In this document: positions 1 through 32,160 of the stretch, piece after piece
How the letters are laid out: each line of letters starts with the position of its first letter
Position numbering within the stretch: position 1 is the first letter of the stretch
Origin: Parcubacteria group bacterium
GTDB taxonomy: Bacteria; Patescibacteriota; JABMPQ01
Length of the DNA: 32,160 nucleotides
NCBI GenBank assembly: GCA_043826745.1
Contig: JBDRPV010000052.1
Location: 1 to 32,160 of the forward strand
Reading direction: 5' to 3'
Position numbers and translations under genes: made by a program
Notes under the pieces: model-generated
What the model was told of the DNA's origin: nothing
The model's database searches: none
Seen by the model: the letters and a program-made list of their open reading frames with translations, nothing else

Positions 1-346
1 CAGCTTCTACTACCCGAGTGACATCGTCTTCACTAATCTCATTGTCTGCTCGAGAAACAGCAATTACTCCTTTGCTTTTTTGTGAACTGACATGATTTCC
101 TCCTAGGGAAACGATCGCTTGCTCAATCGGAACGCCACTGGTCCGCTCCGCTTTCTCTAAAGCATCAGAAATATTGCTAACAGCCGTCTCGACATCAACA
201 ATAGTGCCCCGACGCATTCCTTCGGAAGAGGCTTCGCCGACACCAATTACGTGAGGAAGCTTACTATCTTCTTTGGCTTCTCCAACGACTACCCGCACTT
301 TGCTTGAGCCAACGTCAATTCCAGTTATGATTGATTCTTTTGCCAT
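1..346 (-). CDS. ftsA: Cell division protein FtsA, N-terminal ~115 aa. The CDS runs off the left edge of the window.
   Basis: Absent from the ORF track because it is truncated. My reverse-strand translation from the ATG at 346-344 gives MAKESIITGIDVGSSKVRVVVGEAKEDSKLPHVIGVGEASSEGMRRGTIVDVETAVSNISDALEKAERTSGVPIEQAIVSLGGNHV... This shows the actin-fold phosphate-1 motif GIDVGSSK and the typical FtsA SxGMRRGxIxD segment. Confidence 0.8.
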   Translation of the reverse strand, partial: MAKESIITGIDVGSSKVRVVVGEAKEDSKLPHVIGVGEASSEGMRRGTIVDVETAVSNISDALEKAERTSGVPIEQAIVSLGGNHVSSQKSKGVIAVSRADNEISEDDVTRVVEA

Positions 347-422
347 TGTCTGTTGAATTATGTGTTACCAGTTACTCGTGCACAGGTAACTGGTGACTGG
401 TAACTCCTTCCATTATATACTG

Positions 423-791
423 TTAGAAAAAAATTTGCCAGACCCGCGGGGCAAAAATCAGCAAACCAACCACGACCGCAGTCACCGAGGCAATCAAAAC
501 CACTCCCGCCTGCATATCCTTAATGCTTTTAGCGTAAGGGTGCATGCGCGGTTTAATGATGTCAACTATTCTTTCTAAGACCGTGTTAACAAGTTCCGTT
601 ATCAATACCAAGGCGATAACAATCACTAAGGCCACAACTTCCCCGACGGAAATTTCAAAATAAACGGCTAACAGAACAATTACTATAGCCAGCAAAAAAT
701 GTATTTTCATATTCTGCTCCTCGCGAACAGCATAAAAAATACCTTTGCCAGCATACTTGAAACTTTTTAACAAGCGTACGAATTTCAACAC
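423..791 (-). CDS. dgkA: Diacylglycerol / undecaprenol kinase family membrane protein (DgkA-like)
   Basis: 122 aa with about 3 TM helices. SFKYAGKGIFYAVREEQN and ELVNTVLERIVD resemble the conserved prokaryotic DAGK segments (compare E. coli EILNSAIEAVVD). The apparent start is GTG, 4 nt after the ybeY stop. Confidence 0.8.
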   Translation of the reverse strand: MLKFVRLLKSFKYAGKGIFYAVREEQNMKIHFLLAIVIVLLAVYFEISVGEVVALVIVIALVLITELVNTVLERIVDIIKPRMHPYAKSIKDMQAGVVLIASVTAVVVGLLIFAPRVWQIFF

Positions 792-796
792 GGGGT

Positions 797-1240
797 TTAG
801 CTATTTAATATTCCAGCTGCCAGTCTTTCCATTTCTCGATATTGCTGATCGGACTTATGATCATAACCTAGCAAGTGTAACAGACCATGCACATATAAGA
901 TTTCCAGCTCTTTAGTTAGACTATGTCCTTTCTCTTGCGCTTGTCGACTGGCAGTGACCTGAGATACAACAATCTCCCCTAAATCCTGACTATTTTGAGT
1001 TGGTGGAAATTCACCAACATCTGTTTCAGACAAAAAAGGAAAAGACAACACGTCAGTGGTTTTATCTTGCTGACGATAACGTCTATTTAATTTTCTAATC
1101 TCCCCATCATCCACTACAGCCAAACTTACTAGATAACTACCAGCTCGCTTCAGAGATATCAACGTTCTCTCCGTTAAACGATTATAGTCTGACTTCGATA
1201 ATATTTTGTATGGATCGCTAATTTCTAGAGTTACTTTCAT
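797..1240 (-). CDS. ybeY: Endoribonuclease YbeY (rRNA maturation factor)
   Basis: Contains the HGLLHLLGYDH zinc-binding motif. I trimmed the start to the internal ATG (MKVTLEIS, cat at 1238-1240), because the longer ORF to 1336 would overlap rpsU. Confidence 0.9.
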   Translation of the reverse strand: MKVTLEISDPYKILSKSDYNRLTERTLISLKRAGSYLVSLAVVDDGEIRKLNRRYRQQDKTTDVLSFPFLSETDVGEFPPTQNSQDLGEIVVSQVTASRQAQEKGHSLTKELEILYVHGLLHLLGYDHKSDQQYREMERLAAGILNS

Positions 1241-1244
1241 GCTC

Positions 1245-1484
1245 TTATCGCCTGAAACCCTTCTTTCTAGTATCAAGCTTACCAATTTTCCGTAAATGCT
1301 CTCTGTTTTGTCTAATTTTCTCTCTGGCCTGAGCATCTTTACGCTTTTGGTTCTTGCTTTTATCTCTTTCGCGAAAACGAATGTCCCGCGCCGTCTGCAG
1401 TAATCCGGTTTGCAACAGTTGCTTCTTAAACCGCCGCAGCATGGCTTCTACTGTCTCTCCCTCTTTCTTTTTAACTTGGACCAC
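1245..1484 (-). CDS. rpsU: 30S ribosomal protein S21
   Basis: 79 aa, very basic, with the S21-like N-terminus VKKKEGETVEAMLRRFKKQ. GTG start preceded by AGGTAGGTGA. Confidence 0.9.
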   Translation of the reverse strand: MVQVKKKEGETVEAMLRRFKKQLLQTGLLQTARDIRFRERDKSKNQKRKDAQAREKIRQNREHLRKIGKLDTRKKGFRR

Positions 1485-1494
1485 AAAACGTCAC

Positions 1495-2868
1495 CTACCT
1501 TTCTTTAGTTTTCTTTTTTAAACCTTTCTTAATTTCATCTACCAACTTACTCATCTTTACTATTTCTTGTACTCCATCGGCCATATCTCTAATTAGAACT
1601 GTGTCTTCAGTTGCTTCCTTTTGACCAATAATTACCACTAATCTCACTCCTAACTTGTTAGCCAACCTCAACTGAGACTTGATACTATCTTTGTGTAAAG
1701 CCTCTCGGACAGATACGCCAACGTCTACTAGTTCACTAAATATACGTAAGCTTTTTTTCTTAGCCAGTTCACCTAACTGAATTAATAGAACGTCAGGACT
1801 TTTACCACCTCTAATATTAACTTCTTTTTCCTGCATACTGGCAATGATTCTTTCCATGCCCAAAGCGACTCCTAAGCCTGGAGTTGGCCTACCACCCAAC
1901 GTTCCCATTAAGCCATCGTAACGCCCGCCTCCGCCCAGTGAAGACTGGGCCGCTTCCTTAGAATCAGCTGGCCAAAATTCGAAAACGGTTCGCGTATAGT
2001 AATCTAACCCCCGCATCAAAGTGGAATTCAAATTGTAAGTTACTTCCACTTCGTCTAAATATTCTAACACTCGCTTGAAATGATCATTACATTCTTCACA
2101 TAAATAATCTACTACCGGGGGCACATTAGCTGACACTGCTCGACATTTGTCTTTTTTACAATCAAGAACGCGGAAAGGGTTACGACGCAACCTTTTTTTA
2201 CAGTCATCACACAATTGCCGTCGCTTACCAGTATAAAAATTTACCAAGGTTTCTTTATAATCTTTACGACATTCGGAACAACCTAGACTGTTGATCTGTA
2301 CTTCAACATTGTCCAAGCCCAATTTCTTGAGAATTCTAGTGGAAATATGGATGACTTCAGCATCTAATATCGGCTGGTCATTGCCTATCGCTTCTAGATT
2401 AAATTGGTGAAATTGTCGGTAGCGGCCGGCTTGTGGTCTTTCGTATCGATACATCGGACCAATGTAATAAAACTTCACCGGCTGAGTTTTATTGTGCATT
2501 CCGTGTTCAATATATGATCTTAAGACACCCGGTGTTCCCTCTGGTCGTAACGTTACTTTTTCCCCTCCCTTGGTAGAAAAAGAAAACATTTCTTTCTGGA
2601 CAATATCTGTCTCTTCCCCTGTGCCCCGTTCAAATAATTCCGTTTTTTCTAAGATTGGCATTTCTACCTTTTGAAAACCGTAAGGCTCCACTTGTTTTTT
2701 AATAATGCTCTGACAATAATTCCAAATCTTCATTTCTTGGGGCAGAATATCCTTAATCCCCTTAACTGCTCGCGGTGCTTCTCCTTTTCTCCGGCTAGTA
2801 ATTCTGGGGGGAGTTTTTTTAGTGGTTCTGGTAGCAGCCTTTTTGGTTTTCTTTTTTGCTTTAGGCAT
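1495..2868 (-). CDS. hisS: Histidine--tRNA ligase with a Lys-rich N-terminal extension
   Basis: 457 aa. Class II motifs LRPEGT, YYIGPMYRYERPQAGRYRQFHQ, RGLDYYTRTVFE and GGGRYDGL are present, followed by a C-terminal anticodon-binding-like region. Confidence 0.95.
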   Translation of the reverse strand: MPKAKKKTKKAATRTTKKTPPRITSRRKGEAPRAVKGIKDILPQEMKIWNYCQSIIKKQVEPYGFQKVEMPILEKTELFERGTGEETDIVQKEMFSFSTKGGEKVTLRPEGTPGVLRSYIEHGMHNKTQPVKFYYIGPMYRYERPQAGRYRQFHQFNLEAIGNDQPILDAEVIHISTRILKKLGLDNVEVQINSLGCSECRKDYKETLVNFYTGKRRQLCDDCKKRLRRNPFRVLDCKKDKCRAVSANVPPVVDYLCEECNDHFKRVLEYLDEVEVTYNLNSTLMRGLDYYTRTVFEFWPADSKEAAQSSLGGGGRYDGLMGTLGGRPTPGLGVALGMERIIASMQEKEVNIRGGKSPDVLLIQLGELAKKKSLRIFSELVDVGVSVREALHKDSIKSQLRLANKLGVRLVVIIGQKEATEDTVLIRDMADGVQEIVKMSKLVDEIKKGLKKKTKER

Positions 2869-2921
2869 GATTTGTTAGGTTATAGATTATAGGTGATAGA
2901 CCAACAAATGTTAGCTGACAA

Positions 2922-3527
2922 TCAATTTCCAATTAATTTATACATTGGCGTCTGTACTGTCCCAACCGCATTCACGGGCCAACCTCGTACCCAGGCTCGA
3001 CCAATAATCTCGTCCGATGCTAGCTCGCCCCACACGCGAGAATCACTACTAGCCGTTCGGTTATCGCCCAAAACAAAATATTCATCACTCCCTAGGGTAG
3101 TATCAACAGTACCCGGAGTTTGAACTTCTTCTATTAAGTAGGCTTCATTAATCTCTATTCCGCTCGGATATTCAGTGTTGTAAACAATTACATCGCCTCC
3201 ATTCACCAGTACTCTTTCGCCGGGCAAGCCAATAATTCTCTTAATATAATACTGGGAAGGATTACGTGGATATTTGAAAACGATTACATCTCCTCTTTGT
3301 GGTTCAGTAAAACGATAACTAACTTCATCAATAATCAAGTAATCGCCAGAGGAGAAGCTAGGTTCCATACTACTACCTCGCACGACAAACGGCTGAATCA
3401 AAAAATAACGAATCGGAACAATAATAGCTAAAGAAATGATTGCTACTTTTAAAATTTCCACAAAAAAATTACCTACCCCGTCGGATGGTTGAATTTCCGC
3501 TTTGCTTTTTCTGAAGAAATATGACAT
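2922..3527 (-). CDS. lepB: Signal peptidase I
   Basis: GSSMEPSF (catalytic Ser box), GDVIVFKYP, YIKRIIGLPGERV (Lys box) and GDNRTASSDSRVWG are present. I set the start at the ATG at 3527 (MSYFFRKSK), because the longer ORF start at 3578 lies inside the predicted promoter. Confidence 0.9.
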   Translation of the reverse strand: MSYFFRKSKAEIQPSDGVGNFFVEILKVAIISLAIIVPIRYFLIQPFVVRGSSMEPSFSSGDYLIIDEVSYRFTEPQRGDVIVFKYPRNPSQYYIKRIIGLPGERVLVNGGDVIVYNTEYPSGIEINEAYLIEEVQTPGTVDTTLGSDEYFVLGDNRTASSDSRVWGELASDEIIGRAWVRGWPVNAVGTVQTPMYKLIGN

Positions 3528-3566
3528 TAAACAAAACCAAACGCCAGTGACACTGGCTTTGTCAGA

Positions 3567-3594
3567 ATTATAACACAAAATATTTCGCTGACAA
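3567..3594 (-). promoter_or_regulatory. Sigma70-like promoter for lepB: TTGTCA-16 nt-TATAAT with TGT extended -10
   Basis: The reverse strand reads TTGTCAgcgaaatattttgtgtTATAAT. It lies about 40 nt upstream of the lepB ATG at 3527. Confidence 0.55.
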
Positions 3595-3600
3595 TACTGT

Positions 3601-3629
3601 TTGACGATAATCGGAAATAATAATACAAT
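3601..3629 (+). promoter_or_regulatory. Sigma70-like promoter for the LCP-der-pth unit: TTGACG-17 nt-TACAAT
   Basis: TTGACG at 3601-3606 and TACAAT at 3624-3629, back to back with the divergent lepB promoter. Confidence 0.55.
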
Positions 3630-3676
3630 TGAGTTATGGTCGCTGCCCAGTAATTGCGGCCCATGTTGTGTTTACA

Positions 3677-5152
3677 ATGAAAAAATTACCACCAACCGAA
3701 AAATCTCCTAAGCTAGATCTTCTCCGTAATCAAGAAGGGCTTGATGTTAAAAGTAAAAAAACAAAGCGGGGCTTTATTGTTTTCGGCAAAATAGCCCTCG
3801 TGTTTTTTATTGTGGCGGCAATCCTCGGCGCTCTTTTTTCTTACAAATTAATGACTGCCAGTAAAAATATATTTTCCGAAAATGAAGATGAATCCATCAT
3901 TCAGCAAATAAAGAAGCTTGTTTTTTCTAAAGACAAATATCTAGCTGGAGAAGAAGAAGGCCGCACTAATATTTTGCTACTCGGTATGGGTGGTGAAGGT
4001 CACCAAGGAGCTTATCTGACTGATACCATCATGATCGTTAGTATTAAGTACAATGGCCAAGACACCGAAAAAGATGTCTCCATGATTTCTATTCCCCGTG
4101 ATCTTTACGTAAAAGTAGCTAACCAAAGTTACTACCGGATTAACTCTCTTTATACTCTGGGTAAAGTTAACCAAGACAAATACGAAAATGATATGGATTT
4201 GGTAACTGATACTATCACCAACATTACTAGTCTCCCGATTCATTACTACATTAGAGCTGACTTCGCTGGTTTCAAAAAAGTCATCGATAGTCTAGGCGGG
4301 ATCGAGGTCTATGTCGATAATAGCTTCTACGATGCTGAATACCCGACAGAGAATTATGGTTATCAAACTGTAGTCTTTAAAAAAGGAACAAGTCAAATGG
4401 ACGGCGATAAGGCTCTAAAATTTGCTCGCTCGCGGCACGGGGTTACTCTGGATGGTGAAGGTAGTGAAGCATCTGATTTCTCCCGCGCCAAACGACAACA
4501 GAAAATATTAGTGGCGGTACGCGACAAGGCGCTTTCCTTAGAAACAATAGTAAACCCGAAAAAAATCAGCGAGGGGATAGAAGCGCTCGGTGACCACGTT
4601 CGAACTAATTTAGAACCATGGGAAACTATGCGCCTGGCTGAAATGGCTCAAGAAGTCAACCGCGAAGAAATTATCAACAAAGTGGTCGACCACGGTGAGA
4701 GTGGTCTCCTCTACTCTACTACTGCCAGCTCCGGAGCTTACGTCTTGTTGCCTAGAGAAGATGACTACTCAGCTATAAAATCTTTCTGCCAAAATATTTT
4801 TGACGTTAAATATTTAAAAAGAGAAAACGCCCGCGTCGAAATTCTCAATGGTACTAGTCAAAGCGGTCTAGCTCAAGATATTGCTGATCAATTATCGGCC
4901 GAAGATTACAACATTGTTAGTATTGGCAACGCCACCGCCTTAACGGATACTCCCGACACAACAATCATTTATACTTTCGGTGAACAAACTAAAGAAGCAA
5001 CCCTGAAAAAATTGAAAGAAAAGTTCGGCGCTAGTAAAATTGAAAAGCTAGATGATCGTTCTAAAATAGTAGATCCCAAAACCACCCGCGATATTACAGT
5101 AGACATCATCATTCTTCTCGGTCCTGACTCTAACTCCCTCGCCAAACAATAA
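3677..5152 (+). CDS. LytR/CpsA/Psr (LCP) family cell-envelope phosphotransferase with a C-terminal LytR_C-like domain
   Basis: N-terminal TM anchor, then LLLGMGGEG..LTDTIMIVSI..ISIPRDLYV..ADFAGFKKVIDSLGGIEV..MDGDKALKFARSRH..SDFSRAKRQQKIL. C-terminal segment is ARVEILNGTSQSGLA. I moved the start to the ATG at 3677, because the track start at 3629 is a TTG inside the promoter. Confidence 0.85.
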   Translation: MKKLPPTEKSPKLDLLRNQEGLDVKSKKTKRGFIVFGKIALVFFIVAAILGALFSYKLMTASKNIFSENEDESIIQQIKKLVFSKDKYLAGEEEGRTNILLLGMGGEGHQGAYLTDTIMIVSIKYNGQDTEKDVSMISIPRDLYVKVANQSYYRINSLYTLGKVNQDKYENDMDLVTDTITNITSLPIHYYIRADFAGFKKVIDSLGGIEVYVDNSFYDAEYPTENYGYQTVVFKKGTSQMDGDKALKFARSRHGVTLDGEGSEASDFSRAKRQQKILVAVRDKALSLETIVNPKKISEGIEALGDHVRTNLEPWETMRLAEMAQEVNREEIINKVVDHGESGLLYSTTASSGAYVLLPREDDYSAIKSFCQNIFDVKYLKRENARVEILNGTSQSGLAQDIADQLSAEDYNIVSIGNATALTDTPDTTIIYTFGEQTKEATLKKLKEKFGASKIEKLDDRSKIVDPKTTRDITVDIIILLGPDSNSLAKQ

Positions 5153-5153
5153 A

Positions 5154-6494
5154 ATGACTGATATATCTCAACCCAGCGTGGTGCTCATTGGACGACCCAA
5201 TACTGGTAAATCAACTTTATTCAACGCTCTAGTTGAACGGAAAAAAGCTATCACCAGCGAGGTGGCCGGAACCACCCGTAATGTTGTCAGTGCTAGTTGT
5301 AGCTGGCAGAGCAAAGAATTCACCCTCATCGACACTGGCGGACTACAAACAAAATCTGTCGATAAAATAGAAGAAGACGTGCAAAAGCAGGTTGAAATCG
5401 CCATGAAGCAGGCTGATGTTATTGTGCTGCTAGCTGATATTAGAACCGGACCAACCGCGCTGGAAATAGATATCTCTAAAATGCTACAAAAGTCAGACAA
5501 ACCAATCGTTCTCGCGGCCAACAAAGCAGATAGCGACCGGTGGAATGAAACGCAAAGTGATTTTATGAAGCTGGGTCTTGGTGAACCACTCCTGGTATCG
5601 GCTATCAAAGGTCGGGGTACGGGAGATTTGCTGGACGCTATCTGTGAACATCTGGTAGCAACCGAGAGGGATGAGAGCGGATCGATTCGTCCTCAAGTTA
5701 AGATCGGCGTCTTCGGCAAGCCCAACGTTGGCAAGTCATCAATGGTGAATGCTATCCTAGAAGAAGAGAAAGTAATTGTCTCCGATATTCCTGGTACCAC
5801 CCGCGATGCTACCGACATTGCCATCAAGGGAAAACGCCATGACTTTGTCCTCGTAGACACGGCCGGCCTTAGGCGGAGAACCAAGATAAAAGACAAAATT
5901 GATCAGTACAGTAATATTGCCAGCCATAAAACTATCAGGGAGATTGACATCGCTTTATTTGTTATCGATGCTAATGAAGAATTGAGCAAGCAGGATATGC
6001 AAATTGCGGCTGAAATAGCCGAAAGTAAAAAAGGCTTAATCATACTCATCAACAAATGGGATTTGATATTAGAGAAAGAAAAGGACAAGCCAGAGGAAGA
6101 CATCATCGCTAAACTTGTAAGGTATTATCGTTTTCGGTTACCATTTCTCTCCTGGGCAACAATGCTATTCACCTCAGCGACAAGTGGTAAAAACATCAAG
6201 CGAATTCTCGGCACCGCTCGCAAAGTATATCAGGAGCGTCAGAGAATAGTGGATCAGGAAGACCTAGACGTCTGGCTAGAAAAAACGGTGACCAAATATC
6301 CACCCCCTAGCTTCCGACAAAAAAAACGTCCGGAAATCACTGAAATCCGTCAGGTAGGTAAAAATCCGCCTTATTTTCTAATAACTGCCAAAGGCAAGCA
6401 GCCAATCAAGCGTCCTTACTTAAAATATTTGGAGAAAGAGCTGCGCCAGGAATTTGGTTTTGCCGGTACATCGCTTACTATTGATATAGAGTAA
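5154..6494 (+). CDS. der: Ribosome-associated GTPase Der/EngA
   Basis: Two tandem G domains (GRPNTGKST/DTGG/NKAD and GKPNVGKSS/DTAG/NKWD) plus a KH-like C-terminus. Confidence 0.95.
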   Translation: MTDISQPSVVLIGRPNTGKSTLFNALVERKKAITSEVAGTTRNVVSASCSWQSKEFTLIDTGGLQTKSVDKIEEDVQKQVEIAMKQADVIVLLADIRTGPTALEIDISKMLQKSDKPIVLAANKADSDRWNETQSDFMKLGLGEPLLVSAIKGRGTGDLLDAICEHLVATERDESGSIRPQVKIGVFGKPNVGKSSMVNAILEEEKVIVSDIPGTTRDATDIAIKGKRHDFVLVDTAGLRRRTKIKDKIDQYSNIASHKTIREIDIALFVIDANEELSKQDMQIAAEIAESKKGLIILINKWDLILEKEKDKPEEDIIAKLVRYYRFRLPFLSWATMLFTSATSGKNIKRILGTARKVYQERQRIVDQEDLDVWLEKTVTKYPPPSFRQKKRPEITEIRQVGKNPPYFLITAKGKQPIKRPYLKYLEKELRQEFGFAGTSLTIDIE

Positions 6495-7045
6495 TGAAAT
6501 TAATTGTCGGCTTGGGTAATCCAGGCGAGGAATACAAAAATACCAGACACAACGCCGGTTTTATGGCGGTTGATTATTTGCAGAAAAAGTTGGGCGAAGC
6601 GGGCGACTTTTCCGATTTTAAGTTTGACAAAAAGGCTAACGCCGAGATTTCGCAAGGACTGATGGGCGAAGAGAAAGTACTACTGATCAAACCACAGACT
6701 TTTATGAATAGTTCGGGGCAGGCCGTGCAGCAATTAGTCAATTTTTATAAGCTTAACCCGGAGCAGGACTTGTTAGTAGTATATGATGATCTGGATTTAC
6801 CGCTAGGAGAAATTAGAACAAGTGGCACTAGTGCTGGTGGTCATAATGGGATGCAATCTATTATGGATATGCTGGGAACAGAGAATATTAAGCGGATACG
6901 GATTGGGATTCAAGGAAAGTTACGAGAAGAAATAGAAGATACGGCCTATTATGTGTTGCAGGATTTTAGTGCGACAGTAATGAAAACATTGAAAAGTTCT
7001 TTCGATAATATTATAGAATCCGTTAAGACGTTCATAAAAAAATAA
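6494..7045 (+). CDS. pth: Peptidyl-tRNA hydrolase
   Basis: 183 aa with GLGNPGEEYKNTRHNAGF and FMNSSGQAV motifs. The start overlaps the der stop (TAATG). Confidence 0.95.
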   Translation: MKLIVGLGNPGEEYKNTRHNAGFMAVDYLQKKLGEAGDFSDFKFDKKANAEISQGLMGEEKVLLIKPQTFMNSSGQAVQQLVNFYKLNPEQDLLVVYDDLDLPLGEIRTSGTSAGGHNGMQSIMDMLGTENIKRIRIGIQGKLREEIEDTAYYVLQDFSATVMKTLKSSFDNIIESVKTFIKK

Positions 7046-7094
7046 ATTAATCAAATACTTGACTTTCCAAACGCATTTGCTAGTCTATAAATTA

Positions 7095-7327
7095 GTAGGT
7101 CTGCAAATACACTGTAGGCCGTTGCGAACCTACTGCGTCAAAAAGTTTTTCAGACGCAGTTCCGTAACTCACTCTGACAGAGTGAGCGAATTGACGCCTT
7201 CCAAAACAAAGGGTTTCCTTTAAAAGGAAATAATATCAATACCTCGAGCTTGAGGTACAAAAGATGCCCTGCCACAGCCTAAATTTATGTATGCTCTTTG
7301 TGAGCTGTGGTCAAAATTTTGGAAGGC
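7095..7327 (+). ncRNA. Candidate structured ncRNA of unknown class, in the 287-bp gap between convergent pth and mltG. Strand is tentative.
   Basis: Six local hairpins: 7095-7101/7128-7134, 7132-7139/7153-7160, 7168-7174/7180-7186, 7214-7230, 7240-7245/7252-7257 and 7271-7277/7304-7310. An 11-bp long-range helix (GCCTTCCAAAA 7196-7206 with TTTTGGAAGGC 7317-7327) encloses the last three and is followed by a T-run (7329-7334). TTGACT at 7059-7064 is a possible -35. Confidence 0.4.
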
Positions 7328-7332
7328 CTTTT

Positions 7333-8400
7333 TTATTTATCCAGATACTTCTCCTTATTCTCCAAATGCTGCTCGGCCGTCTCAGCGAAGATAGCTTCAC
7401 CCGTATCCAACTTAGTGATAAAGAATAAATAGTTATGTTCAGCGGGATTAATAGCCGCCTTAATCGCCTGCAGTCCTGGATTGCCGATCGGTGCCGGCGG
7501 CAAGCCAGCGTTAAGATAAGTATTATAAGGTGAATTCACTCGTGTTTCTTCAAAAGTCGGCTGCGGATCCTTGCCTTTGGTAATGTAAGTAATAGTAGCG
7601 TCTGACTGCAATTTCATATCAATATCTAGACGATTCTGGTAGACGCCAGCTACTTTTTTCATTTCGTCCTCCTCTCGCACCTCCCGCTCCACGATAGCCG
7701 CTAAGTTTACTACCTCAAACACTGTCTTGTTTTGATTTTTAATCTCCGCCAATAAACTATCGCCAACTTTCTTCGCAAAATTATCTAACATTTTCTCAAT
7801 AATCTCCTCGGGCGTAGCATCGCTGTACACCTCATAAGTATCTGGGAATAAATAGCCTTCCAAGGTCGCTCCCTGAGGAGCGTCTTCTAGGAATGAATAA
7901 TCCGGACGATATTTATCTAACTGGCTCGATTCACGGACAAACTCTATTTCAAATTGGCTTCGCACTGCCTCTATATCCTCGCTGCCAGTATAGTGATCAA
8001 CGTGATGTTTAACAAAAGCATCAGCAATATCTTCCCGCGTCCACCCCTCCGGGATCACCACTTGCCTATCCTCCATCGCTCCGGCGATAAGCTTGTCCGC
8101 GATCTCCTGAGCCGACATCGCTGGCGACAAAGTATAAACGCCGGCTTTTAACTTATCTTCACTTTTAATTAGCCAGAGATAAGTATCAATGTAAAAATTG
8201 TCTGGCACTAGTCCCTCTTCTACTAAGCGCGCCGAGACTTGGTTCACTCCATCGCCGGGCTTAACAGTGAATTCCTGTTGACTGCTATTGTCCGGCTTGT
8301 AGGGCATAAAAGTCCGGTAACAAAAAAACGCCAAGAGGCCAACGCCACAGAAAAGCAGTAGGAACACAACCGCAATTATTTTTTTAATAGTCTTAAACAT
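7333..8400 (-). CDS. mltG: Endolytic murein transglycosylase MltG (YceG-like)
   Basis: N-terminal TM, then EGYLFPDTYE, AAIVEREV, GVYQNRL, LQSDATITY and SPYNTYLNAGLPPAPIGNPG. Confidence 0.9.
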   Translation of the reverse strand: MFKTIKKIIAVVFLLLFCGVGLLAFFCYRTFMPYKPDNSSQQEFTVKPGDGVNQVSARLVEEGLVPDNFYIDTYLWLIKSEDKLKAGVYTLSPAMSAQEIADKLIAGAMEDRQVVIPEGWTREDIADAFVKHHVDHYTGSEDIEAVRSQFEIEFVRESSQLDKYRPDYSFLEDAPQGATLEGYLFPDTYEVYSDATPEEIIEKMLDNFAKKVGDSLLAEIKNQNKTVFEVVNLAAIVEREVREEDEMKKVAGVYQNRLDIDMKLQSDATITYITKGKDPQPTFEETRVNSPYNTYLNAGLPPAPIGNPGLQAIKAAINPAEHNYLFFITKLDTGEAIFAETAEQHLENKEKYLDK

Positions 8401-8403
8401 CTT

Positions 8404-9486
8404 TTACAGGTATTTTTCTTTTTTGTCTTTCTTTAGTTTCTCGACTAACTTCTTTACATCCTGCGACCGCCCTTGCGGACAAATTAGAAGTGCATCTTCA
8501 GTGTCCACCACTACCATATCATCTATACCAATCGTCGCTATTACTTTATCTTCCCGACCATAAATCAGGCACTTGGTGGTATCATCCCCTACCCACTCGC
8601 CTCGAATAACATTATCGTCTTCATCTGCCTCCGCCGTCAGCTGATCGTGGAGCACGTCCCAAGTGCCAATATCGCTCCAGCCAAAATCGCCTTTGATAAT
8701 TAAAACATCATTCTTGTTCATCTTTTCCAGGATAGCATAATCAATTGAAATCTTTTGCATTTTACAATATTCGCTATCAACCAGATAATCGTCATCTCTT
8801 TCAAGGGCGGTGATGATTTTTTCCAGGTGCTGATAGATGTGGGGAGCATAACGCTGATAAGCGTCTAAAAAAGCGCGTGGCGTCCACATAAAAAAATTAG
8901 CGTGCCAGAGATAATTACCAGCCTGAATATATTCTTTGGCCTTAGCAAAGCTGGGCTTTTCAACGTGGCCGAGAAATTTATATATTTCTACCCCATTCTT
9001 TTTTTCATGTAGATCGCCAATTTGCGTATAGCCCAAAGCAGCGCTGGGGAAATTAGGTACCACTGCAATATCCATCATCTTACCTTCCTTTTTAATCACC
9101 TGCTCCGCTTTTTGCAGCAGCTTAATAAACTTTTTAACGTCGAAAATATAATGATCAGAGGGAATAAAGGCCATTGGTTCTTCCGGATCCTGAAGAGACA
9201 AGTGAGCTGCCACATAGCCCATGGCTGCTGCTGTGTCCCGTTTTTCTGGTTCAACAATAATGTTGTCCGCCGACACTTGAGGCAAGAGCTTGTTAATAGT
9301 ATTTTTGAAAGCTTGCGTAGTAGAAATAAAAATCTTATTGGCGGGATAATCATTAACAAAACGTTCATACGTGCATTCCAGCATCGAACGTTTTCCAATA
9401 ATTGAAGTAAACTGTTTGGGTTTTGTCTGTCGCGACAAGGGCCAGAAACGCGTGCCCGAACCGCCAGCCAAAATGACGATGTTCAT
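8404..9486 (-). CDS. Mannose-1-phosphate guanylyltransferase-like nucleotidyltransferase
   Basis: ILAGGSGTRFWPLSRQTKPKQF N-terminus typical of ManC/CpsB-type NTP transferases. 360 aa with no isomerase domain. Confidence 0.8.
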   Translation of the reverse strand: MNIVILAGGSGTRFWPLSRQTKPKQFTSIIGKRSMLECTYERFVNDYPANKIFISTTQAFKNTINKLLPQVSADNIIVEPEKRDTAAAMGYVAAHLSLQDPEEPMAFIPSDHYIFDVKKFIKLLQKAEQVIKKEGKMMDIAVVPNFPSAALGYTQIGDLHEKKNGVEIYKFLGHVEKPSFAKAKEYIQAGNYLWHANFFMWTPRAFLDAYQRYAPHIYQHLEKIITALERDDDYLVDSEYCKMQKISIDYAILEKMNKNDVLIIKGDFGWSDIGTWDVLHDQLTAEADEDDNVIRGEWVGDDTTKCLIYGREDKVIATIGIDDMVVVDTEDALLICPQGRSQDVKKLVEKLKKDKKEKYL

Positions 9487-9601
9487 GTTTTAGTAATTAG
9501 TAACCAACCGTGACTTCCAAGGTAGAGTTGATTATATCATAAAACCCTTTAGTGGCGATGTTGATAGGGTGTGTATTAATAATTATGAGTTTGGTTGCTT
9601 G

Positions 9602-11482
9602 CTATTTCAATAACTCCCGGCAACTTTTACATACTCCTGCAATATTCAAGCCAATTTCATCTTTCAGCAGTTCATTTTTACCATGTTCGATAAATTTGTC
9701 TGGCAAGCCTAGCCGTTTAACCTTCACATTAGACAGATTATTTTCTTCAAGCAGCTCAAGCACCGCTGAGCCCAGTCCACCAGCTAGAACATTTTCTTCG
9801 ACCGTAACTATTTTGCCACATCGAGCGGCCGACAAAATCATCTCTTTGTCTAGCGGCTTGATAAATCTAGTGTTAATAACAGCCGCCTCAATTCCCTCGC
9901 TAGCTAATTTCTCCGCCGCCTGCTCCGCCACAGCTACCATCGAACCTAGAGCAATAATATTTATATCTTTACCCTCCCGCAATGTCTCTCCTCCGCCGAT
10001 TGGCAATGGTTTTATTTCTCTAGCCAATTCTACCCCCAGCCCTTCGCCTTTAGGATAGCGAATAGCTAGCGGGCCCTCTTTATACTGTTCGGCTGTCTTT
10101 AACATTCGCTGGAGCTCATTTTCATCCTTAGGTGCCATTACTACCATGTTGGGGATATGACGTAAGTAGGAAATATCAAAAGCACCGTGATGAGTCGCCC
10201 CATCATCCCCTACCAAGCCCGCCCGATCGAGAACAAATATCACTGGTAATTTTTGCAAGGCGACATCGTGAATTATTTGATCGTAGGCTCGTTGTAAAAA
10301 GGTGGAATAAATCGCTACCACTGGCCGGCAACCTTGGGTCGCCAAACCAGCCGCAAAAGTAACGGCGTGTTCTTCGGCAATTCCGACGTCGAAGAAGCGG
10401 CGGGGGTATTTTTCTTTAAACTTATCCAAACCCGTCCCCTCCGGCATAGCCGCCGTAATCGCGACTATGTCTTTATTACTGTCAGCTAATTTTAATAGCG
10501 TGCTAGAAAAAACTTGAGTATAAGTTTGATTGGGTTGAGTTTTTTTAGTTTTACTCTGCCCATTTTTCACATCAAACGGTGCCGCCCCGTGAAATTTACT
10601 GGCATTTTTTTCTGCATGTTTATACCCTTTGCCCTTTTGGGTAATAACGTGCAACAAGATTGGCCCTTTGACATTTTTAATATTACGGAAAGTTTGCGTT
10701 AATTCCGCCGGATCATGGCCATCCAGAGGACCAAAATAGCGAAAGCCAAGCTCTTCAAACCAAGCTCCGGGAGCGATAATTGACTTTACTCCCCCTTCAA
10801 CAAGTTCCCCGGTACGCAAAGCCAGTCGTCCTAAGCGATTAGGTAACTTGCGGACTAAGTCACGGGCTTTATCTCTGGTCTTAATCACCCGCGGATCGGA
10901 AATTATTTTATTTAGATACGAAGCGACCGCGCCGACGTTCTCCGAAATCGACATCTTATTATCATTGAGAACCACAATCAAATCAGATTGAGCCGTGCCG
11001 ATTTGGTTGAGGCCTTCCAGAGCCAAGCCGCCGGTCAGTGACCCATCGCCGATCACCGCGACGATTTTTTCTTTTTTCTGCTTGAGATCGCGCGCCTTAG
11101 CCATACCCAGAGCGGCCGATAAAGAAGTCGAGGCGTGACCAACCCCAAAAGCGTCATATTTACTCTCTGTTCGCCGCGGGAAACCGGAAATGCCATCCTG
11201 CTGGCGTAAAGTAGCAAATTTATCCTTGCGTCCAGTGATAATTTTATGAGTATAGCACTGGTGGCCAACGTCCCAGACCAGCTTATCTTGCGGGAAATTA
11301 AAGCTTTTATACAAAGCTAAGGTGAGCTCAACTACGCCTAAATTAGAAGCTAAATGCCCGCCCGTGTCAGCTACCGTGCTAATAATCAACTGGCGGATTT
11401 CCTGAGCTAGTCTTTCTAGCTCTTTGACCGACAGCTTTTTAATGTCAGCTGGACTCTCTATTTTATTGAGAAGTTTTGTCAT
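9602..11482 (-). CDS. dxs: 1-deoxy-D-xylulose-5-phosphate synthase
   Basis: About 626 aa with GGHLASNLGVVELT, the GDGSLTGG ThDP motif and the typical Dxs N-terminus LLNKIESPADIKKLS. I took the start at the ATG at 11482; the track start at 11491 is TTG. Confidence 0.95.
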   Translation of the reverse strand: MTKLLNKIESPADIKKLSVKELERLAQEIRQLIISTVADTGGHLASNLGVVELTLALYKSFNFPQDKLVWDVGHQCYTHKIITGRKDKFATLRQQDGISGFPRRTESKYDAFGVGHASTSLSAALGMAKARDLKQKKEKIVAVIGDGSLTGGLALEGLNQIGTAQSDLIVVLNDNKMSISENVGAVASYLNKIISDPRVIKTRDKARDLVRKLPNRLGRLALRTGELVEGGVKSIIAPGAWFEELGFRYFGPLDGHDPAELTQTFRNIKNVKGPILLHVITQKGKGYKHAEKNASKFHGAAPFDVKNGQSKTKKTQPNQTYTQVFSSTLLKLADSNKDIVAITAAMPEGTGLDKFKEKYPRRFFDVGIAEEHAVTFAAGLATQGCRPVVAIYSTFLQRAYDQIIHDVALQKLPVIFVLDRAGLVGDDGATHHGAFDISYLRHIPNMVVMAPKDENELQRMLKTAEQYKEGPLAIRYPKGEGLGVELAREIKPLPIGGGETLREGKDINIIALGSMVAVAEQAAEKLASEGIEAAVINTRFIKPLDKEMILSAARCGKIVTVEENVLAGGLGSAVLELLEENNLSNVKVKRLGLPDKFIEHGKNELLKDEIGLNIAGVCKSCRELLK

Positions 11483-11504
11483 TTTTATCAATAAAATCTT
11501 TTAT

Positions 11505-11652
11505 GGTTGCTCTAGTGTGCCGAGAAAAACCTTGATCGACCGAGCGGCCCGCCCGCTTAGCGATGCCTGCCCGCTTGCAGCGAGCTGGCGGGCGAAGCAG
11601 AGCGGGCGGGCGTGAAAATCCACCGTGTTTTCGAAGCATAGCTAGAGCAGCC
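11505..11652. repeat. GC-rich long-hairpin element, copy A (between uppS stop and dxs start)
   Basis: Outer arms GGTTGCTCTAG (11505-) and CTAGAGCAGCC (-11652) are complementary. The core at 11541-11610 is 70/70 identical to the reverse complement of 14533-14602. The inner stem is GCCCGCCCGCT/AGCGGGCGGGC. Confidence 0.85.
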
Positions 11653-11657
11653 TGCCC

Positions 11658-12353
11658 CTATTTCCCAAATCTTCTTTGTCGCTCACTATAATCATTTAGA
11701 GCTTTATCTAGCTCCTCCTCATCAAAATCTGGCCAAAGGGCGTCGGTAAAATATAGCTCACTGTAGCTGACTTGCCAAAGGAGAAAATTACTAAGACGAC
11801 GCTCGCCGCCAGTTCGGATTAGTAAATCTGGGTCGGGTCGGCCAGCGGTGTAGAGATTTTTTTCAATCATTTCCGGAGTTATCTCACCGCTCGCACCTGA
11901 ACTAATAATTTGCTCAACAGCGCGGGCTATTTCTTCCCGGGCACCATAATTGAGAGCAACGTTGAGATGTATTTTGTTATTATCTTTTAACAGCTCAACA
12001 GCGTCATTAACTTCTTTTTGTAGGTCTTCCGGTAAATAGCTGAGATCTCCGAGAATTTGCAGTGAACAGCCTAGTTTCTGTAATTTTTTACGCTTCTTTC
12101 TAATAAAATAGCCGAGAAGTTTCATTAGACCTTTGATTTCTTCCGGACTGCGATTTCGATTCTCCGAAGAAAAAGCGTAGACGGTAATAATTTTGACACC
12201 ACGGTGGCCACATTGATCGATGACCTTTTCTAACCGCAAAGAACCCTCCCGATGACCTTCGATCGTCGGCACTCCTTTGGCTTTTGCCCACCGTCGATTG
12301 CCGTCCATGATAAAGGCGACGTGGTGAGGGATGTTATTTTTATTTTCAGACAT
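11658..12353 (-). CDS. uppS: Undecaprenyl-diphosphate synthase (cis-prenyltransferase)
   Basis: HVAFIMDGNRRWA and ERRLSNFLLWQVSYSELYF motifs. ATG at 12353. Confidence 0.95.
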   Translation of the reverse strand: MSENKNNIPHHVAFIMDGNRRWAKAKGVPTIEGHREGSLRLEKVIDQCGHRGVKIITVYAFSSENRNRSPEEIKGLMKLLGYFIRKKRKKLQKLGCSLQILGDLSYLPEDLQKEVNDAVELLKDNNKIHLNVALNYGAREEIARAVEQIISSGASGEITPEMIEKNLYTAGRPDPDLLIRTGGERRLSNFLLWQVSYSELYFTDALWPDFDEEELDKALNDYSERQRRFGK

Positions 12354-12443
12354 AATCAAACAATAGTTATTAGTTGTAAGCTTTCAGTAATCAGTTTTCA
12401 GTTGCGATTTTAAGATCACCCTTAAATTATAACTGATAACTGA

Positions 12444-13505
12444 TTACTGACCACTTTTCTTAATTTCTTTCATCAACTCTCCCACAATCTCACTCTCATC
12501 GACTGTCCGCACCACCTCGCCCTTCCGAAAAATCACCCCTTGCCCTCTACCCCCTGCCACCCCAATATCCGCTTCCCGCGCTTCTCCGGGACCATTTACG
12601 ACACAGCCCATGACGGCTATTTTTAGTGGCTTGTCTATCTCAGCCGTCCGCCGCTCTACTTCTTCCGCCAGACCAATAAGATCGATTTCCGTTCGCCCAC
12701 AAGTAGGACAAGAGATAATTTCCACTCCGCGCTCCCGCAAGCCGAGGGATTTGAGAATTTCCCAGCCTACCCGCACTTCCTCAACTGGATCAGCCGTGAG
12801 CGACACCCGGATCGTATCACCGATCCCCCGTGAGAGCAAGCTGCCAATCCCGACAGCTGATTTGATCGTTCCCGACCGAGTTGTGCCCGCTTCGGTGATT
12901 CCAACGTGGAGCGGATAATCGACTTTGTCTGACAGTAACTCATAAGCCTCAATCGTGCGTGGGACGTTGCTAGCTTTAAGTGATACTACAATGTCGTGAA
13001 AATCTAAGTTTTCTAATATTTTAATATGCCGCTGGGCTGATTCGACCATTCCGGCTGCTGTAGCTTGACCTTTATGTTTTGCGAGAATATCTTTCTCCAG
13101 CGAACCAGCATTGACTCCAATACGAATCGGGATATTTTTCTCTTTAGCCTTATCGACGACTGCTTTTACTTTTTCGTTCGAGCCAATATTGCCTGGATTA
13201 ATTCGTAGCTTGTCCACTCCCTGATCAGCACATTCAAGAGCCAGCTTATAATCAAAATGAATATCAGCTACTAGCGGGATATCTATTTGCCGCTTGATTT
13301 CTCCAATGGCTTTGGCTGCTATCATATCGGGCACAGCCACCCGGATCAACTCACAGCCAGCTTCTTCTAGCTGCTTGATCTGAGCAACGGTCGCTTTCAC
13401 GTCCCGGGTATCAGTATTGCACATAGACTGGATAGCCACCGGAGAGCCACTGCCGATTGCTAGGCCGCCGATTTTGATTTTATTGGTTGTTTTTCTAGTA
13501 CTCAT
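12444..13505 (-). CDS. ispG: 4-hydroxy-3-methylbut-2-enyl-diphosphate synthase (GcpE)
   Basis: 353 aa with QSMCNTDT, the [11 protein letters not shown]-barrel part, and the C-terminal Fe-S ligand segments ISCPTCGR and GCVVNGPGE. Confidence 0.95.
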
Positions 13506-13566
13506 AAGTTTTAAATATACGCCAATCGTAGCCCAAGGCTTAAATTAAAACAATATCTCGTGACAA

Positions 13567-14415
13567 CTAGATAGATTTTACTAAAAACACTTGTTTATAT
13601 TGCTGCTTTAATATATTGAAGGCTTTTTCTGTTTCTGATTGACCCTCCCACACCCCAAACACCGACGGTCCACTGCCACTCATTAGACTTCCCAGCGCTC
13701 CTAACGCCAACATTTTCTCCTTTATCTCACCAATCACTGGATGTTTAGGAATTATCGACTTTTCAAAATCATTGTGTAAATTGTCTATCACGTCAGTCAA
13801 ATTACCATCAGTCAAAGTCGCAATCATTCGCTTGGTTTTTTCACTCTCCTGCCCGACCTGCGCTAGATCCAGACTGCCATAAGCTTCCTTGGTCGAAATA
13901 GCAATTTCCGGAGTGACTATTATTATTTGTAGGCTTAAATTATTTTTCAGCGACCGCACCTTTTCTCCCCGTCGCATTCCCAGCGCTGTCCCGCCACTTA
14001 CTAGAAATGGTACGTCCATACCTAGCTCCGCTGCATATTCTCGCAATATTTCATCTGACAATCTTAGCTCCCACATTTCATTCAGAGCTTTGAGCGTCGC
14101 CGCCCCGTCAGTGCTTCCTCCGGCCAAGCCAGCAGCTACCGGGATTTTTTTGTCGATATAGATATCTAGTCCCTTATTGACACCATGTTTCTGGCGAATC
14201 AGCTCGACCGCCTGATAAACAATATTTTTCTCATCGAGGGGAATTTGCTCAGAATTAGAAGTAATCTTAATCTCACCAGATTTATTTTCCTTAAAATCCA
14301 GCTCATCATACAAATCAACTGCCTGGTAAACGGTCGTCAGTTCGTGATAATCATTGGGCAATTTACCTAAGATATCAAGAGTTAGATTAATTTTGGCGGG
14401 GGCTTTGATTATCAT
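13567..14415 (-). CDS. ispE: 4-diphosphocytidyl-2-C-methyl-D-erythritol kinase
   Basis: APAKINLTLDI N-terminus and the GHMP-kinase loop PVAAGLAGGSTDGAA. I moved the start to the ATG at 14415 (MIIKAPAKINL), because the 55-codon upstream extension in the track reads through repeat copy B. Confidence 0.9.
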   Translation of the reverse strand: MIIKAPAKINLTLDILGKLPNDYHELTTVYQAVDLYDELDFKENKSGEIKITSNSEQIPLDEKNIVYQAVELIRQKHGVNKGLDIYIDKKIPVAAGLAGGSTDGAATLKALNEMWELRLSDEILREYAAELGMDVPFLVSGGTALGMRRGEKVRSLKNNLSLQIIIVTPEIAISTKEAYGSLDLAQVGQESEKTKRMIATLTDGNLTDVIDNLHNDFEKSIIPKHPVIGEIKEKMLALGALGSLMSGSGPSVFGVWEGQSETEKAFNILKQQYKQVFLVKSI

Positions 14416-14428
14416 AAATTTACTCTGT

Positions 14429-14638
14429 GGCCATCTTGGCATTTCTCCGAAAACACGTTGGATTTCCCCGGCGTGGAAATCCAACTCCGTGATCGGCCTC
14501 GCTCCCTCCCGATCAGATCGGGAGAACCGTGCCCCGCCCGCTCTGCTTCGCCCGCCAGCTCGCTGCAAGCGGGCAGGCATCGCTAAGCGGGCGGGCCGCT
14601 CGACCGATCAAGGGTTTTCTCTGGCATACCAAGATGGC
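14429..14638. repeat. GC-rich long-hairpin element, copy B (between ispDF stop and ispE start). Composite of the 70-bp core plus the small hairpin module.
   Basis: Outer arms GGCCATCTTGG (14429-) and CCAAGATGGC (-14638) are complementary. The 70-bp core at 14533-14602 is inverted relative to copy A. The small hairpin module at 14497-14535 matches 30436-30474. Confidence 0.85.
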
Positions 14639-14643
14639 TAGTA

Positions 14644-15816
14644 CTATTTAAAAAGTGAAACAACCGCAAAAACCTGAATCCCCTTTCCTTGACCAAAAGT
14701 AGTCAAACTTTCGCCACTGGTAACTGTAATGCCAACATCGCTTGCACTAACTCCCAGCAGATTAGCAATAACCTTTTTCATAGCCGGAAAGTGCTTTTCC
14801 AACTTTGGCTCTTTGCCTTCGATAGCAATCGAAACATTGCCAACTTTGCAACCTGCTCTTTGAACAAAACTCCTAACCACTCTCACATACTCCTGACTAT
14901 CTTTTATTCCCTGCTTCAAACACATTTTATCAGAATAAGTAGCCAGCGAGCCTTTACCAACTGCGCTGCCCAAAGCATTACAGAGAGCGTGCAAAACAAC
15001 GTCTCCATCTGAATTAGCGGAAAATCCGCGGGGATGATTTACCTTTACTCCACCTAAAATCAAAGGTTTCTTACCCGCAAAGCGATGCGAATCCTGCCCC
15101 AAGCCTATTTTCATACCCGTCACTCGCCTTTTCCCTAACACCGCCCGGGCAAAATCTAAATCGCTCGGATAAGTAATTTTAATATTTTCGGCCGAGCAAA
15201 GCACTACTTTTACCCGCTTGCCCAGCCTCTCCACTAAAGACACATCGTCGGTGCCATAAAAACTGTCTTTATAGGCTTTATCAAAAGCCTCGAGAGCTAA
15301 ACCAAATTTAATCGTTTGTGGTGTCTGCATCGCCCATAATTCACGGCGATCCAAGGTTTCCTGGACCAGACCACTAGTACTCACCCGCTTAATTGTATCG
15401 CGCGCTGGTTGGGCACAGACAGCAGCGCCATATTTACCCGCCTCGCGAATCGAATCAGTGATATCTTTCTGACCCACCAGCAAATTACCGCCATTATGAA
15501 TCAATACTAGATCGGACTTACCCGTCCCCGCCTCCCGCAAATAATTCAGTCCCTGGTAAACCGAGTCTTGCCGCTCCTGACCACCTACTACAATCGCCTC
15601 TACCTTGCCAAATTTATATTTATCAACGATCTTCTCCATGGCTACAATATCATTCTGAGCCGTTATGATGATAATTCTCGCGATACTCCGGTGCTGCTCG
15701 AAAGCTTTGAGTGTATGATAAATTACTGGATATTTATCCAGCTTGAGTAGCACCTTATTTTTCCCCTGTCGCATGCGCCGACCTTTGCCAGCTGCGACGA
15801 TGAGAGCGATGTTCAT
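14644..15816 (-). CDS. ispDF: Bifunctional IspD/IspF (MEP cytidylyltransferase / MEcPP synthase)
   Basis: N-terminal IVAAGKGRRM (IspD). C-terminal GLGQDSHRF and SDGDVVLHAL (IspF metal and substrate motifs). 390 aa. Confidence 0.95.
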   Translation of the reverse strand: MNIALIVAAGKGRRMRQGKNKVLLKLDKYPVIYHTLKAFEQHRSIARIIIITAQNDIVAMEKIVDKYKFGKVEAIVVGGQERQDSVYQGLNYLREAGTGKSDLVLIHNGGNLLVGQKDITDSIREAGKYGAAVCAQPARDTIKRVSTSGLVQETLDRRELWAMQTPQTIKFGLALEAFDKAYKDSFYGTDDVSLVERLGKRVKVVLCSAENIKITYPSDLDFARAVLGKRRVTGMKIGLGQDSHRFAGKKPLILGGVKVNHPRGFSANSDGDVVLHALCNALGSAVGKGSLATYSDKMCLKQGIKDSQEYVRVVRSFVQRAGCKVGNVSIAIEGKEPKLEKHFPAMKKVIANLLGVSASDVGITVTSGESLTTFGQGKGIQVFAVVSLFK

Positions 15817-15850
15817 AATGCATTATTAGACTGCTGAGGGATTAATATTA

Positions 15851-15934
15851 GCTTTTTTTCTGGCTTCGAGAACTCGTCGCCCTCCCGGCAAGACCGGGAG
15901 AACTCCTCAGACATCTCTCCGCTGCGAAAAAAGT
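15851..15934. repeat. Hairpin element, copy E (between dxr stop and ispDF start). Diverged relative of copy F.
   Basis: TTTTCTGGCTTCGAGAACTCGTC parallels TTTTCTGGCTGCGGAACTCGTC of copy F. Central hairpin is CTCCCGG-caaga-CCGGGAG (15882-15900). Flanks CTTTTTT/AAAAAAG are partly complementary. Boundaries are approximate. Confidence 0.6.
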
Positions 15935-15953
15935 AACATCCAACCCCTAATTA

Positions 15954-17090
15954 CTAACTAGCACTTAGGACGGTCTCCCCTGCCCACTCGCTGGCCTGCA
16001 TAATTTCCGCAAAATCCGGCTCAGCCACCACCTCGTGCTTATCCATCGCCTCTTTTATTAATCGGGGAATATCCAAATAGCCAATTTTGCCATCCAAAAA
16101 TAGCATGACTGCTGCTTCATTGGCCGCATTTACCACCGCTGGCATGGTTCCTCCTGCCTTGAGAGCCACAAAAGCATAGGCTAAACAGGGAAAAGCCTCT
16201 AAATCCGGCTTCTCAAAATCCAAACGCGCTACCTCGGTTAAGCTAAAATCCTCGGCTGGTGATCTCTTGTGTGCTGGGTAGGTCAAGGCATACTGGATTG
16301 CAATCCGCATATCGTGAGGGCCAAGCTGAGCCTTGATGCTACCATCAGCAAATTCGACGGCTGAATGCACAATACTCTGCGGATGCACCACCACTTCAAT
16401 TTGCTCCGGGGTGACGTCAAATAGCTGATAAGCTTCGATCACTTCTAGCCCCTTGTTCATTAAAGTAGACGAATCGATGGTGATCTTGCCCCCCATACTC
16501 CAGGTGGGATGATCAAGGGCTTGCTCGAGAGTAATATCAACCAGCTCAGCTAGCTTCTTCCCGCGAAATGGTCCACCCGAGCAAGTGATAATAATCTTTT
16601 TGATCTCCTTCTCTTTCTCCCCGCGCAGACACTGCCAAATAGCGGAATGTTCCGAGTCAACTGGATAAATATTTACTTTCTTCTCGCGGGCTAGCTTCAT
16701 AATAATATTTCCAGCGGCTACCAATGATTCCTTATTAGCCAAAGCAACGTCAATGCCGGCCTTGACCGCTATCATCGTTGGTACAATGCCTGCCACTCCC
16801 GAGAGAGCATTCAAAATCAAATCGGCGCCGGCCTCCTTAACCAGTTCTTCGCTGCTGAACAATATTTGTGTTCGGCCTAAATCGGCAGCGACTAATTCAG
16901 CCCGTTTGCCTTCATCTCCTACCACTACATATTCCGGCTCATATTTCTTAATCTGCTCACGCAATAAATCAACCTTAGTATTAGTCGTCAAAGCCACCAC
17001 GTCAAATTCCCCTGGCAGATTATCAACTACTTCCAGGGCTTGAGTGCCAATTGAGCCAGTTGAGCCAAGAACGGCAATTTTTTTCTTCAT
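15954..17090 (-). CDS. dxr: 1-deoxy-D-xylulose-5-phosphate reductoisomerase
   Basis: The LGSTGSIGTQAL NADPH-binding N-terminus, LANKESLV and DSEHSAIWQC are present. ATG at 17090 (MKKKIAVLG). Confidence 0.95.
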   Translation of the reverse strand: MKKKIAVLGSTGSIGTQALEVVDNLPGEFDVVALTTNTKVDLLREQIKKYEPEYVVVGDEGKRAELVAADLGRTQILFSSEELVKEAGADLILNALSGVAGIVPTMIAVKAGIDVALANKESLVAAGNIIMKLAREKKVNIYPVDSEHSAIWQCLRGEKEKEIKKIIITCSGGPFRGKKLAELVDITLEQALDHPTWSMGGKITIDSSTLMNKGLEVIEAYQLFDVTPEQIEVVVHPQSIVHSAVEFADGSIKAQLGPHDMRIAIQYALTYPAHKRSPAEDFSLTEVARLDFEKPDLEAFPCLAYAFVALKAGGTMPAVVNAANEAAVMLFLDGKIGYLDIPRLIKEAMDKHEVVAEPDFAEIMQASEWAGETVLSAS

Positions 17091-17106
17091 AAATATCACG
17101 TTGTTG

Positions 17107-17204
17107 GAGGGTAGACATTATTCTTTTTCTGGCTGCGGAACTCGTCCCGATAAGATCGGGACTCAAACACCCGCAGCGGGCGAAAAAGAACAATGTCTAC
17201 CCTC
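17107..17204. repeat. Hairpin element, copy F (between ispH stop and dxr start)
   Basis: The 23-nt outer arms at 17107-17129 and 17182-17204 are complementary, with a single A/C position that would be a U-G pair in the minus-strand (operon) transcript. Inner stem is CTGCGG/CCGCAG. Central hairpin is GTCCCGAT-aag-ATCGGGAC (17144-17162). Confidence 0.8.
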
Positions 17205-17210
17205 ATGTTG

Positions 17211-18050
17211 TTATAATTTACTCAATCTTTCCGCCACTTCCTCCACTAACTCCCGCGGCGTCGAAGCACCGGCCGTTATCCCCACGCTGGCCATTCCCTT
17301 AAACCAATCGTCCTCTAATTCAGCGGCCGTGTCAATCCAATAAGTTTTGTTATTTAATCCCTGGCAAATATGATAGAGTCGAGTCGTATTGCCGCTAGTT
17401 TTCGAGCCTACTACTAGCATAACCTCATTATTCTGGGCTAACTCCTTCGCTTCCTGCTGGTGGCCGCGGGTGGATTCACAAATGGTGTTAAATACTTTGA
17501 CGTCGGCGAATCGCCGCTTTAAAGCCGCCACAATTTCTGTAAAATACTCCTCATCCTGCGTAGTTTGCGACACTACCCCGATTTTAGCTTCTGCGGACAA
17601 ATCCAGCCGGGCTACTTCCTCAACTGAGGCCACTACTGCCGCCTGCCAGTCCACTGCTCCATTAATGCCTTTCACTTCAATATGATCCTGATCGCCAATG
17701 ATCACTATCTCCCGGCCTTCTGATTGCAACTTTTTGGCTAAATTGTGCACAACTGTTACCTTCGGGCAAGTGGTATCAATAATATTTAGGCCTTTCGCCG
17801 TCGCTTCTTGTAGTATTTTGGGATAAATACCGTGGGCAGTGATAATCACTGTCCCTTTCTCGGCCTCAGCTAAAGACTTAATTACCTTAATCCCCTGCTC
17901 TTTCAGCTTCTCCACTACCGTTTCATTGTGCACCAAATTACCCAACATATAGAGTGGTTGGGGGATGTCAGGACTAATCTCGGCACAAGTTTTAACGGCC
18001 CGATCAACGCCAAAGCAAAAGCCAGCGTGACGGGAAATATTTACTTTCAT
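17211..18050 (-). CDS. ispH: 4-hydroxy-3-methylbut-2-enyl diphosphate reductase (LytB)
   Basis: 279 aa. The three spaced Cys contexts typical of IspH are present (GFCFGV, TTCPKV, NTICEST), as is the LVHNETVV segment. Confidence 0.95.
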   Translation of the reverse strand: MKVNISRHAGFCFGVDRAVKTCAEISPDIPQPLYMLGNLVHNETVVEKLKEQGIKVIKSLAEAEKGTVIITAHGIYPKILQEATAKGLNIIDTTCPKVTVVHNLAKKLQSEGREIVIIGDQDHIEVKGINGAVDWQAAVVASVEEVARLDLSAEAKIGVVSQTTQDEEYFTEIVAALKRRFADVKVFNTICESTRGHQQEAKELAQNNEVMLVVGSKTSGNTTRLYHICQGLNNKTYWIDTAAELEDDWFKGMASVGITAGASTPRELVEEVAERLSKL

Positions 18051-18064
18051 GGCTAGATTATATT

Positions 18065-18126
18065 TACCCTGAGCCTGCCGCGCCCGCTGCGCTCTCGCGC
18101 AAGCGAGGCGGGCGGGTCTAAGGGTA
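18065..18126. repeat. Short GC-rich hairpin element, copy G (14 nt upstream of the ispH start)
   Basis: Arms TACCCTGAG (18065-18073) and CTAAGGGTA (18118-18126) enclose CCTGCCGCGCCCGCTGCGCTC..GCGAGGCGGGCGGG. This shares the CCCGCCCGC/GCGGGCGGG theme of copies A and B. Confidence 0.6.
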
Positions 18127-18175
18127 GTTCGACGGGCTCACCATTAACAAAATCACCCTAGCACAAATTTGCCAT

Positions 18176-18224
18176 AAAAAAAAGCGGGTGACAGGTGATG
18201 CACGAAGCATGTACCTGTACCCGC
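18176..18224 (-). terminator. Strong intrinsic terminator after the GC-rich ORF
   Basis: The minus strand reads GCGGGTACAGGTACATGCttcgtGCATCACCTGTCACCCGC followed by 8 T. The stem is about 16 bp and imperfect. Confidence 0.8.
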
Positions 18225-18248
18225 TAAGATAAGATTTGAGCAGATGTT

Positions 18249-19793
18249 TTAGAGGATCCTTTCGGATCCGTTGGAGGGATGAGTGCGGGTTTCGAACTCC
18301 CGCGCCTTGCCCTGCCGATATCGGGCGCAGCCGTAAAGCTCGAAGCAGCGCCAACCGCAGCTCGGCTTGCAATACGGCGAGCTCTGCCGATGGCATGTCT
18401 GAGACTTGTCGAACGGCTGACCCAGCAAAGTCAGAACCGTGATCACATATACGTCCTGCGCCGTAAGGCTGCAAGGCGGCATGTCCGGGTTGGTGTTCCA
18501 AGCGTTGCCGCAGGCCGTTTTGAACGGCGCCAGGAAGATGGCGCTCAGTACTTTGCCATTGAGGTCAAAGTACACGTTCCCGACCTGTTCCAGCGGATCG
18601 ATCAGCTCTGCGCGCCCATCCGGGTCACTCAGCCTGATCTCCGCCGCTCTAAGCGCCGCCGCCACCCGGTTGAGAACCATCTTCGAACGGTCCCGCTCCG
18701 TGTGTACCTGGCTTCCCTCCTTGGTTCTGGCCGTCCAGCTCCCCACGGAGACGTTGAAGTGGGTGTCGGATCGGCGGTGCTGGATGATGACCGTCTCGAC
18801 CACCGTCAGCTTGCGCTGAGCAGCGTACTCGTTGGCCTTCATCCGCGCGACCGAGCCAAAGCGATACGACTCGGACTGGCCCGCGACCACAACACACTTG
18901 GACTCCACCCACCTCACCCCATTGGCGAAAACCACCTGGGGAATGTCCAGCACGCGGAACTGGGCCGTTTCAAAGTCCCGCAGCGCCAGCTTCCACTCCA
19001 CCTCCATCCGATCCAACGCCAGCCGGCACTCATCTTGGAACTCCTTGCGCTGCTGCTTGCGAACCTTGGTTAGCTTGAGACCAGCCACCATCGGGTCCAT
19101 GAGGAAGTAGTTTTCGTTAGCGATGTCGGGACTGGCCGTATTGGTCCGCTTGGCCTTGTCCTGGGTCAGAGCGAAAACGCCCTTGAAGGCGTAAACGCAC
19201 TGCACGACAACCTTGAGGGGGTTGTTCCGATACAGCAAGTTCCAGCCAGTGATCAGGTTCCGGAGGGTGCGGGCCGTGTTGGGCCAGGAGGAGTTCCGAT
19301 AGTCCGGATCGCGAGCGATCGCGGTGCCCTGCTTATCCTGGGCGGCGATCACCTGGGCGATGCCGAGGAACCACTCGTACCCCTTCTTCAAGCCGACCAG
19401 CTCCGTCAGAATCTCGATGGTGCAGAGACTGTCCTGGCGCCCGTGGTGGTCGAGAAACCCGCCACCACAGTCAACGAAGAGGTAGCCGATCTGCTCGAGC
19501 TCCTGGGCCAAGCGACCCTGCTCAATCAGTCTCACCACGTCAAGCTTGGCCTCCTTGACCCTCTTCTCGTCCTGCCAATCCTCAATGCGCAAAGAACCTG
19601 AAGAGATCACCTTGAGGCGGTACTTTTTCTCGAGAGCGATCCGGCAAACAAAGCCGAGGGCGATGATCACCAGTGAAACCAAACACTCAATGTCCGGCCA
19701 GAAGTGGATGACTGCTGTGTGAAACTCTCCTTTTTCGGTTTGGGGTTTGACTACCTGAAACTTCTTGCTTTTCTTGTTCTTGTCCTTGGCCAC
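18249..19793 (-). CDS. Hypothetical 514-aa protein of foreign, high-GC composition. Weak DHH/MYG1-like phosphoesterase motifs in the N-terminal half.
   Basis: The uninterrupted 1.5-kb ORF has strong GC3 bias. GTG start is preceded by GGAGG. HFWPDIECLVS and FVDCGGGFLDHHG resemble the H-x-x-x-D-E and VDxGG...DHH motifs of the DHH/UPF0160 (MYG1) superfamily. The rest is unrecognised. The last ~50 aa are Cys/Arg-rich. Confidence 0.7.
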   Translation of the reverse strand: MAKDKNKKSKKFQVVKPQTEKGEFHTAVIHFWPDIECLVSLVIIALGFVCRIALEKKYRLKVISSGSLRIEDWQDEKRVKEAKLDVVRLIEQGRLAQELEQIGYLFVDCGGGFLDHHGRQDSLCTIEILTELVGLKKGYEWFLGIAQVIAAQDKQGTAIARDPDYRNSSWPNTARTLRNLITGWNLLYRNNPLKVVVQCVYAFKGVFALTQDKAKRTNTASPDIANENYFLMDPMVAGLKLTKVRKQQRKEFQDECRLALDRMEVEWKLALRDFETAQFRVLDIPQVVFANGVRWVESKCVVVAGQSESYRFGSVARMKANEYAAQRKLTVVETVIIQHRRSDTHFNVSVGSWTARTKEGSQVHTERDRSKMVLNRVAAALRAAEIRLSDPDGRAELIDPLEQVGNVYFDLNGKVLSAIFLAPFKTACGNAWNTNPDMPPCSLTAQDVYVITVLTLLGQPFDKSQTCHRQSSPYCKPSCGWRCFELYGCARYRQGKAREFETRTHPSNGSERIL

Positions 19794-19906
19794 TTTTTCC
19801 TCCAGTATCGGTAAAGCCCGCCTTCATCGACAGACTTGTTTTCGTGCGATTTTTATCTGCTCAAATTGTAAATGAGCGCACTTCGCCACCATTGGCAAAG
19901 CCCCAT

Positions 19907-19935
19907 ATTTTAACATTTATTGTATTATATGTCAA
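19907..19935 (-). promoter_or_regulatory. Consensus-like promoter for the GC-rich ORF: TTGACA-17 nt-TAAAAT
   Basis: The reverse strand reads TTGACAtataatacaataaatgtTAAAAT. It implies a 5' UTR of about 105 nt before the GTG at 19793. Confidence 0.6.
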
Positions 19936-20005
19936 TAGCTTAGTTTGCCTTATTTTAGGGCAAAAAACGGCTAAAATACCGCTATTTCACCAAATCAAAC
20001 CAACT

Positions 20006-20030
20006 AAAAATGCCCTCAATATTAAGGGCA
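20006..20030 (-). terminator. Intrinsic terminator after the GT39-like gene
   Basis: The minus strand reads TGCCCTtaatattgAGGGCA followed by TTTTT. Confidence 0.65.
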
Positions 20031-20064
20031 AAAGCAAAACACCAGTAAATTTTACCAGAACAAG

Positions 20065-21714
20065 TTATTTCCGCCGATACAACCGTACTTTTTCTTCGTC
20101 GCCTATCCCCTGGTAGCTATACTCGTGAACAATTGTAAAATTATCGGAGAAAAAGCTGCCCAACTCGTCCGCTTCTTCCGCCGCCACCTCGTAAGCTTGC
20201 AACGCCCACGCCAACGGCCCTTGATCGCCAGTTTTGGTAATTACATAGTCAGCTGCCAACAAAGACTGACGCCAATCATGGACTTTGAGCTGCCGGCTCA
20301 ACTGATAGTTGGCCTTCAGTCCTTTTAACCCGCCCTGATATTGAACCTGATTAGCTGTTAAGAAAATACTATTGGGTACCACGGCGATCATACTGACTGC
20401 CTCTGGGTCGGATTTATCCTCAACAATCTCCGCCACCAGCTGTGACAATTGAGTATGATACTGCGTGGGATAAGTGAAACCATACTGCGGATCTTTTTCG
20501 GTAACCTCCCGCAAACCGTAGACTTGCATAGCCGCTGGCCAAGCTTGAAAGTCTGTTCGCACGATCGGCACCGCCCACGACGTTTGCAGCCAGAATACAC
20601 CGGCGATTAATAGACTGACAGTAGCTGCCCCCCAGCGCAGATATTTATTCTTGAACCGGAAAACAAACATGGCGATAATTAACGCCAGCAACGGATAGAG
20701 CGGGAGAAAAAAGCGACTTTCTTTGGCGTAGAGATAAAAAGTGAGAAAAAGATAGCTCAACGTTAATACAGAAAATAGGAAAATGAATTTACGATCGCGA
20801 CGGATGGCGAGAGTTATGACCGCCGCTAAGAAAATTATCATTTGCGGCCAGCTTAGACCAGCGCTGATCGTCTTGAAATAATAAGTGAAATTGCTCCAAC
20901 TGATGAGCTTGGTAAACTTCACAAAAAATTCATTGGCGTTAGTCTCCTCGCCGACTGCTAGAACTGTCTCGTAATGAAAGTAATACCAAGGACCAGCAAT
21001 TAGGACGAATATAAGGAAAGCTAAGGCTCCATTGCGCAGGACTGTTTTGAGCAGCGGATAATCCTTTTTCTTGCGACCAATAAAATAGTAAGCCAAATAG
21101 ACTAGAATTAGTGGCGCGATAAAAGCGGGCAGCATAAATTTGGTCAGAAAAGCTAAACCTACTGCCAAGCCAAAAAGTAGCGACCATTTAGTTTCGGAAA
21201 AAAACTTAGTTTTTAACAAGCAAAAAAAGCTCAAGCCAAACATGGCCATCAGCGGATAATCCAAATCGTATGTACGAGAGAAATGAGCTGTCAGCGGAAA
21301 CAGGGCTAATAAAATACTGGCGAAAAAAGCAGCTTTATCGGAGCCCGTGAAAATCTTGGTGATAGCAAAAGTAGCCAGTTGGGCGATCACTAGAAACAAC
21401 AACAAAGAATACTGCGGCACGTCTACTAGATGGCCAAAAAATAAATAAAAAACACCCGTGACCAAGTAGGTGAAAAAAGGATAATGCGTTTCTTGGCTAA
21501 TTAATAAAGTCTCGAGTTGGCCACTGAGAACTAGCTCGGAGTCATAAACGCTACGATAAGAATGCCCGGCCATATCCCAGAGCGGCGGGCTTTGATCTTG
21601 GATAATCCAAACGATGTTGGTGGCCACTAAGACAACCAATAATCCCAAAAACAACCAGAGGGTTCTGGCTGTAAATATTCGGGGCAGTTTAAGAAGGAAA
21701 TTTGTATTCGGCAA
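20065..21714 (-). CDS. Polytopic membrane glycosyltransferase, GT39/ArnT/PMT_2-like
   Basis: 549 aa with about 11-12 hydrophobic helices followed by a soluble C-terminal ~150 aa. The architecture and composition are typical of lipid-linked-sugar (polyprenyl-phosphate) dependent GT-C enzymes. Apparent TTG start. Confidence 0.55.
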   Translation of the reverse strand: MPNTNFLLKLPRIFTARTLWLFLGLLVVLVATNIVWIIQDQSPPLWDMAGHSYRSVYDSELVLSGQLETLLISQETHYPFFTYLVTGVFYLFFGHLVDVPQYSLLLFLVIAQLATFAITKIFTGSDKAAFFASILLALFPLTAHFSRTYDLDYPLMAMFGLSFFCLLKTKFFSETKWSLLFGLAVGLAFLTKFMLPAFIAPLILVYLAYYFIGRKKKDYPLLKTVLRNGALAFLIFVLIAGPWYYFHYETVLAVGEETNANEFFVKFTKLISWSNFTYYFKTISAGLSWPQMIIFLAAVITLAIRRDRKFIFLFSVLTLSYLFLTFYLYAKESRFFLPLYPLLALIIAMFVFRFKNKYLRWGAATVSLLIAGVFWLQTSWAVPIVRTDFQAWPAAMQVYGLREVTEKDPQYGFTYPTQYHTQLSQLVAEIVEDKSDPEAVSMIAVVPNSIFLTANQVQYQGGLKGLKANYQLSRQLKVHDWRQSLLAADYVITKTGDQGPLAWALQAYEVAAEEADELGSFFSDNFTIVHEYSYQGIGDEEKVRLYRRK

Positions 21715-21825
21715 GTTGGTTGATCAATTGGCAGCTGAGATGGTTTTGCGATGGAACACTCTCGAGGAGGAAATACGGAGGTGGGTAGAATACATGAGGA
21801 TCTAGATAGTAAAAGCTATTAGATT

Positions 21826-23367
21826 TTATTCAACACACTTCGGCTCTTGAAAATTGTGTTTTAAATTTTTAGCACACAACTTCTTTCCATCACCATTCTT
21901 ACCGCCATACATAATAAGCTCAGCTCTTTCCCATGCTCTTTTCCGATACTTACAAGGCAAATGATCATCTTTAGACATGGTTAAAAGAAAAATTGCGTGC
22001 GATCCATAAGTACTTTCAAAATCCTTATCCATCATCTCTCCCTGTGTTTTTTTAACCGGTATATTGCAATTTTTATCATATTTATGAAGACTATCTGGAT
22101 ATTTGTGATTGACTTCATGGTACAATATCCCGGTATTCTGAACTAAGTTGTATGGTGTAATAGGATTAATGTTCAACATTTTTTTACAGATATAGACTCG
22201 TTTCTGGTCTTTCTTACTATAAAATGCCGCCACCTGGTCGCCCTTGCACATTTCAAGCTCTGTAGACCCATGAAGATCATGTTTTGTCATATCAAAAAAA
22301 TCAACCTCATGATCCACCATAAACTTGTAAGCAAAATGTTGTTCGTTAAATAACTGGTTAGGCACCTTTAACTTTGTGGAGGCAGATCTCAGTAACGTCA
22401 GATATTGAATCATGGGCCCAAGATTGTCATTATAAACTTTATTATTTGATTTTACTTCATTGAAACAAAACAAGGGCACGCCAAAATATTCAATTGATTC
22501 ACATTGGTTGCTATAAATTTTACTATCTAAATAGGAAAAATTTTGTTTACTAAAATCAGGATTAACGAAAAGTACAGATCTATCTTGGCTTTTGCTATTA
22601 ATTATATTTTCTTTGTTGTTCAACACTTCCGTGTGGTTGGGAAATAAAGAGCTTAACAACAGATAAAAGTCCGACCCAGAATTATATTTGCTAGCCAAAT
22701 AAATACTCTCGCAGGTATTCCCTAAGGTATGCTTAGAATCGAGAAATACAAGACTATTCGTATCCGGTATATTGACATAACAGGCACTAATTACTTCTTT
22801 GGGACTCTCCACGCAATCCAGGTCTCTTATATCGGTAATATATTTTTGTTGATCCAATTCTACTGTCATTCCCTTAAGCGCATCTCCGGGGTTACAATTC
22901 AATACCCTGCCCCGACGAGGATTTTCTTCTCGACCCTCGTCTCCTTCGCATATCTTTGTTATTCTAGTTACTTTGCCAGTTGCAGGATACAAATTGAAAC
23001 CAGTCATCAGCTTACCGGAACAATTATCTGGACCAAAGCTAATATACTGATGGGGATTCTCATCACCGACAAAACCAGACTCTATTAAACCATCAGGGCT
23101 TTCGTTCGAACCAAAACATTGCAAACCAATGTTAGTTATAGACTCCCAGTTGTGCCTTCCAGATATACCAGCAGCAAGACTGCTTCCAGGGCATTTTAAA
23201 TATTGAAGGTCAATAAATTCATCAGCAACCCTTTTTTCTTCCCAGAGTGGAAGAAGTAAAAAAGCTATCCCTCCGACAGCCAGAACCGCCAAAACGGCTA
23301 CAGCTACCTTAGTATTAGTAATTGTTTTTGTTGTTGTTTTGATGAGTTTCTTGACTATTTTTTGCAA
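21826..23367 (-). CDS. Hypothetical membrane-anchored, Cys-rich secreted protein with an HExxH motif
   Basis: 513 aa in a very AT-rich gene. N-terminal TM is VAVAVLAVLAVGGIAFLLL. Three Cys-bounded ~25-aa modules are present, and YHEVNHKYPDSLH lies in the C-terminal half. Apparent TTG start. Confidence 0.6.
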   Translation of the reverse strand: MQKIVKKLIKTTTKTITNTKVAVAVLAVLAVGGIAFLLLPLWEEKRVADEFIDLQYLKCPGSSLAAGISGRHNWESITNIGLQCFGSNESPDGLIESGFVGDENPHQYISFGPDNCSGKLMTGFNLYPATGKVTRITKICEGDEGREENPRRGRVLNCNPGDALKGMTVELDQQKYITDIRDLDCVESPKEVISACYVNIPDTNSLVFLDSKHTLGNTCESIYLASKYNSGSDFYLLLSSLFPNHTEVLNNKENIINSKSQDRSVLFVNPDFSKQNFSYLDSKIYSNQCESIEYFGVPLFCFNEVKSNNKVYNDNLGPMIQYLTLLRSASTKLKVPNQLFNEQHFAYKFMVDHEVDFFDMTKHDLHGSTELEMCKGDQVAAFYSKKDQKRVYICKKMLNINPITPYNLVQNTGILYHEVNHKYPDSLHKYDKNCNIPVKKTQGEMMDKDFESTYGSHAIFLLTMSKDDHLPCKYRKRAWERAELIMYGGKNGDGKKLCAKNLKHNFQEPKCVE

Positions 23368-23432
23368 AAATATAAATTAATAACTTCTATTTCAAAAACC
23401 CAATTGGCAGGGGCTCGTGAAAGACGTTAGAA

Positions 23433-23738
23433 CTATAATCCAGCAGCAGAGTGAGTATGTTTATGTTCCTGACCTCCTATACATTCAACTCTATCGACGG
23501 TTATAATTCTAAAAGTATTTGAATTTATCGTTATTTTAATGTGATTTTTCTCATTCAAGACATAAAAGTTTTTCCCTATTTTTAAAAAAAACTTTTCTTC
23601 AGTTTCTTTCAAAATTTTAAGTATGAATTTTTCAATTTGTCCTCTTGAAAGATTGATATTAAGTTTTTTATTTATTCTGCCGTAAACAAGTTCTGTATAA
23701 CAAATGCTATTTAAAATCTCCTGTTTGTTTATGTTCAT
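23433..23738 (-). CDS. Small DUF3781-like protein
   Basis: 101 aa. CYTELVYGRINKKLNI ... KIGKNFYV ... ITINSNTFRIITV matches my recollection of the DUF3781 pattern (YT..a..RI.rNL ... GKNwYv ... itvNa.syTIITAH). This has not been verified by a search. Confidence 0.5.
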   Translation of the reverse strand: MNINKQEILNSICYTELVYGRINKKLNINLSRGQIEKFILKILKETEEKFFLKIGKNFYVLNEKNHIKITINSNTFRIITVDRVECIGGQEHKHTHSAAGL

Positions 23739-23803
23739 AATATTTTTCCTATAAGTCTTTGTCTAGGTTAACTTTATCAGATTTTACCCTACCCCTCAAC
23801 TCA

Positions 23804-24985
23804 CTATATATTTTCCTCCTTAATAAACATAAACAAGATGGGCACGACGAACATTAAACCTATCCCAATCATGTAGGCCGTGTTGATACTATATAAATCA
23901 GCCAAGTATCCCACAAGCGGTATAGCGACAGCAATTCCAATTTGACTGACGAAACTATTCATTGAGTTTATCGTAGCCCGATAGCTAGAAGGAATACTTT
24001 TATTTATAAGATAATCGATAATGGTGTTCCGTATGCCAAACAGAAGCGACGTGCTTGCCAGCAATCCAGCCGCTAAATATTTGTGCGTTAAGGTTGCAAT
24101 AATACCCAAAGCTGCCGAGATTATTATCGATACTATCAGTGTCTTCTTGTTACCAAACTTTTCGGAAACACTATGGGCAATATAAAAACTAATGGCAGAT
24201 AATCCAAAGACTAAAGCGGAAAAATATCCAAAATATTCAATCGGGATTTCTTTATACTTAAAAAATAATGGCTTCAGTTGATGTAAGCTCTCTCCCAGAG
24301 ACATTAGCAAAAGCCAACCGATGACTAATATTAATAATTGCTTACTTTTAATTATAACTTTACTAGCGGCTTTGATATGCCCAAGTATACTAGTGTCACT
24401 CGGCTTCTGGTATTTTGGTTCCTTTAAAAATAACACCAGAATGAAAGCAATAGCCATTGGGATAAAAGTATAGGCGACTGTGGCTTCAAGTGACACCTTA
24501 GCTATGTAGCCACCTATTATTGAGCCAATTGAGGCTCCGAGCGGCCAAAGGGAATATAATGTTCCAATAACTTTTTTATAGTATTTATCTTTACCTTCTT
24601 CCTTAAGAGTATCATATAAAAACGCTTGGTGGTTGCCACTGCCTAGCGCCATAGCAAAACCATTAATTATTGCGTAGCCGATAAACATCACTATGCTGCC
24701 ACCAATAAGTAAGAAAATTAAAGCAATAAAAGTAATCACAAAATCAATAATAAGTACTTTCTTTCTGCCAAAGATATCTGACAAAGCACCGGTGGGAATT
24801 TCAAAAATCGCCACCGCAATTGCCTCAACCGCAAAGATAATTGCCACATTCTTAATTGAAAATAGGTCTTGCTCAAAATACAAAGCAAGTATTGGTAAAA
24901 AAAACAACACGCCACTAAATAATCCAATGGCGTACATCAGCGGTATGTTGCGAGATTTGATGTTGTATTTTTTTAGGAAAAACAT
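23804..24985 (-). CDS. MFS transporter
   Basis: 393 aa with about 12 TM segments and the motif-A-like GALSDIFGRKKVL between TM2 and TM3. Confidence 0.8.
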   Translation of the reverse strand: MFFLKKYNIKSRNIPLMYAIGLFSGVLFFLPILALYFEQDLFSIKNVAIIFAVEAIAVAIFEIPTGALSDIFGRKKVLIIDFVITFIALIFLLIGGSIVMFIGYAIINGFAMALGSGNHQAFLYDTLKEEGKDKYYKKVIGTLYSLWPLGASIGSIIGGYIAKVSLEATVAYTFIPMAIAFILVLFLKEPKYQKPSDTSILGHIKAASKVIIKSKQLLILVIGWLLLMSLGESLHQLKPLFFKYKEIPIEYFGYFSALVFGLSAISFYIAHSVSEKFGNKKTLIVSIIISAALGIIATLTHKYLAAGLLASTSLLFGIRNTIIDYLINKSIPSSYRATINSMNSFVSQIGIAVAIPLVGYLADLYSINTAYMIGIGLMFVVPILFMFIKEENI

Positions 24986-25039
24986 AAATAGATTGCATCA
25001 TTACTGCGGCAAAAGTTCGATCCTCCCCCTCCCCCATCA

Positions 25040-25061
25040 AAAAAGGCTTACATAAGCCTTA
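25040..25061 (-). terminator. Intrinsic terminator after tRNA-Trp
   Basis: The minus strand reads AAGGCTTatgtAAGCCTT followed by a T-run (A-run 25040-25045 on the plus strand). Confidence 0.7.
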
Positions 25062-25072
25062 ATTTAAACTAC

Positions 25073-25143
25073 AGGGGTGGAGAGAATCGAACTCCCGCCT
25101 CAGGTTTTGGAGACCCAAATTCTACCACTAAACTACACCCCCA
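25073..25143 (-). tRNA. trnW: tRNA-Trp (anticodon CCA), no encoded 3' CCA
   Basis: The reverse strand reads GGGGGTGTAGTTTAGTGGTAGAATTTGGGTCTCCAAAACCTGAGGCGGGAGTTCGATTCTCTCCACCCCTG. It folds as a cloverleaf with a 7-bp acceptor stem (G1-U72), anticodon loop CTCCAAA and T-loop TTCGATT. Hand folded. Confidence 0.85.
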
Positions 25144-25223
25144 AGTACAAAAAACAACCAAGTCACAAACACCAACCCTCCCCCTATCACCTAAAACCTA
25201 TAACCTAACAATCTATCCTCCCC

Positions 25224-25379
25224 CTACTTCGTCTCCTTATGCGCCGTATGTTTGCCACAAAACGGACAGTACTTCATCAGCTCCAGCCGATCTTTGATGT
25301 TCTTTTTATTTTTCCGCGAGTGGTAATTAACATTTTTACACTCGGTGCACTCGAACTTGATCATGCTATCTTGAGACAT
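25224..25379 (-). CDS. rpmG: 50S ribosomal protein L33
   Basis: Too short for the ORF track. My translation is [51 protein letters not shown], showing the L33 zinc-ribbon pattern CxxC...CxxC and the KET tail. Confidence 0.9.
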
Positions 25380-25480
25380 GTTTTTATTCTAAATTAATAT
25401 ATTTCGTAAAAACGCTATCCGATCGCGCCTTCACGAGTCTACCCCAGAAACCTTAGCCAAAAACTAACATTTAGGCAAGC

Positions 25481-26761
25481 CTATTTCTCCTGCCAATCTA
25501 ACGTTTTAGGTAAATCCAGCTGTTGTAAAATACGCAAATAATTATCCGCTCGCTCGCTCGCTAAATACCGCTCCAAAACAGCCAATTTTTTATTACGCAA
25601 ATCTAACGCTTGTATTAACGAATAAGACTGCGGCAGACGTTCACCAAAATATATTAACCCGCTATCCTTACCCCAATGCAAGTCATAAAGCATCGCTCCT
25701 CCCTCAGCCGCCCGATGAACCACCAAAGGGTCATCGCCATTACTCTTCATTAACCATAATTCAGCTTTGTTTCTTTGGCCATCTTTATCATGGGTAGCCA
25801 CGTTGAAAACTACGTGCTGACCATTGGGCGACCAAGCAATTTCATACACATCCCCAGGCGCCGTTAACAAATTAGTTACCCCGCCACCTTGTTCAATAAT
25901 ATTAATGTCAGTTGCTACTACCAAATCACCCACTTGCTGCCGATCAATATACAACGCCGTCATCCCGTCTGGCGAAACAGCTAGCGGTTTAACTTGCCAC
26001 ATATCCTGCCAGTCCACCTGATCCCAGCGAAAGGCCGGAAAAGCCGGAGTTACCATCGAGTCACGAGCTTCGTATAATACATAAGAATCGAGGCCTACAT
26101 TTTTCGTAAAGTAAAACCTATCACCCTCAGCTCCCCAAGCCTGATACGGCACCGGATAGAAACCTTCGCTCGGAGCTATAATTTCTTTGGTTATATTATT
26201 TTCCACATTATGGCTCCAATAAGACGCCTGATTTTCGTTAGGTTTAAACTGCTGATAAATAAGATCCTCGCCCGTTGGCGCCAACCACATCCCCCGCACA
26301 CTGTAATCCGACCCGGAAGCAGCTACTATTTTGTCCTGTCCATTGCTGTAATTGTAAGAACGAAGAGCTAGTGTTTCTTTGCCTTTGTTTTTATCTAGCG
26401 CGTAATAGAACAGCTGCTCCTGATCAGCCACTGGCGTAGCAATATTTGAAACATCATGCTTGGTTTCAAGCAAGTAAAACTTGCTCTCATCTGTCCGCAA
26501 GAAATAGAAATCCCCCCAGCTTGCATCTTCTGCTTGGCCACCAAGTGCTTCCCCGATCAACAAAGAAGATGCCTGGCGAGAATTAGTTTTAACTTTCGGC
26601 GGCAAGGATACTGCTAATTCTCCCAACATTGCCTTCTCTTCTACTCGACCCTGATATTCCTGATCAAAATGCTGAAAGCCAACAATAAACAAAACCGCCA
26701 ACACTGCTAAGCTAGTAAATAAAACAAAATTCAAGAAAATAATTTTGATTTTCTTTGACAT
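25481..26761 (-). CDS. Membrane-anchored TolB-like beta-propeller protein (PD40/WD40-like repeats)
   Basis: 426 aa with an N-terminal TM. Repeated segments of the type YEIAWSPNGQHVVF, LAVSPDGMTALY and ELWLMKSNGDDP are typical of TolB/PD40 blades. Confidence 0.5.
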   Translation of the reverse strand: MSKKIKIIFLNFVLFTSLAVLAVLFIVGFQHFDQEYQGRVEEKAMLGELAVSLPPKVKTNSRQASSLLIGEALGGQAEDASWGDFYFLRTDESKFYLLETKHDVSNIATPVADQEQLFYYALDKNKGKETLALRSYNYSNGQDKIVAASGSDYSVRGMWLAPTGEDLIYQQFKPNENQASYWSHNVENNITKEIIAPSEGFYPVPYQAWGAEGDRFYFTKNVGLDSYVLYEARDSMVTPAFPAFRWDQVDWQDMWQVKPLAVSPDGMTALYIDRQQVGDLVVATDINIIEQGGGVTNLLTAPGDVYEIAWSPNGQHVVFNVATHDKDGQRNKAELWLMKSNGDDPLVVHRAAEGGAMLYDLHWGKDSGLIYFGERLPQSYSLIQALDLRNKKLAVLERYLASERADNYLRILQQLDLPKTLDWQEK

Positions 26762-26767
26762 GCCGTT

Positions 26768-26796
26768 AGTATAGCAGGAATGCCACTTCTCCTCAA
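26768..26796 (-). promoter_or_regulatory. Promoter TTGAGG-17 nt-TATACT, with the -10 only 6 nt from the ATG (predicted leaderless transcript)
   Basis: The reverse strand reads TTGAGGagaagtggcattcctgcTATACTaacggcATG. There is no Shine-Dalgarno sequence between the -10 and the start. Confidence 0.45.
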
Positions 26797-26820
26797 ATCT
26801 GATTTTTTATTTTAGTGGAA

Positions 26821-26932
26821 GCTGCCGCCTTAGTGTATTTTGAAAACCGTATTTCGATCGAGTGGGCATGGATCCCCCGACCTGCCTGCCGGGGAAAACT
26901 GACGTGTTTTCAAGATGCATTATGGCAGCAGC
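26821..26932. repeat. Long-hairpin element, copy C (related to copies A and B)
   Basis: About 27-bp outer helix, GCTGCCGCCTTAGTGTATTTTGAAAAC with GTTTTCAAGATGCATTATGGCAGCAGC. It contains 3 G-T wobble positions and 2 mismatches as read on the plus strand. The inner GAAAAC/GTTTTC and CGTGTTTTC segments are shared with A and B. Confidence 0.7.
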
Positions 26933-26955
26933 CTCTGTACCACTGAGAATAAAAA

Positions 26956-27096
26956 ATCTCCACTCATCAAGAACCTTATCTTGGGCACATGTCCCGCACC
27001 GCCCAGCCGAAGCGAGGCAGAATCAAGCTAGTCATATTATACTAGACATAATCTAGTATGGACATTGCTCAACTAAGGTCCTTTATGAGTAGAGAT
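26956..27096. repeat. Long-hairpin element, copy H
   Basis: 20-nt arms ATCTCCACTCATCAAGAACC (26956-26975) and GGTCCTTTATGAGTAGAGAT (27077-27096) pair at 17 of 20 positions. They enclose a GC-rich segment CATGTCCCGCACCGCCCAGCCGAAGCGAGGC and an inner palindrome ATACTAGAcataaTCTAGTAT. Confidence 0.55.
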
Positions 27097-27160
27097 CTCA
27101 TCAGTAGAGGTGAACAACTAATTTATTCACTTTAACTACCTCAATGCAGAATATCATATA

Positions 27161-27189
27161 TTGACTATCTTGTCAATACCTTTTATAAT
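27161..27189 (+). promoter_or_regulatory. Promoter P1: TTGACT-17 nt-TATAAT
   Basis: TTGACT at 27161-27166 and TATAAT at 27184-27189. The -35 is part of the palindrome TTGACtatctTGTCAA. Confidence 0.6.
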
Positions 27190-27198
27190 ATAAACCTC

Positions 27199-27227
27199 TT
27201 GACACAATATAAGACAAATGCTATACT
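27199..27227 (+). promoter_or_regulatory. Promoter P2: TTGACA-17 nt-TATACT
   Basis: TTGACA at 27199-27204 and TATACT at 27222-27227, 48 nt upstream of the ATG at 27275. Confidence 0.65.
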
Positions 27228-27274
27228 GCTCTGATTTAGTGGACTTTCTGGGGCAAGTAGATATAATTTAATTA

Positions 27275-30200
27275 ATGAAAGATCAGATGAAAATTCGCTC
27301 TACGCGAAACAAACGTCGTTTTCCTGACTACTTCTTAGGTAAAGAGGTACCTCTCTTTGTAAAGGGAGTAGCGTTCTTACTGGTAATTGTTGTTGTTTTA
27401 TTTATTATCGACACGATTGGGGTTACCTATAAGCCGACAGTTAATGTCGATGCTTATAACACCCAGCACAACATCTCTCCTGACCTTTACGGCTATAGCG
27501 TTGGTTCTTCTTTCAAATATGATGATTCCTTCGTTTCGGCTACGAAAAATAACGCCCAGTCACTTCGAGTGATGGACGAGTATGAGCCTGGCGCTCGAAT
27601 GTTAGTTAAAGTCGAGGATGGCGCCTACAAAGTATTAGCCTCAGACAATAAACCATATGACCCTAATAAAGAATACCTGGTTAAGATCAAGGTTCAGGGT
27701 AGTAATATGCGAGTCTACGTTGATAATAAAGAAATTTTTAATGTTAATGATGCTAAATTCGGCCAGGGAGAAATTGGCTTAACTTCCAGCCACAACCAAA
27801 ATACCTATTTTGACAATGTAGTGGTCACGGATAGTTCGGGTAGGACTATTCTGTCCGATTATTTCTCTAGTGACTCTGGACAGTGGGATAATGGTGACCT
27901 TCCTAGCTTTTACAGCCAGGGTGATTGGAAAATTGCCGATGGCAAAATGTACCATAGTGGCCGCGAAAGTATAACTTTAAAAAAAGCTGGCAACCATGAC
28001 TGGCGTGATTATACAATCCAAGCCAAAATTAAATCTACCGCTAATAATACCTTCGATGCCGGATACATTGGTTTAGTTGTTCGCTACAATGGGGCTTTAA
28101 ATAATTATCGTTTTCTCTGGCGCTCCCCGACTCGTCAGCCTTATGAATCAAACAATCCCTGGGGAATAGCTGATTTTGATGGTCAACTGCGTTTTGCCCA
28201 AGACAGTAACATGCAGCCGACCATGGTTGTTAACATGCGCGATACTTCGCCGCAAGCTGCCGCCGAGCTGGTACGAAAAATGAACGTTCAGGAAAAACGA
28301 AATATTAAATACTGGGAATTAGGTAATGAAATTTGGGCCTGGAGTGACTCTTATATTGATAACAAGATGTACGCCCAAAAGATTAAGGAATTCTCTAAGG
28401 CAATGAAGGCGGTTGATCCTAATATCAAAATAGGTGCCTCTTTACTATTAGGATTTTCCGATTGGGACGTAGAAGTGATAAAACGTTCGGCACCCTATTT
28501 CGATTTCATCAGTTTTCATTATTATCCATATAATATTCAAAGTGGTATCTCTGATAATCATATTTTGGCTAGTCCTTACGCTTTTGGCTACAATTACCAA
28601 AACAACTATGGCCAAGGCAAGGGAGTAGTGGAAAATGCTTATGATACTATCAAAAAATACGCCCCGGGAAATGAGTCCCGGATTGAGCTGGCAGTGACCG
28701 AGTATAATACTGGTGACGCCAATCAAGGTACTGACTTAATCTACGGTCTGACAACAGCTGATCTTCTCGGCCAAGCCACTACCAAAAAGCGGGTTAAACT
28801 AATGCAATTCCACGCTCTCATGAACGAGAGTCAGTGGCACTGGGGTTCTTATACGGCTGATTACCGCCCCAAACCAACCGCTTTAGCTATCTCTTTATAT
28901 AGTCAACATTTTGGTGACAAATCACTCTCAACTTCGGTTGACAATTCACCCACTTTCTCGGTACCAGCCAAAGGTAACGTCCCCAATCTCAATAATGTTC
29001 CCTATCTGACTTCCTATGCCAGTCGCAGTAGCGATGATAAAACACTCTACCTGGCCGTTGTAAACAAGCACTCCGTGTCTGATATGAGCACCACCGTTAA
29101 AATAGATAATGCTTCGATTGGCGGACAAGCCAAGGTTTATACCATGAACGGTCCTTCGATTCATTCAAACAATAACGAATCGGATCAGGTAAAAATTACT
29201 GAATCATCTATTAGTAACGCTGGCTCTAACTTTAAATATAATTTCCCGGCTCATTCAGTCACTATCCTAGAGCTGAAAATTAATAAGCTTAATAAGCCAG
29301 TTAGAACTTCTCCTTCTACGCCTGATAAGGATGATAATAAGCAACCTAACCCTAACCAAGATGATCAAGATAACAACGACCAAGACGACGCCTGGTATGA
29401 GGAAGTGGAACAGGTTGGTGGCCCTGATGGCTCAGATTCAATTAACGAGACCAAAATCGTTGCTGCTGCCGGTTCCGGAGGTAATCCACATGTTAAGTCG
29501 TTTGATTCCCTAGGTAATCGCAAGCAGGCTAATTTCTTCGCTTACGACGAAAATTTCCGTGGTGGTTCGACTATCGCTTATGGCGATATTGACGGTGATG
29601 GCCAAGCGGAAATAGTAACCGGAGCGGGGGCGGGCGGTGGACCACATATTAGAGCCTTCGAGGAAAATGGGCAAGAAATTGCTAACTTTTTTCCTTTTCA
29701 CGAAAGCTTTCGCGGTGGTATTAACGTTGCCACTGGCGATACTGATGGTGACGGCCGGGACGAAATTGCCGTCGCGCAGGCCTCTCAGGGTGAAGCTTGG
29801 ATCAAAGTCTATCAAGCTGATCAAGCCCGCACAGTCGTTGGCGAATGGAACGCTTTTGGCTCAGTTGAGTCGGGAGCTGATATAGCTATGGGCGATGTTG
29901 ATGGTGACGGTAAAGACGAAGTTATTGTCGGCGCTGGTTATGGTGGTGGACCACATGTTAGAATATATGAAGCCGACGGACGTCTAAAACCATTATCCTT
30001 TTTTGCTTTTCACCCTGCCTACCGCGGCGGATTATCAGTTGCCGCTGGTGATGTCGATGGTGATGGTAAAGACGAAATCGGTGTAGCGCAAGTCGGCCAA
30101 GAGGAAGCTTGGACAAAAATATATCGCTTTAATAACCAACACACCGTCGTTGGAGAATGGCGTGTTTATGGTGACATTCCGGTTGGTGCTAATATCGCCC

Positions 30201-30367
30201 TGGGAGATATCGATGATGACGGTAAGGCAGAATTAGTAGCTGGTCCCGGCTTAGGCGGGCGACCAATGGTAGTGATGTATGAAGTAGATGGCGAAAAATT
30301 GCCAGTCGGTTTTTACGTATTTAGTGAAGAATTTTATGGTGGGTTGGATGTGGCGGTGAAGGGATAA
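27275..30367 (+). CDS. Large membrane-anchored surface protein: two LamG/DUF1080-like modules, a clan GH-A glycoside hydrolase, a beta-sandwich, an acidic linker and an FG-GAP beta-propeller
   Basis: 1030 aa with an N-terminal TM. MRVYVDNKEIFNVNDAKFGQGEIGLTSS..YFDNVVV and GYIGLVVRY..YRFLW are concanavalin/DUF1080-like. YWELGNEIW and LAVTEYN are candidate acid/base and nucleophile Glu contexts. Five GD(I/T/V)D(G/D)DG(K/Q/R)(A/D)E FG-GAP/Ca-binding-like loops occur between residues ~750 and 1030. Confidence 0.75.
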   Translation: MKDQMKIRSTRNKRRFPDYFLGKEVPLFVKGVAFLLVIVVVLFIIDTIGVTYKPTVNVDAYNTQHNISPDLYGYSVGSSFKYDDSFVSATKNNAQSLRVMDEYEPGARMLVKVEDGAYKVLASDNKPYDPNKEYLVKIKVQGSNMRVYVDNKEIFNVNDAKFGQGEIGLTSSHNQNTYFDNVVVTDSSGRTILSDYFSSDSGQWDNGDLPSFYSQGDWKIADGKMYHSGRESITLKKAGNHDWRDYTIQAKIKSTANNTFDAGYIGLVVRYNGALNNYRFLWRSPTRQPYESNNPWGIADFDGQLRFAQDSNMQPTMVVNMRDTSPQAAAELVRKMNVQEKRNIKYWELGNEIWAWSDSYIDNKMYAQKIKEFSKAMKAVDPNIKIGASLLLGFSDWDVEVIKRSAPYFDFISFHYYPYNIQSGISDNHILASPYAFGYNYQNNYGQGKGVVENAYDTIKKYAPGNESRIELAVTEYNTGDANQGTDLIYGLTTADLLGQATTKKRVKLMQFHALMNESQWHWGSYTADYRPKPTALAISLYSQHFGDKSLSTSVDNSPTFSVPAKGNVPNLNNVPYLTSYASRSSDDKTLYLAVVNKHSVSDMSTTVKIDNASIGGQAKVYTMNGPSIHSNNNESDQVKITESSISNAGSNFKYNFPAHSVTILELKINKLNKPVRTSPSTPDKDDNKQPNPNQDDQDNNDQDDAWYEEVEQVGGPDGSDSINETKIVAAAGSGGNPHVKSFDSLGNRKQANFFAYDENFRGGSTIAYGDIDGDGQAEIVTGAGAGGGPHIRAFEENGQEIANFFPFHESFRGGINVATGDTDGDGRDEIAVAQASQGEAWIKVYQADQARTVVGEWNAFGSVESGADIAMGDVDGDGKDEVIVGAGYGGGPHVRIYEADGRLKPLSFFAFHPAYRGGLSVAAGDVDGDGKDEIGVAQVGQEEAWTKIYRFNNQHTVVGEWRVYGDIPVGANIALGDIDDDGKAELVAGPGLGGRPMVVMYEVDGEKLPVGFYVFSEEFYGGLDVAVKG

Positions 30368-30517
30368 GTGGTCATTCAGTCTATCACGAAGACACGACTG
30401 TTTTTCCCAGCGAGAAAAACAGTCTCGGGTTTTGACCTCGCTCTCTCCCGATCAGAATCGGGAGAACCATGCCCGCTCGGCCAAAACACGGTCTTCTTAG
30501 ACAGACCGAATGACCAC
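30368..30517. repeat. Long-hairpin element, copy D, starting on the nucleotide after the stop codon of the 1030-aa gene
   Basis: Outer arms GTGGTCATTC (30368-30377) and GAATGACCAC (30508-30517) are complementary, and the arms extend further with two A/C positions. The internal module at 30436-30474 matches 14497-14535 with 2 substitutions and 1 indel. Confidence 0.8.
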
Positions 30518-30522
30518 TTGAT

Positions 30523-30549
30523 AAAAAGGGGTTTAGAGACCTCTTTTTT
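30523..30549. terminator. Bidirectional intrinsic terminator shared by the convergent 1030-aa gene and the GT4 gene
   Basis: AAAAA-GGGGT-ttagag-ACCTC-TTTTTT. The T-run overlaps the GT4 stop codon (30548-30550). Confidence 0.6.
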
Positions 30550-31759
30550 AAATACCACGATATATTTCCATTATAGAGTCATAATACTTCTCCGGCGTAA
30601 ACTCGCGGGCAACGTAGCGACGAGCCCTCTCTCCTATTTTCTCTAAACTAGCCTGATCGGCCAGTGCTTGTTTAATTTTATCAGCCAATTCATCAACATC
30701 TCCAGCCTCAAACAAATACCCAGTCTCCCCTTCCTTAACTACCTCTGGTAACGCTCCGATACGTGAGGCAATTACTGGTTTACCCTGAGCGTAGGCTTCG
30801 GTGATTGACAAGCCAAAAGTCTCATACGACTCGGAAGGCACCACTATTAAACTAGCGCCCGCAATAGCCCGTTGCAGCTCCCCACCAGTCAGAAATCCCA
30901 TAAATTCTACCTGATCCAAGCTCAGCTTCTCTTTTTGTGTCCATAAATCATTCTCCAGAGGACCATTACCAGCAATTTTCAACTTAACCCCTCCAACCTG
31001 AGCCATCGCTTGGAGCAGAGTTGCTACTCCCTTTTCCCGTGATAACCGACCCAGATATAAGATATAATCACCACTGTACTGAGGCTCTATTGTTTGACAG
31101 TCAATAAAATGCGGCACAACCACTAATTTCTCTTTAGGAAAACCAAACTCAACTAGTTTATCGCGCAGAAAAACGCTAGGACAAATAAACTTATCAACAT
31201 TATTTTTATAAATCCGCAGCAAACGATGAATATACATCTCTGTCATATTCACCAAGCTGGCTCCATAAGAATCTTTGACACAACGACGCCGCACGCAATT
31301 ATAGTACCGATACCTCTTACACTTTTCACATACCTCTCCCTGTGAATAAAAAAGATAAGCGGGGCACATTAATTTAAAATCATGAACGGTCATTACAATC
31401 GGCACGCCCCTTTTCTTTAAGGCTGATAAAATAGAAGGAGACAACTGATGGTAGATATTGTGGACATGAGCAATGTCGGGTTTAGTTTTTTCCACCAAAG
31501 CCGCTATTTTCCGCTTAGCCTCCAACGAATAAATTATCCGGCTAGCCGTCTTGAGCTTATGAGAAGTCGAGCTTGGATCGGCAATGTCAACGTTGCTGAC
31601 AAAATACTGACTGTAGCGAGAAGTTTTATTTCTCCGATCAGCCATAGTAAAGGGTATCACTTCATGTCCTCTTTTCTCCAGCAATTCTCCCAAATCAAAA
31701 TAATGACGCTCTGCTCCGCCTTTTAGATAATGGAATTTATTGGCTAGTAAAATTTTCAT
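30548..31759 (-). CDS. Glycosyltransferase family 4 (GT-B, retaining)
   Basis: 403 aa. The C-terminal domain has LGRLSREKG, PSESYETFGLSITEAYAQGKPVIAS and EGETGYLF (E-x7-E region). Confidence 0.85.
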   Translation of the reverse strand: MKILLANKFHYLKGGAERHYFDLGELLEKRGHEVIPFTMADRRNKTSRYSQYFVSNVDIADPSSTSHKLKTASRIIYSLEAKRKIAALVEKTKPDIAHVHNIYHQLSPSILSALKKRGVPIVMTVHDFKLMCPAYLFYSQGEVCEKCKRYRYYNCVRRRCVKDSYGASLVNMTEMYIHRLLRIYKNNVDKFICPSVFLRDKLVEFGFPKEKLVVVPHFIDCQTIEPQYSGDYILYLGRLSREKGVATLLQAMAQVGGVKLKIAGNGPLENDLWTQKEKLSLDQVEFMGFLTGGELQRAIAGASLIVVPSESYETFGLSITEAYAQGKPVIASRIGALPEVVKEGETGYLFEAGDVDELADKIKQALADQASLEKIGERARRYVAREFTPEKYYDSIMEIYRGI

Positions 31760-31776
31760 TGGGTTGAATAATGTTG

Positions 31777-32160
31777 TTACTTATAGACAACTACCAAGAG
31801 GTTACGAACGAATACTTTGACCAGCCAAGCAAGATACTTTTCCATAAAAATAATCAAATGACTGGGCAGCCACAACTTAAAACCAAACTGTCCCAGATAT
31901 GTCCTCGCTCGTCGGAATCCCGCAGACTCCGTCAAATCCAACAATTCTCGGTAAGTATACTCTTTGAGATGTAAGCCAGTTGCTTCTTTACTAAAATCCT
32001 TAGACACGTCATGAGGACCACTAAAACGATGCGGGGTGCGGATAATATAATAACAGCCATCTTTTAAAAAGTTCTTTAATGCCTCTAAATGAAACTTAAC
32101 ATCATCGGGATTAAGATGCTCTAACAACTGAAAAGAAAGTGATTTATAAAATTTATATGA
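31777..32160 (-). CDS. Class I SAM-dependent methyltransferase, C-terminal part. The frame stays open to the right window edge.
   Basis: LLEHLNPDD..LKNFLKDGCYYIIRTP is the typical post-motif-II/III region of Methyltransf_11/23-type enzymes. The frame upstream of the track start (a TTG) stays open to 32160 (SYKFYKSLSFQ...). Confidence 0.6.
   Translation of the reverse strand, partial: SYKFYKSLSFQLLEHLNPDDVKFHLEALKNFLKDGCYYIIRTPHRFSGPHDVSKDFSKEATGLHLKEYTYRELLDLTESAGFRRARTYLGQFGFKLWLPSHLIIFMEKYLAWLVKVFVRNLLVVVYK

Follow-up and report, generated by a model that had tools for sequence, protein, structure and literature searches.

Correia elements (NEMIS), the MITEs of Neisseria, duplicate a TA target and carry conserved termini, an IHF site and promoters; to our knowledge, they are confined to one genus. 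Much as the repeats described here appear to be, they are non-coding, measure 100-160 bp, end in long inverted repeats and occur as many intergenic copies that are co-transcribed with flanking genes, and their transcripts fold into hairpins for which cleavage by RNase III has been proposed (PMC2229807). Unlike Correia elements, the repeats that we term type 1 have lineage-specific termini around an invariant internal core, occur in several phyla, and showed no target duplication in the 40 copies compared. For the ERIC (IRU) sequences of enterobacteria, which are restricted to gamma-proteobacteria and have no sequence relationship to the repeats studied here, we know of no report of a three-way-junction core or of stop-codon proximity. 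Shared by both are an imperfectly palindromic structure (about 127 bp in ERIC), occurrence in either orientation within intergenic DNA that is transcribed, the existence of larger variants expanded by internal insertions, a means of spread that is not established, and a degree of conservation across genera that is unusually high (PMC2229807). ERIC also alters the stability of flanking mRNA in an orientation-dependent manner (PMC2229807).

The REP, BIME and REPIN sequences resemble our repeats as GC-rich extragenic palindromes placed after genes and within operons. REP elements are 3' exonuclease barriers, and those near stop codons can affect the translation of the upstream gene. PMC3733652 describes REP units as 20-40 nt long, with a GTAG or CGTC head, and moved by RAYT transposases. 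Identity with REP/BIME was rejected, since the elements considered here measure 98-209 nt and have no such head at their ends; they also have no known partner enzyme. The GC clusters of yeast mitochondria are GC-rich palindromic mini-elements in AT-rich spacers that insert into one another; the likeness to our repeats would be one of resemblance only, as host and size differ and GC clusters are without a conserved multi-stem core.

Hairpin spacers of the MEP operon

The window, by which we mean the whole stretch of 32,160 nt that was analysed, carries on its minus strand a seven-gene MEP/undecaprenyl operon (9602..18050), whose genes were all assigned by Pfam and NCBIfam: ispH (17211-18050), dxr (15954-17090), ispDF (14644-15816), ispE (13567-14415), ispG (12444-13505), uppS (11658-12353) and dxs (9602-11482). 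The contig that carries it is Parcubacteria-like. Seven repeat copies were found in this 32-kb window, which fall into three palindromic, non-coding repeat families: type 1 (copies A, B, C and D), type 2 (E and F) and type 3, a GC palindrome (G, and also nested in A and B). Those lying between operon genes are presumably transcribed together with them. As had been predicted, spacers are almost filled by GC-rich hairpins near stops and starts, and this holds at four of the six junctions (A, B, E and F), which are 82-92% occupied by very stable hairpins (z -3.9 to -12.4, folded on the mRNA-sense strand and scored against shuffled sequences) that start 5-6 nt past the stop and end 14-22 nt ahead of the next ATG; at the ispE-ispG (61 nt) and ispG-uppS (90 nt) junctions no GC-rich hairpin was found. 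For A, B, D, E, F and G, zero shuffles matched the fold of the real hairpin.

Copy A (11505..11652, minus strand), in the uppS-dxs spacer, is a degenerate type-1 element recognised by folding, by its orthologue in a relative and by a repeat match with B. It lies 5 nt past the uppS stop and 22 nt ahead of the dxs ATG (-72 kcal/mol, z -4.7), is without P2-P4 of the type-1 core described below, and holds a nested type-3 palindrome at 11547-11611. Copy B (14430..14638, plus strand), in the ispDF-ispE spacer, was identified by folding and by a match to the type-1 model R1 (14439-14565, 57 bits), whose strand is here antisense to the operon; it lies 5 nt past the ispDF stop and 14 nt ahead of the ispE ATG (-128 kcal/mol, z -8.5), with a nested type-3 palindrome at 14533-14595. 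A and B have 89 nt in common at 97% identity, in opposite orientation. Copy E (15837..15948, minus strand; nhmmer E=3e-30 and folding) fills the dxr-ispDF spacer from 5 nt past the dxr stop to 20 nt ahead of the ispDF ATG (z -3.9), and copy F (17107..17204, minus strand; inverted-repeat comparison, nhmmer and folding) the ispH-dxr spacer from 6 nt past the ispH stop to 16 nt ahead of the dxr ATG (-63 kcal/mol, z -12.4), with a perfect outer stem of 23 bp. Upstream of the ispH start, the type-3-like GC-rich palindrome G (18065..18126, minus strand; fold z -4.6) ends 14-15 nt ahead of the ATG and is flanked by a possible 5-nt AGGGT repeat, seen for G only and with element boundaries uncertain by a few nucleotides.

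Outside the operon, copy D (30368..30517, plus strand; R1 97 bits, folding z -7.0) is the best preserved type-1 copy of the window and begins on the base after the stop (30367) of a 1030-aa gene, with a separate terminator-like hairpin following it. Copy C (26834..26973, minus strand) is heavily degraded, being supported by R1 (17 bits, E=0.006), folding and a short inverted match to B. These coordinates agree with the spacings in the original prediction for A, F and D and, at 14-15 nt, with the 14 nt given for G; for B, the distance from the stop stood, and that to the ispE ATG is 14 nt instead of 13. The predicted lack of a Shine-Dalgarno sequence before the starts that follow hairpins was also borne out, but it is not specific to these spacers: such a sequence is absent from 21 of the 23 genes of the window, which makes its absence a trait of the genome.

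Repeat families and their states in related genomes

In every element, the two ends are long inverted arms (P1) whose pairing produces a rod. With lengths of 62-209 nt, the elements are below the limit of about 300 bp for MITEs; nearly all of their sequence is self-paired, and they have no coding capacity of their own, the apparent ORFs across them being upstream extensions of real genes. In type 1, an invariant core is enclosed by lineage-specific terminal arms (17-38 pairs in most copies) and forms a conserved three-way junction, with a P2 hairpin bearing the loop CCCAGCGUG, followed by P3, the internal loop CUCGCUC / ACCRUGCCCGCUC and P4, which is variable. In an alignment of 59 copies, 94% of cells were paired and 246 were changed on both sides; this covariation was reached in none of 500 shuffles, and slid controls were at most 57% paired. 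R1 recovers B, C and D in the window and more copies in relatives, and second type-1 copies are nested within P4 in L054, L061 and L040. The arms of type 2 are common to different copies, and this family also occurs at a separate locus (L137), there with a nested type 3.

An 18-mer scan returned at least 120 loci, of which about 70 are true type-1 copies, from at least 40 species genomes. The hosts include Omnitrophota and Patescibacteria as well as MAGs labelled Bipolaricaulota, Ratteibacteria and Aminicenantes, all under the taxon names given by the MAG depositors; among the matches listed, single Omnitrophota genomes have 5-6 loci each from one exact 18-mer alone. The Rfam 15 covariance models gave no match to the elements, either at the gathering score or at E up to 5-10, for the window and for intact copies from other phyla. 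No common flanking direct repeat was found in 40 copies, the boundaries of which are good to a few nucleotides, and no termini conserved across phyla were found in type-1 copies. Neither a parent insertion sequence nor a transposase was seen in the flanks (8 kb per locus), no family recurred among 150 neighbouring proteins, and the genes next to type-1 copies are unrelated housekeeping genes. Integron attC sites were considered and rejected, given ends without RYYYAAC / GTTRRRY core sites and neighbours that are housekeeping genes and a conserved biosynthetic operon. A structured core that is invariant across 40 or more species from several candidate phyla, with no Rfam entry and no transposase seen in the 8 kb per locus, points to a trans-acting partner and to gene flow between lineages.

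At the same junctions in relatives, the repeat may be present or absent, single-armed, truncated, nested or inverted in its core, and gene conversion was seen. In L009, ispH, dxr and ispD overlap and leave no spacer where the window has F and E; L002 keeps one arm only at the B junction, and L006 one arm only of F between ispH and dxr. Copy G lies inside an insertion of about 100 nt that is missing from L006 and L002 at the same place. The orthologue of A in L003 (15151-15310) is an intact type-1 element of which copy A is a deleted form, and the nested palindrome of A is the same as that in B. In B, the core runs opposite to that of the orthologues in L006 and L009; the core is likewise inverted in the orthologues of E in L006 and L134, while in L002 the E orthologue has the same core orientation with the arms swapped; both orientations between inverted repeats were observed between species only. 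Relatives without hairpins at these junctions still retain the MEP operon. These comparisons show elements that are repeated and dispersed, that nest in one another and that are polymorphic between relatives; cores turn round within their arms, gene conversion transfers sequence among copies, and the type-1 family is present in several phyla.

Origin and possible roles of the repeats

We consider it probable that the hairpins are mostly decaying copies of three small non-coding palindromic MITE-like repeat families, with a geometry determined by the tolerance of translation; nothing about them indicates an operon-specific signal. As in MITEs, the sequences are short and non-coding, with terminal inverted repeats, many dispersed intergenic copies and insertion polymorphism between relatives; against this, termini that vary around an internal core that does not are the opposite of what MITEs usually show. 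The repeats would have invaded nearly every junction of a once compact operon, spreading as selfish DNA via a single-stranded intermediate of fixed polarity, read by a trans-acting factor with the invariant core as its recognition target. Behind the regular geometry there would be a survivorship filter, possibly with a target preference, in which a copy survives only if it lies after a stop codon and if the RNA before the next start stays AU-rich and unstructured for about 13 nt or more, a stretch that may be the ribosome landing site in a genome without Shine-Dalgarno sequences. The co-transcribed stems of 20-40 bp are probably exonuclease barriers or RNase III substrates, as a side effect and not the cause of their presence; by analogy with REP, Correia and ERIC sequences, an incidental effect on mRNA stability or processing is plausible.

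The placement of type 1 relative to stops and starts was surveyed across genomes in a rough census of 51-53 copies, with crude ORF calls and element boundaries accurate to a few nucleotides. No copy was clearly inside a gene. Of 36 tandem contexts, 27 had the copy nearer to the stop than to the next start (p=0.004), and on 21 of 48 sides facing a stop the distance was 10 nt or less. The claim that the arrangement does not look like random insertion was therefore right about placement, which is non-random, but insertion itself is supported by the empty, truncated, nested and inverted states in relatives. Orientation relative to genes was random (21:15), and copies also occurred in convergent and divergent intergenic regions. 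Type-1 copies stay close to stop codons even in long intergenic regions, so that survivorship alone is insufficient and a selected function at gene 3' ends could be reflected.

This last observation also supports a reading that we regard as unlikely, in which selection maintains the hairpins as cis-acting RNA elements that set relative cistron expression, whether as 3' stabilisers, as sites of RNase processing or as hairpins protecting 5' ends. In its favour, the stems, which are not terminators, have very high stability, the mRNA strand gives the better fold in copies B, E and F by 7-20 kcal/mol, and Correia and ERIC elements offer a precedent (PMC2229807). Nonetheless, a strand-specific form of the RNA role originally proposed is not supported, given A and B, one element in both orientations within the operon, the 21:15 orientation of the family and the mRNA strand folding better in only 5 of 15 operon copies, with the antisense strand better in 10. 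The inverted cores between orthologues, the operons kept without hairpins, the convergent and divergent locations, and the substitutions or deletions of the window's own copies at core positions invariant elsewhere all argue in the same direction. With similar reserve, type 1 might be an undescribed mobile element whose core is a one-strand catalytic or recognition fold (of a self-cleaving RNA, or of a recombination site in single-stranded DNA), moving without target duplication, preferring sites a few nucleotides after stops, and spread horizontally among ultra-small and uncultured bacteria.

It is improbable that the type-1 core is a functional structured RNA, such as an undescribed self-cleaving ribozyme or small RNA, with the copies as its genes or carriers. 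Across phyla, the nucleotides of its loop and junction do not vary and covariation extends to all stems; it has no match in Rfam, and its strands are intrinsically asymmetric, with the better fold on the complement of the model strand in 45 of 51 copies. However, when a DNA repeat is palindromic, covariation can also be kept at the DNA level, and G-U pairs are rare (10 of 1105 cells). Moreover, orientation is random with respect to host transcription, many copies sit in 20-nt spacers with no space for a promoter of their own, and those of the window decay freely. Invertible switches (invertons), whose core flip would toggle something in the operon, e.g., a weak orientation-dependent terminator, are a very improbable reading. 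At two junctions, close relatives differ in the orientation of the core with respect to the arms, and in the B orientation the P2 hairpin is followed by GUGUUUUCGG and was flagged as terminator-like; this U-run, however, has just 3-4 residues and is missing from Omnitrophota copies, no recurrent invertase or recombinase gene was found among the 150 neighbouring proteins (8 kb per locus), inversion was observed between species and not within a population, and recombination or template switching between long inverted arms accounts for the flips without function. Finally, hardly any credence can be given to intrinsic terminators or attenuators dividing transcription units, despite the location directly after stop codons, given that, as predicted, no complete hairpin is followed by a U-tract (the only flag of the terminator scan among them was for an internal sub-hairpin of B), prediction gave no promoter-like site in the four GC-rich hairpin spacers, including the stretch between hairpin and next start, and the next cistron lies within 14-22 nt of each hairpin.

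Implications and neighbouring features of the operon

Taken as MITE-like repeats, the regular spacers of the MEP operon would be a record of repeated selfish-DNA invasion and not a designed control system, and for that reason transcript data should precede any regulatory model based on them. The repeats also give false N-terminal extensions in annotation, as in ispE (ORF of 337 aa; true protein about 282 aa), and break or chimerise contigs in assemblies of uncultured bacteria, e.g., at the end of JAHJQX010000033.1. Furthermore, stems placed 10 nt or less from stops, in the absence of Shine-Dalgarno sequences, provide a test case for the way in which ribosomes deal with 20-40-bp stems at termination and initiation, and for whether such stems influence mRNA decay in these bacteria.

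Two further structures differ from the GC-rich hairpins. After orf514, a terminator-like hairpin followed by eight T's (18175..18225, minus strand; sequence and fold) is conserved in L006; it was not among the sites listed by the consensus terminator scan, and we read it from its sequence as a putative intrinsic terminator marking the upstream boundary of the MEP transcription unit. In the ispG-uppS spacer, inverted-repeat comparison and folding revealed an AT-rich palindrome (12384..12450) that may be a fourth kind of inserted repeat; at this site in L002 and L009, ispG and uppS overlap by 8 nt.

Hairpins of the MEP operon

The complete MEP/undecaprenyl gene array spans 9602-18050 (8.4 kb) on the minus strand, in the order ispH-dxr-ispDF-ispE-ispG-uppS-dxs, with strong Pfam and NCBIfam matches for all seven genes; the closest IspDF relatives, 75-87% identical, bear Patescibacteria or Parcubacteria labels. 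Every spacer was folded on both strands, and GC-rich hairpins were located at the uppS-dxs (A, 11505-11652), ispDF-ispE (B, 14430-14638), dxr-ispDF (E, 15837-15948) and ispH-dxr (F, 17107-17204) junctions, on the upstream side of ispH (G, 18065-18126) and, outside the operon, at 30368-30517 (D) and approximately 26834-26973 (C, degraded). These hairpins start 5-6 nt past the upstream stop codon (0 nt for D), end 14-22 nt ahead of the next ATG and take up 82-92% of the spacers. The refolded spacers confirmed the hairpins and the stop/start geometry of the original prediction, apart from one-nucleotide differences. No dinucleotide shuffle equalled any hairpin in stability (z −3.9 to −12.4), and in a sliding-window fold of the whole contig the same sites stood out, together with the GC-rich orf514.

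The hairpins had been described as not being simple terminators, and indeed neither the folded spacers nor a terminator scan revealed a U-tract after a complete hairpin; the sole item flagged by the scan was an internal sub-hairpin of B. Moreover, no promoter was predicted inside the elements. The lack of a Shine-Dalgarno sequence, also claimed beforehand, is true of the spacers but not specific to them, being a feature of 21 of the 23 genes in the window. Immediately upstream of ispH, a -10-like hexamer lies 6-7 nt ahead of the start codon (TATAAT in the window, 18051-18064; TAAAGT in the related locus L006, ~1975-2007), suggesting that this first cistron may be leaderless or near-leaderless, which would fit the genome-wide lack of Shine-Dalgarno sequences. 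In the 90-nt ispG-uppS spacer there is also an AT-rich palindrome (12384-12450) with 27-nt arms that are 85% complementary; at the related loci L002 and L009, ispG and uppS overlap by 8 nt.

Repeat families and their distribution

The hairpins fall into three repeat families and are not signals peculiar to this operon. A and B have 89 nt in common at 97% identity, in opposite orientation, while B and D share a 70-nt module. In this division, made by reading the sequences, type 1 comprises B, C and D, together with a deleted version within A. Its long outer arms (P1) are accompanied by a P2 hairpin with the loop CCCAGCGTG and a P3 stem, followed by an internal loop (CTCGCTC / ACCRTGCCCGCTC) and a variable P4 hairpin. 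Type 2 (E and F) is a simple rod with arms near GGGTCAATATTATTCTTTTTC, and type 3 is a GC palindrome (CCCGCCCGC...GCGGGCGGG) that stands alone in G and is nested within A and B. A metagenome scan for type 2 returned seven loci, three of them real (one being the known L002 contig) and four chance matches in coding DNA. Type 2 also occurs at an unrelated locus of the L002-type organism (L137), where it is flanked by a 67-aa gene and a transporter gene and, once more, has a type 3 nested inside it.

Type 1 is far more widespread. A scan for the 18-mer TTTYCCCAGCGTGAAAAT, with one genome per species, yielded at least 120 loci, against about 35 chance matches expected, and the full architecture was recognized in about 70 of the matches listed. 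True copies occur in at least 40 species genomes which, according to depositor labels, belong to Omnitrophota (including one single-cell genome), Parcubacteria, Paceibacterota, Portnoybacteria, Saccharibacteria, Peregrinibacteria and other Patescibacteria, as well as Planctomycetia, Bipolaricaulota, Ratteibacteria, Aminicenantes and Makaraimicrobium. Single genomes of Omnitrophota carried at least 5-6 loci among the matches listed. True copies score 40-106 bits with R1, the covariance model of the type-1 repeat. In an alignment of 59 copies, standard pairs filled 94% of pair cells, and changes on both sides were found in 18 of 19 pairs (246 cells); none of 500 shuffles reached this, and slid partners were paired in at most 57%. 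Loop and junction nucleotides are invariant and P1 arms lineage-specific, whereas P4 takes large insertions, such as a second inverted copy in three loci (L054, L061 and L040) and a conserved 170-nt rod extension in Omnitrophota. Furthermore, a short GC palindrome, GCCTGCCGGCAGGC, is nested in type-1 copies whose hosts carry different phylum labels; it is exact in L006 (2883-3027), has 1-4 differences in L015 (3167-3298) and L094 (~7123-7265) and is degenerate in copy C of the window (~26880-26900). From these sequences, it appears to be either a micro-element in its own right or a palindrome-growth hotspot at the GCCCGC motif.

No match to the elements was found in Rfam 15, either in the window at the gathering score or in the operon region at E up to 5, nor for intact copies from other phyla at the gathering score or at E up to 10. 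Literature searches by taxon, RNA motif and motif strings retrieved no description of the element, and viral contigs lacked it, their two matches being bare 18-mers. To judge by Rfam and the searchable literature, the type-1 family is undescribed.

In a census of 51-53 well-delimited type-1 copies, based on crude ORF calls and fold-derived boundaries, all copies were intergenic. Six of them lie in a stop-free frame that prolongs the next gene at its upstream end, the artefact that also accounts for the 337-aa ispE ORF of the window. Gene contexts were tandem in 36 cases, convergent in five and divergent in six, and the orientation of the R1 model strand relative to flanking genes was 21:15 (p=0.4), or 15:7 among those no more than 15 nt from a stop codon (p=0.13). 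In tandem contexts, the stop side was shorter than the start side in 27/36 copies (p=0.004); distances of at most 10 nt were found on 21 of 48 stop-adjacent sides versus 6 of 52 start-adjacent sides, and several copies adjoin a stop codon despite hundreds of nucleotides before the next gene. Neither random distances from ORFs nor frequent intragenic copies were observed, so the non-random geometry originally proposed stands; it is, however, a family trait in many genomes and not special to the MEP operon. Among the census copies we saw no common target-site duplication or flanking motif, and in a survey of 150 neighbouring proteins no mobile-element family recurred, the commonest being radical SAM proteins (5/150) and the others ordinary housekeeping products.

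The same junctions in related operons

Syntenic operons at L002/L003 (87% IspDF identity), L006 (83%) and L009 (81%) were compared with the window. At the exact sites of F and E, ispH, dxr and ispD of L009 overlap with no spacer. At the B junction, intact type-1 copies are present in L006 and L009, and in L002 there is a 37-nt spacer in which one arm only is kept. Compared with the cores of L006 and L009, that of B matches in reverse complement (score 66 vs 21-25), and by eye the 3' arm of B is nearer the L006 3' arm than the reverse complement of the L006 5' arm, local arm alignments being ambiguous; a flip of the core between the arms is thus probable. Type 2 follows a like pattern at the dxr-ispDF junction: the window and L002 agree in core orientation but have their arms swapped, and the cores of L006 and L134 are opposite to both. 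The type-1 copy at the A junction is intact in L003, and in the window A has lost P2-P4. Since the nested type-3 palindrome occupies the same position in A and B and is absent from the orthologues of both, the sequences point to gene conversion between A and B. In addition, G lies inside an insertion of about 100 nt that is missing in L006 and L002, and at the site of F, L006 has one arm only, followed by a type-1 copy.

The L002 single-arm site prompted the idea that arms are inverted duplicates of host flanks, which was dropped because type-2 arms are common to unrelated loci and type-1 arms have a loose within-lineage consensus; on sequence comparison, single-arm sites are better read as deletion remnants. 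Other changes were noted in these operons. In the ispH-dxr spacer of L002, a DUF559 endonuclease-like ORF is fused in frame upstream of dxr (8375-9871), which adds one more selfish insertion to the junctions of this operon. Between ispE and ispG, where the window has a 61-nt spacer only, the array of the relatives is split by one or two extra genes without Pfam match and of unassigned function, partly on the opposite strand (L002, 12149-13246; L006, 6728-9092; L009, 4035-7131). The contig end of JAHJQX010000033.1 (L002, 15260-15490) is chimeric, sequence of a window-like strain being attached to it through the repeat: from the nested GC palindrome on, it matches the B flank and the ispDF 3' end of the window, not its own ispDF. 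L003, a JGI assembly of the same organism, ends within ~20 nt of the chimera repeat.

RNA-level role or selfish repeat

The regular geometry had been taken to indicate an RNA-level device of this operon and not insertion. Neither part is upheld. The second is at odds with the relatives, which display insertion, loss, nesting, inversion and apparent gene conversion at the same junctions. As for the first, one element is present in both orientations within the operon, cores are flipped between orthologues, relatives lack hairpins at the same junctions, and the mRNA strand folds better in only 5/15 operon copies of the window and relatives. Moreover, none of the four type-1 copies of the window is intact at the positions that are invariant elsewhere: the P2 hairpin of B carries three substitutions (one in the loop), and B also contains a nested insertion; in D a single loop position is substituted, half of the element is missing from A, and C can barely be recognised. 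Taken together, these observations argue against a strand-specific role in the operon.

An RNA encoded on the model strand was not favoured by a wobble-pair test: across core and arms, G-U (G-T) pairs were rarer than A-C mismatches (42 vs 70), an asymmetry that points to the opposite strand. In 45/51 copies, the complement of the model strand has the more stable fold (mean difference 8.6 kcal/mol; p=2e-8), although C-rich conserved loops contribute to this asymmetry and confound it. Despite the random orientation to genes, both asymmetries suggest, as only a lead, that the life cycle of the element itself includes a single-stranded stage of fixed polarity.

We read the hairpins as MITE-like selfish repeats that are transcribed along with the operon. 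Judging from Correia and ERIC elements (PMC2229807), they are likely to influence mRNA decay or processing, though such effects would be incidental. Without a Shine-Dalgarno sequence, initiation would require an unstructured AU-rich stretch before the start codon, which could account for surviving copies ending at least ~13 nt upstream of it. The hairpins of the window are ordinary in kind, as palindromic mobile repeats; type 1 is unusual in its cross-phylum conservation, invariant structured core, stop-adjacent preference and apparent absence of target duplications or a visible partner.

The neighbouring orf514 (18249-19793, minus strand) was considered as partner enzyme of the element and rejected, having no Pfam or NCBIfam match and a homologue in one syntenic relative only. 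It encodes 514 aa at 62% GC, the contig being otherwise mostly below 50% GC, and is the only one of the 23 window genes with a canonical GGAGG Shine-Dalgarno sequence. In L006, a 536-aa ORF occupies the corresponding place upstream of ispH; the two products are 37% identical, and beyond this ORF no homologue was detected. The motif VDCGGGFLDHHG of orf514 presumably recalls DHH/MYG1-type phosphoesterases. After four close Parcubacteria relatives, the best matches of IspDF (14644-15816) are ~50% identical and mostly labelled Woesearchaeota/Nanoarchaeota, on contigs of up to 436 kb; a bacterial-type MEP enzyme would then be present in MAGs labelled as DPANN archaea. Finally, the 28-nt sequence TTGTTAGGTTATAGATTATAGGTGATAG forms an inverted repeat with 93% complementarity (2872-2899 and 25184-25211), one copy adjoining hisS and the other lying near a tRNA-Trp gene.

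Follow-up and report, generated by a model that had tools for sequence, protein, structure and literature searches.

The segment at 11505-11652 of the window, the whole 32,160-nt stretch of DNA analysed here, is shown to be a damaged member of a family of structured repeats in Patescibacteria/Parcubacteria. The repeat is interspersed, measures ~150 nt and has the entire hairpin as its unit. We consider it fairly probable that this is a family whose stem evolves by compensatory change and which works in single-stranded form, probably as RNA.

A structured repeat in the gaps of the MEP-pathway operon

The window has a GC content of ~43% and its host genome is of the Patescibacteria/Parcubacteria type; the encoded IspDF protein is 87% identical to proteins named 'Patescibacteria group bacterium' and 83% identical to proteins named 'Parcubacteria group bacterium' at NCBI. 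A cyanobacterial origin, guessed from hairpins built of heptamer repeats, was ruled out, as the nearest relatives are Patescibacteria/Parcubacteria MAGs. Neither a blastn comparison with plasmids nor a pattern scan of viral contigs gave a match. Beyond the close relatives (at least 75% identity), the next IspDF homologues are only ~50% identical and nearly all are named Woesearchaeota or Nanoarchaeota (DPANN archaea), which suggests that this gene may have been transferred between episymbiont lineages.

A complete MEP-pathway operon (dxs, uppS, ispG, ispE, ispDF, dxr and ispH) occupies 9602-18050 on the minus strand, with seven MEP genes and uppS together as a single operon of a Patescibacteria genome, and a long hairpin is present in nearly all of its gaps. 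Pfam analysis of 20 ORFs of the 32 kb window detected no transposase, integrase or reverse transcriptase. Elsewhere in the window, the stretch at 18118-19793 is GC-rich (57-64%, compared with ~43% in the remainder) and contains an ORF of 514 aa without a Pfam match; upstream of ispH, L016 has a similarly sized gene that also lacks one. At 27275-30367, a secreted-type protein of 1030 aa is encoded, whose FG-GAP repeats correspond to 156-nt tandem units in the gene, especially at 29468-30242.

A search with covariance model R2 (filters off) identified four family members in the window: copies D (149 bits), B (110 bits), A (32 bits, E 5e-6) and C (26 bits, E 2e-4). Two further elements, E and F, are short-form relatives, and every copy is intergenic (Table 1). 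Copy A, the flagged element, folds at -84.4 kcal/mol and copy B at -129 kcal/mol. Compared with the intact A-locus copy of a relative (L008), copy A has gained a 63-nt GC-rich hairpin, and an internal loss of 62 nt has removed P4, half of P5 and the 3' strand of P3 (helices named below). The same GC-rich hairpin is found in copy B and, by alignment, is missing from the relative's A copy; the insert region of A spans 89 nt that are 97% complementary to 14533-14621 in B. Copy C holds half a copy of a small GC palindrome (CCTGCCTGCCGG).

Table 1. Members of the repeat family in the window, their short-form relatives and the parts of copies A and B discussed in the text.
Feature	Position	Strand	Context or description
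Copy A (flagged element)	11505..11652	+	Between dxs start and uppS stop; degraded
A: P1 5' arm	11505..11521	+	GGTTGCTCTAG distal, then TGTGCC inner box; fits consensus GGYTRCTYTGRTRTGCY
A: P1 3' arm	11636..11652	+	Terminates in CTAGAGCAGCC
A: nested GC-rich hairpin	11548..11610	+	Insert between core GAGCGG and GCACGG
Copy B	14430..14638	-	Full-length element plus GC hairpin, between ispDF stop and ispE start
B: nested GC-rich hairpin	14533..14595	-	Same insert as in A
B: P4 hairpin TTCTCCCGATCTGATCGGGAGGG	14504..14526	-	Most conserved helix of the family
B: P5 hairpin GTTGGATTTCC-ACGCCGG-GGAAATCCAAC	14457..14485	-	
Copy C	26821..26932	+	Internally deleted; divergent intergenic region upstream of FG-GAP gene
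Copy D	30366..30519	-	Intact; between convergent FG-GAP (+) and GT4 (-) genes
Copy E (short form)	17107..17204	-	Between ispH and dxr; 23-bp arms, inner stem, P4-like hairpin
Copy F (short form)	15838..15947	-	Between dxr and ispDF

Elements E and F represent a second, shorter repeat type with conserved 23-nt arms (RGGGTNRAYATTRYTCTTTTTC), an inner stem and a P4-like hairpin. In copy E, the 23-nt arms match at 96% and the element scores 18.7 bits with R2 (E 0.011), while copy F is kept at the orthologous site in four relatives. Beyond the window, elements of this type occur at L016:4195-4325, L023:1265-1389 and L007:1650-1760. In the ispH-dxr gap of the latter relative, an ORF (L007:2902-3333) occupies the site where the window has element E. 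Judged by eye, its sequence resembles that of a DUF559/Vsr-type endonuclease; the ORF is flanked by CCTCCCCTCC...GGAGGGGAGG hairpins and, according to the ORF listing, continues in frame into dxr.

Still smaller palindromes are nested within the repeats. These are GC-rich and lie in the P4 and P5 loops or in the core, and they include a perfect 20-mer (CCTGCCTGCCGGCAGGCAGG) with its variants as well as the 63-nt composite hairpin of copies A and B. A further one lies at 26877-26896 of the window, and others at L004:7640-7665, L005:5795-5825, L016:2955-2980 and 11205-11230, L002:3770-3800 and L007:8405-8450. Their presence or absence among orthologous copies indicates that they behave as a separate, tiny mobile layer. 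A different class of long, AT-rich hairpins consists of heptamer-like repeats of the TCAGTAA/TCAGTTA and TTAGGTT types (window 12384-12450, 355-406, and 2872-2899 with 25184-25211; L022:164-296). One such hairpin fills the ispG-uppS gap, and in L022 a similar one sits in the gap that holds the F element in other lineages.

A three-way junction supported by covariation

The repeat is closed by a long helix, P1, of 15-28 bp. Inward of P1 lie an internal loop (GGAG/CGAG), helix P2 (GAAAAC/GUUUUC) and a three-way junction, of which one arm comprises P3, an asymmetric loop (GAGCGGGCAYGG / GAGCGAG) and hairpin P4 (UUCUCCCG-loop-CGGGAGA), while the other is hairpin P5 with the loop ACGCUGG. Relative to dinucleotide shuffles, the fold has z-scores of -7.75 for copy A and -10.96 for copy D, and it is still strongly non-random when DNA energy parameters are used (z -9.64). 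The unpaired motifs are nearly invariant among copies. Pairing of the junction AGCG with CGCU in the P5 loop, which would form a pseudoknot, is speculative, as the sequence variants lend it no covariation support.

To assemble a larger set of copies, GTDB genomes were scanned with the P4 motif, which yielded copies in three MAGs, two of them Patescibacteria/Parcubacteria and one labelled Margulisiibacteriota, a label that may be a binning error. A metagenome scan identified nine further stretches; both large scans matched exact patterns and so capture close variants only. The orthologous loci of five relatives came from contigs that encode homologues of IspDF and GT4. With a covariance model derived from five copies, 18 non-redundant full-length copies were recovered from the window and related Patescibacteria contigs.

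Across the 18 copies, 95.3% of paired cells are occupied by pairs, compared with 70.4% after shuffling and 34-46% in controls with slid partners, and 50 of the 53 pairs have changed on both sides in an alignment that was fitted to the model. The covariation score was 0.706, compared with 0.228 for shuffled alignments (none of 500 shuffles reached 0.706) and ~0.1 for the slid controls; these copies come from about ten source organisms, several closely related, so the counts are not independent and the shuffle statistics overstate independence. A first alignment of five copies, made with plain MAFFT, already had 32 of 53 pairs covarying. Covarying helices together with near-invariant unpaired motifs are the signature of a selected structure, not of a plain palindrome.

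A search of Rfam 15, by gathering threshold and by E-value, gave no matching family for the repeat, and the sole match in the window to pass its gathering threshold was a tRNA. The speF leader was rejected as a candidate, with 20.6 bits against a threshold of 37, an unmatched structure and no match for the L002 copy. A divergent clade of the repeat (L011:5064-6753 and L010:1527-1680) has a P1 of just 9-11 bp, bracketed by conserved AAAGCGAG on the 5' side and CGAGC on the 3' side. L011 has three of its copies in three successive gaps between genes; each is antisense to the genes, and a single P1 arm runs into the final codons of a gene.

Copy-specific arms share one consensus

The distal arms of copies A, B, C and D (9-11 nt) differ among copies and pair within each copy, as the preliminary description had stated. 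In copy A, GGTTGCTCTAG (11505-11515) pairs with CTAGAGCAGCC (11642-11652) through ten Watson-Crick pairs and one U.G. In copy B, the pairing of GCCATCTTGG (14430-14439) with CCAAGATGGC (14629-14638) is perfect, whereas that of GCTGCCGCC (26821-26829) with GGCAGCAGC (26924-26932) in copy C includes one C.A mismatch. In copy D, GTGGTCATTC and GAATGACCAC form part of a perfect 20-bp P1 (30366-30385 with 30500-30519).

When 13 Patescibacteria copies were aligned by their 5' arms, anchored where P1 ends on the inner side, a consensus (GGYTRCTYTGRTRTGCY) emerged with positional information to -16. The inner inverted box (CTGRTRTGCY / RGYAYRYCAG) is semi-conserved, and the outer 8 nt are conserved solely as a purine/pyrimidine pattern. 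Over all paralog pairs, these outer 8 nt comprise 373 identities, 255 transitions and 100 transversions, compared with 200, 181 and 347, respectively, when positions are shuffled within arms. Transitions thus lead transversions by 2.55 to 1 at near-saturating divergence. Copies A and B of the window illustrate this with one identity, seven transitions and no transversions, while copy C matches the purine/pyrimidine pattern by eye, as does copy D given one 1-nt indel.

Given this common consensus and the dominance of transitions, the distal arms are part of the repeat rather than foreign flank, contrary to the refuting case named in the preliminary description, in which they would be unrelated flanking sequence. 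Its statement that the arms differ completely is right as to their appearance; they are not unrelated, since A and B differ by transitions only and the arms follow one consensus. The distal arms are the outer part of P1; they descend from one ancestral arm and have diverged locus by locus through G:C <-> G.U <-> A:U steps. Divergence by this route never breaks the pair, which is why the arms look unrelated and are complementary all the same. The proposal that stems which diverged while staying paired reflect selection for a long helix is upheld by the paired fraction, the double changes and the transition-dominated arms.

Selection acts on one strand

Each copy was oriented by its asymmetric core, which places the 'canonical' strand on plus for A and C and on minus for B, D, E and F. 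The canonical strand outfolds its complement in six of six window copies. Overall, it carries 45 G.U against 11 A.C, and within P1 the ratio is 30 to 3, spread across 11 of 14 P1 columns, with as many as seven G.U in a single P1. The wobble evidence had previously appeared mixed as to the transcribed strand, a view that does not survive orientation by the core.

Relative to co-directional flanking genes, ~6 copies are sense and 9-10 are antisense; in the MEP operon, the canonical strand of A is antisense and that of B is sense. The G.U:A.C ratio is 16:3 in antisense copies and 15:6 in sense copies. Selection therefore acts on one strand, set by the core, regardless of the direction of the flanking genes. 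Given the numbers of sense and antisense copies, a cis role in operon mRNA that depends on the canonical strand cannot hold for all copies. A dedicated promoter for the canonical strand was considered and dropped, as -10-like hexamers are not enriched upstream of it (9 versus 8 of 18). No orientation bias relative to GC skew was seen within the window.

This asymmetry bears on whether the repeat could be a pure DNA palindrome, kept perfect by template switching ('quasi-palindrome correction') or by arm-to-arm conversion and devoid of any single-strand function. Such a process would fit the deletion-prone nature of long palindromes, which is observed here, and arms do recombine, as shown by flips of core versus arm and by the swapped arms at the F locus between the window and a relative. 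It predicts strand-symmetric mismatches, however, rather than ratios of 45:11 overall and 30:3 in P1, it would not forbid transversions, which transitions outnumber 2.55 to 1, and it is at odds with the strong conservation of the unpaired motifs. We regard it as very improbable.

From these sequence patterns, we infer that the active form is single-stranded. RNA is favoured as its identity by the many G.U pairs (up to seven per P1), by RNA-like loops together with covarying helices, and by the position of copies between cistrons. A role as single-stranded DNA is possible and is the main rival. In that case a strand-specific HUH/Y1 enzyme might act on the repeat as on a REPIN or an IS200/IS605-type element, or the structure might form during replication, and several observations are compatible with this: the structure is strand-specific and independent of flanking transcription, a promoter signal was not found, the fold is non-random with DNA parameters (z -9.64) and the multi-copy life style includes deletion and conversion. 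We nevertheless judge it unlikely, as a hairpin of DNA would suffer far more from up to seven G.T per P1 than one of RNA, and neither REP doublets nor the end hairpins of IS608 resemble the three-way junction with its conserved loops. The window, the only 32 kb of the genome that is visible, contains no RAYT- or TnpA-like gene, and the copies in it show no orientation bias against GC skew.

Inheritance, loss and core replacement at orthologous loci

At the B locus (the ispDF-ispE gap), P1 starts 4-6 nt past the ispDF stop codon in five lineages. The arms here read GCCATC in the window, GCCGCC in the remnant of relative 1, GTCGCC in L016, GTCACC in L022 and GTTGCT/GTTACT on the two sides of L019; these arms are taken as orthologous from their position and from short stretches of sequence, which are similar to the family consensus as well. 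The arm pairs GCCATC:GCCATC (window) and GTCGCC:GTCGCC (L016) differ by substitutions on both sides. At the A locus (the uppS-dxs gap), a copy is present in four of the four lineages examined, with arms GGTTGCT, GGCTACT and GGCCGGT.

Two orthologous sites appeared to be 'empty'. At the B site of relative 1, one arm and the first bases of the element (GCCGCCTTGGCGTGCCTC) are joined to a downstream flank like that of L016. At the D site of L024, whose GT4 protein is 91% identical, only a 15-nt spacer is present, whereas the more distant L026 (GT4 74%) retains a damaged copy there, recognisable by its homologous arm and by the same P5. The B remnant with its shared flank and the retention of D in the more distant L026 identify both sites as deletions. 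The lone B arm of relative 1 had raised the idea of an inverted target duplication upon insertion, which was rejected because the remnant consists of the arm, TGCCTC and the L016 downstream flank and so reflects deletion. A short terminator-like hairpin with T/A runs flanking both sides lies between copy D and the GT4 gene (30524-30550), and it is kept in L024, L026 and L027, where D is absent or damaged. The copies occupy fixed intergenic positions, are vertically inherited and are lost by near-precise deletion.

The core behaves differently from the stem that encloses it. At the A locus and at the B locus alike, the core of the window (and, at A, that of relative 1) points the opposite way to the core of L016/L019. 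Core identity reaches 89% between window B and the A copy of relative 1, which are different loci within one lineage, but is 67% when window B is compared with its same-locus counterparts in L016 and L019; the three L016 copies have cores that are 81-87% identical. The window and relative 1 have exchanged arms at the F locus with no change in the orientation of the core, which places breakpoints inside P1. Window B carries an A-type core, flipped, within a B-locus stem, and overwriting by recombination would be the simplest account of this. The A-type core may have overwritten the B-locus core with the near-palindromic inner stems serving as inverted homology.

These moving cores also raise the possibility that a mobile core enters, or replaces the apex of, pre-existing locus-specific palindromes (terminator-like), so that the outer stems are host sequence. 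Cores are indeed more alike within a genome than between orthologous loci and are flipped at A and B, apex insertions do happen in these genomes, as the small GC palindromes in P4 and P5 loops attest, and some long hairpins are plain, with no core (window 12384-12450; the F locus of L022). Set against this, the distal arms across loci follow one consensus with a strict purine/pyrimidine pattern, and the L010/L011 clade has conserved motifs (AAAGCGAG and CGAGC) outside its variable helix. The preliminary description had looked to core-less palindromes in relatives as the expected empty sites, and neither of the two 'empty' orthologous sites holds one, both being deletions. We therefore consider this account improbable: the part of the earlier proposal that concerns insertion is not supported, given the shared arm consensus and the deletions. 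Its underlying idea is partly borne out, since cores do move relative to stems, as the flipped A-type core of window B shows.

An ordinary MITE whose terminal repeats have diverged would account for a small, non-coding, multi-copy, intergenic element with a semi-conserved inner box (CTGRTRTGCY / RGYAYRYCAG) and for short forms (E/F) with conserved 23-nt arms. No direct repeats were found in the 15-nt flanks of the 18 copies, taken in register with the P1 base, and the window has no transposase, in agreement with the earlier view that this is not a classical MITE. In addition, all internal helices covary, which is not required of transposase-driven MITEs, and no pair of copies is more than 90% identical except the converted A/B pair, leaving no trace of recent transposition. 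We give this explanation very little weight.

Damaged copies persist (A, C and the D of L026), as do losses (the B locus of relative 1 and D in L024), so the family looks more like a selfish repeat than an indispensable RNA. At one contig end (L003:5733-6070, JAHJQX010000033.1), the final 317 nt jump from ~83% to 98.7% identity with the window, and the hybrid element at the switch point has non-complementary arms. This is most likely an assembly chimera at the repeat between two co-existing strains; an A-B inversion in a relative, suggested by this hybrid, was discounted as evidence because the identity switch makes a chimera probable.

A model for repeat function

Taken with the preferred reading of a single-stranded, probably RNA-borne repeat family, these data are compatible with a model in which the canonical strand would act as a single-stranded nucleic acid, most likely RNA from read-through transcription. 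REP, ERIC and Correia elements provide examples of a long intercistronic stem that can form a barrier affecting processing or stability, and the stem described here might do the same between its cistrons. The conserved loops could form a binding platform for a putative protein that would also favour copying of the core. A more specific idea, which we hold only tentatively, is that the repeat is a new class of structured element in the Candidate Phyla Radiation (CPR), the uncultured lineage to which Patescibacteria belong. It would be either a three-way-junction ncRNA with a dedicated protein as its ligand or a mobile element of a non-autonomous kind. In the latter variant, the core alone would be copied by structure-guided conversion into resident hairpins, in either orientation, and neither terminal repeats nor target duplications would be involved.

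The genomes of Patescibacteria are very small and hold little DNA to spare, yet in this lineage structured repeats of 150-220 nt are kept in most gaps of the MEP operon and elsewhere. The covariation is unusually clean (50 of 53 pairs, with almost only transitions in the outer stem) and Rfam has no model for it, so the repeat is a ready candidate for a new family of RNAs or for a new way in which repeats spread. Complete genomes could be used to trace how cores are replaced and flipped in place while the stems around them are conserved. For genome scanning in general, complementary termini that seem 'unrelated' deserve a test for a purine/pyrimidine pattern before a palindromic target is invoked, and repeats of this kind also produce assembly chimeras between co-existing strains, as in L003.

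Comparison with known structured repeats

The repeat is of the structured, interspersed, intergenic kind, none of which seems to have been described in this phylum; a literature search for a CPR repeat of this type found nothing relevant. Like classical MITEs, it is non-coding, small and multi-copy, and its E/F relatives have conserved 23-nt inverted arms. It differs from them in the absence of target-site duplications and of a transposase in the window, in termini whose outer 8 nt are conserved just as a purine/pyrimidine pattern, and in its covarying helices.

Integron attC sites share recognition by structure, copy-specific imperfect inverted repeats and function on one strand. The outer part of attC (R''/R') is conserved and its inner part varies, which is the reverse of the arrangement here. 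The window copies and their neighbours show no RYYYAAC / GTTRRRY cores, cassette array or intI, and the adjoining genes are MEP-pathway and cell-wall genes.

Very small palindromic dispersed repeats nested in larger hairpin repeats were reportedly described in Nostoc by Elhai et al. in 2008. The 20-nt CCTGCCTGCCGGCAGGCAGG and the 63-nt GC hairpin in P4/P5 loops and core are similar in this respect, a comparison that covers the nested mini-palindromes alone and not the 150-nt element, and phylum and sequences differ.

ERIC/IRU, the Correia elements of Neisseria (NEMIS) and bcr1 of Bacillus cereus are 100-170 nt long, intergenic, often within operons and found in both orientations. Their long stem-loops influence how mRNA is processed or how stable it is, and compensatory substitutions have been reported for bcr1. 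The present repeat resembles them as a multi-copy, intergenic, long stem-loop that is backed by compensatory substitutions. In those families the termini are conserved and target duplications are usual (TA for Correia, TTTAT for bcr1), whereas target duplications are not seen here, the host phylum is another one, and there is no relationship in sequence or in Rfam.

REP/REPIN sequences (Pseudomonas and E. coli, with RAYT) are likewise short, intergenic, multi-copy hairpins that are thought to act in single-stranded form; no RAYT was found in the 32 kb of the window or in the 6-15 kb pieces of relatives. Compensatory changes on both sides of the hairpin are common in REP/REPIN sequences (PMC3116915, 'The replicative unit'). 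The two differ in what is conserved: a REPIN is a conserved doublet of 20-40-nt REPs around a variable spacer, whereas the present repeat has a conserved, asymmetric three-way-junction core within a variable outer stem.

Follow-up and report, generated by a model that had tools for sequence, protein, structure and literature searches.

Enzymes of the DHH superfamily are recognised by four N-terminal metal-binding Asp/His motifs (DxD, D, DHH and D). Among the described systems, those most like the gene considered here are the NrnA-type nanoRNases and pAp phosphatases (NrnA, Rv2837c or CnpB, and Pde2; DHH plus DHHA1), the yeast exopolyphosphatase PPX1 together with the family II inorganic pyrophosphatases (PPases; DHH plus DHHA2), the phosphodiesterases GdpP and PggH, which act on cyclic and linear dinucleotides, and MYG1 (UPF0160, PF03690), a eukaryote-wide DHH-type 3'-5' RNA exonuclease (PMC6582341). 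Our gene, termed X, lies in a 32,160-nt stretch of DNA from a Parcubacteria group bacterium, the whole of which is called the window. X belongs to a small DHH family that has no Pfam model and no sequence-level link to characterised DHH families, and in the window it forms a compositionally foreign cassette with its own expression signals (Table 1). The joint reading that we consider fairly probable is that a DHH phosphoesterase cassette was transferred into low-GC Parcubacteria and afterwards underwent allele replacement.

Table 1. Features of the X cassette (window coordinates)
Feature	Position	Strand	Basis or remark
Sigma-70-type promoter, TTGACA-17-TAAAAT with TG extended -10	19907..19935	minus	11 of 12 consensus positions
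5' leader, about 105 nt, with three predicted hairpins and Shine-Dalgarno	19794..19901	minus	folding
Predicted leader hairpins	19901-19880, 19877-19859, 19837-19814	minus	
GGAGG Shine-Dalgarno, 5 nt ahead of GTG	19803-19799	minus	
ORF X, 514 aa, GTG start	18249..19793	minus	predicted DHH-superfamily phosphoesterase; family without a Pfam model
N-terminal DHH catalytic domain, residues ~23-160	19314..19727	minus	near-invariant motif columns; pLDDT above 90
Conserved linker and long helical region, residues ~161-277	18963..19313	minus	family alignment and model
C-terminal alpha/beta domain, residues ~278-460	18414..18962	minus	family alignment and model
Cys-rich C-terminal tail, residues ~465-500 (C467, C475, C479, C483, C489)	18294..18401	minus	
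Intrinsic terminator, long hairpin with UUCG-containing loop, then U8	18176..18225 (hairpin 18225-18184, U8 18183-18176)	minus	fold energy vs shuffles
Inverted repeat flanking ORF X, 24 nt	18222-18245 / 19855-19878		79% complementary

The initial annotation described X as an orphan, but an exhaustive HMMER search of 1.84 billion representatives found 57 cluster representatives at E<=1e-3, nine of these at E<=1e-30. All family members with a source name come from Parcubacteria/Patescibacteria (CPR), and no relatives of X were found in viral-contig, phage or plasmid collections. Single-sequence searches of Pfam, NCBIfam, PADLOC, PHROGs and the PDB gave nothing usable. A Pfam scan of 40 family members yielded no match of any kind at E<=1, PF03690, DHHA1 and DHHA2 included, the family profile gained two chance matches (E about 1) among the PDB sequences, and a word-indexed protein search, run with the single sequence or with the family alignment, returned the query alone; it was the exhaustive HMMER search alone that reached the family. 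Most lineage-specific proteins of the CPR have no assigned fold; what is added here is an uncharacterised DHH family whose catalytic centre is intact and which has an unusual helical insertion and, in the clade of X, a Cys-rich tail. Assignment to a well-known family with a conserved housekeeping context had been named at the outset as the result that would speak against the annotation of X; a conserved context is indeed seen in relatives, but the family cannot be called well known.

That X has the fold of the DHH superfamily is shown by modelling, which upholds the initial guess of a DHH-type phosphoesterase at the level of fold and of the four conserved motifs. An AF2 model computed from the family alignment reached pLDDT 86.4 and pTM 0.87 (pLDDT was 34 for a single-sequence AlphaFold model), and the top 22 Foldseek matches in the PDB are all DHH-superfamily proteins (E 6e-5 to 2.5e-2), with PPX1 (2qb6, E 6e-5) and Rv2837c (5jju, 9e-4) joined by NrnA, family II PPases, GdpP, PggH, RecJ-like proteins and Cdc45. 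PPX1, NrnA and GdpP, which have two domains, align with X over the full length (370-500 columns), and the BFVD list is headed by phage and giant-virus proteins with E between 5e-5 and 1e-3, several of which bear the name 'exopolyphosphatase' or DHH phosphohydrolase. Global TM-scores of the model to its PDB matches are low (0.1-0.37), which makes the fold assignment less precise; proteins that consist of two hinged domains and contain insertions can be expected to score low globally.

The catalytic motifs of X are H30-x3-D34-x-E36 (I), D108 (II), D115-H116-H117 (III) and D153 (IV), and the columns of H30, D34, D108, D115, H117 and D153 are near-invariant, at 90% or more, in the alignment of 40 family sequences. 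Position 116 is H in X and Q in most members, which thus carry D-Q-H rather than D-H-H. The sequences singled out by the initial annotation, HFWPDIE, FVDCGGGFLDHHG and AAQDKQG, are all present and sit on near-invariant family columns. Downstream, P171, R175, W184-N185 and E264/W267 are conserved in the linker and helical region, where helices H177-187, H192-217 and H246-274 are confidently modelled, and the family motifs of the C-terminal domain are SxSxRFG..R317, R382 and G429-N-x-F-x-x-NP. The GGGH motif of DHHA1 is absent from X, and FGNxFRxNP is the conserved C-terminal motif instead. The Cys-rich tail occurs in a subset of the family only (P0001-4, P0009, P0025, P0026), has low model confidence and may bind zinc.

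Likeness to MYG1 lies in the order of the motifs (H..D-x-E; D-x-G-G closely before D-H-H; SS-x-x-L; then the D-x-x-G motif IV and a 'WN' segment), in a roughly similar protein size and in the presence of two domains. HHalign of the X family against a shallow MYG1 alignment of 14 vertebrate/lancelet sequences gave a probability of 41.9% and E 2.7e-4 over 97-100 columns covering motifs II-IV and the WN segment, with the N- and C-terminal parts left unaligned. The family HMM gave 0.8 bits against an approximate human MYG1 sequence, a query that retrieved PF03690-annotated MYG1 proteins with up to 95% identity. Unlike MYG1, the X family mostly has D-Q-H at motif III, lacks the C-terminal FVHxxGFIGG, in whose place FGNxFRxNP is found, and possesses an extra helical region as well as the Cys-rich tail of the clade of X; moreover, MYG1 is eukaryote-wide, whereas the source-named members of the X family are all Patescibacteria. 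The link to MYG1 proposed initially is only suggestive, with the HHalign result in its favour and the lack of a PF03690 match in 40 members against it.

With NrnA, Rv2837c (CnpB) and Pde2, X shares the two-domain DHH architecture, the H-x-x-P-D-x-[DE] pattern of motif I and full-length Foldseek alignments (5jju at E 9e-4 and probability 0.95; 4ls9, 5ipp and 8iu7). It differs from them in having no sequence match to their PDB chains, TM-scores of 0.2-0.3, no GGGH and a length greater by ~150-200 residues owing to the helical insertion. Neither Pfam matches (PF01368 and PF02272) nor the RxRxR/GGGH site that define the NrnA type were found in X, and the likeness is one of fold only. Yeast PPX1 is the best PDB match, many family II PPases come next, and X has the same metal-binding Asp/His motifs, but identity is 8-12%, TM-scores are low and the substrate-binding motifs of DHHA2 are unrecognisable. 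The catalytic domains of the DHH enzymes GdpP and PggH (5xsi, 7d62) also appear among the fold matches; these are weaker (E 0.01-0.1), and PAS, GGDEF and transmembrane modules are all lacking in X. In the list of neighbouring genes, a diadenylate cyclase gene was not noticed.

The composition of X is foreign to the window, as had been claimed from hand counts. The ORF has a GC content of 0.592 (GC1 0.583, GC2 0.400, GC3 0.792), the window without it 0.430 and the spacer upstream of it 0.37; 400-nt windows within the ORF range from 0.535 to 0.637, and a windowed profile places the discontinuity at the ORF boundaries. Nearly all of the excess resides at synonymous third positions, where the 23 other large ORFs of the window have GC3 of 0.235-0.502. 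The hand counts were thus right in direction and in the sharpness of the boundaries but too low for the neighbours, since the GT39/GT-C gene put at about 38% has a computed value of 0.448 and the 513-aa gene put at about 28% one of 0.366. Relative synonymous codon usage (RSCU) of X correlates with that of the window genes at -0.09 and with that of genes at high-GC Patescibacteria loci at 0.85-0.87, the G-ending codons CCG, ACG and GCG being preferred and CGT, GGT and GCT avoided. The sole ribosomal-protein gene in the window, rpmG, has a GC3 of 0.63, and at three loci the rplU gene adjoining X does not have a raised GC3.

The near-consensus promoter, the GGAGG-GTG start and the strong terminator with its 8-U tail that had been noticed initially were all found, and together with the structured leader they bracket the ORF as a self-contained cassette. 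The promoter is kept in the alleles of the related loci L009, L004 and L011, and an own promoter of the form TTGACA/TTGACC-17-TAnnnT occurs at 9 of the 11 other family loci examined. The terminator hairpin (dG -26.3 kcal/mol, z = -5.4) was equalled by none of 200 shuffles and is conserved at 94% in L009 and 85% in L004. No Rfam family was detected in the cassette or its surroundings with the cutoff relaxed to E<=1.

In the window X stands between ispH and a GT-C (PMT_2) glycosyltransferase gene, and in the low-GC clade it heads a complete dxs-uppS-ispG-ispE-ispDF-dxr-ispH cluster adjoining the GT-C gene. Six other loci have X after mraZ-rsmH-ftsL-like, with mraY immediately downstream in four of them, and here X is near host GC (5 of the 6 compared; hosts 0.52-0.65 GC). 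In low-GC hosts (the window, L009, L004, L011, L020 and L022) X is at other loci, never in the mraZ-mraY position in those examined, and its GC3 exceeds that of the neighbours by 0.13-0.36. At six high-GC loci the difference is 0.06 to 0.10 in five and 0 in L005; over all hosts, X has a higher GC3 than its neighbours at 11 of 12 loci (p about 0.001) and is at or above them at all 12.

A recent acquisition in this genome alone, as first proposed, does not agree with what two related genomes show, since each has a homologue ahead of ispH, a syntenic one of 536 aa in the Parcubacteria MAG JABMPQ010000075 and one of 502 aa in L004. The three X alleles are mutually equidistant (41-46% amino acid identity), which their hosts are not, and they are saturated at synonymous sites between flanks that are 85-94% identical. 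When the window is compared with L009, the divergence at four-fold sites of unchanged amino acids is 0.65 for X and 0.36-0.46 for ispH, dxr, ispDF and ispE, and dN is 0.62 in X vs 0.05-0.10 in the neighbours; dN/dS of X is 0.32-0.42. A mosaic test along the protein showed divergence across all domains and no recently exchanged block. Allele distances conflict with host distances in the three or four clade genomes available; no empty site was found among these, both related genomes with the ispH context carrying X, and a metagenome scan with IspH produced no further close relatives. Such deeply divergent alleles between conserved flanks are uncommon for a cytoplasmic enzyme. A diversity-generating retroelement was considered and rejected, as no part of X has a template/variable repeat in the window; the window ORFs that were compared with Pfam included no reverse-transcriptase family.

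Import by transfer is the most likely origin of X, and we infer its direction: transfer is the best reading because the codon usage of X matches that of high-GC relatives (0.86) and not that of its neighbours. In GC-rich to mid-GC Patescibacteria, X is usually part of the division/cell-wall cluster mraZ-rsmH-ftsL-like-X-mraY, where its GC is close to that of the host. A copy with its own promoter and leader would have been transferred into a low-GC Parcubacteria lineage, where X now heads the MEP/uppS isoprenoid cluster and retains a donor-like codon usage, and the deeply divergent alleles would most likely result from allele replacement by recombination through the conserved flanks. Imported genes are more often AT-rich, and a GC-rich transfer between CPR lineages would be opposite to this usual pattern, the unit bringing along its promoter and a conserved structured leader. 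Against simple import it can be held that the GC3 of X is above that of its neighbours even in most high-GC loci, so that its GC may be raised by a force besides transfer. The low-GC alleles also share the AT-rich promoter and leader, which implies that X has long resided in low-GC genomes, where passive amelioration should have eroded its GC3. Both points would suit a native, highly expressed gene whose GC3 is upheld either by selection, for G/C-ending codons or for features of the mRNA, or, at a recombination hot spot, by GC-biased gene conversion: at none of the loci does GC3 fall below that of the neighbours, native high-GC loci included, and it remains undecayed behind an old promoter/leader common to the low-GC clade; a near-consensus extended -10 promoter and a strong Shine-Dalgarno accompany X in the window and at the majority of the other family loci that were examined, and rpmG, too, has a high GC3. 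We nevertheless regard a native origin as unlikely, given that the codon usage almost inverts that of the host and fits high-GC Patescibacteria, that the favoured and avoided codons resemble a mutational bias and not translational selection, that rplU beside X is not raised, and that X never takes the mraZ-mraY position in low-GC hosts.

An assembly chimera, with a GC-rich fragment of another organism joined into a low-GC contig, would produce an equally abrupt GC step, and the junction of X with the upstream GT-C gene is bridged by the window only, the other four assemblies ending 176-287 nt upstream of the ORF. On the ispH side there is no chimera, because the same ORF-terminator-ispH junction recurs in independent assemblies (L001/L009, L010 and L004). 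The whole order of promoter, leader, GC-rich ORF, terminator and ispH recurs in independent NCBI, JGI and Logan assemblies, across which the AT-rich leader and terminator flanks are homologous, and we give a chimera almost no credence. It is likewise extremely unlikely that X belongs, as cargo or as transposase, to a small mobile element whose ends are the inverted repeat around the ORF. The 11-nt perfect core of this repeat is also present in L009, but the repeat is absent from L004 and L011, X has a DHH and not a transposase or recombinase fold, and the window contains no target-site duplications and no second copy; X does not qualify as a transposon because of this fold, the confinement of the repeat to the window and L009, and the lack of duplications and extra copies. 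Pairing of the 5' and 3' UTRs through the repeat was rejected as well, since the duplex energies were no better than those of shuffled controls and the arms are unconserved in L004 and L011. A search for att sites in the AT-rich block beside tRNA-Trp found nothing.

As D34, D108, D115-H116-H117 and D153 are intact, hydrolysis of phosphodiester or phosphoanhydride bonds by a two-metal DHH mechanism would be expected, and the model suggests that X is a two-domain divalent-metal-dependent phosphoesterase with a complete catalytic Asp/His set. By analogy with MYG1 and NrnA, our best guess at the substrate would be short RNA or nucleotides, degraded in the manner of a 3'-to-5' exonuclease or nanoRNase; if X is merely another nanoRNase, the gain is one of routine annotation. 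The initial annotation also raised a possible defence role. A conflict gene (defence, anti-defence or a regulator of defence signals, e.g., a cyclic di- or oligonucleotide phosphodiesterase) would move as a cassette, and its divergent alleles would be kept by diversifying or balancing selection. The self-contained and foreign unit, its patchy and rare occurrence (57 clusters in 1.84 billion representatives), an allele divergence far above that of the flanks, the presence of the dinucleotide-degrading (cyclic or linear) enzymes GdpP, PggH and NrnA among the fold matches and the break of all other assemblies just upstream of X would be in line with such a role. We judge it decidedly unlikely, however, because PADLOC gave only a chance match (Cas6b2, 13.6 bits, E 0.012), no partner sensor or effector gene lies beside the ispH and glycosyltransferase neighbours, phage, plasmid and viral-contig relatives are lacking, the housekeeping ftsL-like/mraY position is conserved in many relatives, and dN/dS is not above 1.

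The repeated closeness of X to lipid-carrier genes (mraY, MEP/uppS, GT-C) offers a concrete, if speculative, substrate hypothesis that is testable biochemically. X could be a cytoplasmic pyrophosphatase-type enzyme of the undecaprenyl-phosphate lipid-carrier cycle that would dephosphorylate new undecaprenyl diphosphate or a related diphosphate of a polyprenyl or a sugar nucleotide. To our knowledge, the cytoplasmic-side enzyme for de novo undecaprenyl diphosphate is still unsettled. Although we rate this function as very unlikely, it would explain why two unrelated contexts touch the cycle, the one adjoining mraY at four loci and the other with MEP/uppS and GT-C genes, and it fits an exopolyphosphatase and pyrophosphatases as the best fold matches.

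A conserved GRUNAA hexaloop caps the leader hairpin closest to the ribosome-binding site. Across clades the leaders are too divergent to align into a convincing consensus structure. In four alleles the 7-bp core stem of this hairpin is 100% paired, with two pairs changed on both sides, a pattern whose statistics are weak with n=4 sequences (the observed score was reached by 44 of 500 shuffles). In the window's own fold the core stem lengthens to nine pairs.

The predicted phosphoesterase gene X, a 514-codon reading frame directly upstream of ispH, is part of a new Patescibacteria-associated family within the known DHH superfamily, and its evolutionary pattern is unusual. With X alone as query, no usable match came from Pfam, NCBIfam, PADLOC, PHROGs or PDB, and a word-indexed protein search returned the query itself only. 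The label of orphan given to X by the initial annotation was refuted by exhaustive HMMER searching of 1.84 billion representatives, which retrieved 57 proteins at E<=1e-3, nine of them at E<=1e-30. Most relatives are 400-560 aa long, and the few with names are 'hypothetical protein' entries of Parcubacteria or Patescibacteria MAGs. None of the 40 aligned members matched any Pfam family, nor did the family profile match PDB sequences. The alignment contains the conserved blocks HTLVxHxxPDLE, GYLFxDCGGGxLD[QH]HG, SxNDxxG and TPHTPRHLRNxIxGWNL, followed by EWxxA, GxSxSxRFGxVxR, ADVxIQF and FGNxFRxNP.

AlphaFold2 run on the family alignment gave a mean pLDDT of 86.4 and pTM of 0.87, with 336 residues at pLDDT >=90, while the single-sequence model failed (pLDDT 34). 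The top PDB matches in Foldseek were DHH-superfamily proteins only, i.e., yeast exopolyphosphatase PPX1 (E 6e-5), Rv2837c/NrnA (9e-4), family II pyrophosphatases, the GdpP catalytic domain, PggH, RecJ-like proteins and Cdc45. The best viral-model matches (E ~5e-5 to 1e-3) were phage and giant-virus proteins, several of them labelled 'exopolyphosphatase' or DHH phosphohydrolase. Global TM-scores were low (<=0.37 for PDB, <=0.46 for viral models), which we attribute to putative two-domain hinge motion and a ~110-residue helical insertion. The four superfamily-defining motifs occupy near-invariant columns, namely D34 (with H30 and E36), D108, D115/H117 and D153; motif III is a full D-H-H in the window protein and D-Q-H in most relatives. 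From the motifs and the predicted fold we conclude that X should be placed in the DHH superfamily, as had been proposed, and outside every family described there. Since the motifs are conserved, X very probably retains catalysis.

A more specific resemblance to MYG1 had also been suggested. A human MYG1 sequence used as query retrieved PF03690-annotated MYG1 proteins with up to 95% identity, and the resulting 14-sequence alignment was compared with the X family by HHalign (probability 41.9%, E 2.7e-4). The two align over 97-100 columns covering motif II, motif III, SS-x-x-L, motif IV and a downstream 'WN' segment; the regions towards the N and C termini stay unaligned. The apparent kinship counts as a lead and falls short of membership in MYG1. 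By experiment, MYG1 is a 3'-5' RNA exonuclease, and its function needs the DHH motif (PMC6582341). X combines an intact DHH catalytic set and a two-domain fold with a strong promoter, a ribosome-binding site and a structured leader, and would act as a two-metal phosphoesterase. Short RNAs or nucleotides, as for MYG1 or NrnA, are tentatively its most probable substrates; a phosphoanhydride such as polyP or PPi seems unlikely and a cyclic or linear dinucleotide more unlikely still. X neighbours mraY in one genome set and, in another, the MEP/uppS cluster together with a GT-C transferase; this weakly suggests that X is linked to the polyprenyl-phosphate carrier cycle, the least probable of these readings.

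The window comes from a Parcubacteria genome (candidate phyla radiation) and covers a stretch of co-directional housekeeping genes; a search with its IspH gave as closest genome match a MAG labelled 'Parcubacteria group bacterium' (90% amino-acid identity). X is followed downstream by ispH, dxr, ispDF, ispE, ispG, uppS and dxs, i.e., the complete MEP pathway with undecaprenyl-diphosphate synthase; upstream are a GT-C glycosyltransferase gene (PMT_2/PMT matches) and, further out, an AT-rich block and tRNA-Trp. The GC content of X is 0.592 against 0.430 in the remainder of the window. Its three codon positions have 0.583 (GC1), 0.400 (GC2) and 0.792 (GC3), and GC3 spans 0.235-0.502 in the other 23 large ORFs, therefore the anomaly is almost wholly synonymous. 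In sliding windows GC climbs and drops at the ends of X. The foreign composition and every expression signal described in the initial annotation were recovered, and the unit is self-contained; its hand counts for the neighbours were right qualitatively and too low in value (GT-C gene 0.448, 513-aa gene 0.366). The short gene rpmG (ribosomal protein L33), below the cut-off of the ORF list, exceeds every other host gene of the window in GC3, a hint that highly expressed genes may somewhat prefer codons ending in G or C.

Positions of X, its signals and other features (window coordinates unless a locus is named)
Feature	Position	Strand	Detail
X	18249-19793	-	514 codons, GTG start
Promoter of X	19935-19907	-	TTGACA-17-TAAAAT, TG extended -10; 11/12 consensus positions
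GGAGG of X	five bases ahead of GTG	-	Shine-Dalgarno sequence
X leader	19794-19901; L009:180-287; L004:85-191; L011:68-176	- (window)	
Leader hairpin	19837-19814		GRUNAA hexaloop
Terminator of X	hairpin 18225-18184, then eight U	-	dG -26.3 kcal/mol, z = -5.4
Separate terminator of gene upstream of X	20030-20011		
rpmG	25224-25379	-	51 codons, GC3 0.63
Lipid-carrier/envelope genes	423-17099; 20065-21714		
AT-rich block	21826-24985		genes 0.27-0.37 GC
tRNA-Trp	25071-25143	-	
Palindrome near ispH	18055-18135		~75 nt, imperfect, GC-rich
Palindromic copies	11522-11610; 14533-14621	opposite	89 nt, GC-rich, 97% complementary
Repeat pair	14448-14517; 30387-30456		70 nt, 71% identical
Related spacer element	15817-15953; 17100-17210; L001 4191-4301		~100 nt
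FG-GAP repeat protein gene	27275-30367		1030 aa
Tandem repeats	29582-30242		five, ~156 nt
GC-rich insert gene	L009 7251-9092	-	613 aa, GC 0.62, GC3 0.83
Accompanying ORF	L009 6728-7108	-	126 aa
DnaB gene of a relative	L021 13912-15692		intein, LAGLIDADG endonuclease
bAvd-type gene	L020 13320-13679		~5 kb from X homologue

In Patescibacteria of 0.52-0.65 GC, X usually follows mraZ-rsmH-ftsL-like genes, with a clpB-like gene interposed in some loci, and in four loci it precedes mraY-DUF192-rplU; DNA was available for five of the six mraZ-rsmH-ftsL-like loci, and there X and its neighbours have similar GC. Elsewhere X adjoins RNase Y and HU, precedes a UvrD-like helicase or stands among hypothetical genes. 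The mraZ-mraY position was never seen in the low-GC hosts (window, L009, L004, L011, L020 and L022), where X is always GC-richer than its neighbours, with a GC3 excess of 0.13 to 0.36. The relative synonymous codon usage of X correlates at r = -0.09 with the other genes of the window versus 0.85-0.87 with genes of high-GC loci, nearly all two-fold codon preferences being inverted and G-ending four-fold codons favoured. Vertical inheritance in GC-rich lineages together with transfer into low-GC lineages would be the simplest account. A caveat is a possible gene-specific force raising the GC3 of X, consistent with its slight GC3 excess even in the loci of higher GC (mainly dcw loci) and with GC3 above that of the neighbours in 11 of 12 loci overall (Wilcoxon p ~0.001). 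The recent acquisition supposed in the initial annotation is not supported for this genome alone: a homologue lies directly upstream of ispH in a related MAG (L001/L009, with L010 as another assembly) and in L004. Agreement of these independent assemblies also rules out a chimera at the ispH side, a concern raised earlier. The upstream junction is bridged by the window only; the contigs L004, L009, L010 and L011 all end 176-287 nt upstream of X, which suggests a strain-variable or hard-to-assemble junction.

The proteins of the window, L009, L004 and L011 form one clade with a common Cys-rich tail. The promoter and the leader hairpin are common to the four alleles; the hairpin keeps its hexaloop, and its stem covaries, with both partners replaced at two pairs. 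The terminator and the ispH-proximal spacer recur in the window, L009 and L004, and L011 has a different downstream context. Between window and L009, nucleotide identity is 85% in the leader and 94% in the terminator. X itself shows 41% amino-acid identity, dN 0.62 and a saturated four-fold-site difference of 0.65, against 83-90%, 0.05-0.10 and 0.36-0.46 for ispH, dxr, ispDF and ispE (four-fold sites scored at identical amino acids). The divergence is distributed through all domains. The three syntenic alleles stand at roughly equal distances from one another, although, of the three hosts, L004 is much more distant from the other two (window and L009) than these are from each other. Relative to its neighbours, X evolves only ~1.5x faster in GC-rich lineages. 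Relaxed selection cannot raise synonymous divergence, and amelioration would lower GC3, yet GC3 of the alleles stays at 0.72-0.80. We therefore prefer the reading that, in one lineage or more, a divergent allele replaced the ORF by way of the conserved flanks, as judged from very few genomes.

A TTGACA/TTGACC-17-TAnnnT promoter like that of the window occurs in nine of the 11 other family loci examined, mostly with a TG extended -10; L020 and L017 gave no match in the pattern scan. Judged by these promoters, the leaders are 100-140 nt long and contain hairpins, and leaders were also noted in L005, L007, L019, L018, L021 and L017. Neither the leader hairpin element nor the X cassette matched Rfam; the hairpin could be a cis-regulatory or protein-binding element.

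Other identities were rejected. The suggested defence role found no backing in PADLOC, which returned no known defence protein for X, and X was not borne in the phage and plasmid collections searched. An insertion sequence was dismissed, the flanking inverted repeat being confined to the window and L009 and energetically no better than chance, and a diversity-generating retroelement target was ruled out for X within this window. Locus L020 holds a gene of the bAvd type, an accessory protein of such retroelements, and in L021 the DnaB gene carries an intein.

L009 also has a GC-rich gene without Pfam match, inserted with a smaller ORF between ispE and ispG, where the window has nothing; the lineage therefore has more than one GC-rich insert. 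The AT-rich block of the window (513-aa ORF without Pfam match, DUF3781 protein, MFS transporter) looks like a second island and adjoins tRNA-Trp, where a search for an att-like repeat found none. Genes for the lipid carrier and the envelope are concentrated in the window and comprise a dgkA-like kinase, LytR-CpsA-Psr, mltG/YceG, a ManC-like nucleotidyltransferase, dxs, uppS, the whole MEP pathway and the GT-C glycosyltransferase. A palindrome (CCCGCCCGCC...GCGGGCG) set between the promoter region of ispH and the start of that gene is absent from the corresponding L009 and L004 spacer. The 89-nt palindromic copies in the dxs-uppS and ispE-ispDF spacers and the 70-nt pair resemble miniature intergenic repeats of REP/MITE type, here in a genome of low GC. 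The element common to the ispDF-dxr and dxr-ispH spacers, matching a spacer of the related MAG, could be a repeated leader, attenuator or mobile element. Tandem repeats lie inside the FG-GAP repeat protein gene.
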